64,000 nucleotides of DNA from Spirochaetia bacterium. GTDB lineage: Bacteria > Spirochaetota > Spirochaetia > DSM-16054 > Sediminispirochaetaceae. How positions within the stretch are numbered: the first letter of the stretch is position 1; each line of letters starts with the position of its first letter. Shown here one piece after another: positions 1 to 64,000 of this stretch. A program made the translations under genes and the position numbers. The stretch spans positions 544,001-608,000 of the forward strand of contig JAXHMY010000003.1 of NCBI GenBank assembly GCA_034520965.1, in the 5' to 3' direction. The notes under the pieces are model-generated. The model searched no databases, was not told the origin of the DNA, and worked only from the letters and a program-made list of their open reading frames with translations.

Positions 1-21
1 TAACAGCATAAGGAGATAAAT

Positions 22-1296
22 ATGAAAGCTACAGAAATAGACAAGATTGTACTCGCCTATTCCGGCGGGCTGGACACCTCGATTATCATCCCATGGTTAA
101 AAGAGAACTACAGTAACGCCGAAATTGTCGGGGTATGCGTCAATGTAGGCCAGGATGAGGACTGGGACAATATGGAGGACAAGGCAAAAGCCTCAGGCGC
201 CTCTAAGCTCTACATTATCGATGCACGAGAGGAGTTCTGTGATGACTATCTGTATCCGATGCTGCGAGCCGGAGCGGTGTATGAGGGTAAGTACCTGCTG
301 GGAACCTCGATTGCTCGGCCCCTTCAGGCAAAGCACATTGCAGAAATTGCTCTAAAAGAGGATGCACAGGCGGTTGCCCACGGCTGCACAGGCAAGGGGA
401 ACGACCAAGTTCGTTTCGAGCTCTCTTTTAAGGCCTTGGCGCCGCATCTGAAAGTAATCGCGCCTTGGCGTATGTGGGATATCCACAGCCGTGAAGAGGC
501 TATCGACTATGCGAAGGCACATAACATCCCCCTTGGCAACATTTCTAAAAAGAATATCTATTCCCGTGACTGGAACAGCTGGCACATGAGCCATGAAGGG
601 GGCGACCTGGAAGATCCATGGAACCGGCCTCAGGAGCACATGTATCAGCTAAGTAAATCGCCGGCGGATGCTCCTGATCGTGAGACTGCCGTCACCCTGG
701 AATTTGAGCACTCCTTTCCCGTAGCGTTGAACGGTAAGAAAATGAGTTTTCAGGAAATTTTGGACGAGCTTAACACATTAGGTGCGGAAAACGGCATCGG
801 CCGTTCGGATATGGTAGAAACCCGTACCGTAGGTATGAAAAGCCGAGGTGTGTATGAGACTCCCGGTGGCACGATTCTCTACGCTGCAGTCAAAGAGCTG
901 GAAACTATTACCCTCGATGGGGACACTATGAGTATGAAAAATACTTTGGCCCTCAAATACTCTGAATTGGTGTATGTAGGCAAGTGGTTTACCACTGTAA
1001 AAGATTCTATTGACGAGTTTATGGCCAAGGCAACCGAATTTGTCTCCGGTACGGTAAAAATGGCTCTTTACAAAGGCAACGTAATTGTGGCCGGTCGAAC
1101 ATCCCCTTACAGTCTGTACCTGGAAGACCTTGCATCCTTCGGCGCAACCTCTTACAATCATAAGGACGCCACAGGGTTTATTAACCTGTACGGCCTGTCT
1201 ACCGGCGTGTCGGCGATGGCACATAGGAAACTGGAAGAGTCAACCGGACAGGTTAACGAAATGAAAAAGACGGCCGCCACCTACCACGATAAATAG
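22..1296 (+). CDS. argG: Argininosuccinate synthase
   Basis: LAYSGGLDTS, HGCTGKGNDQVRF and GMKSRGVYETPG motifs; AGGAG RBS. Confidence 0.97.
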   Translation: MKATEIDKIVLAYSGGLDTSIIIPWLKENYSNAEIVGVCVNVGQDEDWDNMEDKAKASGASKLYIIDAREEFCDDYLYPMLRAGAVYEGKYLLGTSIARPLQAKHIAEIALKEDAQAVAHGCTGKGNDQVRFELSFKALAPHLKVIAPWRMWDIHSREEAIDYAKAHNIPLGNISKKNIYSRDWNSWHMSHEGGDLEDPWNRPQEHMYQLSKSPADAPDRETAVTLEFEHSFPVALNGKKMSFQEILDELNTLGAENGIGRSDMVETRTVGMKSRGVYETPGGTILYAAVKELETITLDGDTMSMKNTLALKYSELVYVGKWFTTVKDSIDEFMAKATEFVSGTVKMALYKGNVIVAGRTSPYSLYLEDLASFGATSYNHKDATGFINLYGLSTGVSAMAHRKLEESTGQVNEMKKTAATYHDK

Positions 1297-1327
1297 TGCC
1301 GGGGCAGCGTCGTCGAGGAGCGGAAAC

Positions 1328-2902
1328 ATGGGTCTTAAGTATGAAAATTTGGATGCAACCGAGAGTTTTTCAGTATTAAATAAACTCCCGGTGCCTTCGC
1401 TGCGCGAGGTTCTTACCACTGAGCGTGTTTCCGCGTGTACCATACCGGTCGGCGGTGGACTGTCTTTCAACTATGCCGCACTTCCGGTGGATAAAAAGAT
1501 ATCCGCCGCCCTGGCCGAACTTGCCGATGAGCAGCAGCTTATCGACAAATACCGAGCCCTGCTTGATGGTGAACGCATGAACACCGGTGAAAACCGGATG
1601 GTACTCCATCACCTGACGCGGGGTCAGCTTGGAAATGCCGTTGAAGAAAATGGTCATAACTTTAGAGCTTTTTATGAAACCCAACTGGAGCGTATATCGG
1701 CCTTCAGCAACAAGGTTCATGAAGGGACCATTAAAGGCTCAACGGGAAAGAACTTTACCACCGTTGTGCAAATCGGCATCGGCGGTTCTGATTTGGGGCC
1801 AAGGGCTCTCTACCTGGCCTTAAAGGGGTACTACTCTCAAGCCAAATTAGAGGCCCGCTTTATCTCTAATGTCGACCCCGATGATGCCGCAGCCGTACTC
1901 GATGGGCTTGACCTGGAAAGCACGCTTTTCATCCTGGTGTCCAAAAGCGGTACCACCCAAGAAACCCTGACAAACCAAAAGCTGGTACATAACTATATTT
2001 CTTCGCACGCCCCTAAAATTGATACACGTAGACATATGCTGGCGGTCACCAGTGCTGCCAGCCCATTGGCCGATTCCGAGGACTTTCTTGATAGCTTTTA
2101 CATCGATGATTACATTGGCGGTCGCTATAGCTCCACCAGTGCAGTCGGGGCGACAGTCCTTTCCCTGGCCTTTGGAGGGGATGAGTTTGCACGTGTACTC
2201 AGAGGAGCCCACGATGCCGACCGCCATGCCCTGGAACCATCCTTCTACGACAATGCTGCCTTAGCCGATGCACTCATGGGAGTATACATGGGCAATATCT
2301 TGAAATATCGGGTCAGTGCGGTGTTGCCCTACTCCCAGGCTCTGGGACGCTTCCCGGCTCATCTGCAGCAGCTGGATATGGAAAGTAATGGGAAACAAGT
2401 AAGCCGCAGTGAAGTGCCTTTAGCTTATCACACCGGCCCGGTTATTTTTGGGGAGCCGGGAACCAATGGTCAGCACTCTTTCTATCAACTACTGCATCAG
2501 GGAACCGAACAGATTAATTTACAGTTCATTGGCTTCCTGAAAAACCAGCGCGACCTGGATTCAGTACAAGACGGTTTCAGCAGCCGCCAAAAGCTTAATG
2601 CAAATTTAGCGGCTCAAATTGTTGCCTTTGCAAAGGGCAAGCAAGATGAAAAGCCTAACAAATCCTTTCCCGGCAACCGCCCCTCCAGCCTGCTGTATGG
2701 GAACGAACTTACGCCCGAATCCCTTGGAGCTTTACTGGCCCATTTTGAGAACAAAGTAATGTTTCAGGGTTTCACCTGGAATATAAACTCTTTTGATCAG
2801 GAAGGAGTTCAGCTGGGAAAACTGCTTACCAAGGAAGTTCTTGGCGGCGAACCGCAGGATGCCGGTTTGAGCGCATACGCCCGTTTGCTGGGAGTTCTCT
2901 GA
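1328..2902 (+). CDS. pgi: Glucose-6-phosphate isomerase
   Basis: IGIGGSDLGP, SKSGTTQET, GGRYS, QQLDMESNGK, GTNGQHSFYQ and FDQEGVQLGK motifs. Confidence 0.97.
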   Translation: MGLKYENLDATESFSVLNKLPVPSLREVLTTERVSACTIPVGGGLSFNYAALPVDKKISAALAELADEQQLIDKYRALLDGERMNTGENRMVLHHLTRGQLGNAVEENGHNFRAFYETQLERISAFSNKVHEGTIKGSTGKNFTTVVQIGIGGSDLGPRALYLALKGYYSQAKLEARFISNVDPDDAAAVLDGLDLESTLFILVSKSGTTQETLTNQKLVHNYISSHAPKIDTRRHMLAVTSAASPLADSEDFLDSFYIDDYIGGRYSSTSAVGATVLSLAFGGDEFARVLRGAHDADRHALEPSFYDNAALADALMGVYMGNILKYRVSAVLPYSQALGRFPAHLQQLDMESNGKQVSRSEVPLAYHTGPVIFGEPGTNGQHSFYQLLHQGTEQINLQFIGFLKNQRDLDSVQDGFSSRQKLNANLAAQIVAFAKGKQDEKPNKSFPGNRPSSLLYGNELTPESLGALLAHFENKVMFQGFTWNINSFDQEGVQLGKLLTKEVLGGEPQDAGLSAYARLLGVL

Positions 2903-2943
2903 AAAGCTCCACTGTAATCCTCATTTCGCACTTATATCAAATC

Positions 2944-3011
2944 AGTTTCGCATACCGCTTCGCGGCAACCGAAACGACGAAAATAGCTGGATACGGCTAT
3001 TTTCTAAATAG
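2944..3011. repeat. 68-bp double-hairpin repeat, copy 1 (inverted relative to 4802-4869)
   Basis: 60/68 identical by eye to the reverse complement of 4802-4869. Confidence 0.85.
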
Positions 3012-3018
3012 AATACAC

Positions 3019-3053
3019 AAAAAAGGGCTGCCGAAAAACTTCCGGCAGCCCTT
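3019..3053 (-). terminator. Intrinsic terminator, minus-strand oriented
   Basis: GGGCTGCCG/CGGCAGCCC 9-bp stem followed on the minus strand by T6 (A-run 3019-3024). Confidence 0.85.
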
Positions 3054-3231
3054 AAAAATGAAAAGCACTTAAAAAGAACCCTCAGGGAAAAGGAGGTACA
3101 AAACCCTGAGGGATAACAAAAAAAGGAGGTCGATGAAAAAGTTTCCATGCTCTTCAATGAAAAAACCATTCTGGCTGGATATGGTTACATAGAAACAAAT
3201 AATTTATGGAAAAAACCATAAATTAATTATC
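3019..3231 (-). ncRNA. Candidate ~210-nt sRNA with anti-SD/anti-start motifs
   Basis: Own promoter and terminator, several hairpins, two ACCUCCUUUU motifs (one in a hairpin loop), no convincing ORF. Confidence 0.6.
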
Positions 3232-3237
3232 TCCAGT

Positions 3238-3266
3238 AACTTAATAAAAACGAAAAAAAATGTCAA
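3238..3266 (-). promoter_or_regulatory. Sigma70-type promoter TTGACA-17-TAAGTT
   Basis: Perfect -35, 17-nt spacer, TAnnnT -10. Confidence 0.65.
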
Positions 3267-3274
3267 TACTCAAA

Positions 3275-3290
3275 TGTAATAATTTTCACA
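3275..3290. promoter_or_regulatory. CRP/Rex-like box TGTAA-N6-TCACA
   Basis: 9/10 match to TGTGA-N6-TCACA; a weaker box TTGCTATATTATTCACAA lies at 3356-3373. Confidence 0.4.
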
Positions 3291-3379
3291 TAAATATTAT
3301 ACACCCTAGAAATGAGACCAAATTTTTTAAATTTATTAATCTATTATAGCTTTTATTGCTATATTATTCACAAAAAATA

Positions 3380-4732
3380 TTATTTATCTTTAATGTACAC
3401 CTGGTTTTTCATACTCATCGGCTGGCGAGTATTTTCCAGCACGTCACGCCATAAACTGCCCTCAATATCGACATGCCGACGCTTAGAAACCGCAACCCGC
3501 ATTGGCACATGCACAAAATTGTCGTGGACCATACTAATAAGAGTTTTTGTTTTTCCCGCTACCGCCGCATGCACAGCATTTGCACCCAGTCGTGAACAGT
3601 AGATTGAATCGTTTGGATTTGCTGCAGCACTGCGAATCATATAGCTGGGATCAATATACTTGATATTTACTTCCATGCCGTCTTTTTCAAAAAACTCCTT
3701 GATTCTTCTTTTTAGTACTGAGCCAATGTCCTCTAGACTCTTATTTCCGGACAAATCGGTTTTGCCGGTTTCGCTGGTGAGTTTTTCCCCGGCCCCTTCG
3801 GCTACCAAAATAACCGCATGATTCCGGTCTGCAAGGCGACGTTTCAGGTGAACGAACAAACCATTCTCTCCATCTAAGTCAAAGGGACTCTCCGGGATGA
3901 GGCAAAAGTTTACATCGCTCATTGCCAAAGCCGTATGGGCTGCAATGAAACCGGACTCACGCCCCATCACTTTTACCAAACCAATGCCGTTTATGGTATC
4001 GTGAGCCTCGGTATGAGCTGCAGAAACAGCTTTTACAGCCTCAGTAACCGCCGTGTCAAATCCAAATGACCGCTGAATAAAACTGAGGTCATTATCAATA
4101 GTTTTGGGTATACCGATAATGGAAATCTTAAGGTTGCGCCGTTCAAGCTCTTCCGCTACCTCTAAAGCTCCGCGCTGAGTGCCGTCACCACCAACGGTAA
4201 ACAGCATACTAATATTCATACGCTCGATTGCATCTGCAATCTCTTCAACTCGATTTCCGCCGCCCCGTGCCGACTTTAAAATCGTTCCCCCCTTGGTTTG
4301 AATATCATCAACAATCTCCGGGTCCAATTCCAAGGGCGCAAAACCGGTTTCCGGGAGAAAACCCCGATACCCATTCTGAATGCCGGTGATTCTTGTAATA
4401 TTATATCGATACCACAAACAGCGTACTACTGCTCTAATAACATTGTTTAGGCCGGGGCAGAGCCCCCCGCAGGTGACAATCGCTGCATGTACATGCTTTG
4501 GGTTGAAGTAAATCTTCTCGCGGGGACCGGCCTTTTCCAGCAGCTCATGTGGGTCAAAACATACCTGCTGATGATCCTCCACGACCCCTTCGATATGATA
4601 AAGGATCTTTTCCTCATCATTTACGTAATTGGCAACCATATCTCCATCTTCGGTCGACATAATTATTGGTGATGTAATTTTTCGTTTGCCTAAGGCTGGA
4701 ACGCTATAATCTTTTGCTTTAGTATCCGACAT
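3380..4732 (-). CDS. pfkA: ATP-dependent 6-phosphofructokinase (long type)
   Basis: TCGGLCPGLN, GGDG, PKTIDND, MGRESGFIA and DPSYMIRS motifs. Confidence 0.93.
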   Translation of the reverse strand: MSDTKAKDYSVPALGKRKITSPIIMSTEDGDMVANYVNDEEKILYHIEGVVEDHQQVCFDPHELLEKAGPREKIYFNPKHVHAAIVTCGGLCPGLNNVIRAVVRCLWYRYNITRITGIQNGYRGFLPETGFAPLELDPEIVDDIQTKGGTILKSARGGGNRVEEIADAIERMNISMLFTVGGDGTQRGALEVAEELERRNLKISIIGIPKTIDNDLSFIQRSFGFDTAVTEAVKAVSAAHTEAHDTINGIGLVKVMGRESGFIAAHTALAMSDVNFCLIPESPFDLDGENGLFVHLKRRLADRNHAVILVAEGAGEKLTSETGKTDLSGNKSLEDIGSVLKRRIKEFFEKDGMEVNIKYIDPSYMIRSAAANPNDSIYCSRLGANAVHAAVAGKTKTLISMVHDNFVHVPMRVAVSKRRHVDIEGSLWRDVLENTRQPMSMKNQVYIKDK

Positions 4733-4801
4733 ACTCTCCCCTTCTACTCTCTATGCAATTGCTTGAGGAGTAGTGTAGTAAGCTGTTTCAATTTATGCAA
4801 G

Positions 4802-4869
4802 CTATTAAAAAAATAGCCGTATCCGGCTATTTTCGTCGTTTCGCTTGCCCCACAGCGGCATGCGAAACT
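4802..4869. repeat. 68-bp double-hairpin repeat, copy 2
   Basis: Contains the AAAATAGCCG-N4-CGGCTATTTT hairpin; overlaps the cyclase stop codon. Confidence 0.85.
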
Positions 4870-6526
4870 ATTTAGAAGTAAGCACTTCAACCCCGCTCCA
4901 GCCGGCGGGAGGGGGAGATTTAATATAGGCACGGCAGCGTTCAATATACAGATCGGCCAAATAATCATCGGGCAAAAACTTCTTAACTCCCGCAAAATAC
5001 TTTAAAGCCTGGTTGAAATGTCTCTGATAATAGTACTTTAAGCCGGTATGGTGATATTGCCAGGCCTTTTTCTGCCGCGCCGTGATCGTCCGTTCGGCAG
5101 TATAAATATTTTCTCCTGTGGTTTTGCCCTTCACTACCACCTTATCTACTAAGCGACAGGGAATTTTTCCCTTCGCTTTCCGATAGACACTTTCAGAAAA
5201 AATGATGCTTTGCTGATAGGGCTTCGTCAATCCCTCAAGCCGGGAGCCTAGATTTACCATATCCCCAATGATGGTGTAATCCATTTTTTTCTCCGAACCG
5301 ATATTGCCAACCGTTACCACCCCATAATTTATTCCAATACCGGTTTTGAACTCCGGCTTGCCGTTCCTGCTCTGTTCTTCATTAAAAGACCTCAGAGCTT
5401 CCTGCATCTCAACCGCAGCCAACACAGCTTGAACGGCATCATCCTCATGCTTTACCGGTGCACCAAAAAATGCCATGATCGCGTCGCCGATATATTTATC
5501 AATTACCCCTCCGTGGCTGATGATAATATCCACCATCATTTCAAAATAGCGGTTTAGGGCACTCACCAGTTCATCAGGCATAAAGCCTTCTGAAATAGTG
5601 GTAAAACTGCGAATATCTGAAAAAAGAATTGCTACAACTCGATTATCACCAACCAGCATCCGCTCAGGATTCATAAAGATAGTATCGATCACATCTTTGG
5701 GAACATATTTTTGAAATATACTGCGCACCTTGTGTTCATTTTTCTGGGCTAGTACCGCCTTAAAGGCAAACTCTTTTATCTGGTTGTACGCACGTTCCAG
5801 TTCGGTAGACATCATGTTAAAAGTGTGGGCCAACCGACCTATCTCATCGTCATATTCAACCGGTACTCGATGAGAAAGATCATTAGTTTCGATAATGTGG
5901 TGCATTCCCTTCACCACCAGGCGAATAGGGCGGGTCAGATAACCGGAAAAGAAAAACAACATTATCAGTGAAAGAACTATTGAGCCGCCCAGCACGTACC
6001 CGGTATTCACAATTATCTGGTCTGCTTCCCGATAAAAAGCCTGAGAGCTTTCGGTAACTAAAATGTACCAATCGAAGGGGGGGAATGAAAAAGACTGCCC
6101 TACACGTTCCACATTTCCAAGAGTGAAATTTACCCAGCCCTCCTCCTCTTGATGAATTTTCCTGTACAGTCTGGCTTTCTCAACAACCGTAAGCTCTATA
6201 TCATCGCTGGCCATAGCCACTCTGGCGTCAGCATCAAGGGCTATAATCAACTCGGTATCACTGCGTATAATAGATTCAGCGTATGAAGCAACGGCATTCT
6301 TTGCAACACTGAGGTAGCGCTCATCCTCGTGCAAGCGATTCTGTTCCAGTAGATTCCACTGACTATACGCGTAGTTCTCCAGCTCTTCGGCCTTGAACCC
6401 TAGGAATTCAATCGCAACTCGTGTCATTCCGCTGCGCGCAGAGAAAGAAGACACTACTCCGGTTATGATAAGAGAACTCATGAGGATAGGTATTACGACA
6501 AAAATAATCTTTGCTCGGATTCTCAC
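4868..6526 (-). CDS. Membrane class III adenylate cyclase (2 TM, HAMP, cyclase, TPR-like tail)
   Basis: FSDIRSFT, DKYIGDAIMA and DYTIIGDMVNLGSRLE motifs; HAMP DEIGRLAHTFN. Confidence 0.92.
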   Translation of the reverse strand: MRIRAKIIFVVIPILMSSLIITGVVSSFSARSGMTRVAIEFLGFKAEELENYAYSQWNLLEQNRLHEDERYLSVAKNAVASYAESIIRSDTELIIALDADARVAMASDDIELTVVEKARLYRKIHQEEEGWVNFTLGNVERVGQSFSFPPFDWYILVTESSQAFYREADQIIVNTGYVLGGSIVLSLIMLFFFSGYLTRPIRLVVKGMHHIIETNDLSHRVPVEYDDEIGRLAHTFNMMSTELERAYNQIKEFAFKAVLAQKNEHKVRSIFQKYVPKDVIDTIFMNPERMLVGDNRVVAILFSDIRSFTTISEGFMPDELVSALNRYFEMMVDIIISHGGVIDKYIGDAIMAFFGAPVKHEDDAVQAVLAAVEMQEALRSFNEEQSRNGKPEFKTGIGINYGVVTVGNIGSEKKMDYTIIGDMVNLGSRLEGLTKPYQQSIIFSESVYRKAKGKIPCRLVDKVVVKGKTTGENIYTAERTITARQKKAWQYHHTGLKYYYQRHFNQALKYFAGVKKFLPDDYLADLYIERCRAYIKSPPPAGWSGVEVLTSK

Positions 6527-6680
6527 TCTGCTGCTACGCTCCTAATTAAAGCCCTATTCCTGCACAATTTTTGCACACGGGCTTTATCACAATAATCGGT
6601 TACTACAGCCAAGCGCTTAAACTTTTACCGTTAATGTGTCGACAACTTATAGTGATTAAGCTCAAGGAGACTGATGAAAA

Positions 6681-8483
6681 GTGGCCACAACTTCTCCCTC
6701 ACAGCACACTGCACAGGGTACACCTCGAAATGAAATTCCGGTTGAGGTTGAAGGCTTTTCAGAGGAAGAACGCCGGGATATTGTCGATCAAATTGATCAG
6801 GTAGCCCGAAGTAATCGTTTGGGTGCATCCGAGGCTTTCTCGAATATACAACCTCAGAAAAAGGGTTCACTTTTTCCAATAGTAGTAAACGTGCTGGCCC
6901 TCATTCTAATTGGAGCAGGTGTTTTCGGGGCCAACTACTACTTCAATCGGCAGATTGAGGCCTTGAGTATTGAATCCGGCCAGCTTGAATCGGCTGAAGG
7001 AAAGATTCTGGAAGCGGTAAAAAAAGAGTCTGAAGAACAGTTAAACGCCAAAGAGGCTGAAATATCACAGATACGTGAAGACCTCCAGGAAATTGCACGA
7101 GAACGACAGTCGCTGCAGGAAAATATGCAAGCTCAAATTGATGCAAAAGAGCAACAGCTCCGAAGCGACCTTGAAGCAACACTTAGGCAGGAGCGGGAAC
7201 GACTCGAATCGCAAGGAGTAAGCAGCCAGGAGCTGCAGGAACGCCTACAGGAGTTTCGACAGCAGCAGGAACAGGAATATCAAGCCGCTCTGCAGGAATA
7301 CCGAAGCGAAACTAGTCAGCAGTTAGCTGAAAAGGAACAGGAGCTGCAAGAAGCTCAGGCTACTGCAGAGCAGATTCTCGCTGAGGCAAACCGGGAAAAG
7401 GCTGAAATTTTAGAGGATACCCAGCAAAGAGAAGCTGAATTGCGCCGGCAATTCGAAACAGAACGTGAGCGCCTTACCGCAGAAACTTCAGAGGTCCAGC
7501 AGGAACTCGAACGTCTATCGAAAATACGATCAAATGAACAGCTGTACAGGGATCAGATAAATGGGATGTACCGAAATATTCAGCAAGCCCTTGAACAGGG
7601 CAATCGTCAAACCGCCCAGGCAAGAATCACAGATATGCGTGAGTTTCTGCAAAACATTTCATTTCAGGATGCCCCTTCACTTGCGAGACGAATGGACATC
7701 GATCAGTTTATGATAGACCTGCTGGAAGAACAAAGCCTTAGTACCGCCGCCGCTAAACCTGATGAATCCCTGTTGGAATCAGCCAAAACTATCTCCACTC
7801 TGCGAACTACCGTCGCTGAAGCACGAAAACTGCAGCAAGAGGGCAAGTTGTACGAGGCAAAACGATACTTTAACCGTGCTACCGAACTCATCCCGGCTGT
7901 TTCTACAGCCGTAAACCAACTTGAAAACATCAACCGGCAAGAACAAGCTGATAGAATTCGTCAATTACTCTCAGCCGGAGAGACTGCAGTAGAAAACGAA
8001 CAGTACGATCAGGCAATCGAACATTTCACCGCAGCGGTAACAGAGGCAGCCGATGTCCATTCAGCCGCGGCCGGAAGCGCATTAAAAGGGTTAGTTGAGA
8101 TTTTTAACAATCGGTTGCAATCAGAGGCTGCTGATTATGAACAGCGTATTAACTCTCTAGAAAGACAGATCGCACAGCTTATAGAGGAGAAGCAAGCTCT
8201 AAGTGAGGCATTGCAACAACGTTCTACCTCAGCCACTCAGCTCAGCAGAGAAATCGAGCAAAAAAATGCGCAGATTTCCCGATTAGAAAACACGTTGTCC
8301 ACACAGGAACAGCGCATCAATTCACTTTCAAATCAAATCGACCAGCTGGAAACTGAAAAGCAGCAGCTTGAACAGAGATATCAGAAGGTTCGCGGGCAGG
8401 TGGATACACTGAATAAAGAGCTCAATGATGCGGTAGATGAAATGGCAGACTTAATAAGCCGCGATGAATCGAGTCGCCCCTGA
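6681..8483 (+). CDS. Single-TM long coiled-coil protein of unknown function
   Basis: One hydrophobic helix, then Q/E-rich heptads and TPR-like helices; start uncertain. Confidence 0.75.
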   Translation: MATTSPSQHTAQGTPRNEIPVEVEGFSEEERRDIVDQIDQVARSNRLGASEAFSNIQPQKKGSLFPIVVNVLALILIGAGVFGANYYFNRQIEALSIESGQLESAEGKILEAVKKESEEQLNAKEAEISQIREDLQEIARERQSLQENMQAQIDAKEQQLRSDLEATLRQERERLESQGVSSQELQERLQEFRQQQEQEYQAALQEYRSETSQQLAEKEQELQEAQATAEQILAEANREKAEILEDTQQREAELRRQFETERERLTAETSEVQQELERLSKIRSNEQLYRDQINGMYRNIQQALEQGNRQTAQARITDMREFLQNISFQDAPSLARRMDIDQFMIDLLEEQSLSTAAAKPDESLLESAKTISTLRTTVAEARKLQQEGKLYEAKRYFNRATELIPAVSTAVNQLENINRQEQADRIRQLLSAGETAVENEQYDQAIEHFTAAVTEAADVHSAAAGSALKGLVEIFNNRLQSEAADYEQRINSLERQIAQLIEEKQALSEALQQRSTSATQLSREIEQKNAQISRLENTLSTQEQRINSLSNQIDQLETEKQQLEQRYQKVRGQVDTLNKELNDAVDEMADLISRDESSRP

Positions 8484-8510
8484 TATGGGAAGAGTAACAG
8501 CTCCTAGAGC

Positions 8511-8539
8511 TTGACTATTAAACTAATTATATTTATTAT
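8511..8539 (+). promoter_or_regulatory. Sigma70 promoter TTGACT-17-TATTAT
   Basis: Near-consensus hexamers. Confidence 0.6.
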
Positions 8540-8558
8540 AGTTTTTGGATAAAAAATA

Positions 8559-10502
8559 ATGCTTACAGAGTCAGTACAACTTTTCAATACAATCTATATG
8601 TTCACGCCGGCAGCCATTGGCCCGTTTCTTTCCCTTCTAGGGGTAATTATTATTGCCGCGGCAATCTACAACTCCCTTTTGCTGTTCTGGGAGTTCTCAA
8701 CTTTCTTTTTAGAAATGAACGCTTCTCCGGCTGCCGAACGCATCATCCATGCTATGCCGGATCCCCTGCTGGTATGTGACCGCAACAGCACCATCAAAGT
8801 CATCAATAACGCCTTTACTGAAGTGTTCGGCTATGAACACAGCGAGCTGATCAACAAAAACTTACAAGACTGCTCCAACTACACACGTTTGCTCTCACTT
8901 ATCGAATTGCTGGGCACAGAGAACAGCGCTTCAATCGAAACGAGTTTATACGACCGCGAGAACTATCTGTTTCCTGCTCAGGTTTCAGCCTCTCACCTTT
9001 TTAACAGGGATAACACTGTTTCCGGCACTATCTTTGTTATACAAGATGTACGGGAATACCGAAAGGTTATGAATGAAATCGAGGATCTATTTCATAAAAC
9101 TGAGGAGCAGGTGGAACAGCGTACTCAAGAACTCCAGCAGGCCAACTACGCTCTTAAAGATGAGATTCAGCGGCGCAAAGAAATTGAAGGACAACTGCGG
9201 CACACCGCTTTTCACGATTCTTTAACCGGCTTGCCCAATCGTGAACTCTTTTCCGAGTATCTTCAGCACTCGTTTAACAAATATAAACATCGCGGTGGTA
9301 TGACCTTCGCAATACTCTTTATTGACCTCGACCACTTTAAGTTTGTGAATGATACGTACGGTCATACCTGCTGGCGATTTTGTTCTAAAGCAAAGCGCCT
9401 TCCGTTTACATGAATGTTTACGCGATGTAGATACGGTAGGCCGTATAGGCGGGGATGAATTTGTGGTACTGATGGATGAAATCAGCGAGCCCTCCCAGAC
9501 AATTAAGGTGGCCGAACGGATATTAGATGCTATGCAGGAGGAAATTAACTTCAACGGCACTAAGATACGGATAGGAAGCAGTATCGGAATTTGTTTTGCC
9601 GAACAGAGACATGAGGCCCCGAAAGAGATAATTCGTGATGCAGATATTGCCCTATATCACGCGAAACAGCAGGGGCGACACCGGCACTCGCATCTTTCAG
9701 GGAGAACTGCAGGAGAAGGCTATTCGTCATATGAAAATCGAGCAGGAACTACGCGAGACGGGTTCATCAGAGCGGCTTTGATATACAGTATCAGCCAATA
9801 GTAGAACTCTCGGAGGGTACGCTTAAGGGATTCGAAGCCCTCATACGCTGGAACTCTGCAGAACTGGGTCAAATAAGCCCGGAAACATTTATACCGATTG
9901 CAGAAGAGAGCGAACTAATATATGAAATCGGACGATGGGTACTCTTCCGAGCCTGCAACGATATGAGTAATTGGCTTCAGCATATTCCGTCACACCTCAA
10001 GCACATTACCATAAGCGTAAATGTATCTCCACGCCAGCTTCAATCCTCCGTACTGCTGCAGGATATCGAGAATGCTCTTGCAGAGAGCATGCTGCCTCCG
10101 GAGAACTTGGTAGTCGAAGTTACCGAAAGTGCAATTATTACAGACAGCAAAGGCGCGCTGGCAACCCTCAATCAGTTGAAAGAAATGGGTGTAAAGCTCC
10201 ATTTGGATGATTTCGGTGAAGGCTATTCTTCACTTAACCTTCTGTACCGTTTTCCCTTCGATACCATGAAAATCGATCGTTCCTACGTGAGCGGGCTTCA
10301 AAATAACCATGACAACAGCGAAGTTGTTCGAACCATCATCAACCTTGGTCACTCAATGAAAAAAGAAGTCATCGCCGAAGGCATAGAAACCTCGAATGAG
10401 GCAACTGCTCTGCGAAATTTCAAATGTGAACTGGGGCAGGGTTTTTTCTTCTCCAGACCTCTTGACGAGGATATGGCACGCTTGTTTATAGATTCGACAT
10501 GA
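8559..10502 (+). CDS. PAS-GGDEF-EAL diguanylate cyclase/phosphodiesterase (about 3 frameshifts)
   Basis: HDSLTGLPNR, IGGDEF, YQPIV..GFEALIRW and LDDFGEGYSSL across frames; shifts near 9368, 9690 and 9770. Confidence 0.88.
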
Positions 10503-10507
10503 TAAAG

Positions 10508-10538
10508 AAAGCGGCACCCCCGCAGAGCTGCCGCTTTT
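10508..10538. terminator. Bidirectional terminator between convergent genes
   Basis: AAAGCGGCA/TGCCGCTTT stem. Confidence 0.7.
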
Positions 10539-10560
10539 ATGATAGTAGCAAGCGTAAATG

Positions 10561-11567
10561 CTACTCGCCGGTTAAGATATATTTTTCAGGATGCAGCAGT
10601 GCCCGTGCGTATTGGGCTCGAGTGTAAATCTCGGGTTTCGGATTATTCGCATAGCTTAACTTACCCTGAAAATCTTTTAAGGATTTGTAATTTTTATCAT
10701 CCATCCACTCTTTCAGTTCTCCAAGCATCTTCGGTACAATCACAATTGAATGACTGTACATGGCGCTCACCATCTGCGCCACATCTGCCCCGGCTAATAA
10801 GACTTTAATTAAGCTTTCGGTTGAGTTCACACCATTACTGGCACACACGCTTGCATTGATTTGACCATGCAGCAAGCCGGCAAAACGCAGTGCAAGGCGA
10901 TAGTCATTGCTGTTGCTCAAATTCAGCGAATAGTCGTTCTCTTCCCGATCGATATTAATGCTGGGCTGAAAAAGCCGGTTAAACAGCACAAAACCCTTGA
11001 CCCCCGAAGTATCCAGCTGCTTAATAAAATACAGCGGGCTGCTATAGTAGGGGCTCAGTTTTACCGAGACCGGTATATTTACATTCTGAACCACCTCGGT
11101 CACTGCCTCAAGCTGCTCTTTCTCTACAGTGCGCGCGTCTACATCAAACTCTACCGGCAGACGATAAAAATTAAGTTCTAATCCATCCACTCCCGTTTCT
11201 TCCATTTTTTTGCATAATCAATCCAGGTCTGTCGATTAATAGCATTCAAACTTGCAATAATCGGAATGGAAGTTTCCTCCTTGGCCTTACGCAGCCAATG
11301 CAGGTGGTCATCGGGACCGGAGTGCTCTAACTCGGGAAAAATGGTCAGCATCTCTCCATACAGATCATCATCTTTATGTAAATCCTCTTTCATTTTGTAG
11401 CTTTCAAGCTGAATCTGCTCTTCAAAAAGCGACTTGATAACTGGTGCTCCGACTCCGGCATCCTCCAGCTTATGAATACTGCTCATGTGAGAAGTGAGAC
11501 TTGAAGCCCCTGCGATAATTGGATTCTTTACATCAATTCCCATGTACTTTGTCTTAAGATCGACCAT
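10561..11567 (-). CDS. Dihydroorotate dehydrogenase-like FMN protein (frameshift near 11203)
   Basis: NPIIAGASSL, KSLFEEQI, VKLSPYY and LFNRLFQP motifs; shift in a homopolymer run. Confidence 0.85.
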
Positions 11568-11799
11568 ATACTCTCCTCTCTTCCCTTATAGGGATAAAAA
11601 TTCGTCTTTCTCCTAGTATAAGAAAAAAAAGGGGCAAATATCCAACCCTATAAAATATTTTGTCCATTTTTCCTTCGATATCGCTTAAAACTGCATGTAT
11701 TCCGCCAGTATAAAGACAAACACTGCGAGCATAGAAAAGATAAGTAATTGCATCTTTGGGGCTCCTACATTACAATTACAGCATCAAAGGAGTATGTTG

Positions 11800-12969
11800 A
11801 TGGACCAGAGGATTACCGAGCTGATAGAAACCCTTCCCCAGATGTACAGTAAAGTAAAGGGTATGCGCGATACTCTGCTTACCAATTTGGTAATGCTGGG
11901 TGAAATTCCGGCCCCAACTTTCCGCGAACACAATCGTATGAGCTTTCTGGTAAACAGGTTTACCCAGTATCATATGCTGAACTGCTCAACCGACGAGGTT
12001 GGCAACGGATTGGGAATTATTCCGGGAAAGAACGGAGAACGTAATATTTTAATAGTAGCCCATTTAGACACCGTCTTTGACGAAACGGTGGACCACACCA
12101 TTTCGATTGAGCCAAACCGCGTACAAGGCCCCGCAGTAGGAGATAATGCTTTAGGGGTGGCGACCTTGGCGACAATCCCCGCATTGCTGGAGGAACTTGA
12201 TATACAATTAAACTCCAACCTGATACTAATGGGCTCGTCACGCAGCCTTGGCCATGGCAACATTGAAGGATTGCGCTTTTTTCTTGATAACACGGACATG
12301 CCCATTCACGACGGGGTCTGTATAGAAGGAGTTAAGCTTGGCCGACTCAGCCACACTTCTATCGGAATGGCCCGCTGTGAAATAAGCTATCGCCTGCCGG
12401 AAGAGTACGACTGGACGCGCTTTGGGGCTGTGGGTTCAATTGTTACAATCAACGAACTTATTAACCGTATTCTTGAAATCCCCGTCCCTCGCCGGCCAAA
12501 AACCAGTATTGTCCTTGGTTCTATCTCCGGAGGCCGCAGTTTCAACACAATTGCCAGTGATGCAGTCTTGAGGTTTGAAATTCGGAGTGAATCTAATCAG
12601 ATGGTTCACACCCTGCGTCAGCAAATAGAGGATATCGCGGCCGAAGTGTCATCACACAACGGCTCAGAAGTCGAAATTCAAATCCTTGCCCAAAGGAACC
12701 CGGGGGGAATCTCATTTTCACATCCACTTGCTTCTAACGCACGAGCGATTATGAAATCCCTCGACATCAACCCGCGAATATCTCCAAGCACATCAGAGCT
12801 TTCTGCCTTTATCAACCACAAGATCCCCGCACTCACCCTGGGGCTCACGGATGGTGAGAGCATCAATAAGCCTGAGGAGAGTATTGAAATTGAACCCATT
12901 TATAACGGACTCACACAGCTGCTGGCGATGCTGGTAGCTATCGACAAGGGGTATTGCGATGAAGCTTAG
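11800..12969 (+). CDS. M20/M28-fold peptidase-like protein with a degenerate active site
   Basis: IVAHLDTVF and GDNALG present; EE and C-terminal His motifs absent; AAGGAG RBS. Confidence 0.75.
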   Translation: MDQRITELIETLPQMYSKVKGMRDTLLTNLVMLGEIPAPTFREHNRMSFLVNRFTQYHMLNCSTDEVGNGLGIIPGKNGERNILIVAHLDTVFDETVDHTISIEPNRVQGPAVGDNALGVATLATIPALLEELDIQLNSNLILMGSSRSLGHGNIEGLRFFLDNTDMPIHDGVCIEGVKLGRLSHTSIGMARCEISYRLPEEYDWTRFGAVGSIVTINELINRILEIPVPRRPKTSIVLGSISGGRSFNTIASDAVLRFEIRSESNQMVHTLRQQIEDIAAEVSSHNGSEVEIQILAQRNPGGISFSHPLASNARAIMKSLDINPRISPSTSELSAFINHKIPALTLGLTDGESINKPEESIEIEPIYNGLTQLLAMLVAIDKGYCDEA

Positions 12970-13972
12970 CACCTGGCTTAAAAGAAACACCTATCACCAT
13001 TCAGCGTTTGCAGAGCTGGAAGATTTAGTCGCTCAGAAACAGAAGCAGGGCCTCAGCATCTCGCTCTGTATTCCCACGCTCAACGAAGAGGCAACTATCG
13101 GCAAGGAGATTATACTCTTTAGGTCTGAGCTAATGAGCCGATATCCTCTGCTAGATGAGATTGCAGTTATAGACTCCGGTTCTACAGACGACACTGTGGA
13201 AGTTGCCCGCTCCTTTGGCGCAGATGTATACTTGGCAGATGATATACTGCCCGACCTCGACAGCAAAAAAGGAAAAGGCGAGAATCTGTGGAAGGCAATT
13301 TATCAACTCAAAGGCGATATAATAGTCTATATTGATGCGGATATAAAAAATATCCATCCCCGGTTTGCGTACGGATTAATTGCACCGCTGATATACCGTA
13401 AAGAGATACAATATGTAAAAGCATTTTATGATCGCCCCCTGGCTTTTTCGCAAGGAATTCGTCCCTCCGGTGGTGGGAGAGTAACGGAAATTCTTATACG
13501 TCCGCTATTCAGCCTCTTTTTTCCGGACCTCACCGGCTTGATTCAGCCCCTTTCCGGGGAATATGCTGTCCGCCGTGAGGTACTGGAGCAAATTCCCTTT
13601 CCTATTGGCTACGGAGTAGAGACATCTCACATTATCGATGTGTATCAGAAATGGGGGCTTACAGCATTTGCCCAAACTGATCTGGACCAGCGGGTCCACC
13701 GCAATCAAGACACCCGCAGCCTAGGAAAGATGGCCTTTGGTATTTTACAGACTTTCTTTTCGCGGCTGCAAGCCTTGGATATCATTCATGACAAGCTTGA
13801 ACTGAGCCATATTCTGCGGCAGTTTCAAGCCCATGATGAAGAATTTGAAGCTCTTGAGCTAGAGATTCTTGAAGAAGAACGTCCGCCCATGATTACCGTT
13901 GATGAATATCGCGCGAAAAGAGGTATTCCACCGAATTCGGAAAAAACTAATAAGGAGACAAAGAAAAAATGA
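12959..13972 (+). CDS. gpgS: Glucosyl-3-phosphoglycerate synthase
   Basis: PTLNEEATIG, GKGENLW, DAD, GGGRVTE, QPLSGEYA, GYGVE and RVHRNQ motifs. Confidence 0.88.
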   Translation: MKLSTWLKRNTYHHSAFAELEDLVAQKQKQGLSISLCIPTLNEEATIGKEIILFRSELMSRYPLLDEIAVIDSGSTDDTVEVARSFGADVYLADDILPDLDSKKGKGENLWKAIYQLKGDIIVYIDADIKNIHPRFAYGLIAPLIYRKEIQYVKAFYDRPLAFSQGIRPSGGGRVTEILIRPLFSLFFPDLTGLIQPLSGEYAVRREVLEQIPFPIGYGVETSHIIDVYQKWGLTAFAQTDLDQRVHRNQDTRSLGKMAFGILQTFFSRLQALDIIHDKLELSHILRQFQAHDEEFEALELEILEEERPPMITVDEYRAKRGIPPNSEKTNKETKKK

Positions 13973-14367
13973 TACGTTTGGTCATTCACATCATCCTTCT
14001 GGCCATTGTTGTTGCATTTGTTGCCCTGAATGTAGGGTATACTACCAGTATAAACTTGTTTGGATATATGTTCTCAAACATTTCTACGGTAGCAGTAACA
14101 CTGGTTGCGTTTATTGTTGGGATCATCTACTCGTTCTTCTACTACGTGCTTAGTTATTTTAATAAATCCGGCAAGCAGAGGGTCCGAGAACGCTCGAAGA
14201 AAGCCAAAGATAAAGAGAAAGCCCTGAAGGAAAAGGAAGAGGAGCTAAAGGACAGCGCCTCCTCTAAAAAAGAGATCGCCTCTCCTGCAGCTGAATCTGC
14301 ATCGCAGGAGACCGTAGTTTCTGCAGAAAAGCCAAAGAAAAAGTCTCGCCGCTTCGGAAAAAAATAG
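13969..14367 (+). CDS. LapA-like small membrane protein with a charged tail
   Basis: Two TM helices with FVALN, then a K/E-rich C-terminus. Confidence 0.6.
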   Translation: MIRLVIHIILLAIVVAFVALNVGYTTSINLFGYMFSNISTVAVTLVAFIVGIIYSFFYYVLSYFNKSGKQRVRERSKKAKDKEKALKEKEEELKDSASSKKEIASPAAESASQETVVSAEKPKKKSRRFGKK

Positions 14368-14372
14368 ATAGT

Positions 14373-14819
14373 ATGGCTGAACTTCTACAGAACAGTATAC
14401 TCTGGACAACCTTTCTGGCAGCTTTTATCGCTCAGGCGCTGAAAACCACCCAGGAAATAATTTTTCAACGTAAATTGAACCTCCACCGGGTATTTGAAAC
14501 CGGTGGAATGCCCTCGAGCCACTCGGCGGCGGTGGCATCTCTGGCTACCAGTATGGGATTGGTGCATGGCTGGAACAGCTCCGAGTTTACCATTTCCATC
14601 GTACTGGCTGTGGTAGTTATTTACGATGCCACCGGCATCCGCCGTGCAGCAGGCAAGCATGCGGAGATACTGAACGACCTATTGGAGGAGTTCAATTATC
14701 TCCTGCACGAGGGATTCGAACGTCAGCACCTGAAAACACTGCTTGGACATACCTATCCCCAAGCAGTAGCTGGTATTTTAATTGGTATAATTATCTCTTT
14801 AGTTTTTTATTACAACTAA
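14373..14819 (+). CDS. Divergent PAP2 / DUF212 membrane protein
   Basis: GGMPSSHSA, YDATGIRRAAGKHA and LGHT motifs. Confidence 0.9.
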   Translation: MAELLQNSILWTTFLAAFIAQALKTTQEIIFQRKLNLHRVFETGGMPSSHSAAVASLATSMGLVHGWNSSEFTISIVLAVVVIYDATGIRRAAGKHAEILNDLLEEFNYLLHEGFERQHLKTLLGHTYPQAVAGILIGIIISLVFYYN

Positions 14820-14839
14820 AAATATGAGGGCCGCACGTA

Positions 14840-14872
14840 CTGCACTACCTGAGGTTTACTCAGCAGTGCAGT
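14840..14872. terminator. Hairpin between convergent genes
   Basis: ACTGCACT..CTGAG/CTCAG..AGTGCAGT stem. Confidence 0.55.
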
Positions 14873-14881
14873 TTCTAGGGC

Positions 14882-15709
14882 CTACTCTTTTACCGAACCG
14901 GCCAGCAGCCCGCGGATAAAGTACCTTCCAAAGAAAATGTAAATCAGCAGCACCGGAAAGCCCGCTAAAAAGGATCCGGCCATCGGCAGGTTCCAGTTGA
15001 CCGCCTGCCCTCCGGCCAGCTGGGCAAGGCCAACCGTAACCGGCTGGGAAGACTGTTTCGTTAAGGTTACACCCCACAAAAACTCGTTCCATATTTGGGT
15101 AAACTGCCATATTCCAACCACCACAAAGCCCGGCACCGACAGAGGCAGAAACAGGCGACCGTACAGGCCGAAAAAGCCTGCCCCATCCAGCCGAGCAGAT
15201 TCAACTAAAGAATCGGGAATTTGATCGTAAAAGTTGCGAAAAATAAGGGTGGTAATCGGTATCCCGTAGACGACATGCGCCAGGATTAATCCGTATAAAC
15301 TGCCGTATATACCGATAGCCCGCAGCAACTGAAACAGGGGAATGAGAATTATCTGGTACGGTATAAACATACCAAAGAGAAACAGAGTAAAAACTATTTC
15401 ACTCCCCCGAAAACGGTTTTTAGAAAACACAAAGCCGTTGATAGATCCCACTAGAGCAGAGAGTACAGTGCCGCTAATAGTCAGGACAAGACTGTTCCGA
15501 AGACTCGGCAGCAGCATATTATAGGCTTCTACAAAACTTTGCCAATACGGGTAGGAGGGCAGATGCCACGCAGTGGCCAGTTTAATTTCCGCCGGATTCT
15601 TCAGGGCGGTAATAAGAGCCATATAGATAGGCACCAGGAATATAACCATCATCACAAGCACCATAATATACACTATCGGACTTACACGTCGTAAAGTATT
15701 TTGTGACAT
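14882..15709 (-). CDS. Carbohydrate ABC permease (MalG-like)
   Basis: [12 protein letters not shown] motif; 6 TM helices. Confidence 0.92.
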
Positions 15710-15715
15710 AATCGG

Positions 15716-16828
15716 TTACCTCCGCGCCCGGTATGATTGAATCAAATAAGGGATAATAAACAGGGCGGCCATCAGGAACAGAATTACTGATATTGCGGCA
15801 CCGACTGCAAAGTTGTTGGCACGAAAGGTAATCAGATACATCAGCACCGAGGGGTGCCCGGTGCCGGCATTATCGGCTCCGGCCATTGAGAAAATGAGGG
15901 CGAACAACTTCAATGAAATGTGAGAGATAATAACGATGGCACTTAGGGTAATCGGCCACATATTCGGTATTGCAATCTTTAAATAATAAGTAATATCACC
16001 GGCCCCATCCATCTTTGCCGATTCGTACATAGCCACCGGCAGTCCACGGAGACCTGCCAGGTAGAGGGCCATAGTGTATCCGGAGTACTGCCATACTGCG
16101 GCAATTATAATGCCCACAGTCGCCAAGCTAAAGCCATGAAACTCGGCATGCGGCAGTATCGGCGGCAACAAATAGTGCAATACTGCTGCGTAAAACAGCA
16201 TGAGTCCCGAAAGCACGGCCCCCCAGATAGTCTGAGTTCTCCTGCCGTTCTTCCAACCCCCGTACAGCATAAAGGCAAAAATCACGAACAAAATTAACGC
16301 AATAATTTGAGGAACACTCTGCCAGTTAAAAAGGGCCACTTTCTCGCGGCTCGATAACCAGAGGAAGTCTCCGCGTTCCATCCCAAACCAGGTGGGGATT
16401 AGATTAACCCCCCCCTTCGGTGAAAAAATCCACCTCCAGATAGTACCCGTTACGACAAACGACAGAGCCATAGGAAAGAGGAATACCGTACGGAGGATAT
16501 TCTCGCCCTTCGGTCCCTTATCCAGCATTATTGCCAAAAACAGTCCCAAACCCAGGGTACCCGTAACTAGAAAGAGGGAATAGAATATTGCATTGATCAG
16601 ATCTTGGCGAAAACGCTCATGGATGGCTCCAGTGAAAAGCCGGCGGTAATTTTCAAAACCTATCAAGTTTTTCACCGGATTCTCCCGTAAGGCAGCCCCG
16701 GTTCCCCAGTCTGTGAGGGAGACGTAAAATGAGTTGCCAATAAAGCCGTACACAAAAATCAATAATAGAATTAGTGAAGGCAGCAATACTAGCATTGAAT
16801 ACACCGAATTTCTCTTTGAACCTACCAT
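15716..16828 (-). CDS. Carbohydrate ABC permease (MalF-like)
   Basis: ESAKMDGA EAA motif; WQYSGYTMALYLAGL. Confidence 0.92.
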   Translation of the reverse strand: MVGSKRNSVYSMLVLLPSLILLLIFVYGFIGNSFYVSLTDWGTGAALRENPVKNLIGFENYRRLFTGAIHERFRQDLINAIFYSLFLVTGTLGLGLFLAIMLDKGPKGENILRTVFLFPMALSFVVTGTIWRWIFSPKGGVNLIPTWFGMERGDFLWLSSREKVALFNWQSVPQIIALILFVIFAFMLYGGWKNGRRTQTIWGAVLSGLMLFYAAVLHYLLPPILPHAEFHGFSLATVGIIIAAVWQYSGYTMALYLAGLRGLPVAMYESAKMDGAGDITYYLKIAIPNMWPITLSAIVIISHISLKLFALIFSMAGADNAGTGHPSVLMYLITFRANNFAVGAAISVILFLMAALFIIPYLIQSYRARR

Positions 16829-16909
16829 ATTGTTCCCTTTATAACTTTAATAGGGAGCAGGTATTCCTTAACAGAACCCCTGCTCCCCGAATTCAACTTT
16901 TGTAGATTC

Positions 16910-18238
16910 TTATCTACTTACAATTCCATTCTGTATCGCAATTGCCTGGGCTGCGTTGGCAGCTTGCTCAGGATTGCGGTTATTCAGGAACATTTCCATA
17001 ACAGTAGCAAAGTCATTCATAAAACCTTCATTTGCGGTTACCCCGTGAGCGAGGCTACCTACAATTCGGTTATCAGCAAAGTCTTTTGCTGCAGATTGTG
17101 AATAGTCGTTGTATTTGCTCAGGTCAGAGTCTGTACGGGAAGAAATAGAGCCCTTCAGAGGATTGAAAGTGTCCTGGCCTTCCAAGGAACCACAGGTTTT
17201 GAGCCATGCCAAGGCAGCGGCAGGGTTCTTGACACCCTTCGGAAAACCAAAGCTGTCGGCCAAGAACATAAAAGCCCCTTCGGTTCCCGGTGAAGCTGCC
17301 CAACTATAGTCGCTTCCAGGTTCAAGATTAAGGGTGGTGCTCATGTATCCTGCAGCCCAGTCGCCCATAATGTTAAACGCGGCATCGCCGCCAACGACCA
17401 GGTCGGTAGCCTGCTGCCAGCTTAAGGAAGAGAAATCGTCGTTGGTGTACTCTAGAACTTCATCCAGAGTCGCCCACACTTCAACTGCTTCTTCGCTGGT
17501 CCAGCTCAGTTCACCGTTCCACAGTCCATCGTATTTATCCGCACCAAGCACACCCAGGGCAACCGATTCCCACAGGTGGTTTACAGTCCAGTTAGTAGCC
17601 AACGAAAGAGGCACAACCCCTTCTGCTTCCAGGTCGTCTGCAATTTCCAGGAACTCATCCCAAGACTGCGGAACTTCTACTCCCCATTTGTCTAGGTTCT
17701 CCGGAATATACCACATGACGTTGGAACGGTGTATATTTACCGGCACCGACCAAATACCGTTTTCGGTACCGATCAGATTGATCAGGTCTTCAGGAATAAC
17801 ATCCATCCAGCCTTCGGATTCGAAGAGGGGAGTAAGATCCAGCATTCTCTCGGCTGCCACCCAAGTACCGATTAGCTCTTGTCCGGCATGAACCTGAAAA
17901 GAGTCGGGCGGGTCGCCACCAAGCATTCTGGTTTTCAGAACTGCCTTTGCATTTACACCGGAACCGCCGGTTACAGTAGCGTTGATTACTTCAACCTGGG
18001 GATAATTATCATTATACAGGTCGATCAGTGCATTAAGCGCGGGGGCTTCATCGCCTGCCCACCAGGAAAAAAGTTCCAAATCGCCGCTCGGTTTTCCGTA
18101 ATCCAATTTAACTTCCGGAACCTCTGCAGTCTCGGTTTCTTCCGCAGCAGCGGCGCCTTCCTGCTGTCCACCGGCCCATACGGACACCATCGGCAGTAAC
18201 AGCAGTAGTGTGATCATCAGGGTTAGTCCCTTTTTCAT
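16910..18238 (-). CDS. Sugar ABC substrate-binding protein (glucose/mannose-binding type)
   Basis: [20 protein letters not shown] and MGDWAAG motifs; signal peptide plus AGGQQE. Confidence 0.9.
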
Positions 18239-18394
18239 TGTTCAACCTCCTTAATAGGTTTTAAATTCTAATGAATTTTACCATTGCGGAGTATAGCCGT
18301 CTGCAGGATTGTTTTTCACATTTCTTACTTATTTACACAACACGACTCAATCTGCAGTTTAGTCTGGACATATTTTATATGAGAATAATCCAGA

Positions 18395-19921
18395 TCAATC
18401 AAACTCGGTTGGAGAACAGCCCACTAGCCTCTTGAACAGCCGCGAAAAGTAATTTGGATCCTGGTACCCGACCATTGAGCTAATCTCTTTGATCGAATGG
18501 CTATGCTCCTTCAGCAGTCTTTTCGCCCTTTCCATTCTCATTTGAGTAAGCTGATCGACAAAGCTTTTTCGCAGGTAACGGGAGAAGAGATTACTCAGGT
18601 AAGCAGAACTCACTTCCACCTCATCAGCCACATCCGACAGTTGAAGCGAGTGGGCGTAGTTCAACTTGATATAGTCGAGGGCTCTTGACAGCACTTTGGG
18701 GAGATTTTCAGCCTGAACAGTTTTGATTTTATCAGCCAGTGCTTTAGCCCATCCGGAATAAAAGGCTAACAGATTCTCAGCCGAATCTTCTTCTTCCCAC
18801 TTATGCCCTGTGCGCATAAGATGAAATCCGGTGACCACAGAATTGGCATGCTCAACATACAGCAATAGATCACACAGCACGGCCTCTGCCCTGTCGATAG
18901 TGTCAGTAGAAGCAAGTACTGTTGCAAATATCCGTTTTTGCAGCCCCTCATCCAGATTCTGCAGCGCAACCTCAAGTTCCCGCCGCCACTGCTCCGAGTA
19001 GGATATCAACTGCTCAGAATCGAAAGGCTCCATGTGGTGCCTCATTTTTTGATGCGCATCTAAATAGGAGACATTAATATTCTCAAACTCCACCGACTTT
19101 CCAGTCACAAAATGCCACTGGGTGCTGCTGTTTTTTTCCGGATCGACAACGGCGGCGAGGTTCTCCACACCGGGAACCGAGTTCACCTCAGATATGTCCG
19201 GAAAAAAGAACAGTACTTCCTGCTCAAACGGTGCGGCTAGGCATGGAAATTTGAACTTTAATCTACTTATCACCTCACGGCCGAGGCTGATAAGATCCCT
19301 CGATAGACTCTCAGACGCCGCCGCCGGTAGCGCCCCTTTCGAGGCCTTCGATCTTTGCCCTTGCCACTCCAGAATTCCCACGCAGCCCCTGGATGTATTG
19401 AACGCAAGCGAAGATTTGAGATAGGGGATAAAGGCGTTTACTTCGCTATTCAGTTTTACCGCAACAAACAGCAGGGTTTCGATGGAACTGCTGAGGGTGT
19501 GGTACAGTTCTATATGCTTTAGACTCTCTCCGCGACCATCCAAACGCTGGCCCAGCGACTCAACCGCCGCATCCACCGCATCAATCAGCTTTTCTCTTGA
19601 AAAGGGTTTTAGAATATAGTCCTGTACTCCCAGCTCAAAGGCTGTCTGTGCAATATCAAACCGTTCGTAGGCGGTAATGAGAATCGGCAGTACATTCGGA
19701 CTTCTTCGCTTTATCTCACGCAAGGCATCAAGCCCATCAATACCCGGCATTTTCACATCAATCAGGATAATATCCGGTTTTGTTGCTTCGGCTATTTCGA
19801 TAGCCTCGCGGCCCGACATTCCGGTACCGGCTATTTCAAGTTCGGGTCGATACTTTTGCAGCATAAAGCTGATGCTCTCGATTACCGGCTGCTCATCGTC
19901 GACTATCAGTACACTATACAT
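18395..19921 (-). CDS. YesN-like response regulator (REC plus AraC HTH)
   Basis: IVDDE, DVKMPGIDG and VGYQDPNYFSRLFK motifs. Confidence 0.92.
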   Translation of the reverse strand: MYSVLIVDDEQPVIESISFMLQKYRPELEIAGTGMSGREAIEIAEATKPDIILIDVKMPGIDGLDALREIKRRSPNVLPILITAYERFDIAQTAFELGVQDYILKPFSREKLIDAVDAAVESLGQRLDGRGESLKHIELYHTLSSSIETLLFVAVKLNSEVNAFIPYLKSSLAFNTSRGCVGILEWQGQRSKASKGALPAAASESLSRDLISLGREVISRLKFKFPCLAAPFEQEVLFFFPDISEVNSVPGVENLAAVVDPEKNSSTQWHFVTGKSVEFENINVSYLDAHQKMRHHMEPFDSEQLISYSEQWRRELEVALQNLDEGLQKRIFATVLASTDTIDRAEAVLCDLLLYVEHANSVVTGFHLMRTGHKWEEEDSAENLLAFYSGWAKALADKIKTVQAENLPKVLSRALDYIKLNYAHSLQLSDVADEVEVSSAYLSNLFSRYLRKSFVDQLTQMRMERAKRLLKEHSHSIKEISSMVGYQDPNYFSRLFKRLVGCSPTEFD

Positions 19922-21395
19922 ACTCCGCCTCTTCTTCCGGCAGCTCTATCCGAATTTCCGAGCCCCCTCCGGGGCTGCTCTCAATTGTGACTATGTCTTC
20001 CCGGTTAAAGAAAAGACGAAGTCTTAACACTACATTTCGCATTCCTAAACCGCTACGGGAGGAGAAATCCTCGTCGGAGAAGGAAATCGGCTTTAAGGCC
20101 GGTGCAATTTCGTCCTGGGACATACCGCTTCCATTATCCTTCACACTAAACACAATTTTACCGTTTTCCTTACCACCGGTCACACTTACCTGCCCTCCCC
20201 CCTCTTTATGTTCAAAGCCGTGGATAATTGAGTTTTCTACCAGGGGCTGAAAAATGAGGGGCGGGAACCGAATCTGCCGGAGCTCCTCGGGAATGCTAAT
20301 TTCAATCCGATAGGTAGCTGCAAATCGAACCTTCAGCAAATCTGCATAATAGTGCAAACCCTTTAGTTCATCATCAATGGTGTTACTGCGCCAGAGACGG
20401 CGGACATTGTGGCGGAACAGGGACGCCAGATTCCCCATAAACTCGGCAGTCCGATCGGCCTCTTCCAGAATCGCCAACTGCACACCGGTATTCAGTGAGT
20501 TAAAGAGAAAATGAGGATTCATTTGTGAGCGGAGCGAAGCCATCTCTGCATTTTTTAACAGATGCTGCATTTCTAAATTCTTTACCTTTTGGGCAGCCAG
20601 GTTTTTCTCTATCTGCGCCTTCTCCTGCATCTGTGCCACATAACGGCGAATGCTGTTTTTCATCTCGTTAAACGCACGGGCAGTTATCCCTATCTCATCA
20701 TTTGTATTCACCTGCACATCTTCAACCTCAAAATTGCCGCGGCTGATCTCCTCGGCAAGATGGGCCAAACGCACCACCGGTCGAGTAAGGCTGTCGGTGA
20801 ACAGCATAATCAGCAGCACTGTGAGCAGAACGGCAGTTACTACCAGATAAAAGTTAAACAACTGCACCTGTTTATAACTTTCCGACAAAAAACGGTACGC
20901 ATCTGTACGGCGGTTCAGATTCTCAATCAAAACCTTATCAATGTATGAATTGATATAAGATGCGGTTAGTTCAGCCGACTTATAGGCCTCTGTATATCCC
21001 ATGATGTCCCGAACTGTTTTAGCTTCGATAACCCCGTTCAACTGAATGGTATATTTATCAATTAGAGAACCAATGTTCTTTACCATCAACTGTTCCTGAC
21101 TCTGGTAAGGTGTATTTCGACCGACAACTAAAGCTTGCAGGTTCTCAGTAGTGCGCTGCACCTGTTTCCGATTTTCTTCGTGTTGTAGGAGCAGGTAATT
21201 ATCTAGGGCTTGCTTGGTTTCGCTTAGCTGTCCCCTGATATTGCGCATGAGCACCTCTGTCCGGGTAAGTTGATCTACCCGCCCTCCTAAACGGAGCGAG
21301 GCAAACAGGCTGTACACACTGGTAAGGGCGGTAATGAGCATTATCAAAATAAAAAAAAGCAGCAGGCGATTTCTTATAGTACGTTTCGGTCTCAC
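19914..21395 (-). CDS. YesM-like sensor histidine kinase
   Basis: QMNPHFLFNSLN, QPLVENSIIHG and DNGSG motifs; HAMP domain. Confidence 0.92.
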   Translation of the reverse strand: MRPKRTIRNRLLLFFILIMLITALTSVYSLFASLRLGGRVDQLTRTEVLMRNIRGQLSETKQALDNYLLLQHEENRKQVQRTTENLQALVVGRNTPYQSQEQLMVKNIGSLIDKYTIQLNGVIEAKTVRDIMGYTEAYKSAELTASYINSYIDKVLIENLNRRTDAYRFLSESYKQVQLFNFYLVVTAVLLTVLLIMLFTDSLTRPVVRLAHLAEEISRGNFEVEDVQVNTNDEIGITARAFNEMKNSIRRYVAQMQEKAQIEKNLAAQKVKNLEMQHLLKNAEMASLRSQMNPHFLFNSLNTGVQLAILEEADRTAEFMGNLASLFRHNVRRLWRSNTIDDELKGLHYYADLLKVRFAATYRIEISIPEELRQIRFPPLIFQPLVENSIIHGFEHKEGGGQVSVTGGKENGKIVFSVKDNGSGMSQDEIAPALKPISFSDEDFSSRSGLGMRNVVLRLRLFFNREDIVTIESSPGGGSEIRIELPEEEAEYV

Positions 21396-22377
21396 TGAGT
21401 ATCCCCCGTGAGCACCCGGCTGGGAATATATATAAACGAGGGCACGTATTGGTTACTGTTAAGCCCAAGCAGGGCCTGCAAGCCCCGTTCTCCAATCGCT
21501 TTTGGATCCCGCACCAAGGTTCCATAAATATAGCCGGCCTCTAAACCGCGGGCTATCTCCTGATTATACCCGTAGCCGATAAGTTTAATTTCATCCTCTT
21601 TCCCAAACTCCGCAACTACATTGGCAGCTGAAATGGTATCGACCAAACTGGTACAAAAAATTACGTTTACCTCAGGGTTTAGATAGAGTATTTGACGGCT
21701 CTTTTCTTCTGAACTGAGTACTCCTATTTTGCGTTTTTCGCTCGGTAACTATCTCGTGGGAGTTTCCGCTGGACAGGCTCGTAAGAATTTCCGTATTGGA
21801 TGATACTCCACTGGGAGGCACGCTCGGAAAAGTATTCGTTTTTTAACAATGCCGCTTTTGCTCCCTCCGGCTGGGCAGCCTGCATCAGACGTCCGATTTC
21901 CTGACCCAGCTTAAAACTATTTGACCCCACAAAGCCCGATCGCCGGCTCATTGGAGCATCCGACTCAAGCGTAACCACCGGTATACCGGAGACTACTGTG
22001 CGGTTAATTGCGGGCTTTAACTCCTGTTCATTGGTTACATACAGGGCTACCCCGTCAACCTGGGACAATCGGGCTATCTCCATCAGCTCCAGGGTGCCGC
22101 TGCGCAGCTCCAGGATATTACGGGGCACCTGCAGCTCGACACCAACGTTCATCTCCGCCGCCGCCTCCTGAATCCCTTCCCACATTTTCTGAAAAAACTC
22201 GTCCTCGATTGTAGGAAGGATCACCATAAAGTGGTACCGCGCCGGTTCCGACTGAGAAAGATACGATCTGCCTCGTCGGGCATCCTGGAGAATAAGCCGC
22301 ACCGACTGAAAGGCGCTGAATAGAAATACAATAGCAAGCAGTACGATTACGCTTTTCACAAATATTTTACGAATCAC
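21392..22377 (-). CDS. Membrane-anchored periplasmic sugar-binding sensor (RbsB fold), frameshifted
   Basis: VDGVAL and GIPVVTLESD motifs; third component upstream of the HK/RR pair; GTG start inferred. Confidence 0.75.
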
Positions 22378-22442
22378 GGGTATATTATACACACAAGAAC
22401 CACCCACTTGAAAGGAGTACTGCAGTGAATTATGCTAAATGA

Positions 22443-23053
22443 ATGGCTGAATATTCAATCGCACCGGTGTACGACATACTGCTGTATCCTTTTGTTCACT
22501 CTCTGCGTCTGAAGCTGCTGCAGCTGTGCATAGAGCAGAACTACTCGTCGATACTGGACGTATGCTGCGGAACCGGCAGTCAACTCAAAATGCTGCGGAA
22601 ACACGGTTTTGAGGCCTACGGTGTAGACCTCTCCGAGGAGATGCTGCGTGTATCGCAGAAGGGCCCCTATGCCCGGAATGCCTGCTCCAGGACGCTTCCG
22701 CCATGAGCTTCAGTTCCGAGAGCTTTGCAGCCTCAATGATTACCTTTGCACTCCATGAAAAACCGAAGGAAATTGCCCAGGCGATCATTTCGGAGATGAT
22801 TCGTGTAGTTCAGCCGGGGGGACACATTATTTTAACGGACTTTCACTTTACCACTGCAAGCAGCAGGTATTCAAAATCGGTTATTCGCGCCATTGAATGG
22901 ACCGCCGGTGGTGAGCACTACCGGAATTTTAAGGACTACATGAGCCTAGGAGGGGTTCCCCAGCTCATTGAAGGCTTTCCACTAGTTCAGGTCAAAACCA
23001 TTGCCGCCGGACTTAATAGTATAGGTATATTTGTATACAAAGTACGTATTTGA
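22443..23053 (+). CDS. Class I SAM-dependent methyltransferase (frameshift near 22670)
   Basis: LDVCCGTG, GVDLSEEML, FALHE and RVVQPGG motifs. Confidence 0.85.
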
Positions 23054-23139
23054 CCAATATATAACCTTTATTCACTCAATACTTGACGGCAAAAAGACGA
23101 TCATGGTATTATAACCGCGCCTTTGAAAAGGGGGACTTC

Positions 23140-23460
23140 ATGTCCAACTCAACATCGAGTGAGACAGAGAGCAACAAACAGAGAACAAAAAAAATCTACT
23201 GCGCTAATTGCAGTCATTGCAAATTGGTCCGATCACCGCAGGGTGACGGAAATCACTACACGCTAAGGGTTCGGTGCGATGCCGGGAAATGGATCAAAAA
23301 ACTTGGCGGAGAAAAGTATTATAAATACTTCACCGTGGCCCGTCGGAGTATAGACGAGTGCGACACATACGAACCGATGGGAGATGAAAAGGAATTCATC
23401 CGGGAGCTTAAAAAGACCTTGCCCATCAAAGACGAGCTCTACTCTGAAAACGAATCTTAA
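23140..23460 (+). CDS. Small Cys-rich basic hypothetical protein
   Basis: CANCSHC plus two more Cys; promoter TTGACG-18-TATTAT upstream. Confidence 0.75.
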   Translation: MSNSTSSETESNKQRTKKIYCANCSHCKLVRSPQGDGNHYTLRVRCDAGKWIKKLGGEKYYKYFTVARRSIDECDTYEPMGDEKEFIRELKKTLPIKDELYSENES

Positions 23461-23484
23461 TAAAAACACTGTGAGCTAATTAAC

Positions 23485-23937
23485 ATGAGAACAAGCACTT
23501 CTACCCGTATTCTCCCACTTTTGATTGTTATAGCGGCACTGCTCGGCGCATGTGCCTCTCAGCCTCAAGAAATACCTGAAGACCTTGAACCTATTGAGTA
23601 CTTTCAACGGGGTCAAAAAATCGCCAGCGAAGACGAAAATTACGCACTTGCTAAACGTTATTACAAGACATTTATTGAGCGCTACCCCGAGGATATACAG
23701 CGAATAGTTGAGGCCAAGTACGAAATCGCCTATCTCTCGTATAAACAGGGAGACTACGACCTGTCCCGTCAGCAATTTGAAGAAATGCTTTCATATTATG
23801 ATGACGAAGGCTCAAACGTGCTCCCCCGCTGGCCGCAAGTTTTGGCCGAAAAAGTACTTGATAAAATGAGCTCTGATCCAGAGCACACACAAGCAGCACC
23901 AACCGGAACCATGCCGGCTCAACCTCAGCCGGAATAG
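23485..23937 (+). CDS. TPR lipoprotein, BamD-like
   Basis: Lipobox LLGAC; FIERYP and AKYEIAYLSY TPR patterns. Confidence 0.7.
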   Translation: MRTSTSTRILPLLIVIAALLGACASQPQEIPEDLEPIEYFQRGQKIASEDENYALAKRYYKTFIERYPEDIQRIVEAKYEIAYLSYKQGDYDLSRQQFEEMLSYYDDEGSNVLPRWPQVLAEKVLDKMSSDPEHTQAAPTGTMPAQPQPE

Positions 23938-23940
23938 TTA

Positions 23941-25098
23941 CTAATGCGGTAGAATAATTGTGTGAATTTCGATGCCCCGTTCCCGAGCATCATCATAGAC
24001 TATTTGCTTGGTAATTTTTCCGCGGGGCCGTGGATGGGGAGGGGCATCTCCTACCAATACAATCAGCTTTTTATCTGCCCTCCATTCGTATGAGTGAATT
24101 CCGGTATGTAGGGCCTCATACACAGCCTCCGGAATGTCACGTCCGCCGTACACCCGTATCCGGTTCAACACAGCTTGTATTTTACTGAAATCACGCTCAA
24201 AGGGATACGGTTTGGCCAGGTAAAGCTCGAAGTAATCCCGGTAAAGCACAATTCCAAGACGAAAACTGTCGAAACCTTTAATCTCTTCTTCCAGCATTGG
24301 TATAAGAGAATTACGGAGATGGGGAATATCATCCTGCATGCTTTTGGTGGTATCTAAGCAAAGCACTATATCAATAGATTTCGCTTTTACTCCGCGCAGC
24401 ACATCCCGCAGGTTATTGATGATATCCTCCTGTCCTTTTCCGAAGGTAACTCCCCCGTTGGATTCACGTGAAATCTCTTCATACGACTCAACCGTGTCCG
24501 GCATGTAGTCGCCCTCCGCCGGCTTCGGTTCCATGGGGCGCTGGACAACCTCAATTACAAAGGGATTATCTACAAAGGGCCCCTCGTAACTGGCGTAGGG
24601 TTTGGAGAAACTGCGGATATTGAGCCAGGTGCCGTTGAGTATCTGCAGCTCTCCCTCACGAGTCCAGGGATAACCGTATTCAACAACATAGGGGATAAAA
24701 ATATGAAAGGCCTCGCCAAGGGAAGGATGCTCTTCCGGAGTCGAATCGATCAGAGAAAACAGCCCCCGTTCTTTAGAAGGCAAAAACTCTCCGTCGAGCA
24801 TTCTCTTTTCATCGCCATTGACCGGATGGTATTCCGGGTTACGGAGTGCGTAAGTACTGACCCGCTTTTCCGGGTCGGCGGTTGAGTCGGTCAGCAGTAC
24901 CGACCCGATTCCCGGTTTTGCTTTGATCCATAAATTATACCCCCCCTCCAGACTCTGTTCGAGGATAAGGTCTTCGGCACCGAGCTGCAGCTGTGTCGGG
25001 TTCTGCGCCGTTGCCTGCTGTGCCGACACCGGCACCAGCAAAGCGAGAAACCAGAGGATAAGCAGGCAACTCCATAAAAAAAAGTGGCGGGCTCTCAT
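23941..25098 (-). CDS. Secreted vWA-domain protein
   Basis: MIDAS DTTKSM, PEAVYEAL and VGDAPPH motifs; signal peptide. Confidence 0.85.
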   Translation of the reverse strand: MRARHFFLWSCLLILWFLALLVPVSAQQATAQNPTQLQLGAEDLILEQSLEGGYNLWIKAKPGIGSVLLTDSTADPEKRVSTYALRNPEYHPVNGDEKRMLDGEFLPSKERGLFSLIDSTPEEHPSLGEAFHIFIPYVVEYGYPWTREGELQILNGTWLNIRSFSKPYASYEGPFVDNPFVIEVVQRPMEPKPAEGDYMPDTVESYEEISRESNGGVTFGKGQEDIINNLRDVLRGVKAKSIDIVLCLDTTKSMQDDIPHLRNSLIPMLEEEIKGFDSFRLGIVLYRDYFELYLAKPYPFERDFSKIQAVLNRIRVYGGRDIPEAVYEALHTGIHSYEWRADKKLIVLVGDAPPHPRPRGKITKQIVYDDARERGIEIHTIILPH

Positions 25099-25168
25099 GT
25101 CTCTATAATCGGCATAAACCAATATAGTTTAACAAGAAACCCGCCCTACCCGGCTTTCCCGCCTTAAT

Positions 25169-27208
25169 CTAGGCCAGCTCGCTGGAGATGTGTGTAAACA
25201 ACTCGGTAAACTCAGAACCCTTCCGATAAAACACAGGAGGCCGGCCAAGGGGTGCATCCACCGTTACATAGCCTCCGCTGTACTCCAGGCCGCTCCACAG
25301 ATGGATCCACACGTCGTCGGGAAGATACGCGGTATGCCGCCGCTTGCCCTTTTTATAGACCGGTGCCACCAACAGGTCGGGCCCGTAAAGGTACTCATAT
25401 TTTAGCTCATGCAGGGTCTCATCCCCGGCATACATGAGTGCCGGATGGCGGTTCGGAGGCAGGGCTGTTTCGGCATACTCCCGGGCAATCTGCTGGTGGT
25501 AGGGTTTAAGCATGGAATACAGCTTGGTCATCCTGGCCAAATGGGTAAGGGTCTCACGGTCCGAATTAAACTGCCAGCAGTCATCCGGACGGTTGCTTTC
25601 GTGGGAGCGCATTATCTGATTAAAGGGGGCAAACTCGGCCCAGCGCATAAAGACCTCTTTGCTGCGCTTTATCCAGCCCAGGGAGGTAAACCCGCCCAAA
25701 TCGCTATGATAAAACCCAACCCCGCTAAAGCCGGCCGACACCCCTGCTGTAATTGCAGTGGCCAAACCGTCTCCCAGGGACCAGTTAACCAACTGATCAC
25801 CACCCCAGTAGGAAAGGGCGTAACGAGAGGCACCGTTGTAGCCGGAGCGGTTGAAAAAGACCACATTCCCGAGTGCTCCAGCCTCTTCTACCGCCTCGCG
25901 ATTTGCCCGGGCCCACTCAACAGGATACCGGTTGTGATACCTTTCGGCGCTTTCCCCGGAATGCAGCACCGCATCGGCCGGAAGGTACTCACCGTAGTCG
26001 CACATCCAGCCGTCCATGCCGATTCCCAGCATATGCTCTTTTATAATGCCCTTAATCCACTCAAAGGCCTCGGGATTCGTCAAATCCAGCAGGGCAGCCG
26101 GAAACGTCGTAACTTCAATCAGATAATCCTTGCCCTCGCTGTTTTTTATCAGGTACCCCTTTTCACTGGCCTCCCGGTAGAGGTCCTCTTCTATTGCTAA
26201 AAACGGATTGATATAGCCGAGAAAATGAACACCCCTGGTATTGAGGCTCTTAATCTGTTCGGGCAGTTCCGGGTACTGGTCTTGGGCATACTTCCAGTTC
26301 CACATCAGCTGCTTACCAAAGGCGGTCACCCGCTTGCCCTCCCAATCCTGAGCCCACAGACCGCCGACCTGCACACCGGCACTACGTGCATGCTCCAGTT
26401 TCTGCTCGATCTCATCGCGGCCGCCCTGAACCCCCAGCCACATACCGTCGTAGGTCCACTCCGGCAGGGGGGGCTGAATACCGTGTATGCGGTTCAGTGC
26501 AGCTGCGGCGGCCGGAAAACCGTCTTCAACACCAATTCGGAGTACCGGCATCTCCCAAAAATGGAGGCTATACTGCTGCCGCCCGGTAAAATCAAACTCG
26601 GCATAGGCAGACGTATCGGCATAACAGTACCACCCCTTCGAGCTTACAAAACTGGTGGCCGGGAAATAGGTAGAGTACCAGTGCCCGCCGGCATGGGAGT
26701 GGACATTTGCAAACTGCGTAATGAGCCCCTTCCCGCGGCCGACCCCCTGCTCTTCAACCCATAGGGGAACCTCGCTGCCCCTAAGGTCAAGCCGGGAGTA
26801 CTGCTCTCCGCAGCCGTAGAGATGCTCCCGCTCTTCCGCGGCTCAGTGAAGCCACAGACGATTGAAATCCGGAACATTTCCCTTGCTGTCCTGCAGCCTG
26901 ATAAATAGTTCTCCGGCATCAACGGTAAACTGTACCACAATTCCATTTTCAGCTTTCAGAACAACTTGACGCTCATCTGCCTCAGTTACCTTCAGCTGCC
27001 GCAGTACATGCTTTTGCTGCACTTGATCCTTGATCTTAAAATTGGCGTGCCAGTCTTGGAAGGATCCCTGCCCCTTGCCAACGGTCACACAAGGCTGGGT
27101 CTCACTGTGATCGATAAGCCGCTTGCCCTTAAAATAGACACGAATATTACCGGCAGACTGCTGCACCTGCAGAAGTCTGCCGGAGCTGTAAGGAACTCTT
27201 GTATACAT
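25169..27208 (-). CDS. yihQ: GH31 sulfoquinovosidase-like glycosidase (YihQ family), one in-frame TGA at 26843-26845
   Basis: YGCGEQ, LGVQGG, WAQDW..FGK.LMWNW, GWMCDYGEY and WGGDQ; both ORF pieces lie in the same frame. Confidence 0.85.
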
Positions 27209-27212
27209 ACTA

Positions 27213-28046
27213 TTAACCCTTTACCGCTCCTGCAGTTAAACCGCTGATAATTTTGTCGTGAAAAAATACATAAACGATAATACTTGGAATCATCGCCAAT
27301 ACAACGGCAGCATACATAGAGGGGTAGTCGCTGCGGAATTGGGTGGTAAAAAAGCTTATCCCCAGCTGTATGGTACGCACACTACTGGAGGAGGTCAGCA
27401 AGAGAGCATAGATAAATTCGTTCCACGACCATATAAAGGTAAGCGTACCGGCAGTTACCAGACCCGACCTGGAAAGCGGCAGGACCACCTTGCTGTAGCG
27501 CTGAACAAAGGAACAGCCGTCTATAATAGCCGCGTCTTCAAGGTCTTTTGGAATATTTACCATAAACGATTTAATCAGAAAAAACGAAATTGGTATATTG
27601 ATAGCGGCATATGTGAGAATAAGCGCTGCCCGGGTATCGTATAAACCCAGATTTCGAATAATTGCCAGATACGGAACCATGAAGGCAACTATCGGCATAA
27701 GTACTCCGGCCACAATCACATTTGAAACGCTCTGTCGAAAGGGAAAAACTTCCCGGGAAACTACGAATGAGGCCAATGAGGTTACCATGATATTAAGCAG
27801 GGTTGCTGTAGTGGCAATGATAATCGAATTCATAAACAGCACATGCATTTTAGCAACGCTGACCGCATTTATGTAGTTTTGTAGTTGCCATACCGCAGGT
27901 AAGGCCAGAGGGTAGGCATTAAACTCAGCTTCGGTCTTAAAAGAGGTGAGAATAAGCCACACGAGAGGCAGTACCGCAATTGCAAAAAAGAACAAAAGGT
28001 ACGCCCACTTCAATAAATTAGTTATAACAGCTTTTAGTGTTTTCAT
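27213..28046 (-). CDS. Carbohydrate ABC permease (MalG-like)
   Basis: DAAIIDGC EAA motif; WNEF. Confidence 0.92.
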   Translation of the reverse strand: MKTLKAVITNLLKWAYLLFFFAIAVLPLVWLILTSFKTEAEFNAYPLALPAVWQLQNYINAVSVAKMHVLFMNSIIIATTATLLNIMVTSLASFVVSREVFPFRQSVSNVIVAGVLMPIVAFMVPYLAIIRNLGLYDTRAALILTYAAINIPISFFLIKSFMVNIPKDLEDAAIIDGCSFVQRYSKVVLPLSRSGLVTAGTLTFIWSWNEFIYALLLTSSSSVRTIQLGISFFTTQFRSDYPSMYAAVVLAMIPSIIVYVFFHDKIISGLTAGAVKG

Positions 28047-28067
28047 TTTATTCTCCAGTTGTACGCC

Positions 28068-28956
28068 CTATTGATCTTCACCGGTAAGGCTTTTACTGCC
28101 TAGGGTCCTATTTAGAGTGACAATCACAAAGAAACCGACCACTACCAGTATTGTTCCAATTGTACTTGCCTCCCCCAACTTACGCGCCCCGATCTTATCG
28201 TACATCATTAAGGCTAAGGTGGAGGTACTGTGCCCCGGACCGCCGCCGGTCATCAGGAAGGTCGCTTCAAAGTGGCGTAAACCGTAGGCCATTGCTAAGG
28301 TCATAGCCGTGACAATAATACCCCACACTACCGGAAAGCGTAATCAGGGTCTCCTGCTGCCATACAGAGGCGCCATCGATCTCTGCCGCCTCATAATAGG
28401 AGGTAGGAATCGACATAACCCCGGCTGAGAATAAATGATCATAAAATAGCCAATGTACATCACCTCTTGGGCAATAATCGCCGGAAGAGCAGTGTTAAAC
28501 GCACCCAGCCAGTTGTGTGACCACTCTTGTCCAGTAATCAGGCTCAAGACCGCATTCAAAGCACCGTATTCGGCGTTGTAGACTGCCTTCCAGAGCATCG
28601 CAATCGCAACTCCCGAAATAACCTTCGGTACAAAATACACAGTACGTAGAGTCTTCCAGAACCTCGGCCTTCGCGCCAGAATAAAGGCGATAATTGTGGC
28701 TAATCCTATCTGCAGGAAGCCGAGAGAGAGGGACCATATGATATTATTGCGTACTGAAATTTGCAGACGTCGTGGCTTGTAAAAGCTTCGAATAGTTATC
28801 AAACCCTATAAACTCCATTGGGCTGATACCGTTCCATGCGGTAAGACTTGAAAAAAAGACAAACCCAAAGGGATAGATAAAAAAGGTGGTATACATTGCG
28901 GTAATTGGAATCATGAAAATAAGAATCCACTTCCAATTTTTGTTCTTCACCAACAT
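28068..28956 (-). CDS. Carbohydrate ABC permease (MalF-like), frameshifted
   Basis: Fragments [18 protein letters not shown] and MTGGGPG. Confidence 0.85.
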
Positions 28957-29048
28957 AAGAGGGGCTCCTTAAAAAGTGGACGAGAACCGAATGGCCCTCG
29001 TCCGTAAATTTGCCTCGCTTACATCAATCATTATATAAGAGAAGCTTC

Positions 29049-30326
29049 TTAGTCGTTGGCCTCTTCCAGCATTTCTACAAACTCTTCTGGAGTGGCTCGT
29101 CCGAGAGCCAGCTGGTCCAATGCAGCTCCAAACTCCTGGACTACAGAAGCAGAGAACTTACCGGAGAGGTGGCTGACTACAAATGACGCATTTTCCTGTG
29201 CTTCTACAAATTTCTTCTGAAGCGGATCAACATCGTCGCTTGCGTCAAAGGTAAATTTCGGTACCATTAAAGCACCGGAGTCCATCGAAATGCGCTTTAC
29301 GTTTTCTGGCTCACTCATGTACTGCAGGAAGGTTAAAGCAGCTTCACGTTTGGCAGGATCGTCGGTTGCGCCGGACGCCAACACCGTCTGGATAAACCCT
29401 ACCTGCGCACCCTGTTCGCCGCCGGCGGCTGCCGGAGCTGAAGCTTAGTTCTGTAGCTTCATAAACCTCAGGGGCATTCTCACGGATATTACCGATAAAC
29501 CATGGACCATTAACGAACACTGCGGTTCTCTCAGCCAGAAAGTGGCCGGAAGGAACTGAAGGACCGCCGCCGATGGCGTCTTTAGTGGTATTTCCATCTG
29601 AATACAGCTGTTTCAGGATCTCGGCACCCTTTACATACGCAGGATCCGAGAGAGGCTTGTCCCATACGTCCGCGGGCCGCCGACACTGGCCATGATGTGG
29701 GAGTACCACAGCATACTTGTCCATGCATTGGCTCCGCCGGTCATTTGAGAGGTCGGGGTCACATCGATAGCTTTTAACTTCTCGGCTGCCTCCCAAAACT
29801 CATCGTAGGTCTTTGGAAAACCGTCAATACCGGCTTCTGCAAACAGGTCGGCATTGTACCAGATGGGGGTAATTGCCATTTCGTAAGGAATTACCTTGGT
29901 CTGACCGTCGAGGGTGACTTCATTTACGATACTGGAGTCAAACCGGTTGCCCCAGCCGCCTGCCAGATCTTCGGAAAAATCTACCAGAATATCTCCGGAA
30001 TAGAAATCCTTCGTATCGGGGTTCCACTTCAGAGTAAAAATGTCGGGCACCTGACCACCGGAAATCTGGGCAAGAATTTTCTTGTCGTAGATATCGTAGT
30101 CAGGCATCTCTTCGATTTGAACCTTAATCTGTCCGGCATGCTTCTCATTGAACTCGGCAACAATGTCGGCTACCGCGTCCGCTTTTGCATCTTCACCTAC
30201 CCAAATACAGGGCCAGTTCAGAACTACCTCTTTTTGTGCTTCCTGTTGTCCACCTGCAAGCACCGGCATAGCCAGTACGGTAAATAGAGCAATCAGCATA
30301 ATTGAAAAAACAGTAATTTTTTTCAT
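29049..30326 (-). CDS. Sugar ABC substrate-binding protein, frameshifted
   Basis: Signal peptide plus AGGQQE; WYNADLFAEAGI and NGPWF motifs. Confidence 0.85.
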
Positions 30327-30355
30327 ATTCCCCTTTTTCCTCCTTTGAAATGTTT

Positions 30356-30402
30356 ATTTTCTTTCCATAAGTAAGTAGACCATAGAAATATGCAGTTGTC
30401 AA
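30356..30402 (-). promoter_or_regulatory. Promoter TTGACA-17-TCTACT with an overlapping ROK-type operator (30356-30376)
   Basis: Operator is 14/21 identical to, and in the same register as, the site at 33004-33024. Confidence 0.55.
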
Positions 30403-30432
30403 CGAAAAATTGCAGCTAATGCCGGTGTTAGC

Positions 30433-31541
30433 TTACTTAATAGTCCGCAGCGAATACTGCAGCGACACATCAAACTGGTGAATCGCATACTCAAAGGTGC
30501 TGTCGCTGTGGATGTCTGTGTACACCTCCTGAAACAGGTTATGCCCTCCGTGTATTTTTTCAAAGTGACGGCTGCTCGCGTGAGCCTTAGATGCACTTAC
30601 CGCATCGAGACTCGCTTTATCCAGGGCAAATGGGTTAGTGCCGGCAAAAACACCTACATCCTCAACCAGCGGAACATCATTCGCCGGCCAGCGAATCGCA
30701 GTCGGGGGTGATATTTATAGCGAAATTGATGTAAAAAGCCTTTTCTTTGAAGTACTGCTGAACCGCATAGGCGTACTCGGTTACCTTTTCAATAAAAATT
30801 TTATTATCCTCGCTTGAGCCCGCCTCCATAGCCTGATAGTTACACGCGGCCACACACTGCCCACACCCGATGCACAGGGCATAATCGATTACCGCCTTAT
30901 GCTCTTCCATAGTAATTGCCCCGACCGGACAGACATTATAACACTGCCGACAGCCCACACAATTCTCGCGGTTCACCACCGGTTTCGAAGATGAGTGCTG
31001 TTCACGTTTCCCGGCAATCGAGGCACAGCCCATGGACATATTTTTGATGGCGCCGCCGAAACCGGCTTCCATATGACCTTTGAAGTGGTTTAGAAAAATT
31101 ATTCTATCCGCCTGGAGAATTCCTCCGGCCAGTTTGGCCTTTTTAATATGCCGGCCGGGAATTGACACTTCACGATAATCCAGCCCGCGAACTCCATCGG
31201 CCGGAATAAAGGGAGCCCCAACAGTTGCATAGTTAAAACCGTGCTGCACCGCGGTCAAGGAGATGGTCCACCCCATTATGGCGCCCACCGGAGTACAGCG
31301 TATTGGTATCGGTTAAAAAAGGCTTTGCCCCGCGGTTTTTTATCTCTTCAGCCACAATTCGGGCATAGTTCGGGTTTAGGTAGCCGAGGTTCTCGCGTTC
31401 ACCTACATGCAGCTTAATGGCAACTAACTCATTTTCTTTGATCGTTTCTAAAAAACCGGATTTTTTAATTAGTTTACGGAACTTTTTCTCCAGCGAATTC
31501 CCAAAGTCGGCTTGCATATCCGTAAAGAGTATCTCATTCAT
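30433..31541 (-). CDS. DUF362 protein with a 2x[4Fe-4S] ferredoxin insert, frameshifted
   Basis: AIKLHVGE, FLTDTNTLY, HFKGH, GFGGAIKN, CVGCRQCYNVCP and CIGCGQCVAAC motifs. Confidence 0.85.
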
Positions 31542-31714
31542 TGTTCACTTCTCCTTGTATAAGTACATTTGCTTTTACTGATATTTTAGGAGCTTTATCG
31601 GTTAAATGCAATGTGTTAAGCACTTTGAAGTGCTGCTATGAGTTGGATTTGCGAGTAAGCATATGAGTGAACAAATAGAAATGGCCTTAAGATATGTTTC
31701 CCGGAGTAAAAGGA

Positions 31715-32881
31715 TTAATAAAAAAAATGGTCCAACACAAGGTCGGATGCCCCTACTCCGGCCAGAATGGGATCGTACTTACAAGGCAGCACCACACATT
31801 TTTCATCAGTCTGGGCGAATTCAGTCCACTTGAGCTGCAGCTGAATTTGTTCAGCCAGGTAATTGGAAAGCGCCTCCGAGCGGGTTACCAGCAAAAATGA
31901 GTCGGGACCAAACAGCTGAAACAGGCTGTATACCCCTTCGGAAAGAATCCGTGCTTTTTCATTGAGCACTCTTAACACGGTTGAGTTTTGGGAGCTAATT
32001 GCCTGGTCCAAATCGTCAATGTTAATCTCTACCCCTTCCTCTCGAATATCATGGATAAGAGACTCCTCCGATACATAGCTCTCCAGGCATCCGCGGTGGC
32101 CGCACTCACACTGTCTGCCGTTGATATCGATTGACATGTGCCCAATTTCCAGGGTGGTCTTGTTATTTGTCACAAAAATGTGCCCACCATTGATAAACGA
32201 ACCACCTACACCGCTTCGTATTAACACGGTAAGCAGGGTACGCTTTCCCTGGGCAACGCCATAACGGTATTCACTCAAGGCCACCACTGTAGCATTGTTG
32301 TGTACATATACCGGCAATCCGAAGGCCTCTTCTATCGGAGCTTTGATCGAAAAATTACTCATTCCGCTGATACGGCCGTAATGCACTACCGTGCCGGACT
32401 CAATATCCACACGTCCGGGTGCACCAATTCCAATTCCAATTAAGCGTTCAGGCTGTATACCCGATTGCTGCAGAGACTTCTCAATTAGCTCTTTTAAAAC
32501 AGTGACTACCTGCTGCGCATTTATAAAGTCGTGTAGTTCAGCCACCTCTTCGTACACCGGCTCGCCGCTAAAGTTTACAATCACTATGGAAGCTGATCTT
32601 ACCCAAAAATCTATTCCTATTACAAAACGTGCATCCGATTTGCAGCGGTAATATACAGGCCGGCGCCCCTTGCGCTCACTGGCTTCAACCTTTTTATCGA
32701 CCACCCCTATTAAACCGCCCTCCTCCAAGCTCGAGAAAATTCGAAAGACCGTGGGAGGCTTGAGACCGGTCAGGTGTACCACCTCGGACTGGCTAATACC
32801 GTCGCTCTTGTGTATAATCCTGAGTACCAGTTTTTCATTTTTCTCGCGGACGTCGTTTCCGCGCAGCGGTTCACCTATCAT
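31715..32881 (-). CDS. ROK family transcriptional repressor
   Basis: N-terminal HTH, GRRP and EIGH..CECGHRGCLE motifs. Confidence 0.92.
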   Translation of the reverse strand: MIGEPLRGNDVREKNEKLVLRIIHKSDGISQSEVVHLTGLKPPTVFRIFSSLEEGGLIGVVDKKVEASERKGRRPVYYRCKSDARFVIGIDFWVRSASIVIVNFSGEPVYEEVAELHDFINAQQVVTVLKELIEKSLQQSGIQPERLIGIGIGAPGRVDIESGTVVHYGRISGMSNFSIKAPIEEAFGLPVYVHNNATVVALSEYRYGVAQGKRTLLTVLIRSGVGGSFINGGHIFVTNNKTTLEIGHMSIDINGRQCECGHRGCLESYVSEESLIHDIREEGVEINIDDLDQAISSQNSTVLRVLNEKARILSEGVYSLFQLFGPDSFLLVTRSEALSNYLAEQIQLQLKWTEFAQTDEKCVVLPCKYDPILAGVGASDLVLDHFFY

Positions 32882-32977
32882 ATTCGTTTCTTTCCTTTAA
32901 AAAGTACCTCAAGGGCAATAGTACCAGAGGAACCATTCCCTGTACAGAGTTTTTTCAAATTTAGAATTACTGTCCTC

Positions 32978-33025
32978 TTGCATAATTTGCGGACCTGTTT
33001 TATATTTATTTTCAGGAAGTAAATA
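32978..33025 (+). promoter_or_regulatory. Promoter TTGCAT-17-TATATT with palindromic operator TATTTATTTTCAGGAAGTAAATA
   Basis: AT-rich 23-bp imperfect palindrome over -10/+1, typical of ROK repressors. Confidence 0.6.
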
Positions 33026-33054
33026 ATATATTCTCACGCATAAAGGAGTCAGCT

Positions 33055-33886
33055 ATGGATGAAAACACCTTGCAGGAGCTTAAAGATACCGCAAGGAGAA
33101 TCCGCACTCTCACGATCGACCAAATCGGTTATTTCGGCGTTGGTCACATCGGAGGAGCGTTGTCAATTGTGGAAGCATTGACGATTCTATATTACCGCCA
33201 TATGAACATCGATCCCAAAAATCCGGCCAAGCGCGATCGGGATCAATTTATTCTGTCAAAGGGTCATGCCGGTCCGGCCCTCTACAGCGTATTGGCCGAC
33301 AAGGGCTACTTTCCGATGGAGTGGCTGCACACTCTTAAACGTCGGCGGAACTCGCCTCCCGAGCCATGCCGACATGGTGCGCACCCCCGGAATCGACATG
33401 ACCGCCGGGTCCCTCGGTCAAGGCCTTTCCGCCGGAATTGGTAAGGCCCTTGGTCACCGCATAGACGGAATCGACAGCAAAATCTACGTTATTATCGGCG
33501 ATGGAGAAAGTAATGAAGGCCAGGTATGGGAAGCCGCTATGAGCGCCAGCCATTATAAATTGAATAACCTGATTGCCTTCACCGACTACAACAAAATGCA
33601 GATAGACGGCTATACCCAGGACATCATGGACCTGGACGACCTCAATGCAAAATGGGTCGGCTTCGGCTGGAACGTACTTCGGGTTGACGGGCACTGCTTT
33701 CCGGCCCTTAATCGGGCTATCCGTAAGGCAAAAGAGGAAAAATGTCGCCCCACAATGATCATTATGGATACCATCAAGGGCAAGGGGGCCTACTTTGCCG
33801 AAGGTAATCTGGGGAACCACAACATGCCCTTCGACTACGACACCGCCAAAGAGGCAATTACCCGTCTTGAAAAAGGAGCAGTGTAA
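33055..33886 (+). CDS. Transketolase N-terminal subunit (sulfofructose transketolase candidate), frameshift near 33338
   Basis: GHIGG, LSKGH, GSLGQG and TPP motif GDGESNEG..N. Confidence 0.9.
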
Positions 33887-34830
33887 TGGGAAAAGAAAAA
33901 GATATGCGCGCAACCTACAACGACACCCTAATCGATCTGGCATCAAAAGACGAGCGAATTGTGCTTATGGAAGCCGATCTGATGAATGCCAGCGGGACGG
34001 TGACTTTCAAAAATACCTACCCCGAACGATTTTTCGACATGGGCGTGGCGGAAGCTAATATGGCCGGAGTAGCTGCAGGACTCAGCTCGGTCGGAAAAAT
34101 TCCCTTTGCAGCCTCGTTTGCTCCCTTTGCCAGTCGCAAGACCTACGACCAGTTTTTCATCTCCGCAAACTATGCCCACCTGAATGTAAAAATGGTCGGC
34201 ACCGACCCCGGCATTACCGCACAGGTAAACGGAGGGACGCATATGTCCTTCGAAGACGGCGGTCTCATGCGCAACATTCCCGGTCTGGTGGTTTTCGAGC
34301 CCTGCGACAACGTGTCCCTGGAAAAACTGATCCGTAAAGCCGCTGAATACGAAGGCTGTACCTACATGCGCCTGCACCGCAAGGGCGGCAACATCATTTA
34401 CAAAGAAGACGAGGAGTTCGAACTCGGTAAGGGCGTTGTCCTGCGCGACGGCAGCGATGTCACCCTGGTAGCCACGGGCTTGGTGATGGTACAAGAGGCG
34501 CTGGATGCTGCGGATGAACTGAAAAAAGAGGGCATCTCGGCCGCAGTAATCGATATGCACACCATCAAACCGATCGACCGCGAACTGATCGTAAAATACG
34601 CCGAAAAGACCGGTGCTTTCGTGACCTGTGAAAATCATCAGGTAGTCAACTTTCTCGGTTCGGCGGTAGCTGAAGTGCTGGCGGAAGAACACCCCGCCCT
34701 AATGAAAAGGGTCGGCGTACAGGATGCCTTCGGCGAAGTGGGCAAACTCGACTATCTGAAAGAGCGCTATGGTTTGACCGCAGCCAACATCGCAGACAAC
34801 GCTCGGGCTGTACTCAAACAGAAAAAATAA
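33886..34830 (+). CDS. Transketolase C-terminal subunit
   Basis: GVAEANM, NGGTH and DMHTIKP motifs. Confidence 0.92.
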   Translation: MGKEKDMRATYNDTLIDLASKDERIVLMEADLMNASGTVTFKNTYPERFFDMGVAEANMAGVAAGLSSVGKIPFAASFAPFASRKTYDQFFISANYAHLNVKMVGTDPGITAQVNGGTHMSFEDGGLMRNIPGLVVFEPCDNVSLEKLIRKAAEYEGCTYMRLHRKGGNIIYKEDEEFELGKGVVLRDGSDVTLVATGLVMVQEALDAADELKKEGISAAVIDMHTIKPIDRELIVKYAEKTGAFVTCENHQVVNFLGSAVAEVLAEEHPALMKRVGVQDAFGEVGKLDYLKERYGLTAANIADNARAVLKQKK

Positions 34831-34845
34831 TAAGGAGAAGAAACT

Positions 34846-35319
34846 ATGAAACTGGCAATAGCATCGGATTTATCCGGATTTCCCCTGAAACAGGCGGTGG
34901 TTGCACATTTGAAGGACCGCGATGACATCGAAATTATCGATTTCGGCATTGAATCTGAAGATAAGCCGAAACCCTATGTCGAGCAGGCCCCCAAGGTAGC
35001 CAAAGCAATTCAGAAGGGCGAAGCCGATAAGGGAATCTTGATCTGCGGCACCGCACAGGGCATGGCCATTGTGGCCAACAAATTCAAAGGCATATATGCC
35101 GCCGTGGCCGACGGATTATTCTCCGCGGAGCGCGGAAAAATTATCAATAACGCCAATGTCATTACCATGGGCGGCTGGATAACAGCCCCCTTTCTCGGTA
35201 CCCAGATTGTCGACGCCTGGCTCTCGATGGCATTCACCCAGAAGATGGAGTTCAAAAAGGATTTTCTCACCAACGCCTTTCAACAGGTACAGGAAATAGA
35301 AAAAGAAAACTTCAAATAG
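34846..35319 (+). CDS. RpiB/LacA family isomerase (SqwI-like candidate)
   Basis: AIASD, LICGTAQGM..ANK and NNANV motifs. Confidence 0.88.
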   Translation: MKLAIASDLSGFPLKQAVVAHLKDRDDIEIIDFGIESEDKPKPYVEQAPKVAKAIQKGEADKGILICGTAQGMAIVANKFKGIYAAVADGLFSAERGKIINNANVITMGGWITAPFLGTQIVDAWLSMAFTQKMEFKKDFLTNAFQQVQEIEKENFK

Positions 35320-35331
35320 AATCACTACGGC

Positions 35332-35393
35332 AGGCCCAGGATGATCCGCGGCAGCTGCAAAGCTGTACGCGGACAATTCTGGGCCTGTTCTTT
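35332..35393 (+). terminator. Long hairpin after rpiB (terminator or processing stem)
   Basis: CAGGCCCAG..TCCGCG.CAGCT/AGCTG..CGCGGA..CTGGGCCTG followed by TTCTTTT. Confidence 0.55.
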
Positions 35394-35451
35394 TATATTT
35401 CAAGGGCCGGCCTTGAGCGGCCTCGCCTAATTAAAAGCAAAGGAGCAGAGT

Positions 35452-36909
35452 ATGGCAGTAAGCGAACAGGATGTACAAAATATTGCAAAACTGGTAGCCC
35501 GCGCACGCAAGGCCCAGGCTGTGGCCGACCGGTATACCCAGCAGCAAATTGACGATGCCTGTCTGGCCGTCGGCTGGGAGGTCTACGAGGACAACAATAT
35601 CAAAAAACTGGCCGAAGCAGCGGTCGCCGAAACCGGAATGGGCAATGTCGAGGATAAAATCAAAAAGCACAAGGGCAAGGTGTTGGGTGTTATCCGCGAT
35701 ATTAAAGGTGCTAAATCGGTTGGATTGATTGAAGAAGACAAAGAAAACAAGATCAAGAAATATGCGAAGCCGGTTGGAGTGGTCGGTGCCCTTACCCCTG
35801 TGACCAATCCCACTGCCACCCCCGCCAGTAACGGTGTTACCATCCTGAAGGGCCGCAATGCCGTCATCTTTGCTCCCCACCCTACGGCAAAAAAGTCCTC
35901 CAAGCTGGCGGTAGACTTTATGCGGGCCGGTTTGCGGAAGGTTGGTGCCCCCGAAGATCTGATCCAAATTATCGAGGAGCCCTCTATCGAATTGACCGGT
36001 GAGCTAATGCGGCAGGTGGACATGGTGATGGCCACCGGCGGCGGCCCGATGGTAAAGGCCGCCTACTCCAGCGGGACCCCCGCCTACGGAGTAGGCCCTG
36101 GTAATTCGGTCCAGATGATTGCCGAAGATGCCGACATCGCCGATGCCGCCCAAAAGGTTACTGTGAGTAAAATTTTCGATTACTCCACCAGCTGCTCCAG
36201 TGAAAACTCGGTCATTATTCAACAGAGTGTGTACGATCAGGCGGTTGAAGAGTTCAAGAAACAGGGAGGCTACCTCTGCTCTTCCGATGAAAAAGCCAAA
36301 CTGGTCGACTGGATGTGGCGGCCCAATAAAAAGGGAAAAATCGGCATTAATCCAAAGATTATTGCCCAGTCCGCAGAAAAAATCGCCGCCGATGCCGGCC
36401 TCAGCGTACCTAAAGGCACGGTCATGCTGATGGTCGAAGGCAGCCGGCCGGTGGAAGAAGACCTCTTTACCGGAGAAAAACTCTCCCCGGTACTCGCCCT
36501 GTGGAAATACGACAGCTACCGTGAAGGCTTGGACCTGCTGAAGGCTATTACCGACCACGCCGGCCGGGGCCACTCCTGCGGAATCCATACCTATAATCAG
36601 GAATACATCGAGCAGATGAGCCTGGAGATGCACACCAGCCGCATTATGGTCCGTCAGCCCCAGGCCCCGGCCAACGGCGGCAACTTTTTCAACGGCATGC
36701 CCTCCACCGTAACCCTCGGCTGCGGCACCTGGGGCGGCAACGTCACCACCGAAAACATCTACTACAAGCACTTCCTCAATATCACCTGGGTCTCCGAACC
36801 CTTTCCGCCCCAAAAGCCCAGCGACGAAGATATGTGGGGCGATTTCTGGACACGCCACGGCGGCCCCGACAGCAGCACACCTCAAGAAACTTCCGGCGGA
36901 GGAGCATAA
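35452..36909 (+). CDS. CoA-acylating aldehyde dehydrogenase, sulfoacetaldehyde dehydrogenase (SauS/SqwD)-like
   Basis: PVTNP, ATGG..MV.AAYSSGTPAYGVGPGN, CSSEN, EKLSP and TLGCGTWGGN motifs. Confidence 0.85.
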   Translation: MAVSEQDVQNIAKLVARARKAQAVADRYTQQQIDDACLAVGWEVYEDNNIKKLAEAAVAETGMGNVEDKIKKHKGKVLGVIRDIKGAKSVGLIEEDKENKIKKYAKPVGVVGALTPVTNPTATPASNGVTILKGRNAVIFAPHPTAKKSSKLAVDFMRAGLRKVGAPEDLIQIIEEPSIELTGELMRQVDMVMATGGGPMVKAAYSSGTPAYGVGPGNSVQMIAEDADIADAAQKVTVSKIFDYSTSCSSENSVIIQQSVYDQAVEEFKKQGGYLCSSDEKAKLVDWMWRPNKKGKIGINPKIIAQSAEKIAADAGLSVPKGTVMLMVEGSRPVEEDLFTGEKLSPVLALWKYDSYREGLDLLKAITDHAGRGHSCGIHTYNQEYIEQMSLEMHTSRIMVRQPQAPANGGNFFNGMPSTVTLGCGTWGGNVTTENIYYKHFLNITWVSEPFPPQKPSDEDMWGDFWTRHGGPDSSTPQETSGGGA

Positions 36910-36911
36910 GC

Positions 36912-38066
36912 ATGAAACTATTCGAATACCAGGCCAAAGAGGTGTTCAAAAACAGCGGCATCCCCGTACCCGACAGCCGCCTTGTCCATAACCGCAGCGA
37001 GGCGGCCGCCGCAGTGGATGCGGTGGGAACCCCCTGCGCCGTAAAGTCGCAGCTGCTGATGGGCGGCCGCGGCAAGGCCGGGCTCATTAAACTGGCCAAA
37101 AACAAAGACCAGGCCCTGCAGATAGCAGAGGAACTGTTCTCCCGCCCCGAGGGCGTGCAAAAACTCCTCATCGAAGAGGCGGTGGACATCGAAAAAGAGC
37201 TGTACCTCTCCATCACCCTCGATCCGGTGAAGGCCGAAGGGCTGGTGATCGCCTGTGCCGAAGGCGGGGTTGAAATAGAAACCCTGGCCAAGGAGCGGCC
37301 CGAAGCCATTGTCCGTAAAAACTTCGACCTGACCCGCGGTCTGCAGGCTTATCAGGCCAGGGCAGCGGTCTACGACATGGGGCTCAGCGGCGATGCGGCC
37401 AAACAGGCCGTTAAAATCCTGATGGGCCTGTACAAAGCCTTCACCACCTACGACGCCGAGCTCATCGAAATAAACCCGCTCTTTCTAACCAAGTCCGGGA
37501 TTATCAAGGACGGACCGAACAAAGAGGGGCAACTAATCGCCGGCGACGGTAAGCTATCGATCGACGACAACGCCGCCCACCGCCAGCAGGAGTACAGCAT
37601 TACCCGGGAGCACTTCTCCAGCGATATGGAGTACGAAGCAGCCATGGACGGAATTCCCTACCTGCAGTTCGACGGTGATATCAGCCTGATGTGTGCCGGT
37701 GCCGGTCTGACCACTACCGTCTACGACCTGATCAACTACGAAGGTGGCAGCGTGGCCAACTACCTGGAGTTCGGAGGGCCGAACTACCGCCGGGCCATGC
37801 GGGCCATGGAACTCTGCCTGCAGAACCCCTCCAAGGTCATTCTAATAGTCACCTTCGGCACCATCGCCCGGGCCGACGTAATGGCCGAGGGGGTGGTCGA
37901 GGCGATCAAGAAACTCAATCCGAACCGCCCCATCGTCACCTGCATTCGCGGAACTAACGAGGAAGATGCGGTGAAAATTCTAGAAGGCGCAGGATTAACA
38001 CCAATCTTCGACACGGAAGAGGCGGTCCGCACCGCCGTCAAAATCGCAAAAGGAGGGGCGGCATGA
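36912..38066 (+). CDS. Succinyl-CoA synthetase beta-like ADP-forming acyl-CoA ligase (SqwKL-type sulfoacetate-CoA ligase candidate)
   Basis: KLFEYQAK, GGRGKAG, EINPL, GAGL and ANYLEFGG motifs. Confidence 0.85.
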   Translation: MKLFEYQAKEVFKNSGIPVPDSRLVHNRSEAAAAVDAVGTPCAVKSQLLMGGRGKAGLIKLAKNKDQALQIAEELFSRPEGVQKLLIEEAVDIEKELYLSITLDPVKAEGLVIACAEGGVEIETLAKERPEAIVRKNFDLTRGLQAYQARAAVYDMGLSGDAAKQAVKILMGLYKAFTTYDAELIEINPLFLTKSGIIKDGPNKEGQLIAGDGKLSIDDNAAHRQQEYSITREHFSSDMEYEAAMDGIPYLQFDGDISLMCAGAGLTTTVYDLINYEGGSVANYLEFGGPNYRRAMRAMELCLQNPSKVILIVTFGTIARADVMAEGVVEAIKKLNPNRPIVTCIRGTNEEDAVKILEGAGLTPIFDTEEAVRTAVKIAKGGAA

Positions 38067-39001
38067 GCATATTTATCGACGAACAGACCCGCGTACTCAT
38101 CCAGGGTATCACCGGTAAAGAGGGTGCCTACTGGACTAAGCACATGCAGGAGATGGGCACCACCATCGTGGCCGGAGTTACCCCCGGTAAGGAAGGCCAG
38201 CAGGTAGACGGAATCCCGGTGTATCACAGCGTAGAACGGGCAACCCGAAACCATCAGCTGGATGCGGCCATGCTCTTTGTCCCGCCCCGCTTTACCAAAG
38301 ATGCCGTCTTCGAGGCCCTGGAAGGGGGAATTAAAAAAATCGTGACCGTCGCCGACGGAATCCCCGTGCACGATGCGGTGCAGATCCGCAAAGCCGCCCT
38401 TGAGGCGGGAGCCCTGGTAGTCGGGGGAAACACATCCGGGGTAATCTCGCCGGGAAAAGCGATGATGGGCTTTTTCCCCTACTGGATCAAACGGGTCTAT
38501 ACCCCCGGCCGCATCGGCGTGATGACCCGCAGCGGATCCCTTACCAACGAGGTAACCTCCATGGTGGTTGAAGCCGGATTCGGTGTTTCGACCCTCATTG
38601 GCGTCGGCGGCGACCCGGTCCCGGGAACCCGCTTTGCCGAAATGCTGCCTGCCTATCAACAGGACCCCGAAACCGACGCGGTAGTAATCATCGGCGAACT
38701 GGGGGGCACCATGGAAGAGGAAGTGGCCGCCGCCTTAGCCAACGACTCCTTTACGAAACCCCTGGTCGCCTTCCTGGGCGGACGCACCGCCCCAGCCGGG
38801 AAAAAAATGGGCCACGCCGGGGCCATCGTCACCGGCGGCACCGGCTCGGTAGAAGACAAAGTGGCCGCCCTGGAAAAGGCCGGCGCCTCGGTAGCCGCCC
38901 GCCCACGCCAGGTTGGCCAGCTGCTGCGCCAAGCCCTTGAAGAAACTAAAAAATCTAAAGGAACCGGTGAGGGCGATGAGCGCAAGGGAGCTGCAAAATG
39001 A
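38063..39001 (+). CDS. Succinyl-CoA synthetase alpha-like subunit
   Basis: QGITG, GVTPGK, RSGSL and phospho-His motif MGHAGA. Confidence 0.88.
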   Translation: MSIFIDEQTRVLIQGITGKEGAYWTKHMQEMGTTIVAGVTPGKEGQQVDGIPVYHSVERATRNHQLDAAMLFVPPRFTKDAVFEALEGGIKKIVTVADGIPVHDAVQIRKAALEAGALVVGGNTSGVISPGKAMMGFFPYWIKRVYTPGRIGVMTRSGSLTNEVTSMVVEAGFGVSTLIGVGGDPVPGTRFAEMLPAYQQDPETDAVVIIGELGGTMEEEVAAALANDSFTKPLVAFLGGRTAPAGKKMGHAGAIVTGGTGSVEDKVAALEKAGASVAARPRQVGQLLRQALEETKKSKGTGEGDERKGAAK

Positions 39002-40602
39002 GCGGCCCAAATCAGAACGGCCAAAAGGGCCCAAACCAAAGCAAATCCGCCGGCCCCCAAAACACTACCAACGGCCAGCCCCCACAATCGGCCGCCGGCG
39101 GCAACAGTCAAAACACAGCCGGCCCGGGCGGCCCAAAACCCAAACCCCTCGGCTCCGGCTCCTCCCCCACAATGCGCCTGGTCTACCTGGTCCTGGCCTT
39201 TGCCGCCGCCGGGCTCTTCGCCCTCTTCCCGCTGCCCGAGGCCACCCGCACCGTCGGCGAGGCCACCCTCAGCCCCGCCGGGCAAACCGCCATGGGCATC
39301 CTGCTCTTCGCCCTCATCCTCTGGATGACCGAAGCAGTTCCCTTCCACATTACCGGACTGCTCAGCATCTTCATGCTGAGCCTGCTGCAGGTGGGCAGCT
39401 TCAAGGACATTGTATCAATCGGTTTCGGCAACCACATCATCGTCTTTTTTATCGGGGTACTGACCCTCAGCTCCTTTATCACCCACTCGGGGCTCGGCAA
39501 CCGTATCTCCGTCTATCTGCTGTCTAAAACCGGCAACCGCACCAGCATAATCATTCTGGGCTTTCTGGTAGTCGGTGCCCTGCTCTCTATGTGGATCACC
39601 AACACCGCCGTAGCGGCCATGCTGATGCCCCTGGGCGTCTCCATCCTCAAGGAGGAGGGGGTCATCCCGCTCAAGAGCAACTTCGGCAAGGCCCTGATGA
39701 TCGCCGCCGCCTGGGGCCCCATCATCGGCGGCATCACCGCCCCCTCCGGGGCCGGTCCAAACCCGTTAGCCATCGGCTTTCTCAAGGAAATGGCCGGGGT
39801 CGACCTCAGCTTCGCCGGCTGGATGATGTACGGAGTGCCCGCGGGCTTCCTCCTGCTGCTGCCCACCTGGGGCATCATCCTGCTCTTCTTCAAACCGGAA
39901 ATGACGCACCTCAAAAAAACCAAAGACGAACTCCGCGCCGAGTACTCCGAACTGCCCAGGATGGGCCGGGAAGAAAAGGTCACCCTGGTCATCTTTCTGC
40001 TGACCGTCTTCCTGTGGCTCACCACCCCCCTCTTTGAAAACTGGCTCGGCATCGCCATCCCCATCTCTATGCCGGTCATCTTCACCGCCTCGCTCTTTTT
40101 CTTCCCCAAGGTCAGCACCATCAAGTGGAGCGAAGTAGAAAAAGAGATCTCCTGGAGCAGCATTCTGCTCATCGTCAGCGGAATCTCAATCGGCATGATG
40201 CTCTACCAAACCGGCGCCGCCGAATGGCTGGCGGTGGTCTTCCTGGGAGGCATCGGCGGCATCCACCCCTTTATGCAGGTCTTCCTGGTGGTCCTGATCA
40301 TCTCCTTCCTCAAAATCGGCTTCTCCAGCAACACCGTCACCGCCACCATCATCATCCCCATCATGATCACCCTCGCCCAGAGCCTCGGCATCGACGCCCT
40401 CAGCATCTCCATGCCCGCGGCCCTCACCACCAGCATGGCCTTCATCCTGGTCACCAGCACCCCCACCAACGTCATCCCCTACTCCGCCGGCTACTTCTCC
40501 ATCAAGGACATGGCCGTGGCCGGAGTCTTCATGACCATCATCGCCAGCATCATCGTCTCGGGCTCCATCTTTGTAATCGGCAGCTTCACCGGTCTGTATT
40601 AA
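38998..40602 (+). CDS. DASS/SLC13 anion transporter (candidate sulfoacetate exporter)
   Basis: WMTEAVP, SMWITNT, SNT and TPTN motifs; many TM helices; low-complexity N-terminus. Confidence 0.88.
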   Translation: MSGPNQNGQKGPNQSKSAGPQNTTNGQPPQSAAGGNSQNTAGPGGPKPKPLGSGSSPTMRLVYLVLAFAAAGLFALFPLPEATRTVGEATLSPAGQTAMGILLFALILWMTEAVPFHITGLLSIFMLSLLQVGSFKDIVSIGFGNHIIVFFIGVLTLSSFITHSGLGNRISVYLLSKTGNRTSIIILGFLVVGALLSMWITNTAVAAMLMPLGVSILKEEGVIPLKSNFGKALMIAAAWGPIIGGITAPSGAGPNPLAIGFLKEMAGVDLSFAGWMMYGVPAGFLLLLPTWGIILLFFKPEMTHLKKTKDELRAEYSELPRMGREEKVTLVIFLLTVFLWLTTPLFENWLGIAIPISMPVIFTASLFFFPKVSTIKWSEVEKEISWSSILLIVSGISIGMMLYQTGAAEWLAVVFLGGIGGIHPFMQVFLVVLIISFLKIGFSSNTVTATIIIPIMITLAQSLGIDALSISMPAALTTSMAFILVTSTPTNVIPYSAGYFSIKDMAVAGVFMTIIASIIVSGSIFVIGSFTGLY

Positions 40603-40605
40603 TTC

Positions 40606-40730
40606 CGGCCGCGCCCCGCCCCTGGCCGCTCAAGGCGGCCGGGCCGGGGCCGCGCTTTCCGCTCCAACGCTTCGCCCGCCCCGGCATCCGCCGGCGCGGG
40701 CTGCAGGGTTTCCGCTGCAATCGCTCGCGG
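40606..40730. repeat. GC-rich palindromic REP-like segment
   Basis: Nested GC hairpins and direct repeat TTTCCGCT(C/G)CAA at 40656 and 40709. Confidence 0.45.
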
Positions 40731-40831
40731 ATAGCATCAGCAGTGCTGCACGTACACCATGAACCGCTTCCCATACAATTAATGTAAATTTTTATTTGAA
40801 TTTTTGTATAAAAAAACATATAACTTCTATT

Positions 40832-41068
40832 ATGAAAAACCTGCAGATCGGTCTGGACGACAAAGTTGTCTCCTTTCTTGACCACATTGCCTCGGATCAG
40901 CACAAAACCCGTTCCGCCGTCATCCGCGATGCAATATACCACTGGATCAAACAGAGCGCCGCCGAGCGTTTCGAATCGGATTGGATTGCAGCGTTAAAAT
41001 CGGATACAACGGAATACTCCGACGACACCGAACTCTGGATGGCCGCCGAAGCCTGGGACGAAGAATGA
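40832..41068 (+). CDS. Ribbon-helix-helix antitoxin
   Basis: TRSAVIRDAI RHH pattern, acidic C-terminus, ATGA overlap with the toxin. Confidence 0.8.
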   Translation: MKNLQIGLDDKVVSFLDHIASDQHKTRSAVIRDAIYHWIKQSAAERFESDWIAALKSDTTEYSDDTELWMAAEAWDEE

Positions 41069-41388
41069 GAAAAATGAACCGCGACGACATCTGGTATGTC
41101 GATCTCGGCGGCCATGCAGGAAGGCGTCCGGTAGTAATTCTTACCCGGCAGGCGGTACTGCAGCACCTGAACAAGGTTACCGTGGCCGAAGTCTCCACCC
41201 GGGACAAGGGGTATCCCACAGAGGTTTTTATTGGTGATATGGCTAATCTTCCCTCACCCTCCTTCGTACAGGCGGACAACCTACACACCGTACCAAAACA
41301 GCGGCTGGTAAAATACTCCGGCACCCTGGACGAGGCAACCATGAGGAAGACCTCGCGAAAAGTTGTCTTGGCGTTGGGGCTTGAATAA
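41065..41388 (+). CDS. mazF: PemK/MazF family toxin
   Basis: RDDIWYVDL..RRPVVIL, PSFVQADNLHTV and ALGL motifs. Confidence 0.88.
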   Translation: MRKMNRDDIWYVDLGGHAGRRPVVILTRQAVLQHLNKVTVAEVSTRDKGYPTEVFIGDMANLPSPSFVQADNLHTVPKQRLVKYSGTLDEATMRKTSRKVVLALGLE

Positions 41389-41428
41389 TAAAACCACATC
41401 TGCCGATTGACTGCGGGGATGAACCAGT

Positions 41429-41995
41429 TCAACCCTTTGCCCGAAAAGTCTCCGACAGGTCCAGCTCGAACCCCTGTAGGGCCGCCACCCCCGGCCGGTC
41501 TTCGGGACCGTACGCGCCCATGCGTTCGAAACGCTCTCCGTTATGGCGGTAGATTTCCACCACCTGCTCGTCCGGATCGACAATCCAGTATTCGCGTACC
41601 CCGTACCTCTCGTAAAGAGCAAACTTCTGCTTTCTGTCCTTTCTTCCTGAAGCAGGAGAGACTATCTCGACTATTAGGTCCGGCGCTCCCTGCATACCCC
41701 ACTCAGTGAGCTTGTCCCCGTCACAGCAGAGGACCACATCCGGCTGTACCACCGTTGGTGCGTCATCTTCATCCTCTTCGGTTAGTTTCACATCAAAGGG
41801 TGCGGCAAATACCTCGCAGCCGGAATCTTTGCTTGCATTTGCAAATTGCCGTACGAATTCCACCAGTATCTGCTGGTGATTTCGTGAAGGGGCGGGACTC
41901 ATGTCCCAGGCCACTCCATCGATGAGTTCCCACCGCTCTTCTTCCGGCCATGAGCGATAATCTTCCCAACTGTATCGTTCTATAATGCCCCCCAC
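41429..41995 (-). CDS. Uma2 family putative endonuclease
   Basis: WELIDG, VQPD, PDLIVEIVSP and GVREYWIVDP motifs. Confidence 0.93.
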   Translation of the reverse strand: MGGIIERYSWEDYRSWPEEERWELIDGVAWDMSPAPSRNHQQILVEFVRQFANASKDSGCEVFAAPFDVKLTEEDEDDAPTVVQPDVVLCCDGDKLTEWGMQGAPDLIVEIVSPASGRKDRKQKFALYERYGVREYWIVDPDEQVVEIYRHNGERFERMGAYGPEDRPGVAALQGFELDLSETFRAKG

Positions 41996-42075
41996 TTATA
42001 GTAGAGTATATCAGAAAACTCCTGTCGGCGGTAGGCTGAGAACCTGATATGATCAGCAATTCAATCTTGCCTTAG

Positions 42076-42993
42076 CTACCCGGCCATCCACGTCACCCAC
42101 AGGGGCAGGGTAAGCAGGGATGCTATCGAAGAAATAAATATCACCGTAACAGTCAAGGAGCGGTCCAGGGGATACATCGAGCTCAGGGCAAAGGGCGTTA
42201 CCGCCAAGGGCATCGCCGCCTCAAGCACCGTCACCTGGTACATTTCAATACTGTTCAGCCTCCAGGCTACCAGATAAAAAAGTGCCGGTACAATAAACAG
42301 CCGCACCGCCGATACCGCCAGGGCGGGCCTCCAAATTGAACGCAGTGGGATTTTTCGGGCCAGAAACACCCCCAAACTCACCAGCACTACCGGCGAGGCC
42401 GACTGGGAAATCATATCCAGGGCTGCGTGCACTGCAGCGGGAACCTCCCAGCCCAGGGCAAACACAAGCACGCCCAATACAATGGCTACGATAAAAGGGT
42501 TGCGCAGAATACCGTAGGCAATCTGCAGCAGAGACTCGCGCTGATGCCGCCGTACCTCCAAAAGCAAAATCCCCAGCGAAAACAACACCAGCACATAGAT
42601 CGAAATAATAATGGTCGTCTCCGGCCCCTTCCCCGGATACACCCTGCTAATCAAGGGATAGCCCAGGTAGGCTACATTCCCGAAGATAGCCGCCACCATA
42701 ATTGCATTCGCCCGCTCACGGGGCAGTTTCAACAGAATAGACACCCCTAACGCCCCCAGCATAATCAGAACCAGCAAAAGTCCGTTCACAAGAAACACTT
42801 CCGCCTTTTCCGCCACATCCTCGGGAACCAGACTAATCAAATTCAGGAAGATAAGTGAGGGAAATCCGATATACAGGCCGTAGCGGTTCAGCACTTCCAC
42901 CCAGGTATCATCGGCAACCTTCGTGATCTTTAAGACAGATCCAACTCCAATCAACAGAAAAATGGGCACAATCAGTTTAAATATTTCAAGCAT
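42076..42993 (-). CDS. AEC (auxin efflux carrier-like) transporter
   Basis: GNVAYLGYP, NPF and EAAMP motifs; about 10 TM helices. Confidence 0.88.
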   Translation of the reverse strand: MLEIFKLIVPIFLLIGVGSVLKITKVADDTWVEVLNRYGLYIGFPSLIFLNLISLVPEDVAEKAEVFLVNGLLLVLIMLGALGVSILLKLPRERANAIMVAAIFGNVAYLGYPLISRVYPGKGPETTIIISIYVLVLFSLGILLLEVRRHQRESLLQIAYGILRNPFIVAIVLGVLVFALGWEVPAAVHAALDMISQSASPVVLVSLGVFLARKIPLRSIWRPALAVSAVRLFIVPALFYLVAWRLNSIEMYQVTVLEAAMPLAVTPFALSSMYPLDRSLTVTVIFISSIASLLTLPLWVTWMAG

Positions 42994-43131
42994 AACCCCA
43001 CTACTATATGTCCTCTTGCGGGTAAGGTAAAGCGGTATCTTTCAACGCGGTACCTTTCAATTAAAGATAGATTGCTTTTAGCCAAATATGGGGTACAATA
43101 ATTATATAGATTAACGTAAGGAGGAACATCA

Positions 43132-43605
43132 ATGAAGTTGGAAGATTCGTCAGGAACAGTCACCGAGGCAAGGAGTCCAAAGGATATCGAGAGCCTTATC
43201 GACAAAGTAGGAAAAGGGATAGACCACTGTATTCTCAGCGATGGCGATGCCTATATACAGACAGCCGCCTCCGGATCCGGCCTGCTGGTCCAATACGGTG
43301 ATTCCTCGGGAAATTACGAGGGTATAGACCCCAGCCTTCCTCCCCAGACCGTAAAGAAGATGTTCACCGCCTTCTTTCAACATGACGAGTCCTGGAAGAC
43401 ACACACAGCCTTCTCGCAGATAGGCGAGGCAAAGCCTGCTTCTGCAGCTTCCTCTCCGGCCGGAGCATCCCAAGCTGCCGAATCTCCCGGAAGCAGAGAG
43501 GACCTTAAAAATAGCGTGATAAATTCGGTAAAGCGGGAAGCCCAAACCTCCTTTTCATATATGATTCGACGTGTCCTGCGCAGGTTTATCCGAAGAATAT
43601 TTTAG
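43132..43605 (+). CDS. Hypothetical protein
   Basis: AAGGAGG RBS; 157-aa ORF. Confidence 0.65.
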   Translation: MKLEDSSGTVTEARSPKDIESLIDKVGKGIDHCILSDGDAYIQTAASGSGLLVQYGDSSGNYEGIDPSLPPQTVKKMFTAFFQHDESWKTHTAFSQIGEAKPASAASSPAGASQAAESPGSREDLKNSVINSVKREAQTSFSYMIRRVLRRFIRRIF

Positions 43606-43615
43606 GAGTTCGAAT

Positions 43616-44722
43616 ATGAGTAAGTTACACATCCGCAGTACTCTCCTGCCTGTGTTGATGCTGCTGCTTCTATCCATTTCTCTCCCGAACATCTCCGCCC
43701 AGGAGCAGCTTTCGGATGGCTGGCTGCGCTTCACCCTCACAGGCCGAACATCCAAGCCCGACTGGACAGCCTCCTCGGTATTGGAATCGGATCAGCTGTA
43801 TCGGGACTCGCGCTACGGACCGGAAAAGGCACTGGACGGCGACCCTGCCACTGCCTGGGTAGAGGGGGTCCCCGGTCCGGGCCTCGGCGAGAGCTATGTA
43901 ATTGGTCTGCCCCACTATCCCGAAGCTATGGGATTCATAAACGGCTATGCAAAAAACCGGGGCCTCTTTGAAAAAAACTACCGGGTAAAAGAGCTAAGGG
44001 TGCAGGTTTTCGCAGGCCTCTCCGTCAGTGCTTTTGCAACCGAAATAGCCCAGTTTTTCGATGCCCGCCCGATAAGTGATTCACAGACTATCAAGCTTGC
44101 CGACATAATGGAAGCTCAGCGAACCGAACTGCCCTTCGATCGCAGCCGCATACTCGCCCGTATGCGTGAGTTCCGCAACTCCGAGGAAGTACGTTCGTGG
44201 GACTTCCCCCAAGCCGCAGAAATGGGGGCCGACGGCAGCGAAGGACTGTCAGTCTCTTTTCGCTACCTTATCCGTTTAGAGATAGCCGACACCTACCCCG
44301 GATCCAAGTGGGAGGACACCTGCATCGCAGAACTCTGGCCGGATTACGGCAGGGCCTCGAAAGCCTCCGTATCGCAGGACGACAAGAGCCTTGTTATTAC
44401 CGATGGTGCGGGTGAACAGATCCCCACCTACTCCGACTTTGAATACGTACTTACCCTGGTAGAGACGAGCCGCAACAAGGAGTGGGCGATAGTAATTAAG
44501 GAGCCCGCCTATGCTGATGAGGGCCGGATATCCAGCACCTACGCAGTAATCCACACTCCCACCGGACGGGATATGAGCCAACGCATCTTTGGCCCCTCCG
44601 CCGAAAAGCTCGGCGCCGGCCTACTGCCCACCGGCTTCACCCGGGAGCAGGGCACCACTTACTTGGAGTATGAGGATTTCGAACAGGGCGAAACTAAACA
44701 GACTCCACTTAGTCTTTATTGA
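43616..44722 (+). CDS. Secreted protein with a discoidin-like glycan-binding domain
   Basis: Signal peptide; ASS.L..Y.PEKALDGDPATAWVEG, INGY.K and DTCIAE motifs. Confidence 0.7.
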   Translation: MSKLHIRSTLLPVLMLLLLSISLPNISAQEQLSDGWLRFTLTGRTSKPDWTASSVLESDQLYRDSRYGPEKALDGDPATAWVEGVPGPGLGESYVIGLPHYPEAMGFINGYAKNRGLFEKNYRVKELRVQVFAGLSVSAFATEIAQFFDARPISDSQTIKLADIMEAQRTELPFDRSRILARMREFRNSEEVRSWDFPQAAEMGADGSEGLSVSFRYLIRLEIADTYPGSKWEDTCIAELWPDYGRASKASVSQDDKSLVITDGAGEQIPTYSDFEYVLTLVETSRNKEWAIVIKEPAYADEGRISSTYAVIHTPTGRDMSQRIFGPSAEKLGAGLLPTGFTREQGTTYLEYEDFEQGETKQTPLSLY

Positions 44723-45883
44723 AGTCTCGCTTTACCTGCATTTGGAACTCCTCATCCAGGAAAAAATCCACTGCTGTAGCAGCCATCGCTTTAGCGGCAA
44801 GGATCATAGTGCGGTGCCCCTGCTCGGATACAGCCGCATCGGCAAACTTCCGGGAATGATAGATGAGGGAGCTGTCCCCAATTTCCAGATAGGGATGAAT
44901 GGAAGGGGTAATGTGGCTCACATTTCCCATATCAGTGAATCCGATGTCATCCATCGGCTCGTTCTCTTTAAAGACCACTCCTAAGGATTCAATGTTCCGC
45001 TGAAAAGATTCTGTGAGAGGCCGGTTTGTCTTGAGTGTTTTATACGCACCGCCGCGCTCGTGAAAATTAAGGATAGCCCCGGTTGCAGAGGCTGCACCGG
45101 CGGCACAATCCCTTACCTTCTTTACCATCTGCGTGCAGTACTCATCATCAAGGGAGCGCACATAAAAAAGTGCTGATGAGTGATCCGGCACTATATTTGG
45201 GGCTTTGCCCCCATCAGTATTATGCCGTGGACTCGGACATCTGTGCGCATATGCTGGCGAAGGGCGTTGATATTATTGAAAGTCTGGATAGCCGCATCCA
45301 GCGCGTTAATCCCCTTCTCCGGCGAACTGGCGGCATGGGCGGCTTTCCCAATAAACTCTATCTCCACAATCCGGCTTGCCATTGCGTACTTCCAGAGTTG
45401 GTTTTGCGGGGATGGATGAAACATCATCGCCGCATCAACCTCGTCAAACACCCCCCGGTCGGCCAGCAGTATTTTTCCGCCGCCCCCCTCTTCTGCCGGG
45501 GTGCCTATAAGCTCTACGATACCCGGCAGAGTCTCAAATGCAGTGGCAATCGCTAGTGCCGCACCTAGTCCGGCGGTACCTATTAGGTTGTGACCACAGG
45601 CGTGGCCAACCTCAGGCAGGGCGTCGTATTCCGATAAGAAAGCTAACACCGGTCCATTGTGTTTACCTCGGTACACCGCCTTGAAGGCTGTATCCACATC
45701 TGAAATCTGTCTAGTTATCTCAAACCCGAACTCCTCCGCAGTTCCAGACAACAAATTAGATGCAAAATACTCTTCAAAATTAGTTTCAGGATGAGCATGG
45801 ATCTGTGTGGATATGTCTATCAGCCGCGGGGTCAACTCATCAATCGCCATATACACAGACTGTTTCTGATCTTCAACCTTCAT
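44709..45883 (-). CDS. M20 amidohydrolase (AbgB/PM20D2-like), frameshift near 45200
   Basis: EYDALP..GHACGHN, GTPAEEGGGGK, HAASSPEKG and TDMGNVS motifs. Confidence 0.9.
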
Positions 45884-45908
45884 CTAAGTAATAGCCTCCC
45901 TCAAGCCT

Positions 45909-46887
45909 TTACACATACAAATGGCACTTCACCACAGAACCGTCGGAAGTCTCTACACTGGGCGGTTCTGTTTCCTCGCATATTTTTCCAATTTTACGAG
46001 GACAACGAGGATGGAATCTACAGCCATGTGGCGGGTTGATCGGGCTCGGCACTTCTCCATGCAACACTTTTCTCTTCGGACCCTCCGGTTCCAATCGAGG
46101 TATCGAATCCAACAGGGCTTTGGTATAGGGGTGTTTGGGATTGGAAAAAAGAGTTTTTGTGTCGGCATTTTCCATAATCCAGCCCAGGTACATTACAGCT
46201 ACCCTATCGCTCACATGTTTCACCACACTCAAATCGTGGGCAATAAAAAGGTATGAAAGGTTAAGTTTCTCCTGTAAGGATAACAGTAAATTTATAATTT
46301 GAGCCTGTATGCTCACATCCAAAGCCGTTACCGGTTCATCACAGATAATAAACTCAGGGTCCACCGAGAGGGCGCGTGCAATGCCAACCCGCTGCCGCTG
46401 TCCTCCGGAAAGCTCGTGGGGATAGCGGTTGATGAAGCGTTTGGGTATGCCGGTCATATCCATTACTTCCAGCAAGCGGTCCTCGTAGTCTTTCCGATAA
46501 AGATACTTGTGAATATGAAAGGGCTCGCTGATGATCTGCCCGACAGTCTTTCGACGGTTGAGGGAAGTGCTGGGATCCTGAAAGATCATCTGAATACTGC
46601 GTCGAAGCACTTTCTCATTCTTGCGGTTTACTCCAAATACAGTTTTGTTCTTATATAGCACTTGTCCCTCGGTGGGCTGCAGTCAAATTTGCGATGAGCC
46701 TCCCAACAGTAGACTTGCCTGAACCCGACTCCCCCACCAGGCCGAGGGTCTGGCCGCGTCCAAGAGAAAAACTCACCGAATCTACGGCCTGCACACTCCT
46801 GCGATCAAAAATCTGGGAAAACCAATCTCCCCCTACGGGAAAATGTTTTTTCAAATCTCTTACCGACAATAGTTGTTCATTCGGCAT
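45909..46887 (-). CDS. Oligopeptide ABC ATPase (DppF-like), frameshift near 46665
   Basis: [17 protein letters not shown] and GCRFHPRC motifs. Confidence 0.9.
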
Positions 46888-47864
46888 AATCGAGCTCCCT
46901 TGCGCGGATACAGGCTACCTTATGTGATGCATACAGCTTCCTCCAAACCGGGATCGGTTCCATTACACTCGTCCTTGGCATACACACAACGAGGTGCAAA
47001 ATTGCATCCCGGAGGAAGATTTATCAGGTCGGGCACTTCACCCTTAATCGAGAAGAGATTATCAGTAACCGCCTCATCAATACGCGGAATCGAGCGCATG
47101 AGGCCACGTGTGTAGGGATGCAGCTGTCGCTTAAACACATCTTTTACCGTTCCCTGTTCAATTATTCTTCCCGAATACATCACCGCTATTTTATCGCAGC
47201 TATTAGCCACTACTGACAAATCGTGGGTTATGAGTATAATGCCCATGTCCAGTTCATGTTTAAGTGAATCGATCAGTTCAAATATCTGCGCCTCAATGGT
47301 CACATCCAGAGCAGTGGTTGGCTCATCGAGGATCAGCAGTTTCGGGTTGGCGCTGATAGCCATGGCAATTAACACCCGCTGTCGCATTCCACCGCTAAAC
47401 TCATGCGGATAGTTCCCGTAGCGTTTATGGGGTTCGGGAATTCCCACCAATTCAAGCAGCTCTATTACTCGTTTTTTCAGCTGCTCCTTCGTTAACTTGG
47501 TATGATAGCGCAAAACCCGGCGTATCTGGTCACCAACAGTAATAGTAGGATTAAGCGAGCTGAGGCTGTCCTGAAAGACCATGGCAATACTGCCCCCTCG
47601 AATGGAAGTCATTTCGTTTTCGCTCTTTTTCAGTAAATCCTCATCCTCGAAAAAGATGCTTCCGCTCTCGATTCTACCAGGATTCTCGACCATCCCCATT
47701 ATTGTCATTGCCGTGACTGTCTTTCCGGAACCGGATTCTCCCACAATACCAAGGGTCTCTCCCTTCTTTAGTGTGAGGGTTGTTCCGTCCACCGCTCGCA
47801 CCACACCATATTCCGTATAAAATCGAGTAAACAGGTTTTCCATATGCAACAAATTTTCACTCAT
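46877..47864 (-). CDS. Oligopeptide ABC ATPase (DppD-like); C-terminal frameshift near 46930
   Basis: [16 protein letters not shown] and GCNFAPRC motifs; HKVAC tail lies in an adjacent frame. Confidence 0.9.
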
Positions 47865-47877
47865 GCTTCCATCCTGC

Positions 47878-48843
47878 TCATTGCTGAATTCTACGGGATT
47901 GCCGCGGATCCAAAGAATCCCGCAGCCCATCTCCCAGAAAGTTAAATCCGAGAATAGCTGTCGAGATAAAGAGCCCCGGCACCACTGCATACCACCAACT
48001 TCCACTAAAGAGAAAATCCCGGGATTCGTTCAACATAACCCCCAAACTCGCATGCGGGGGCTGCAGCCCCAATCCAAGAAAACTAAGTGAAGCGCTTATC
48101 AATACCGTTTCAGCCATCATTAATGAGGCCTGGACCAAAATCGGGGGGATTGTATTTATAAAAATTTCTTTGACGATTATTCGAGTATCCGAGGCCCCGA
48201 TCACCTTGGCCGCAGCCACATAATCTTCGCTCACCTCCTGCAACACTACACTCCGCATTACCCGTGCAAAGCGGGGGGAGTAGGTAATAGCGATTACCAT
48301 CATGATTTTGAACATGTTCGAAACGGAAACCCCGAAAATAACCGTTTCCCCTATGCCGAAGGCTCCGATCAATGCAATCGCCAGCACTATCGCCGGAAAG
48401 GAGAGCATTATATCCACCACCCGCATAATAAGCTCGTCTATCCAGGTACCGCGGTGGTATCCTGCCAGAGCGCCCATCACCACTCCCAAAAGAAAAGAAA
48501 TTCCGATTGCTCCCACCGCCAGATTTAGCATTGACCTGGTTCCGTAGAAAGCCCTGGACAAAATATCGCGGCCATATCTGTCGGAGCCCAGTAGAAACAA
48601 GTGACCATCTTCGCTTCTCTCCAGAGGAGGCAAAGGATTATGCTCTCCCGCGGGAGCTTTAAACTGCTCTACCGGATTTACCGGAGACAGCAGGGGTGCA
48701 AACAGAGCGATAATAATAAACACCAGTACAATGCTTCCGCCTATTACCGAGAGCCTGTTTTTACTGAAATTTTTCCAGATTTCCTTGACGACTCCACGGT
48801 GGCGGGCAGCGGTCAACTGGACAGTTGCTTTTGCTTGATTCAT
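47878..48843 (-). CDS. Oligopeptide ABC permease (DppC-like)
   Basis: LGSDRYGRD, SLSFLGLG and GDGLRDSLDP motifs. Confidence 0.92.
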   Translation of the reverse strand: MNQAKATVQLTAARHRGVVKEIWKNFSKNRLSVIGGSIVLVFIIIALFAPLLSPVNPVEQFKAPAGEHNPLPPLERSEDGHLFLLGSDRYGRDILSRAFYGTRSMLNLAVGAIGISFLLGVVMGALAGYHRGTWIDELIMRVVDIMLSFPAIVLAIALIGAFGIGETVIFGVSVSNMFKIMMVIAITYSPRFARVMRSVVLQEVSEDYVAAAKVIGASDTRIIVKEIFINTIPPILVQASLMMAETVLISASLSFLGLGLQPPHASLGVMLNESRDFLFSGSWWYAVVPGLFISTAILGFNFLGDGLRDSLDPRQSRRIQQ

Positions 48844-48855
48844 TTCACTATTCTC

Positions 48856-49818
48856 CTACTCAGAACTGGTGTACTGGATCCGCGGGTCGAGTTTTGCATA
48901 AGTAAGATCCACTCCGAGGTTCACCACTATTCTCACCAGTACAATGATGAGTACCACCGCCTGTATCACCGGAAAGTCTCGTCGAAATACCGCGTTCAAC
49001 ACTAAATTACCGATTCCAGGTAGCCGAAACACACTCTCGGTTACTACTGAGCCCCCCAATAAATATCCGATCGAGTTGCCTATTACAGTAACCACCGGTA
49101 TCAGTGCATTCTTCACGATATCCCGGACAACCACGTCCGACCTTTTAATGCCCATCGCACGGGAAGTACGCACATAATCCTTACTCATCACATCGAGCAT
49201 CGACGAGCGCATCATTCGCATAACAATTGCCGAGTATGATGAGCCGAGGGCGAGGCCCGGCAGCAGCATCCTTTGTAAATTCGGGCCCAGCCCATCGCTT
49301 AGAGGAACAAAACCTCCGGCTCCCCAACTTTTCATGAATATCACACCAAACAGGAGGATTAATAAAATACCCTTGAAAAAATTTGGTATCGATATGCCTA
49401 CCAAGGCGAAGACCCTGGCTGCATGATCGATGGGTTTGTTTTGTTTAAGAGCCGAGATAATGCCGGTGGGAATTGCAATCAGCAGGGCCACCACCATTGC
49501 AAAGACTACCAGCTCCAGGGTAACCGTGAAGCGCTCGGCAATCAGATTCGCCACCGGAGCTCCTCTTTGAACACTAATTGACATCCCGAAATCACCGCGC
49601 AGTACATTTCCAAGCCACATAAAATATTGCTCGTGCAGTGGCAGGTCGAGTCCCAACCGTTGCTGCATCTTTTCAACTAAGGCTTGGTCTTGAATCGGAC
49701 CCAACATAACGCGGACGGGATCTCCCGGGGCAATATGCACCAATAAGAAGATGATAATACTGGCGACGATGAGGGTCGGAATTGCCATCATAAATCTTTT
49801 TAAAATATAGATGCTCAC
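48856..49818 (-). CDS. Oligopeptide ABC permease (DppB-like)
   Basis: PGDP, GLDLPL, RDFPVIQ and LDPRI motifs; GTG start after AAGGAG. Confidence 0.92.
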   Translation of the reverse strand: MSIYILKRFMMAIPTLIVASIIIFLLVHIAPGDPVRVMLGPIQDQALVEKMQQRLGLDLPLHEQYFMWLGNVLRGDFGMSISVQRGAPVANLIAERFTVTLELVVFAMVVALLIAIPTGIISALKQNKPIDHAARVFALVGISIPNFFKGILLILLFGVIFMKSWGAGGFVPLSDGLGPNLQRMLLPGLALGSSYSAIVMRMMRSSMLDVMSKDYVRTSRAMGIKRSDVVVRDIVKNALIPVVTVIGNSIGYLLGGSVVTESVFRLPGIGNLVLNAVFRRDFPVIQAVVLIIVLVRIVVNLGVDLTYAKLDPRIQYTSSE

Positions 49819-49881
49819 CAATAACTCCTTTGAAGGCTGAGACGGGAACATATTCCCCGTCTCAGCCGCTGCGTATTGCTT

Positions 49882-51570
49882 TTATTCGGAAAAGTTGTTG
49901 ATATGACGAAGATTCACAATACCGATTGAACTTAGGCCGTCACCATAGCCTTTTAAGTCTTGGTCCCATGCAAACAGGCTGTCTACTATCATCAGGTCAA
50001 TTCCGACTACCTTTTCAACAACCATTTCCTGCAGTTCCCACACCATCTCTTTACGCTTCTCTGGGTCGGTTTCCTTGATGGCCTGCTTATGCAGCTCAAC
50101 CCACTCCTCGTGGCCAGGAACACTTTCGTGATACAGGTCACGTAGATCTGGGGCGGCATGGTGCCAATGGTTCGGGCTCCAGTTGTTCCAAGGGTAGTTA
50201 AATCCCAAATAGGACAGTACCGAGAAATCACTGAATACCCAGTCTTCAACCAGAATGTCCCAGTCGTTGCTCTCGTACATGGTGTCAAACAGGGTGGCTT
50301 TATCCACCGGAACTACCTCGGACTCGACACCGTATTTGCGCAGCTGCTCTTGTATAATGGTAGCCATATCGACAAACCATTGGGCATTAGTAGCCTGCAT
50401 CTCAAAACTCAAACCTCCATCTGCAAATCCGGCCTTCGCCAGATGCTCCTTTGCCAATTCCGGATCATAGGGTTTCATTTTTTTCAATTTTGGAGAGGTC
50501 CACTCACTATCAGGGTACCAGGGTCCCTTGGCAATAGTTGCCATGCCGTAGAAAAGCTGGTCGGCAATCGCCTCTCGATTGATGGCATGATAGAGAAACT
50601 TCCTTACGTGATACGCCCTTTCTATCTCCTCCTCATCACCAATTTGGTCTTCGGAAATTCCGATCGGCGGATTGCTCAGGTTAAGATAGAGTATCTGCAG
50701 CGCGGTTCCCGGCATTCTTTTGGTTTCAATGTCGGGCATATTCTTTATCGTTTCATAATCTCTGAAAGGGACCTTATCAATTATATCAACCGAGCCTGAA
50801 ATCAAAGCCGAAAGCTTGGCCGAAGGATCGCCTATAAACTCAAAAATCACCTGATCCGCCTGCTGCACATCCTCGTCCCAGTAGTTTTCGTTTTTCTCCA
50901 GAACAATTCTAGAGCCGCTTCGCCAGCTGGCAAACTTATAGGGTCCGGTTCCAATTGGAGCTCTGGTTAAGTCGGTTCCCGGCTTTCCACCTACCCCCTT
51001 TTCCTCGGTGCGTTTACCATGGGAGCCCTCCGGCACAACTCCGAACATAGAAGTTCCCGCCCACATTGCCAGTGCGTGGGGTGTAGGACTCTCGAAGGTA
51101 ACTTCAAGGGTATAATCGTCCAGTATGTTTATATCGCTTACCGGACCGATCTGCCCCTTCCACGGAGCATCGTTATCCTCATTAAGCTGCCACTCCAGGT
51201 TATACTTTACATCCGCCGCGGTAAAATCACTACCGTCGTGGAACTTTACCCCCTCACGCAAGTACAAAATAAGAGTCTTGTTTTCGTTTTTCCATTCGTA
51301 CTCCTTTGTAAGCGAGCCTTCCGTAGTCAATTGATTCTCTTCGTTGTACTCGATTATCGGGTCGTAGATATTTTTGAGCAGATGGTACGAGCCGGTATCT
51401 GTCGCAGTAGCGGGGTCTAGATCCCAGGGCTCAGTAGAAATTCCTACCTTCAGTTCCGTCAACTCGTCTTGCCCCTCAGCTGTGCCGCTTGCTTCGCCTT
51501 GCCCCCCGGCAAAGCTGAAAGCAAGCACACCCAATGACAGAATAAGGATACTCACAACTCTTCTTAACAT
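49882..51570 (-). CDS. Family 5 ABC substrate-binding protein (DppA-like)
   Basis: LREGVKFHDG and PIGTGPY motifs. Confidence 0.92.
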   Translation of the reverse strand: MLRRVVSILILSLGVLAFSFAGGQGEASGTAEGQDELTELKVGISTEPWDLDPATATDTGSYHLLKNIYDPIIEYNEENQLTTEGSLTKEYEWKNENKTLILYLREGVKFHDGSDFTAADVKYNLEWQLNEDNDAPWKGQIGPVSDINILDDYTLEVTFESPTPHALAMWAGTSMFGVVPEGSHGKRTEEKGVGGKPGTDLTRAPIGTGPYKFASWRSGSRIVLEKNENYWDEDVQQADQVIFEFIGDPSAKLSALISGSVDIIDKVPFRDYETIKNMPDIETKRMPGTALQILYLNLSNPPIGISEDQIGDEEEIERAYHVRKFLYHAINREAIADQLFYGMATIAKGPWYPDSEWTSPKLKKMKPYDPELAKEHLAKAGFADGGLSFEMQATNAQWFVDMATIIQEQLRKYGVESEVVPVDKATLFDTMYESNDWDILVEDWVFSDFSVLSYLGFNYPWNNWSPNHWHHAAPDLRDLYHESVPGHEEWVELHKQAIKETDPEKRKEMVWELQEMVVEKVVGIDLMIVDSLFAWDQDLKGYGDGLSSIGIVNLRHINNFSE

Positions 51571-51596
51571 TTCACATCCCTCCTTTTTATTTTAAT

Positions 51597-52349
51597 CTAC
51601 TTCCTGTCTTGAGATTCACTCATAGCTTCATCATAGGAAGTAGTAAACCACTCAGTCTCCGGATCCCTTTTTTTAAGGAAATCCGCTGCATGCTCCTTTC
51701 CTCGATACAGCTCTTTCTCCAGCACCAATAAAGCTGTTTCCAGATCTCTACTCGAAATTGCGTCAAAGAGCTCCGTCAGCTCTTTATGGGTAATAACCGA
51801 ATCGTCCCGGTATTTAAGGGATATCATTCCCAGCTTAAGGAACCTATCCATGTAATTCTCCAGGAGCGAATACAAATGAGTATTTCCGGAGATACGGGGA
51901 AAAAACAGGTGAATACTTTTTTCAAGCTCTAGAAAATTACGCTTGTCGCTCTCCCAATTCCTGAATTGAATTGCCTGTGCGTACTTTCCCATCTGGTTGA
52001 GTCGTTTTTTCATATCCCTTAAATACTTGTCCGTAATCAGTGGTAAGGCCAATTTAATAGCCAGTTTTTCATTTTCCAGACGTACCGGCAACAATTCGAG
52101 GTACTCCTCGTAGGAGATATAATTTACCCGAACGGACTTGCCGGCTTTCGCAACCCAACCGTCTCTGAGCAGCAGCTCAAGCGCCTGTCGTACGGGAGTT
52201 CTACTGACCGTCAGCATTCCCGCCAATTTTCTCTCATTTAGAACCTCACCCTGTTCAAGCTGATCGAACAGAATTGCATTTTTAATTTTCTTGTAAACCG
52301 CATACTTGATTGGTTCCGGCCGTTTAATAGCAAAATCTTCAAAGTCCAC
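51597..52349 (-). CDS. GntR/FCD transcriptional regulator
   Basis: VSRTPVRQAL HTH; SGN in the FCD domain. Confidence 0.88.
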   Translation of the reverse strand: MDFEDFAIKRPEPIKYAVYKKIKNAILFDQLEQGEVLNERKLAGMLTVSRTPVRQALELLLRDGWVAKAGKSVRVNYISYEEYLELLPVRLENEKLAIKLALPLITDKYLRDMKKRLNQMGKYAQAIQFRNWESDKRNFLELEKSIHLFFPRISGNTHLYSLLENYMDRFLKLGMISLKYRDDSVITHKELTELFDAISSRDLETALLVLEKELYRGKEHAADFLKKRDPETEWFTTSYDEAMSESQDRK

Positions 52350-52379
52350 GCTTCTATCCTATTTTTAGTAGTCTCTGCT

Positions 52380-52439
52380 TATGGGTTTTGGGATCCCAGA
52401 ACCCATATACAATTGTACACCCTATTTGACCCAGGTCAA
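52380..52439 (-). promoter_or_regulatory. Promoter TTGACC-16-TACAAT plus a 28-bp palindrome (probable GntR operator)
   Basis: TATGGGTTTTGGGATCCCAGAACCCATA at 52380-52407, one mismatched pair. Confidence 0.65.
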
Positions 52440-52584
52440 GAAAAAAAAACCGGTACTGCCGCGTTTCCTACACAGCACCACCGGCAACTTTGTTACAGAT
52501 CCTAAACTATTTTTCTCGGTACTGCCTTTTAAGCTCGCGAGGAAGGCATTCCAACAGCTTATAATTTTTCCCTAAATAGGGAGA

Positions 52585-54354
52585 CTAGGGAGCTTGCCCG
52601 GCAGCATCAAAGTTAACTACCAACCTTTTGAACGCTTCCGGGTCTTCAATTATCAGGGCATGGCCGATATTATCAAAGACCTTTAGTTCGGCCTTTAGAG
52701 CTTCAGCTGTGCGCCGGGCGTGGTCATCACTAATAATCGGATCAAGAGCGCCCCGAATCACTAAAGCTGGGGTGTTAAAACCGGCGGCAGCTTCACTATA
52801 ATCAAACTCGGCCAGAGCAAGGGCATGGTTGAAGTAGGCCTCCCGGTTCATCAGCAGTGCCTCTTTAGTTAAGAGGCTATGCAGGCGTCGATCCTCAGAG
52901 CGGCTGCCCATCACCTTGCCTATGGCGCTCTTCAGTACTCCGTAATGGCGGCGCAAGGCTTCAATACGGGCTTCCGAATCATCCCTTAGGGGCAGGCCGT
53001 CTATCGGTGCCGAATCGATCAGCAGCATCCGGCGGACTTTTTTGGGATACCGTATTGCCAGGGACATAGCAACCGCTCCTCCAAAGGAGTGGCCGGCCAC
53101 ATAACAGGGTCCAAGCCCTAACTGGTCGATGAAAGCGGCCACGTGGTCAGCATAGGTATCGATATCGTCGGTGGTCTCAATGCGGTCGGAACGGCCAAAG
53201 TTCATCAGGTCTATCGCCACAGTGCGGTAGCCGGGCACATCCATAACTTCCCGAAACCACTGGTACGAGCCGGTATTTCCGTGAATGTACAGCAGGACAG
53301 GACCTTCTCCCTGTTCCACATAATACATCTGCTTCCCCTCGATGGTTTCGACAAAGCTGCCCTTTACCGGCTTGAGGCGGTGAAGAAAACGCAGAACCGC
53401 CATATAGGGCACTTGCATCTTGCGGTTCCACATTATGTAAAGCTCGGTAGCAATACCGCTCGGAAGGGCAATCACAAAAATAATAAGCAGTATTCCATAG
53501 ATGAGGGTTAGTGAACCCGGCGGTACTAATTCTTCCAGCACCAGTGCCGGAAGCCCTACAATAATGAAGGATCCAATCAACCCGCCCTCAAGGAGAATCG
53601 CCCCGCCGATGATAATTATCAGCAAGAGGTCGATTGCCGCCATCAGGCCAAAGGTTACCGGTTGAATTACCCCCTGGGTAACCGCATACATCGAGCCGGC
53701 CAGGGCGCAGAAGACGGCACTTACAATAAATGCCTGCAGCTTGTTGGCGGCAAGGTTAGTGCCGTAGGAGCGCGCCGCCACCTGGCTGTCACGAATCATA
53801 CGAAACTTTACCCCGAAGGGCGATTTGAGAATTACCAGCCCGATAGCGTAGAACAACAGAAATAGGACGGTCATGAGAACAAAGGTGGCCACATCTCGAA
53901 TCGGCCCCGACCTCGTAAAGCTAAGGATATGGGGAATGTTGTATACCGGGTTGGGAAAGGGCATGGCACGAATGGCCTGTTCCATACCAACTCCGAATGC
54001 GATGGTGGCGATGGCCAGATAATAGCCGCGCAACCTCAGCGCCGGCAGGCCAATCAGCAGGGCAAACACCGTTGCAATGAGCAGCCCGATGAGAGTTCCC
54101 AACAGCATACCCCCGTATACCCCAGGGAGGAGCTCGGTAAAAATAGCTGTGGAGTAGGCGCCGATAGCCATGAAGGCGGCATGTCCCAGAGAAAGTTGGC
54201 CGGTATTACCGATAATGATCACCATGCCCATACCGGCGATTGCCCAGACTAGCACAAGCGACAAATTTCCCAGAGTATAGGTTCCACCGGTCAGTAGAAA
54301 TGCGAACAGCCCTGCCGTCAGTATCCCGCTCCCAAGTAAGAATATCCGTTTCAC
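52585..54354 (-). CDS. LivM-type ABC permease fused to a C-terminal alpha/beta hydrolase
   Basis: GQLSLGHAAF and LRLRGYYLAIAT, then HGNTGS, GHSFGG, GALDP and GH. Confidence 0.88.
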   Translation of the reverse strand: MKRIFLLGSGILTAGLFAFLLTGGTYTLGNLSLVLVWAIAGMGMVIIIGNTGQLSLGHAAFMAIGAYSTAIFTELLPGVYGGMLLGTLIGLLIATVFALLIGLPALRLRGYYLAIATIAFGVGMEQAIRAMPFPNPVYNIPHILSFTRSGPIRDVATFVLMTVLFLLFYAIGLVILKSPFGVKFRMIRDSQVAARSYGTNLAANKLQAFIVSAVFCALAGSMYAVTQGVIQPVTFGLMAAIDLLLIIIIGGAILLEGGLIGSFIIVGLPALVLEELVPPGSLTLIYGILLIIFVIALPSGIATELYIMWNRKMQVPYMAVLRFLHRLKPVKGSFVETIEGKQMYYVEQGEGPVLLYIHGNTGSYQWFREVMDVPGYRTVAIDLMNFGRSDRIETTDDIDTYADHVAAFIDQLGLGPCYVAGHSFGGAVAMSLAIRYPKKVRRMLLIDSAPIDGLPLRDDSEARIEALRRHYGVLKSAIGKVMGSRSEDRRLHSLLTKEALLMNREAYFNHALALAEFDYSEAAAGFNTPALVIRGALDPIISDDHARRTAEALKAELKVFDNIGHALIIEDPEAFKRLVVNFDAAGQAP

Positions 54355-55280
54355 GCCTTCCTCCCGACTTTCCCTGCAAAGAGCCCCATAGGTTTGAATA
54401 CCAGAATCAAAATGATGAGAAAAAAGATTATAGCTGTCTCATATCCATCCAAGGCCGGAACGATATCAATCAGCCGTTCCAGAACACCAATCATGAGTCC
54501 TCCCCAAATCGCTCCGAATAAACTGCTGAAGCCACCCAAAACTGCCGCGGTAATACCCAGCAGCTGTGTGTTCATTAGCATGGTCGGATGCACCCGGGTG
54601 ATAGGGGCAATCAAGATACCGACCACCACCGCCAGGGTAATCGAGAGGCCCCACACAATCGAGTCGACACGATTGGTATTGATGCCCACCGACTGAGCCC
54701 CCACGGGGTCCTGTCCCCGGGCTCGAATTGCCAGACCTATCTTTGTATATTTCATGAGGGCGGCCATGGACACCGAAATTACCAGGGCAATCAGCATCAC
54801 CGCAATATCGTTCCGCCGAAACACAACCCTTATTCCCTCAAACAAACCGGCCCCCTCAAATATAAAGGGAGGCCCCGGCAGGAGCCGTGGAAAGGATTCA
54901 TAATCCGGGCTCCAGATCAGGTTAGCCGCCCCTTCAAATACCAGCAGCAGACCCAGGGTTATCATAAGCATGCTCGCCGGGGAGACGTGCTTCACCCGGC
55001 GCATGAGCAGTAGATCGATTAAAACACCAAATACCGCCCCTGCTATTAGCCCCACCGGTATCGCCGCGAACAGTGCTAACCGGCCATCCAGTAAATTAAG
55101 ACCGATAAATGTCTGCATCGCACTTAAGGTAATCAGTACACTCACCATAGCCGAGTACCCGTGACTGAAGTTCAGGGTACCCGCCGATCGAAAGATCATC
55201 GCAATCCCAAAGCCCATCAACCCGTAGAGTGCACCCTGTGGAATGCCTATTGTTATTGCTTGAAGTAACTCACTCACCAT
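54351..55280 (-). CDS. LivH-type ABC permease
   Basis: LNFSHG, TKIGLAIRA, AAVLGG and KPMGLF motifs. Confidence 0.9.
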   Translation of the reverse strand: MVSELLQAITIGIPQGALYGLMGFGIAMIFRSAGTLNFSHGYSAMVSVLITLSAMQTFIGLNLLDGRLALFAAIPVGLIAGAVFGVLIDLLLMRRVKHVSPASMLMITLGLLLVFEGAANLIWSPDYESFPRLLPGPPFIFEGAGLFEGIRVVFRRNDIAVMLIALVISVSMAALMKYTKIGLAIRARGQDPVGAQSVGINTNRVDSIVWGLSITLAVVVGILIAPITRVHPTMLMNTQLLGITAAVLGGFSSLFGAIWGGLMIGVLERLIDIVPALDGYETAIIFFLIILILVFKPMGLFAGKVGRKA

Positions 55281-55286
55281 CTGCTC

Positions 55287-55988
55287 CTACATGCCCAAAT
55301 ATGCTTTGCGCAGGCTGTCGTCCTTGAGTATCGCATCGGCATTTCCGGAATGGACGATGCTGCCGTTCTGCATAACATACGCCCGGTCGCTAATCGACAG
55401 CGCCTTGGTCGCATTTTGCTCAACCAACAACACCGACATCTTTTCACGCAGGCCCTTAAGAACCCGAAACATCTCATCAACGATCACCGGAGCTAAACCA
55501 AGAGAGGGCTCATCGAGGAGGAGAACCTCAGGCGAGGCTACCAGTGCCCGCCCAACGGCGAGCATCTGCTGCTCTCCACCGGACAAAGAGCCGGCCAGCT
55601 GGCGGCTTCGTTCACGAAGAATCGGAAACAGCTCATATACCGTGTGTACATTCGCCGCAAAATCACCGCGGACGAAGGTTCCCAGCCGCAGGTTCTCCTC
55701 TACGTTAAGCTCGGGAAATATGCGCCGATTTTCCGGACAAAGCACCATCCCTTTGGTGGTGGGCTCCGTAGAGTTCTTCCGTTTGAGGGCTTCCCCCTTA
55801 AGCTCGACAAGTCCACGGCTTTTGACAATTCCCATTAGCCCAAACAGGGTTGAGGTCTTTCCGGCGCCGTTAGCCCCGAGTATGGAAACAATCTCACCCT
55901 TCTCCAGACTGAAGGAAATTCCCTTTACTGCGTGTATCGGCCCATAAGAGACCTTTAAATCTGATACTTTAAGCACTGGTTTCCTCAC
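55287..55988 (-). CDS. LivF-type ABC ATPase
   Basis: GANGAGKT, LSGGEQQM and DEPSLGLAP motifs. Confidence 0.93.
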   Translation of the reverse strand: MRKPVLKVSDLKVSYGPIHAVKGISFSLEKGEIVSILGANGAGKTSTLFGLMGIVKSRGLVELKGEALKRKNSTEPTTKGMVLCPENRRIFPELNVEENLRLGTFVRGDFAANVHTVYELFPILRERSRQLAGSLSGGEQQMLAVGRALVASPEVLLLDEPSLGLAPVIVDEMFRVLKGLREKMSVLLVEQNATKALSISDRAYVMQNGSIVHSGNADAILKDDSLRKAYLGM

Positions 55989-56733
55989 CTAAATACACCC
56001 GAATAACCTCCGGATTGTTGGCTATCTCATTCGGAGTTCCCTCCGCGATCTTCTTCCCAAAACTCATCACTGAAATACGATCCGATATTTTCATTACAAT
56101 ATTCATGTCATGCTCAACCAGCAGAATACTCATGCCTTGCTCACGACAGAGATTCGCCAGAATTTCATCCAGCTCTTCGGTCTCCTGATGGGTCAGTCCG
56201 GCCGCCGGTTCATCGAGCAGCAGCATCTCCGGCTCCGAAATAATGGCCCTTCCAATCTCCACCCGCTTCTGCATCCCGTAGGAAAGGTTCTCCGGTATGT
56301 TGAACAGGACCGAAGTAATTCCCATTGTCTCGGCTACCGCCATAATGCGCTCTTCCACTTCCTGGGCAAACTTCTTATGGGCTCCCAAAAAAATAGAAGG
56401 AAAGGCCTTTCGAAAATGAAACGCATACCCGGCATACAGATTTTCATAGACAGTCATCTTGGTAAACAGCTGCAGGTTTTGAAATGTACGTGCGATTCCC
56501 TTATGAATCATTTTATGGTCCGGAAGGCGGGTTATATCTTTCCCCTTAAAAAAAACCTTGCCCTTAGTTCTCGGTCCTATACGCGTAATGGAGTTAAAGA
56601 GGGTAGTTTTCCCGGCCCCGTTCGGTCCTATCAGGGCATGAATTGTTCCCTTTTCGATTATCATCGAAAAATCATCAACCGCAACCAAACCGCCGAATAC
56701 AACCCCGACGTTGGCTATTTCGAGCATTTTCAT
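55969..56733 (-). CDS. LivG-type ABC ATPase
   Basis: GPNGAGKT, RTFQN, LSYG and DEPAAG motifs. Confidence 0.93.
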   Translation of the reverse strand: MKMLEIANVGVVFGGLVAVDDFSMIIEKGTIHALIGPNGAGKTTLFNSITRIGPRTKGKVFFKGKDITRLPDHKMIHKGIARTFQNLQLFTKMTVYENLYAGYAFHFRKAFPSIFLGAHKKFAQEVEERIMAVAETMGITSVLFNIPENLSYGMQKRVEIGRAIISEPEMLLLDEPAAGLTHQETEELDEILANLCREQGMSILLVEHDMNIVMKISDRISVMSFGKKIAEGTPNEIANNPEVIRVYLGEETSA

Positions 56734-56830
56734 ACTTTATTGCCTCGTATTTTTATAAAGTGCGGGGTGCGAACACGCCGCACCCCGCCCAATTTCGCTC
56801 TTCAAATTCCGCAACACAAATCCAAACTTA

Positions 56831-58048
56831 TCAGTTTGGGTCTTTATACTCGATCCACTCACTAACCGGAAACCATTCGCCCTTTTGAACTTCCATAACG
56901 TACATACTCTGCTTACCAAGTCGGCAGGTGGTATCTTCAGGATCATGCTCACTATAGGTAACACCCAGTGCAAGATATCCGTCCCACCCATTCATACTCT
57001 CGAGGGCGTCTACCAGAGCTTCCCGGGTTAAATCTTCACCTGCACGTCTTGCTGCTTCGGTAAAAATTTCGGCGGCAACCATACCTGCTACACCATAGGC
57101 ATTCGGCACAGCCCCTTCTTCGCCAACATAGTCGGCGTACCACTGCCAGGGCGGGAAATCCGGGTTGTCAAAGTCGGCCAGTACCCATGCCATGGACTGA
57201 ACATTTTCCATTACCTCGGCTCCCAGCGCATCTATAAGCGTTTGGTCGGCGTTGGCGTAGGTTAACAGTTTGGTCGGTTTGGTCAAACCAAACTCATATG
57301 CCTGTTCAAGAAATTGGTCACTCTGAGGGCGAAACAGTACGGTCATGATCCCGTCCACATCGGCACTTTCAAAACGGCTGATAGCCGTTGAAAAATCGGT
57401 ATCTCCGCTTTCAACTGAAATTGCCTCTACGATCTCCGCATCGGGATACATCTCGATGGTTTCCATCATCGAATCGTAGGCATCCTGTCCATCCTCTGCT
57501 GCCCTGTAAAGGACACCGAGACGCTTATGGCCAAGCTCTTCTACCAAGTAGTTGACCATTAGGTTTCCTTCCAAGAGGTAATTAGGCTGGAAGGGAAACA
57601 CATATTCTTTAGGCGGTACTGCAAGTTCGGTAGCTCCTCCGCCCTGGTACACAAAGGGTACCCCCCGATCGTTCAAATAATCCATAACCGCCAATACGTT
57701 GGGCGAACCGAGGCTTCCGACCATTGCGAACACTCCATCGCGTTCCACCATCCGGCGGGTTAATGTAGTGGTGCTCGAAGGATCAAACTGATCGTCCGCC
57801 ACTTGCAGGTTCACCTTGCGTCCGTGAATACCACCCTCTTTATTCACATGGGCAAAATAAGCTTGCATACCCTCTGCCAAGGGAGTTCCAATACTGGCTA
57901 CCGGCCCGGATAGAGCCTGGGTACTTCCAATAAATATCTCATCTTCACTTACTCCCGGCGTACCTTCCTGCTGACCGCCGCCGAATACCGGCAGAAGCAA
58001 GACAAGACAAAAAACTACGCTTAAGAACATCATTTTTCTATTTCTCAT
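56831..58048 (-). CDS. LivK-fold ABC substrate-binding protein
   Basis: PGVSEDEI.IG, LSGP and NKEGGIHGRK motifs. Confidence 0.9.
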   Translation of the reverse strand: MRNRKMMFLSVVFCLVLLLPVFGGGQQEGTPGVSEDEIFIGSTQALSGPVASIGTPLAEGMQAYFAHVNKEGGIHGRKVNLQVADDQFDPSSTTTLTRRMVERDGVFAMVGSLGSPNVLAVMDYLNDRGVPFVYQGGGATELAVPPKEYVFPFQPNYLLEGNLMVNYLVEELGHKRLGVLYRAAEDGQDAYDSMMETIEMYPDAEIVEAISVESGDTDFSTAISRFESADVDGIMTVLFRPQSDQFLEQAYEFGLTKPTKLLTYANADQTLIDALGAEVMENVQSMAWVLADFDNPDFPPWQWYADYVGEEGAVPNAYGVAGMVAAEIFTEAARRAGEDLTREALVDALESMNGWDGYLALGVTYSEHDPEDTTCRLGKQSMYVMEVQKGEWFPVSEWIEYKDPN

Positions 58049-58189
58049 ATTCTCTCCTTTTATAAAACTAAAAACTAATAAAAACTCACTGAAACTCGGT
58101 CTTCACCGATTCTTTTTCGATGCACTTTCAAGGTGCAGCCGGAGCCCCGCGGATATCCGCAGGGCAGCCGCCCGCATCATAACACTTTT

Positions 58190-59569
58190 TTAGAAGTTCA
58201 CCTTAACACCAGCAGAAATCTGCTGTTTGGGATCGCCAGATTCTATATCGTTCCAAGAAAACGTGTTCCAGTCAAATTGCCGCGCAATACCAGCATTGTC
58301 TTCATTAAGAAATCCGTATGTAGCATACAGAGTTGCCTGTTCCGTTACAGCGTATTCAACACTCACATCTGCAAAATAGCCGGTTCGCGCCTCACGCATT
58401 ATGGAATCCGTAAAACCATGTACTTCTTCAAGTGCTTTCCTTTTATACTCAAAGAAGTGATACATACCACCGGCCACAATAGCGTTCAGGCCGGGGCTTA
58501 CTTCGTAATTTACCCGCGCAGATGCCAATGCCTGATGGTCATCCTCATAACCTGCCCCACCCATATTAAATACATTGGTCGGGTTTACGGTGTTACGCCC
58601 GGAATTGCCGATCATGCTCGAGAAGGTATCGAACCCCGGCTCTACCAGGGCTCCATTGAATACAAACAGTCCCTGCGCCTCGACAACCAGTACCTGAGGC
58701 TGCAGATCGCTGACCTTAGAAAAATCGAGTGCAGGACGCAGCATCGCTGCAAAGTTGAAAGTGTTCCATAATCCTCCACTTTCTGTATTTATTCCACCGA
58801 AAGTACCATCCTCGTTTAGGTCCCCAAATGTATCACGGTCATTGTCTATGGGGAACATAGTGTGTGCGGCAAACTTAAGGTCGATTGGGCCTGCCGGACC
58901 TTCCATGAAGGGACCAACAATGGCAACACTGTCTAGCAGGAACGGAGGAGTTGCTGTGGCATCGCCGACAAAGTAGCCGCCCAAGAGTCCCCAGAGGATC
59001 TTGCTTTGCAGATTATAGCCTACCGCCGCTGCAGCAAACAGGTGACCGTTACTGGAAACGTCTTCGATTCCAACATCCTGGCGGAGGTCGTACAGGGCTA
59101 ACAGGCTCAGAGGGCCACCGAGAACCTTGTCCAGATCGTACTGGTAGGCAATCCGATCGCGACGGTCGCCGGAGGTAGTAAGGCCGTGGCCCCAATTCGC
59201 TTCTTGGCGGCCTACACTCAATTTTCCACCGAGAAAGGGCATCTCCACATAGCCGATATCAAGGCCGAAATTTTCTGTCGAGGAACTATCATCCCACTCG
59301 GTAACTCCTCCGCCGCCGGGTTTACGGTGGTCACCGCTCCAGTACTGGTCGTAGAGGCGCAGGCCTACATGGACCTTTACATCGCCCCCCAGGTCAAAGG
59401 TCGGTGCGATGCGCAGGCTCTGGTAGAATCCCTGAATATCGTCCGCAGTCTCTCCCTGCATAAAACCCTGCAGCTCATAGGAACCGCTCCAGTCCGCGTC
59501 TATGGCCGATACAGTCATCGGCACAAGCATGGCTATCACGATTGCTGCCACTAATAAACTCTTTTTCAT
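58190..59569 (-). CDS. Putative outer-membrane beta-barrel porin
   Basis: Signal peptide, amphipathic G/Y/F-rich strands, terminal GVKVNF. Confidence 0.7.
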   Translation of the reverse strand: MKKSLLVAAIVIAMLVPMTVSAIDADWSGSYELQGFMQGETADDIQGFYQSLRIAPTFDLGGDVKVHVGLRLYDQYWSGDHRKPGGGGVTEWDDSSSTENFGLDIGYVEMPFLGGKLSVGRQEANWGHGLTTSGDRRDRIAYQYDLDKVLGGPLSLLALYDLRQDVGIEDVSSNGHLFAAAAVGYNLQSKILWGLLGGYFVGDATATPPFLLDSVAIVGPFMEGPAGPIDLKFAAHTMFPIDNDRDTFGDLNEDGTFGGINTESGGLWNTFNFAAMLRPALDFSKVSDLQPQVLVVEAQGLFVFNGALVEPGFDTFSSMIGNSGRNTVNPTNVFNMGGAGYEDDHQALASARVNYEVSPGLNAIVAGGMYHFFEYKRKALEEVHGFTDSIMREARTGYFADVSVEYAVTEQATLYATYGFLNEDNAGIARQFDWNTFSWNDIESGDPKQQISAGVKVNF

Positions 59570-59614
59570 CTTAGAAACCTCCTGTAATCTTCATCTTTTA
59601 ATTTTTCTGATATG

Positions 59615-59690
59615 TGAATCTATTCTCACCCTAAGTTTGTAAATCGTCAAGTTTTTTCTATAATTTTTTTGTAACATGAATCATCTCTCA
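59615..59690 (-). promoter_or_regulatory. Promoter TTGACG-17-GAGAAT flanked by two TGAATCnnnTCTCA boxes
   Basis: Boxes at 59615-59628 and 59677-59690. Confidence 0.65.
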
Positions 59691-59694
59691 CAGT

Positions 59695-60432
59695 TTACAA
59701 AGAAAAACCGCCGTCTACTCGCAGCACCTGGCCTGTTATAAAAGAGGCATCGTCGCTTGCCAGGAAGGTAACTGCATTGGCTACCTCCTGCACTTCCCCC
59801 AAACGCTTCAACGAGGTGCGGGAGGTAAAGTTTTCAATAAGCTTATCCGGTACGGTCTCGATCATGGGAGTGTTGATAAATCCCGGAGCCACCGCATTTG
59901 CCCGTACGGCCGCGCCCTTTCGTGCAAACTCCCTAGCCCAGCTTTTGGCCATCGCGACAACACCGGCTTTAGTTGCGGCGTAATTAGTCTGTCCCATATT
60001 CCCGTCAAGGCCTACGATACTCGAGATATTGACAATAGAACCGCTGCCTTGCTGCATCATGAGGGGACCGATTTCACGGGCCATGTTAAAACTCCCCTTT
60101 AAGTTAATGCTGATTACCGCTTCCCAGGCCTCGTCATCCATTTTATGAATAAGAGAATCCTTGGTTATTCCCGCATTATTGATCAGCACATCAATGCGCC
60201 CGTCACTCTCCGTCACTTCTTTGACGAAGCTGCGTATGGCCTCTGGGTCAGTTACATCAAGTTTTACCCCTTTTAAGCCGCTTCCCTCTTTTTCAACCGC
60301 CTCCAGTGCCGAAGCATCGACATCGCAGGCGTAAACCTTTTCAGCCCCGGCGGCAACAAAGCTTTCGGCAATAGTTCTACCGATTCCCTTAGCTCCACCG
60401 GTGACTACACAAATTTTTCCGTGAAGATCCAT
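59695..60432 (-). CDS. FabG/PhaB-like 3-oxoacyl(-CoA/ACP) reductase
   Basis: TGGAKGIG, NNAGIT and GQTNYAATK motifs. Confidence 0.9.
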   Translation of the reverse strand: MDLHGKICVVTGGAKGIGRTIAESFVAAGAEKVYACDVDASALEAVEKEGSGLKGVKLDVTDPEAIRSFVKEVTESDGRIDVLINNAGITKDSLIHKMDDEAWEAVISINLKGSFNMAREIGPLMMQQGSGSIVNISSIVGLDGNMGQTNYAATKAGVVAMAKSWAREFARKGAAVRANAVAPGFINTPMIETVPDKLIENFTSRTSLKRLGEVQEVANAVTFLASDDASFITGQVLRVDGGFSL

Positions 60433-60464
60433 CCATTTTCCTCCTTTTTTTCTATTAAATCAGA

Positions 60465-61484
60465 TTAGTATTCGGGATAATCTCCCCAATGAACCACGGT
60501 AGAGGCCCATACAAAGCCCAGTCCGGCCCCGACCATAACAATCTTGTCCCCATCGTTTATTTTTCCCTGTTCCACACCCAATTCAATTGAGTGAACCTGA
60601 TCGTTCTGCCCCAAATGACCGTACTCATCCAGATAAGTGGTCTGGCTCGCCTTTAAGTTAAGCTCTTTAAGTACCGCATCATGGGCGGAGCGCTTGAAAT
60701 GCAGAATTGCCAGATAATCGATGTGCTCGTCAGTAAGCCCGCCGGAGCGCTTCAGTGATTCGCGTATCACATGATAAAAGTTAGGCATGGTACGTTCACC
60801 GAGTTTTTTCTTGAAAGACTCCACATCCCTTACCACAAAATGCGCCTTCTCGGCATCTTCCGACTTGGGAGGCCAGGCTTTAGCCCCTAGAACAGGAACC
60901 ACACAATCTTCGGCAAAACTGCCGTCGCCCCGGAAGGATGACCCCAGAACCACATTGTGGTTGTACCCCTTCTCCAGCAAAACCGCCGCCCCGGAGGCAC
61001 CGATATCCGCCATAAAGCTGGTTTCCTTTACGCTTAGATCGATAAGGTCCACGTTGCGATATCCACTTACCAGCAGCACACGGTGTAACTCGTCCTTGGC
61101 AAGGAGCATGGATTTAGCCACATCAAGGCCGGCCATCATAGAACCGCACATCGCCTCCATATCGAAGGACCAGGCATTTTCGGCCCCCAGTTCATGGGCA
61201 ACCTTCAGACCGGCAAGCCAGCAGGGATAATCCTTATGCTGCCCCCCGTTCCAAATAACCAAATCGATATCCCCGGGGTCGATTCCCGCCTGCTCTACCG
61301 CCCTTCTCGCCGCCTGAAGTCCCATATAGCTGGGGGAATCCTCAGGGCCGGGAATCGGCTTTTGCTTCACCCCGAACTTACGGGCAATTACATCCTCGGG
61401 TATACCCGTTTTTTCTCCTATCTCAGCTGCAGTCATTACTCTTGTGGGTAAGTAAGTACCTAAGCCCCGAATGCCTATATTCAT
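60465..61484 (-). CDS. KAS III-like condensing-fold enzyme with a Cys-His-His triad
   Basis: EAMCG, ILHFK, YGHLG and GAGLG motifs. Confidence 0.85.
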   Translation of the reverse strand: MNIGIRGLGTYLPTRVMTAAEIGEKTGIPEDVIARKFGVKQKPIPGPEDSPSYMGLQAARRAVEQAGIDPGDIDLVIWNGGQHKDYPCWLAGLKVAHELGAENAWSFDMEAMCGSMMAGLDVAKSMLLAKDELHRVLLVSGYRNVDLIDLSVKETSFMADIGASGAAVLLEKGYNHNVVLGSSFRGDGSFAEDCVVPVLGAKAWPPKSEDAEKAHFVVRDVESFKKKLGERTMPNFYHVIRESLKRSGGLTDEHIDYLAILHFKRSAHDAVLKELNLKASQTTYLDEYGHLGQNDQVHSIELGVEQGKINDGDKIVMVGAGLGFVWASTVVHWGDYPEY

Positions 61485-61506
61485 GCATCACCTCAAATCT
61501 AAGTGT

Positions 61507-61552
61507 TGAATCATCTCTCAATTAGTATAGAAGCCTTTGTAAAATCGGTCAA
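61507..61552 (-). promoter_or_regulatory. Promoter TTGACC-17-TATACT with a TGAATCATCTCTCA box at the start site
   Basis: Near-consensus promoter; box at 61507-61520. Confidence 0.7.
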
Positions 61553-61673
61553 GTTTTTTCTTTCATCAATTTTTTCGGCTATTTTGCCCCCTTCTAAGGC
61601 CAAATGTTAGGGGTACCGTACCTATACAAGGCTTGATCCTTTAAAATTACCTGGTTTTAGCGAAAGTTTTTCC

Positions 61674-61727
61674 TTGCCAGGAAACAGAAACAAATTTATA
61701 ATAAATTGTATTATGAATCACTTCTCA
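61674..61727 (+). promoter_or_regulatory. Promoter TTGCCA-17-TATAAT with a TGAATCACTTCTCA box
   Basis: Near-consensus promoter; box at 61714-61727. Confidence 0.7.
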
Positions 61728-61741
61728 TTATTGGAGGAATT

Positions 61742-62742
61742 GTGGAACATACAGGAATCAAGGGACTGGGGCTTTACGTACCCGGAGAACCTATCGACAA
61801 TACCGAACTGCAGAGGCTTGCCGGTATCGAGTTTAATGTAGACAAAATAGAAAACAAAATCGGTATAAAAAGACGTCATATTGCAAAGCTGCGTAACACC
61901 GGCGAAACTACCGCCGATTTTGCTAGCAATGCCGCCCGGGAGGCCATCGAAGACGCGGGGATCGATCCGCAGGAGGTGGCCTATTTTATCGTCGGAACCG
62001 ATACTCCGGAATACATCTCCCCTTCCACCGCCATGCTCGTCCAAGGCCGCATCCAGGGGGGCCGAAAATATACCGGCTCCTTTGACATAGGCAGCTCGTG
62101 CGCGGGTTTCGTGACCGCCTATGATGCTGCATCCCGAATGCTTGCCGGGATCCCGAGGCTCGTTACGCGGTGGTAGTAGGGGTGTATAACATGCCCGCCT
62201 ATGTGCGTGACGGAGATGCCTTCGGCTATTCTATCTTTTCCGATGGAGCGGCTGCTTTTGTACTGGAAAAGCGTGATACCCAGAGCTATCTGGGAAGCCA
62301 GTTTATTACCGACGGTACGCAGTGGGACTATGTAGGGGTCTACGCCGGCGGAACAAGGATGCCGGTGACCCATAAGAGGCTAGAGGAGGGGGAATACGGC
62401 CTGCAGCTGCTGCAGCGCCTGCCGGGAGACCGCAACGTGAAGCTATGGCCGCCATTGGTCAAGCACCTTTTACAGAAAACCGGGGTAGAGCTCTCTGCGG
62501 TGGATCACCTCATTTTCACCCAGATCAACCGATCGGTTATCGAGCAGGTGATGGATATCCTCGAACTGCCGATGGAAAAGACCACCACCGTTATGGATAA
62601 ATACGGCTACACCGGTTCAGCCTGCGTTCCGATGGCCTTCTACGATGCGGTAAAAGCCGGCCGCATTAAACGGGGCGATACGGTTATGTTTGTGGCCTCC
62701 GGAGCCGGTTTAGCTGTGGGCAGCAATCTGTTTGTATATTAA
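61742..62742 (+). CDS. Second KAS III-like enzyme, non-canonical triad, frameshift near 62150
   Basis: SSCAGF, FSDGAAA, FTQIN and YGYTG motifs; GTG start after GGAGG. Confidence 0.85.
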
Positions 62743-62756
62743 AGGAGTTACAGGTT

Positions 62757-64000
62757 ATGAAAGACTGGAATAAAGATTACCAGCAACGACTCATTACTAC
62801 TGAAGAGGCGGTACGGCATATTAAATCTAATGACGATATTATCGTCGGCCAGTGTGCCTCTGAGCCTCAGGGGCTGATGTCGAAAATTCACACCATGCGT
62901 GACAAGGTGGAAGGGGTCAGAGTGTTTAGTGTGCTCACCCTTCAGGCCTACGATTTCTACATGAAACCTGAAATGGAAGGCCACTTTGAACTGGCAAGCT
63001 GGTTTCACGCTCCCGGTTCCCGCAAAGCCCTCAAGGCCGGACTAAGCACGGTAACTTACGTACCGAACATGCTTCACCGGGCGGCCATGGACCGTATACA
63101 GGCGAGGAGGCCGAATATTTTCTTTGGCACCTGCACCCCGCCGGATTCTAAAGGCTTTGTCTCGCTTTCCCTGGGAATTACCTATGAGAAGGACGTGCTG
63201 GAGGCGGCGGAACTGGTAGTGCTGGAGGTAAACAAGAACCTCCCCCGCACCTACGGGGACACCCATGTACACGTGGACGATGTGGACTACTTTGTCGAAA
63301 ATCATCAGGAACCACCTACCCTGCCCATGCCGGAACCGGACGAGACCGATCAGGCCATTGGAAACTACGTGGCCGAGCTGGTGGATGACGGCTCTACCAT
63401 CCAGCTGGGAATCGGAAACATCCCCAACGCGGCTGCCCTGGCCCTGCAAGGCAAGAAGGATCTGGGAGTACACACCGAAATGGTAGTTGATTCGATGGTA
63501 GATCTCCATGAACGGGGGGTTATTACCAATAAGAAAAAGAGCCTGTTTAAAGACAAATTTGTCTGCACCTTCGCTTTTGGTTCAAAAAAACTGTACGAAT
63601 GGCTCGATGATAACATGGCGGTGGAGTTTCAACGCGGCTCCTGGGTCAACGATCCGGCGGTTATCAGACAAAACTCCAGAATGGTCTCTCTTAACACCTG
63701 TTTAAATGTGGATATGACCGGACAGGTGGCCAGCGAATCAATCGGCACCACCCAGTATTCTGGTACGGGAGGGCAGACAGATACCGCGGTGGGAGCCAAA
63801 GAGGCCTATGACGGACTCGGCAAGTCGATTATTGCCTGCCGTTCAACTGCCAAGAACGGTACGCTCAGCACAATCACTCCCACCCTTCGTGAAGGTACTG
63901 CGGTTACCCTGCATCGGAGCAATGTCGACCATATCGTCACCGAGTACGGAATAGCCTACATGCGAGGACGAACGGTGCGGGAGCGGACAAGAAACCTAAT
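62757..64000 (+). CDS. Acetyl-CoA hydrolase/transferase family (4-hydroxybutyrate CoA-transferase-like), runs off the window
   Basis: Read manually: MKDWNKDYQ.., QLGIGNIP, GVHTEM and GQVASESIG..QYSGTGGQ. Confidence 0.9.
   Translation, partial: MKDWNKDYQQRLITTEEAVRHIKSNDDIIVGQCASEPQGLMSKIHTMRDKVEGVRVFSVLTLQAYDFYMKPEMEGHFELASWFHAPGSRKALKAGLSTVTYVPNMLHRAAMDRIQARRPNIFFGTCTPPDSKGFVSLSLGITYEKDVLEAAELVVLEVNKNLPRTYGDTHVHVDDVDYFVENHQEPPTLPMPEPDETDQAIGNYVAELVDDGSTIQLGIGNIPNAAALALQGKKDLGVHTEMVVDSMVDLHERGVITNKKKSLFKDKFVCTFAFGSKKLYEWLDDNMAVEFQRGSWVNDPAVIRQNSRMVSLNTCLNVDMTGQVASESIGTTQYSGTGGQTDTAVGAKEAYDGLGKSIIACRSTAKNGTLSTITPTLREGTAVTLHRSNVDHIVTEYGIAYMRGRTVRERTRNL

Follow-up and report, generated by a model that had tools for sequence, protein, structure and literature searches.

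The window analysed here is a 64,000-nt stretch of a Spirochaetia genome, positions 544,001-608,000 of JAXHMY010000003.1, and the coordinates below count from its first letter unless another contig or locus is named. Our gene calls place an intergenic gap between two convergent genes, pgi (1328-2902, plus strand) and pfk (3380-4732, minus strand), whose products were matched over cut-off by the NCBIfam models PRK14095 (glucose-6-phosphate isomerase) and PRK06830 (6-phosphofructokinase), respectively. A preliminary description had proposed that this gap holds a minus-strand unit composed of a promoter, stems, a loop, UUUUCAU tracts and a terminator with U6, and each of these elements was found where it had been placed. 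In 2000 dinucleotide shuffles of 3019-3266, two ACCTCCTT never occurred (0/2000) and three TTTTCAT occurred once (1/2000), and the folding of the minus strand had a z score of -7.2 relative to shuffles.

The flanks of the unit contain additional features. A dispersed palindromic repeat of about 70 nt, forming two hairpins, occupies 2934-3014; 30 copies of at least 55 nt are present in the same genome, many copies occur in some relatives, and many contigs from RNA libraries match it. On the other side, a TGTGAAAA box (3274-3291) is located just upstream of the sigma-70-type -35 element, is kept in most relatives of the genus and is a possible operator. The genome encodes Rex-type proteins, but a Rex operator above the promoter was not supported: scored against a Rex consensus, the sites at 3274 and 3356 contain 4 and 3 mismatches, and 351 and 59 other intergenic places, respectively, are equally good.

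Two predicted promoters precede the conserved part of the unit, both on the minus strand. The upstream one is of the sigma-70 type, TTGACA-17-TAAGTT (3238..3266; -35 element 3266-3261, -10 element 3243-3238), was read in the sequence and is predicted to start a long form near 3231. A generic promoter scan did not have this site on its list, which included the distal terminator. Conservation supports that the promoter is real, since the TTGA of its -35 element is invariant among 20 aligned homologues; a sigma-70-similar site was observed at 32 of the 63 loci with the ECF-type promoter described next and at 7 of the 8 other loci. The long form would begin with a hairpin at 3200-3225 (minus strand; 10-bp stem 3225-3216/3209-3200) that has compensatory and G-U changes inside the genus, and other genera carry unrelated hairpins at this place.

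The internal promoter is predicted to be recognized by an ECF sigma factor and consists of the -35 element TGTAAC (3184..3189) and the -10 element GTT (3164..3166), which lies 17 nt past it. TGT(A/T)AC and GTT were found upstream of 63 of 71 homologues, at a conserved spacing of 17 nt (56 loci) or 18 nt (7 loci) and with a free spacer sequence. These elements had been read as a second stem of the RNA at 3164-3186. The complementary AACCAT and ATGGTT are indeed there, but they belong to the promoter, and the stem was rejected as an RNA structure. Complementary AAC and GTT come with the promoter itself, and the two pairs that follow them can form in only 27 and 31 of 55 sequences. The ECF-driven start is predicted at about 3157-3154, because the ATG of the ECF sigma gene itself follows GTT by about 6 nt. 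Since both promoters are conserved, two forms of the RNA are predicted, one of about 85 nt from the ECF promoter and one of about 160 nt from the sigma-70 promoter, in place of the single transcript of about 210 nt that had been envisaged.

The short form corresponds to the core of the sRNA (3071..3155, minus strand), which was delimited by alignment and covariance models and whose ends are predicted. It contains two sites complementary to Shine-Dalgarno (SD) sequences. Site 1 (3118..3140, minus strand) reads UUUUUCAUCGACCUCCUUUUUUU and is composed of an anti-start-codon tract, UUUUUCAU, followed by CG and the anti-SD motif ACCUCCUUUUUUU. In the core alignment, from which L073 and L074 were left out and in which 6 identical cores were merged, ACCUCCUU of this site is at least 90% conserved. 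Folding leaves the anti-SD motif 83-98% unpaired and the anti-AUG tract 35-48% unpaired. The anti-start-codon tract is present as first described, but of 91 loci with two motifs only 47 retain its UUCAU, and the other 44 lack it. The remaining UUUUCAU tracts are also present in the window and were not upheld in relatives, the second being variable within the genus and the third restricted to the genus level.

Site 2 is included in a terminator hairpin (3079..3112, minus strand) with a 9-bp stem (3112-3104/3087-3079) and a 16-nt loop (3088-3103) that reads UUUUGUACCUCCUUUU, and is followed by a U tract (3071..3078, minus strand), the predicted 3' end, that is found in 92 of 94 aligned members. 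Covariation analysis, proposed earlier as a check, gave strong evidence for this hairpin: 98% of cells are paired and changes on both sides are observed at 8 of the 9 pairs, well above slid controls. The terminator proposed at first was another one, the distal hairpin with U6 (3019..3053, minus strand; stem region 3053-3023), which is unalignable past close relatives and represents a genus-level second terminator outside the conserved RNA. The alignment thus places the conserved 3' end at the hairpin with the anti-SD loop (3079-3112) rather than at the distal hairpin. The motif ACCUCCUUU is retained twice, once in single strand and once in the loop of the terminator, and both copies equal the tail of the genome's 16S rRNA, which reads ACCTCCTTTCT.

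The internal pairs of the terminator hairpin include 31 G-U and 0 A-C pairs, a tally made with our own pairing heuristic on the model-fitted alignment, and together with the U tracts this places the RNA on the minus strand. The element has its own promoter, an intrinsic terminator, a conserved unpaired seed and no conserved ORF, the features of a trans-acting base-pairing sRNA. Conservation, covariation and strand asymmetry support well the proposal of a minus-strand trans-acting sRNA with exposed anti-SD motifs, and we regard the element as almost certainly a real sRNA gene.

To place the internal promoter in a regulon, we compared it with other promoters of the genome. The motif TGTAAC-N17/18-GTT is located 32 nt before the ATG of an ECF sigma gene (C8:262130) and was found before 30 of 30 orthologue loci of this gene, which were the best-scoring 30 of 255 genomes with a match, an arrangement typical of a leaderless promoter under autoregulation. 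The promoter of the sRNA therefore matches the autoregulatory promoter of an ECF sigma factor from the same genome, as is characteristic of ECF-dependent sRNAs. An ECF domain was found in the sigma gene product, and the next gene encodes a zf-HC2 anti-sigma domain and a hydrophobic segment. The sigma gene is cysS-linked, has matches in 255 of 301 class genomes and, judging by gene order, is possibly the counterpart of TP0092 (RpoE). According to PMC7826278, -35 elements of the GTAAC type occur in several groups of ECF sigma promoters.

In a matrix scan of the genome, the top four sites were those of the ECF gene, an sRNA paralogue, this RNA and an exported protein of 228 aa. Orthologues of two of the first three sites had been used to train the matrix, and the paralogue was not in the training set. 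This paralogue (C1:476364-476469, equal to L270:1465-1570, plus strand) has an ECF-type promoter, is about 70 nt long and carries the anti-SD motif only in its terminator loop. It is kept in 5 of 9 genus relatives, and the motif precedes 5 of 6 loci, namely the 5 matched by pattern. The exported 228-aa protein (C3:130912-131598, equal to L308:213-896, plus strand) has a conserved ECF-type promoter, with the motif present before 15 of 15 orthologues within the family and before none of 8 loci that are more distant, and is a likely member of the regulon. It has no Pfam match, and one atlas row suggests a 3keto-disaccharide-hydrolase-like domain. The bare motif at spacing 17 was not enriched genome-wide (21 sites, versus 20-34 at other spacings), and motif matches before khpA and flaA, which overlap the SD sequences of these genes and do not reach the top ranks of the matrix scan, were treated as chance.

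Among 60 further model hits, hand-picked from outside the training set, the motif was found at spacing 17/18 in 31 and at other spacings in 0-6. Two genomes are without a sigma match (G100/L074 and G102/L249), and their members lack the motif, although two are too few to count. Taken together, it is very likely that the sRNA is ECF-driven, as far as promoter comparison can indicate, and the internal ECF-sigma-type promoter likely defines the core of about 85 nt and links the RNA to a stress regulon.

The RNA is widely distributed among spirochaetes, although the relatives in all of the counts given here are not independent. The region 3070-3192 is present in 16 of 16 family genomes, and blastn with the same region matched 78 of 301 class genomes, a few of them through the terminator only. 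The core profile matched 71 of 74 loci examined; L080, L084 and L088, weak blast matches without a profile match, were dropped. A covariance model built from 63 cores matched 101 of 150 class genomes at E <= 0.01, often with 2-4 matches per genome. A broader model found members in 19 of 41 genomes of family f33 and, at the level of the phylum, in 23 of 150 genomes; among the latter are 9 of 9 genomes of one family that lies outside the class and in which the anti-SD-loop hairpin is the only shared part. No covariance-model match was obtained in families f26, f10 and f5, nor in most of the other classes searched. An exact pattern scan of 185,579 genomes returned 84 loci, 83 of them titled as spirochaetes; they came from Sediminispirochaeta, Sphaerochaeta, Pleomorphochaeta, Thalassospirochaeta and unnamed Spirochaetia, and one short contig was titled Leucobacter. 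All 84 pattern loci have an ECF-type (49) or a sigma-70-type (65) site, and Sphaerochaeta-type members have the sigma-70-type promoter only. Two tandem anti-SD-loop hairpins were observed in the members L241, L244, L251, L258, L263, L239, L243 and L245. Outside the class, hairpins with a CCUCCUUU loop at L298 and L303 are located directly behind apparent tRNA genes (called by eye) and are possibly tRNA-trailer sRNAs.

The family is apparently undescribed so far. The Rfam search that had been suggested gave no family of Rfam 15 at its gathering threshold, the best scores and thresholds being 23.3/97, 22.4/40 (ar15, AbcR1/2) and 20.9/110 bits (LhrC), and 0 matches were found in 10 homologue loci. 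Searches of the openly readable literature found no description of this RNA; no matching motif was found in main-text passages and two supplements of a periodontitis ncRNA survey (PMC7160235), and passages of PMC12655853 have nothing on it.

Expression was considered in five runs, all consisting of unstranded contigs of salt-lake RNA libraries and containing 4-8% of the words. The contigs cover the element and its flanks, and some from window-like strains continue beyond 3231 on the upstream side, reaching 3261 and 3312, as pfk read-through or DNA would give. At the homologue L037, a mismatch-free contig ends at 1498, next to the predicted ECF start (1496-1499), and the first position of another contig, 1408, falls 11 nt inside the sigma-70 start predicted for this locus. 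Depths on L037 are 83.5 and 28.9, compared with 2-11 on the flanks, although contig depths cannot rank genes. The contig end near the predicted ECF start is a weak hint of a transcript end; because the positions 1408 and 1498 differ, these ends were not counted as proof.

Given the two exposed copies of the 16S tail, the RNA probably acts by pairing at ribosome-binding sites. Candidate targets were taken from our own calls of 2252 ATG-start genes of at least 100 aa, 261 of which have a heuristic signal peptide; gene starts are heuristic too, and the start caller favours SD matches. An SD sequence (GGAGG) combined with ATGAAAAA (AUGAAAAA) was found in 8 of 84 genes for exported proteins, compared with 2 of 238 cytoplasmic genes, a 12-fold enrichment (p = 5e-4), which agrees with the earlier proposal that the mRNAs of MKK-starting transporters are targeted. 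The duplex ranking did not bear this proposal out, as it failed to beat an anti-SD-only control. With the real 5' extension, 10 exported genes were ranked in the top 50, and 12 of 40 shuffled extensions performed as well or better; the top 100 contained 26 exported genes with the anti-SD alone versus 20 with the full site. The anti-AUG tract thus gave no gain in selectivity over the anti-SD alone in this ranking, and about half of the top-ranked genes are cytoplasmic. Whether exported proteins are the main targets appears, from these sequence comparisons, to be an evenly balanced matter.

The three initiation regions quoted in the preliminary description, at 18238, 59569 and 30326, are present in the window. 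Two of them belong to candidate targets, a sugar solute-binding protein of the SBP_bac_1 type (16910..18238, minus strand; rank 5 of 2252) and a porin-like exported protein (58190..59569, minus strand; rank 11 of 2252). The latter is porin-like by predicted structure only (Pfam E about 0.008). Its gene is present in only 2 of 41 genomes; being so rare among relatives, it cannot explain the age of the RNA and was rejected as an ancient conserved target. The protein at 30326 also matches SBP_bac_1, and its gene lies outside the duplex top 60. The frame of this gene (29049-30326) reaches a stop after 231 aa, and another short frame comes next; several genes of the window look split, possibly by assembly frameshifts. 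No match to PF17209 (Hfq) was found in the genome, which is 86% complete, and KhpA is encoded.

Other readings of the same element were weighed. The ECF-driven RNA could dampen translation broadly through its anti-SD motifs, or it could regulate a small number of specific non-envelope mRNAs such as those of carbon metabolism, with the anti-AUG tract doing no more than adding affinity for any strong initiation site. The full site is no better than the anti-SD alone at enriching exported genes, cytoplasmic genes make up about half of the top ranks and only the loop motif is retained in many paralogues, all of which a broad damper would explain, and a role in carbon metabolism would account for the linkage to pfk (upstream at 37 of 131 loci) and pgi (downstream at 43). 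We nevertheless find this unlikely, because the exact AUGAAAAA complement is kept across many families and enriched in exported genes, and because a membrane-anchored anti-sigma factor adjoins the sigma gene. If instead the CCUCCUUU loop were a protein site and not a seed, the RNA would be a sponge, a ligand of KH proteins or a binder of the ribosome machinery. The repeated loop motif, the multiple copies per genome, the tandem hairpins of some members and the presence of KhpA would suit such a role, and the authors of the LhrC study raise the same possibility for LhrC (PMC4132741). It is quite improbable here, given that both motifs equal the 16S tail and that site 1 is co-linear with the order from SD to AUG. 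The related reading of a GGA loop, as in a CsrA-type sponge of the CsrB/RsmY kind on the plus strand, fails, since the G-U pairs and the U tracts show that the transcribed strand carries CCUCC.

That the element is only the 3' UTR and terminator of pfk, shared with pgi and without a separate RNA, is very improbable. The stretch from the pfk stop to the element yielded no terminator, and contigs bridge the region, which would fit this reading; however, the element has its own promoters at a fixed distance, the upstream frame is in the opposite orientation at 48 of 131 loci, and termination alone would not conserve the sequence of a 16-nt loop. Least probable of all, to an extreme degree, is that an SD and an ATG on the plus strand start a small peptide gene. 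The plus strand does read AAGGAGGT, then ATGAAAAAG, and opens a frame of 19 codons starting with MKK (3133..3192), which had been named as the coding alternative. Across 47 loci, the corresponding frames range from 3 to 43 aa, are unrelated in sequence with nothing in common after MKK and are frameshifted within the genus; in addition, the gap between GGAGG and ATG is only 3 nt and the strand asymmetry favours the minus strand. The peptide reading was rejected, and the 19-codon ORF is taken as a by-product of the antisense motif and not a conserved gene.

The preferred reading, an ECF-driven sRNA that pairs at ribosome-binding sites, has counterparts in other phyla, and the RNA may function like FoxI, MicA/RybB and LhrC, apparently without belonging to them. 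MicA, RybB, MicL, VrrA and MicV, the sigma-E sRNAs of Gammaproteobacteria, use seeds at the 5' end and not anti-SD loops, and FoxJ accompanies FoxI in Fusobacterium nucleatum. The MicA/RybB-type sRNAs need Hfq, for which no match was found here. AbcR1/2 have anti-SD motifs in a loop and in single strand and target solute-binding proteins, but they are alphaproteobacterial, Hfq-dependent and not ECF-driven. The sigma-E sRNAs form a non-coding repressor arm of the ECF stress regulon that is aimed at envelope mRNAs, according to PMC9546586. The same paper describes FoxI of Fusobacterium nucleatum, which, as is predicted for the present RNA, is an ECF-dependent sRNA of an organism without Hfq and pairs across the SD of porin (fomA) and sugar-binding protein (mglB) mRNAs, with binding to mglB not needing Hfq. 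FoxI has the promoter AAC / GTCWAA, in contrast to TGTAAC / GTT here. The present RNA also carries two copies of the 16S tail, of which one lies in the loop of the terminator, as well as an anti-AUG tract, and a sigma-70 promoter is its second; FoxI was set apart by its described promoter and layout together with the absence of an Rfam match. LhrC1-5 of Listeria monocytogenes are similarly a family of envelope-stress sRNAs in several copies that do not require Hfq and have redundant CU-rich motifs in single strand and loops pairing at the SD and into the coding region (PMC4132741), although they depend on the two-component system LisRK and use a UCCC motif in contrast to ACCUCCUUU and an ECF-type promoter here. 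For TP0092 (RpoE) of Treponema pallidum, 22 putative target ORFs are reported, and the passage, as cited in PMC4222731, names no sRNA; one 1.1-Mb genome of family f33 (G164) has a sigma match and no sRNA match. The RNA is likely a member of the ECF-dependent repressor sRNAs with a family of its own.

We thus propose, with a probability of roughly 0.6, that the element is a conserved spirochaete sRNA that is transcribed under ECF-controlled stress and represses translation at ribosome-binding sites, probably those of mRNAs for exported proteins. In this model, envelope stress would free the sigma factor from its membrane-anchored anti-sigma factor, and the freed sigma would switch on its own operon, the exported 228-aa protein, the RNA of about 85 nt and the paralogue. 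The sigma-70 promoter would supply a longer basal form in many lineages and would be the only one that Sphaerochaeta-type members possess. On mRNAs, AGGAGG would be the seed site for the anti-SD motifs; in the pfk/pgi-linked orthologues, UUUUUCAU may extend the pairing over AUG-AAA-AA, with the mRNA spacer bulged out. Such pairing would block 30S entry without Hfq and reduce the synthesis of exported proteins.

A bolder possibility, which we put forward tentatively and hold to be doubtful, is that this ancient sRNA family constitutes most of a minimal ECF stress regulon, with a target class read by the SD and the AUG-Lys-Lys start of the signal peptide. If true, any exported protein, even a new porin or transporter, would come under stress repression without a co-evolved site. 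The RNA is also a suitable case in which to study how selectivity for targets can arise, without Hfq, in an RNA that carries a copy of the ribosome's anti-SD tail. The comparison provides a sigma factor matched in most genomes of the class with a promoter motif, together with a small predicted regulon and a family of sRNAs. With it, the ECF responses to envelope stress would have a non-coding arm in Spirochaetota as well, treponeme-like genomes included.

Follow-up and report, generated by a model that had tools for sequence, protein, structure and literature searches.

A cluster of 13 genes in a Spirochaetia bacterium (GCA_034520965.1) on balance probably imports short (R)-3-hydroxybutyrate esters, that is, PHB fragments from other cells, and ferments them via CoA esters to acetate. 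A further-reaching proposal is tentative and open to serious doubt: PRK06840, annotated as 3-oxoacyl-ACP synthase, might be a CoA-dependent oxyester thiolase. It would serve an undescribed route in spirochaete, Thermotogae and Holophagaceae non-producers plus Bacillus and haloarchaea, by which PHB fragments of dead cells are imported and the energy of the ester bond is kept as 3-hydroxybutyryl-CoA. The full-text literature searched, which covered few subscription papers, held no account of the cluster or of PRK06840 function, nor the term 'PRK06840' itself.

Gene content, transporter and shared operator

The gene content, its conservation, a recurrent motif and the active-site residues are established. 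All genes named in the initial annotation are present in the window (the whole stretch of 64,000 nucleotides analysed). Pfam and NCBIfam profile searches identified a LivM-alpha/beta hydrolase fusion, LivH, LivF and LivG, a binding protein of the Peripla_BP_6 family, an SDR, two KAS-III-like genes and a CoA transferase of the AcetylCoA_hydro family. The five-component Liv ABC importer architecture is complete. All its genes lie on the minus strand: a LivM-type permease that carries a PhaZ-like serine esterase at its C-terminus (52585..54354; Pfam BPD_transp_2 30-293 and Abhydrolase_1 352-572), a LivH-type permease (54351..55280), LivF- and LivG-type ABC ATPases (55287..55988 and 55969..56733), and the binding protein (56831..58048), which is not a LivJ/LivK orthologue. 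The latter reaches 77 bits against the LivJ profile PRK15404 (cut-off 477), LivF/G/H/M likewise score under their Liv cut-offs, and the best PDB match of the binding protein has an E-value of only 1.7e-21; we predict that it binds a short ester of a hydroxy acid. The porin gene (58190..59569, minus strand, 459 aa) gave no match in Pfam or NCBIfam. It is assigned as an outer-membrane Porin_4/AlgE-like beta-barrel from an Atlas feature and its structure neighbours there (Porin_4/alginate-export barrels, TM 0.67-0.75), and is an accessory gene present in 3 of 80 related loci.

As had been anticipated, the cluster extends past the window, to the equivalent of position 67422, and gains a thiolase, a double TetR and a second esterase. 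Where ACP or fab genes just outside the window had been considered as a sign of fatty-acid synthesis, none is found and the thiolase lies there instead. The housekeeping accBCDA-fabH-fabD-fabG-fabF genes sit at C3:143.7-153.3 kb, and an ACP gene at C2:263360, outside the cluster. Adjacent GntR and peptide-ABC genes were rejected as members; they have no operator, and none of the 80 loci was found to contain gntR.

The operator that the initial annotation had noticed is real. Four copies of the motif TGAGAGRTGATTCA are present at the cluster, and of 79 related loci 71 carry it upstream of their KAS-III gene (shuffles: mean 1.4, maximum 7), while wrong-spacing controls were found in 2/79 and 3/79 loci. 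The pattern TGAATCNNYYYTCA has 10 matches genome-wide, four of them at the cluster, and a matrix built from 58 sites of other genomes ranks the cluster copies first to fourth genome-wide, the fourth being tied with one unrelated site. Across 62 genomes, 116 motif matches stand against 5 for the reversed pattern. A promoter is predicted for the porin/ABC genes (TTGACG-17-GAGAAT); the first copy (59615..59628) overlaps its -10 box and the second (59677..59690) lies upstream of it. For KAS1 the predicted promoter is TTGACC-17-TATACT, with the third copy (61507..61520) located 3 nt downstream of its -10 box, and for KAS2 the fourth copy (61714..61727) separates the predicted promoter (TTGCCA-17-TATAAT) from the ribosome-binding site. 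Overall, the promoter/terminator scan remained at chance level (22 vs 19; 20 vs 21). A fifth high-scoring motif at C2:481674 was rejected as an operator because it overlaps a ribosome-binding site within a TRAP operon, and motif-like sites at Bacillus and Brevibacillus tetR starts, which overlap the Shine-Dalgarno sequence, were left uncounted. Among the off-cluster matches retrieved, 18 of 30 had no link to the pathway. The matrix scan did not find the motif in six haloarchaeal loci, and the exact pattern is absent from the 80 loci of set 2 (see below). In three kin genomes the operator also precedes FabI and three MaoC. The tandem (double) TetR (G000:C3:609511-610638, plus strand like the CoA transferase) is present in 65 of 80 set-1 loci; judged by co-occurrence it is likely the operator-binding repressor, and it would then likely repress all cluster promoters.

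Enzymes of the cluster and their conservation

We compared two sets of 80 loci each, whose KAS clades are about 39% apart. Set 1 contains the CoA transferase in 65 loci, TetR in 65, the SDR in 54 and the Liv ATPases in 50, its binding proteins resembling one another at only 23-24%; set 2 contains the CoA transferase in 52, the SDR in 45, KAS2 in 35, a thiolase in 27 and a sodium:solute symporter in 24. Thus the core is conserved across two KAS clades and the transporter varies. ACP, FabD and FabF families are absent among the conserved neighbours, and no PhaC-like gene occurs in the 38 and 40 long loci of sets 1 and 2. A search of the neighbourhoods for MaoC, thiolase and PHA depolymerase genes found, besides the thiolase beyond the window, MaoC and depolymerases adjoining the KAS gene in some relatives. 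MaoC, a recurring partner of (R)-type, is found there in Bacillus, two haloarchaea, Holophagaceae and G064, and one locus (L246) reads MaoC-ACAD-EtfBA-thiolase-SDR-KAS. The KAS1 family is also present in haloarchaea, next to the same kind of transporter; haloarchaea are not known to have a bacterial ACP system. The catabolic, CoA-linked and ACP-independent character first suggested for the cluster is supported and survived every test run.

KAS1 (60465..61484, minus strand) belongs to NF005308 (PRK06840; 441 bits, cut-off 315). The two KAS-III-like genes reach only 123 and 170 bits against the FabH profile TIGR00747 (cut-off 292). Residues Cys113, His262, His290 and Asp295 of KAS1 are invariant (80/80 and 73/73). 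Bacillus members carry Ser for Cys. Aligned to the genome's own FabH, KAS1 has Cys-His-His versus the Cys-His-Asn triad, and at the FabH Asn position it carries His-x4-Asp which, together with Cys, pairs with ChlB3 His296/Asp301, members of the ChlB3 catalytic triad according to PMC9573744. Over ChlB3 283-337, GHLGQNDQV of KAS1 pairs with GHLGASDQV residue for residue. Since KAS1 lacks the FabH Asn and has the ChlB3-type Cys/His-x4-Asp, it is predicted to be a CoA-dependent oxyester acyltransferase that thiolyses oxyesters. The KAS1 model (pLDDT 92.7) has the FabH fold, and its nearest Foldseek neighbours are FabH and OleA, not CerJ/ChlB3; since FabH and OleA rank first by both sequence and structure, the likeness to ChlB3/CerJ is one of working only. 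KAS-III fold and GHLGxxDQV are common to KAS1 and ChlB3, whereas KAS1 is only remotely similar in sequence (E about 1e-12 to 1e-11), keeps His262, and belongs to a cluster without nearby carrier protein or polyketide genes and with a proposed catabolic direction. DpsC is a Ser-His-His KAS-III-like acyltransferase, comparable in its Ser to the Bacillus KAS1 members.

Both atypical KAS-III enzymes of the initial annotation are present, but KAS2 (61742..62742, plus strand), an optional gene, required correction in that a one-base gap near 62146-62150 breaks it in two. It is intact in relatives (93-99% identity) and one relative's contig has an extra base at the break; because of the intact relatives and other split genes in the same assembly, the split is probably an assembly error. 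The read run nearest to this strain has no coverage at the break. KAS2 keeps Cys120, with Thr260 and Tyr290 replacing the His and Asn of the genome's own FabH, and might serve as another acyltransferase or as a partner subunit. Its model (pLDDT 88.2) also has the FabH fold; for KAS1 and KAS2 alike the models gave the fold only and did not discriminate function.

The fused esterase has an HGN oxyanion motif, GHSFG, Asp and His, and its best NCBIfam match is i_nPHAscl (NF050089) at 108 bits; the stand-alone PhaZ-like esterase (G000:C3:610652-611422, also on the plus strand of the CoA transferase) reaches 99 bits, the cut-off being 300. The i_nPHAscl depolymerases are those of the Bacillus thuringiensis type according to PMC7236355. 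As single queries both esterases have generic esterases as top PDB matches, with the PHB depolymerase 8YNV second and ninth, while the family profile matches 8YNV best (128 bits versus 106 for the next other protein) and 20 of 21 members of the window's esterase family match i_nPHAscl. HGN and the HS of the lipase box are present in 48/48 esterases, Asp and His in 47/48, one not being covered. In alignment with 8YNV, an intracellular scl-PHA depolymerase PhaZ, the HGN motif, lipase box and Asp/His positions correspond; the cluster esterases differ in being shorter, in scoring 99-108 bits versus 300, and in that one is fused to an ABC permease. Three of five sister-clade esterases scanned pass the cut-off (L192, L207 and L209 with 352, 416 and 413 bits, L207 and L209 being near-identical), all encoded directly upstream of the KAS gene; the other two score 251 and, for a truncated gene, 266. 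The cluster's two esterases share only 25-26% identity with those that pass. Of the 38 long set-1 loci, 37 have an esterase, the LivM-esterase fusion recurs in 8 of 80 related loci, and only 6 of 80 set-2 loci have one of the PhaZ class. No secreted depolymerase lies within the cluster.

The FabG/PhaB-like SDR (59695..60432, minus strand) carries an NAD-type Asp37, invariant in 51/51 and 43/43 sequences, where the housekeeping FabG has Ser-Arg. Its closest PDB entries are 4NBT, 4NBU and 4NBV (Javidpour 2014), reportedly described as fatty-acid synthesis reductases; the cluster context of the SDR suggests an acyl-CoA dehydrogenase instead. The beta-2 Asp is common to the alignments with 4NBT and 4NBU, both tabulated as NAD-bound in PMC5264612. 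The SDR is predicted to be an (R)-3-hydroxybutyryl-CoA dehydrogenase, its stereospecificity and direction being taken from knowledge of the family. The 4-hydroxybutyrate type assigned to the family-I CoA transferase (62757..64000, plus strand, running 67 nt beyond the window) agrees with its best PDB match, 3EH7 (E=2.5e-107); its HTEM motif is found in 65 of 67 aligned matches, the other two not being covered. The thiolase (G000:C3:608116-609312, on the same plus strand) scores 463 bits against TIGR01930 (cut-off 241).

Proposed pathway and alternative explanations

We infer the substrate, the direction and every reaction of the following pathway. Esters would enter through the porin, the binding protein and the Liv-type ABC transporter, be trimmed by the PhaZ-like esterases, one of them permease-fused, and receive CoA from acetyl-CoA on their free carboxylate by the CoA transferase. 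The KAS1 Cys would then take over the oxyester acyl group and hand it to CoA, yielding 3-hydroxybutyryl-CoA without activation cost; this thiolysis is the weakest step, and we place it somewhat short of an even chance. The NAD-type SDR would oxidize 3-hydroxybutyryl-CoA to acetoacetyl-CoA, and thiolase would produce two acetyl-CoA, from which acetate kinase could provide ATP. Acetate kinase and FeFe-hydrogenase domains are present in the genome. Hydrogenases would be the NADH sink here, and butyrate formation in genomes with MaoC and enoyl reductase; as this genome (86% complete) has no crotonase or MaoC match, H2 would be needed as electron sink. Fermentation of a monomer would net ~1 ATP, to be spent on ABC import, so that import of oligomers followed by thiolysis should pay better. 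Since the host has no PhaC_N match, its substrate would be imported rather than derived from its own granules.

The 62 host genomes, with completeness shown for 17 and kin among them that are not independent, contain a PhaC_N domain in 3 cases, a 4HB-dehydratase-type domain in one and a crotonase domain in 19. The latter was not found in 43 of the 62, including 13 of 14 high-quality genomes, but present in 4 of the first 5 hosts checked, and absence of beta-oxidation is therefore not universal. The rarity of the three domains makes it unlikely that full beta-oxidation, own PHB storage or 4HB use are required. PF03241, which we take as a proxy for 4HB-CoA dehydratase, had no match in the 86%-complete genome studied here. 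Of the substrate class first suggested, hydroxyacyl esters are retained, and 3HB esters are favoured over 4HB because of the single 4HB-CoA dehydratase-type domain in 62 genomes.

The ester might be a different one. It is rather unlikely, but deserves attention, that the cluster salvages the 3-hydroxy- or 3-oxo-acyl groups of lipid or signal molecules (acyloxyacyl lipids, rhamnolipid-type esters, lactones), acetyl-CoA being clipped off and the shortened acyl-CoA recycled via KAS-III. The cluster's esterases do score under the PHA-depolymerase cut-off, several classes of esterase and of binding protein occur across loci, an acyl-CoA ligase replaces the CoA transferase in Bacillus and haloarchaeal loci, and ~22 loci have an SCP2-like thiolase class in place of the canonical one. 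However, the CoA transferase and thiolase are short-chain types, true scl-PHA depolymerases fill the esterase slot in sister loci, and modules for butyrate-type reduction are added to the cluster or regulon.

Import and fermentation of monomers alone (3-hydroxybutyrate or acetoacetate), with ancillary esterases and KAS-III as an extra condensing or retro-Claisen enzyme, e.g. for 3-oxovaleryl-CoA, appears quite improbable. CoA transferase, SDR and thiolase would suffice for monomer use, as in the Ilyobacter precedent (2 3HB to 2 acetate and butyrate; PMC10096456), and KAS1 keeps two His and is near OleA in structure; yet esterases are nearly constant in the long set-1 loci, permease-fused in eight loci and equipped with an operator link of their own in G011 and G346, and the cluster already has a separate thiolase. 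Very improbable is the synthetic direction, in which a CerJ-like ester synthase would build oligomers of 3HB, or a different short hydroxy-acyl ester, from acetyl-CoA without ACP, as a redox sink or secreted product. CerJ makes oxyesters out of acyl thioesters, thiolase and a PhaB-like reductase form the PHB synthesis route, and NADH-linked reductases are able to run reductively, but transport is by importers that depend on a binding protein or by sodium symporters, esterases are co-conserved and PhaC_N is rare among the hosts. The database names and the Liv-type transporter would suggest import of branched-chain amino acids, together with an alternative FabH/FabG that primes branched-chain fatty acids. 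We find this hardly credible given the complete housekeeping FAS elsewhere in the genome, the FabH His/Asn pair missing as a set from KAS1 and KAS2, the low LivJ score of the binding protein, the lack of ACP, FabD and FabF families among conserved neighbours and the occurrence of the KAS family in haloarchaea.

Relation to known systems and significance

The proposed import and fermentation of 3-hydroxybutyrate esters resembles PHB use by Cupriavidus necator, where PhaZa1 and PhaP1 carry out CoA-dependent thiolysis of PHB granules according to section 6 of PMC7147478. Both would release 3HB-CoA in an energy-saving manner, followed by NAD-dependent oxidation to acetyl-CoA; there a depolymerase turns over intracellular granules, whereas an enzyme of the thiolase superfamily would act on imported fragments in the spirochaete. 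With the anaerobic 3HB/PHB fermentation of Ilyobacter polytropus and I. delafieldii (PMC10096456) it would share acetate as end product, and butyrate where MaoC and enoyl reductase are present, whereas the spirochaete genome has no crotonase or MaoC match. It differs from the phaCAB PHB synthesis operon in having no PHA synthase in locus or genome and an SDR of NAD-type, not NADPH-type, and from 4-hydroxybutyrate fermentation by the missing 4HB-CoA dehydratase domain.

If true, the model would assign a function to an enzyme family that is widespread and mis-annotated, and the reactions known for the KAS-III fold would come to include the catabolic cleavage of polyesters. The model further points to a catabolic role, as acyl-CoA dehydrogenases, for some 'NADH-dependent FabG' proteins. 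Enzymes making 3HB-CoA straight from oligomers would be useful, with a bearing on bioplastic recycling. Who consumes PHB fragments in anoxic sediments and digesters, and with what energy gain, has received little study, and the analysis supplies genes, an operator and cultured carriers for this step.

Extent and conservation of the gene cluster

The genes listed in the initial annotation were all found in the window, which spans C3:544001-608000, and the cluster does run past its end as had been proposed: the CoA transferase gene stops at the window-equivalent position 64067 and is followed by genes for a thiolase, a tandem TetR protein and a second esterase. An involvement in fatty-acid synthesis had been argued against, and just past the window lie the thiolase, TetR and esterase genes. 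The housekeeping accBCDA-fabH-fabD-fabG-fabF and ACP genes are located elsewhere in this 3.35 Mb, 86%-complete Spirochaetia genome, and the cluster is therefore a paralogous system. The stretch 44709-52349 carries a GntR/FCD regulator, an operon for a peptide-type ABC system and, in two pieces (ORFs 45191-45883 and 44709-45191), an amidohydrolase-like gene. An operator was not found at these genes, and conservation with the cluster was not seen.

The nearest relatives of KAS1, a KAS-III-fold protein (60465-61484, minus strand), come from MAGs titled Spirochaetaceae. Of 209 relatives found in GTDB genomes, we compared the best 80, which come from spirochaetes, Thermotogae and Holophagaceae. Thirty-eight of their loci reach 17 kb or more, and of these 37 contain an esterase, 35 a CoA transferase, 30 a thiolase, 28 the SDR and 26 the second KAS-III-fold gene, KAS2. 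The 459-aa gene for a porin-like barrel is accessory, occurring in 3 of the 80 GTDB loci compared. A second set was drawn from metagenomes (the best 80 of 194 relatives, near-duplicates included) and represents a clade sharing ~39% identity with KAS1. The core is unchanged there, and 24 loci have a sodium:solute symporter. This symporter version (24 loci within L180-L232) also has a lipoprotein-like gene, accompanied by two genes without a Pfam family (532 and 476 aa). The canonical thiolase gives way to an archaeal/SCP2-like thiolase-domain protein (PRK07516/PRK06064-like, scores below the cut-offs) at L088:4982-6238 and in some 21 further loci.

The PRK06840 family, to which KAS1 belongs by profile match, also turns up in Bacillus and Brevibacillus and on six plasmids of haloarchaea. 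A Liv-type ABC transporter adjoins the family gene in 6/6 archaeal loci and in the Bacillus locus, and an acyl-CoA ligase and MaoC stand beside it in the Bacillus and two archaeal loci. The distribution is patchy (11/301 genomes of the spirochaete phylum and 7/40 relatives). Among the cultured carriers are Mesotoga, Marinitoga, Oceanotoga, Salinispira pacifica and Spirochaeta dissipatitropha. Three genomes (G054, G064 and G068; loci L132-L136) hold the divergent PRK06840 clade and 3-5 class III PhaC-like genes each, the five scanned scoring 191-338 bits against a cut-off of 365; one such gene in G054 lies immediately upstream of livH-livM-livG.

A shared operator and the tandem TetR

The motif TGAATCNNYYYTCA has 10 matches genome-wide, four of which (59615, 59677, 61507 and 61714) fall inside 2.1 kb, where promoters are predicted for the porin gene, KAS1 and KAS2. 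The operator thought from the outset to link these genes was borne out by comparison: it occurs within 250 nt ahead of the KAS1 orthologue in 71/79 loci (one of the 80 GTDB loci, without upstream sequence, being omitted), shuffles averaging 1.4 and never exceeding 7, and neighbouring motif spacings were seen in only 2 and 3 of the 79. A matrix built on 58 sites from other genomes puts the four window sites on top. In the 62 host genomes, two of which (G302 and G368) are apparently one genome, the exact pattern has 116 matches and the reversed pattern 5. Of thirty off-cluster matches fetched, 12 lie ahead of a plausible member or touch its start. These members are tetR-KAS2-CoAT or Liv operons displaced from the cluster, one thiolase, a receptor-like large ORF and three esterases, of which one was assigned from the motif alone; the other 18 matches are not so placed. 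The large ORF (1013 aa; L139:542-3583, a Holophaga genome) begins ~150 nt downstream of its operator and resembles an outer-membrane receptor by eye, with no NCBIfam match at 1e-22. Three further sites, in three kin genomes (loci L130, L137 and L138), stand ahead of FabI (PRK07533) and a tandem array of three MaoC genes, which together may form an (R)-specific path leading from 3HB-CoA to butyryl-CoA.

The tandem TetR is present in 65 of the 80 GTDB loci. We infer that it binds the operator, whose asymmetry would suit its two unlike halves. An operator-like sequence also overlaps the ribosome-binding site of a single-domain tetR, homologous to both halves, in Bacillus and Brevibacillus (L111:7453 and L112:7310); this may be a Shine-Dalgarno coincidence.

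The two KAS-III-fold proteins

Cys113, His262, Lys264, His290 and Asp295 of KAS1 are invariant in 80/80 and 73/73 sequences, and its GHLGQNDQV aligns with GHLGASDQV of ChlB3, for which a Cys113-His296-Asp301 triad is given in PMC9573744. The same source describes oxyester formation by the related CerJ. Ser replaces the catalytic Cys in the Bacillus and Brevibacillus members (L111:10001-10996 and L112). However, Foldseek places FabH and OleA nearest to KAS1, which counts against a ChlB3-type likeness. A role of KAS1 as thiolysis enzyme, passing an ester acyl group to CoA, is proposed tentatively, at somewhat less than even chances. Downstream of the family gene at L111 lies a long repeat protein, NHL-like by eye.

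KAS2 (61742-62742, plus strand) keeps the Cys, with Thr and Tyr in place of His and Asn; no copy turned up in the loci from Thermotogae, Bacillus or archaea. Its reading frame is broken by a one-base gap. Since a database protein 96-99% identical is intact and other genes of the assembly are split too (a TRAP transporter, C2:480329-482994; an FeFe hydrogenase, C1:659133-660050; an acyl-CoA ligase, C8:251843-253572), which suggests indel errors across it, the break is likely, although unproven, to be an assembly error.

Substrate and proposed route

An Asp at the end of beta-2 marks NAD preference in SDRs. The cluster SDR has this residue in 51/51 and 43/43 orthologues, whereas the genome's own FabG differs. 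Among solved structures, 4NBT, 4NBU and 4NBV stand closest to the cluster SDR, the first two being listed as NAD-bound in a table of PMC5264612. The best solved match of the esterase family is the PHB depolymerase 8YNV (128 bits; next other protein 106), and among the best 80 of 194 metagenome loci six carry a PhaZ-class esterase, three of the five scanned passing the NCBIfam depolymerase cut-off and lying directly upstream of the KAS gene. The esterases of the window cluster fall far under that cut-off, and single-sequence searches ranked generic esterases above 8YNV. Crotonase, MaoC, PhaC_N and 4HB-dehydratase-type domains all lack a match in the 86%-complete genome, where 3HCDH gives marginal matches only; the 62 hosts, with completeness shown for 17, count 19, 24, 3 and 1, respectively. 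This scarcity, together with the SDR and esterase evidence, indicates that the substrate probably arrives from outside as an ester already at the 3-hydroxy level. Catabolism of 3HB esters is the reading we favour, with some reserve; that another hydroxy-acyl ester is consumed seems rather unlikely.

For 3HB esters, import would be followed by trimming by the esterases and CoA transfer, KAS1 would move the ester acyl group onto CoA, and NAD-dependent oxidation and thiolysis would ensue. Acetate kinase might catalyse the last step and FeFe hydrogenases serve as sink, both being found in the genome. Precedents are the CoA-dependent PHB thiolysis reported for C. necator in PMC7147478 and the fermentation of 3HB by Ilyobacter noted in PMC10096456; according to PMC7236355, PHB degradation in B. 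thuringiensis is still active after phaZ deletion. The individual parts have known relatives, and a full-text literature search found no description of the gene combination or of PRK06840 function. The cluster is real, conserved and uncharacterised.
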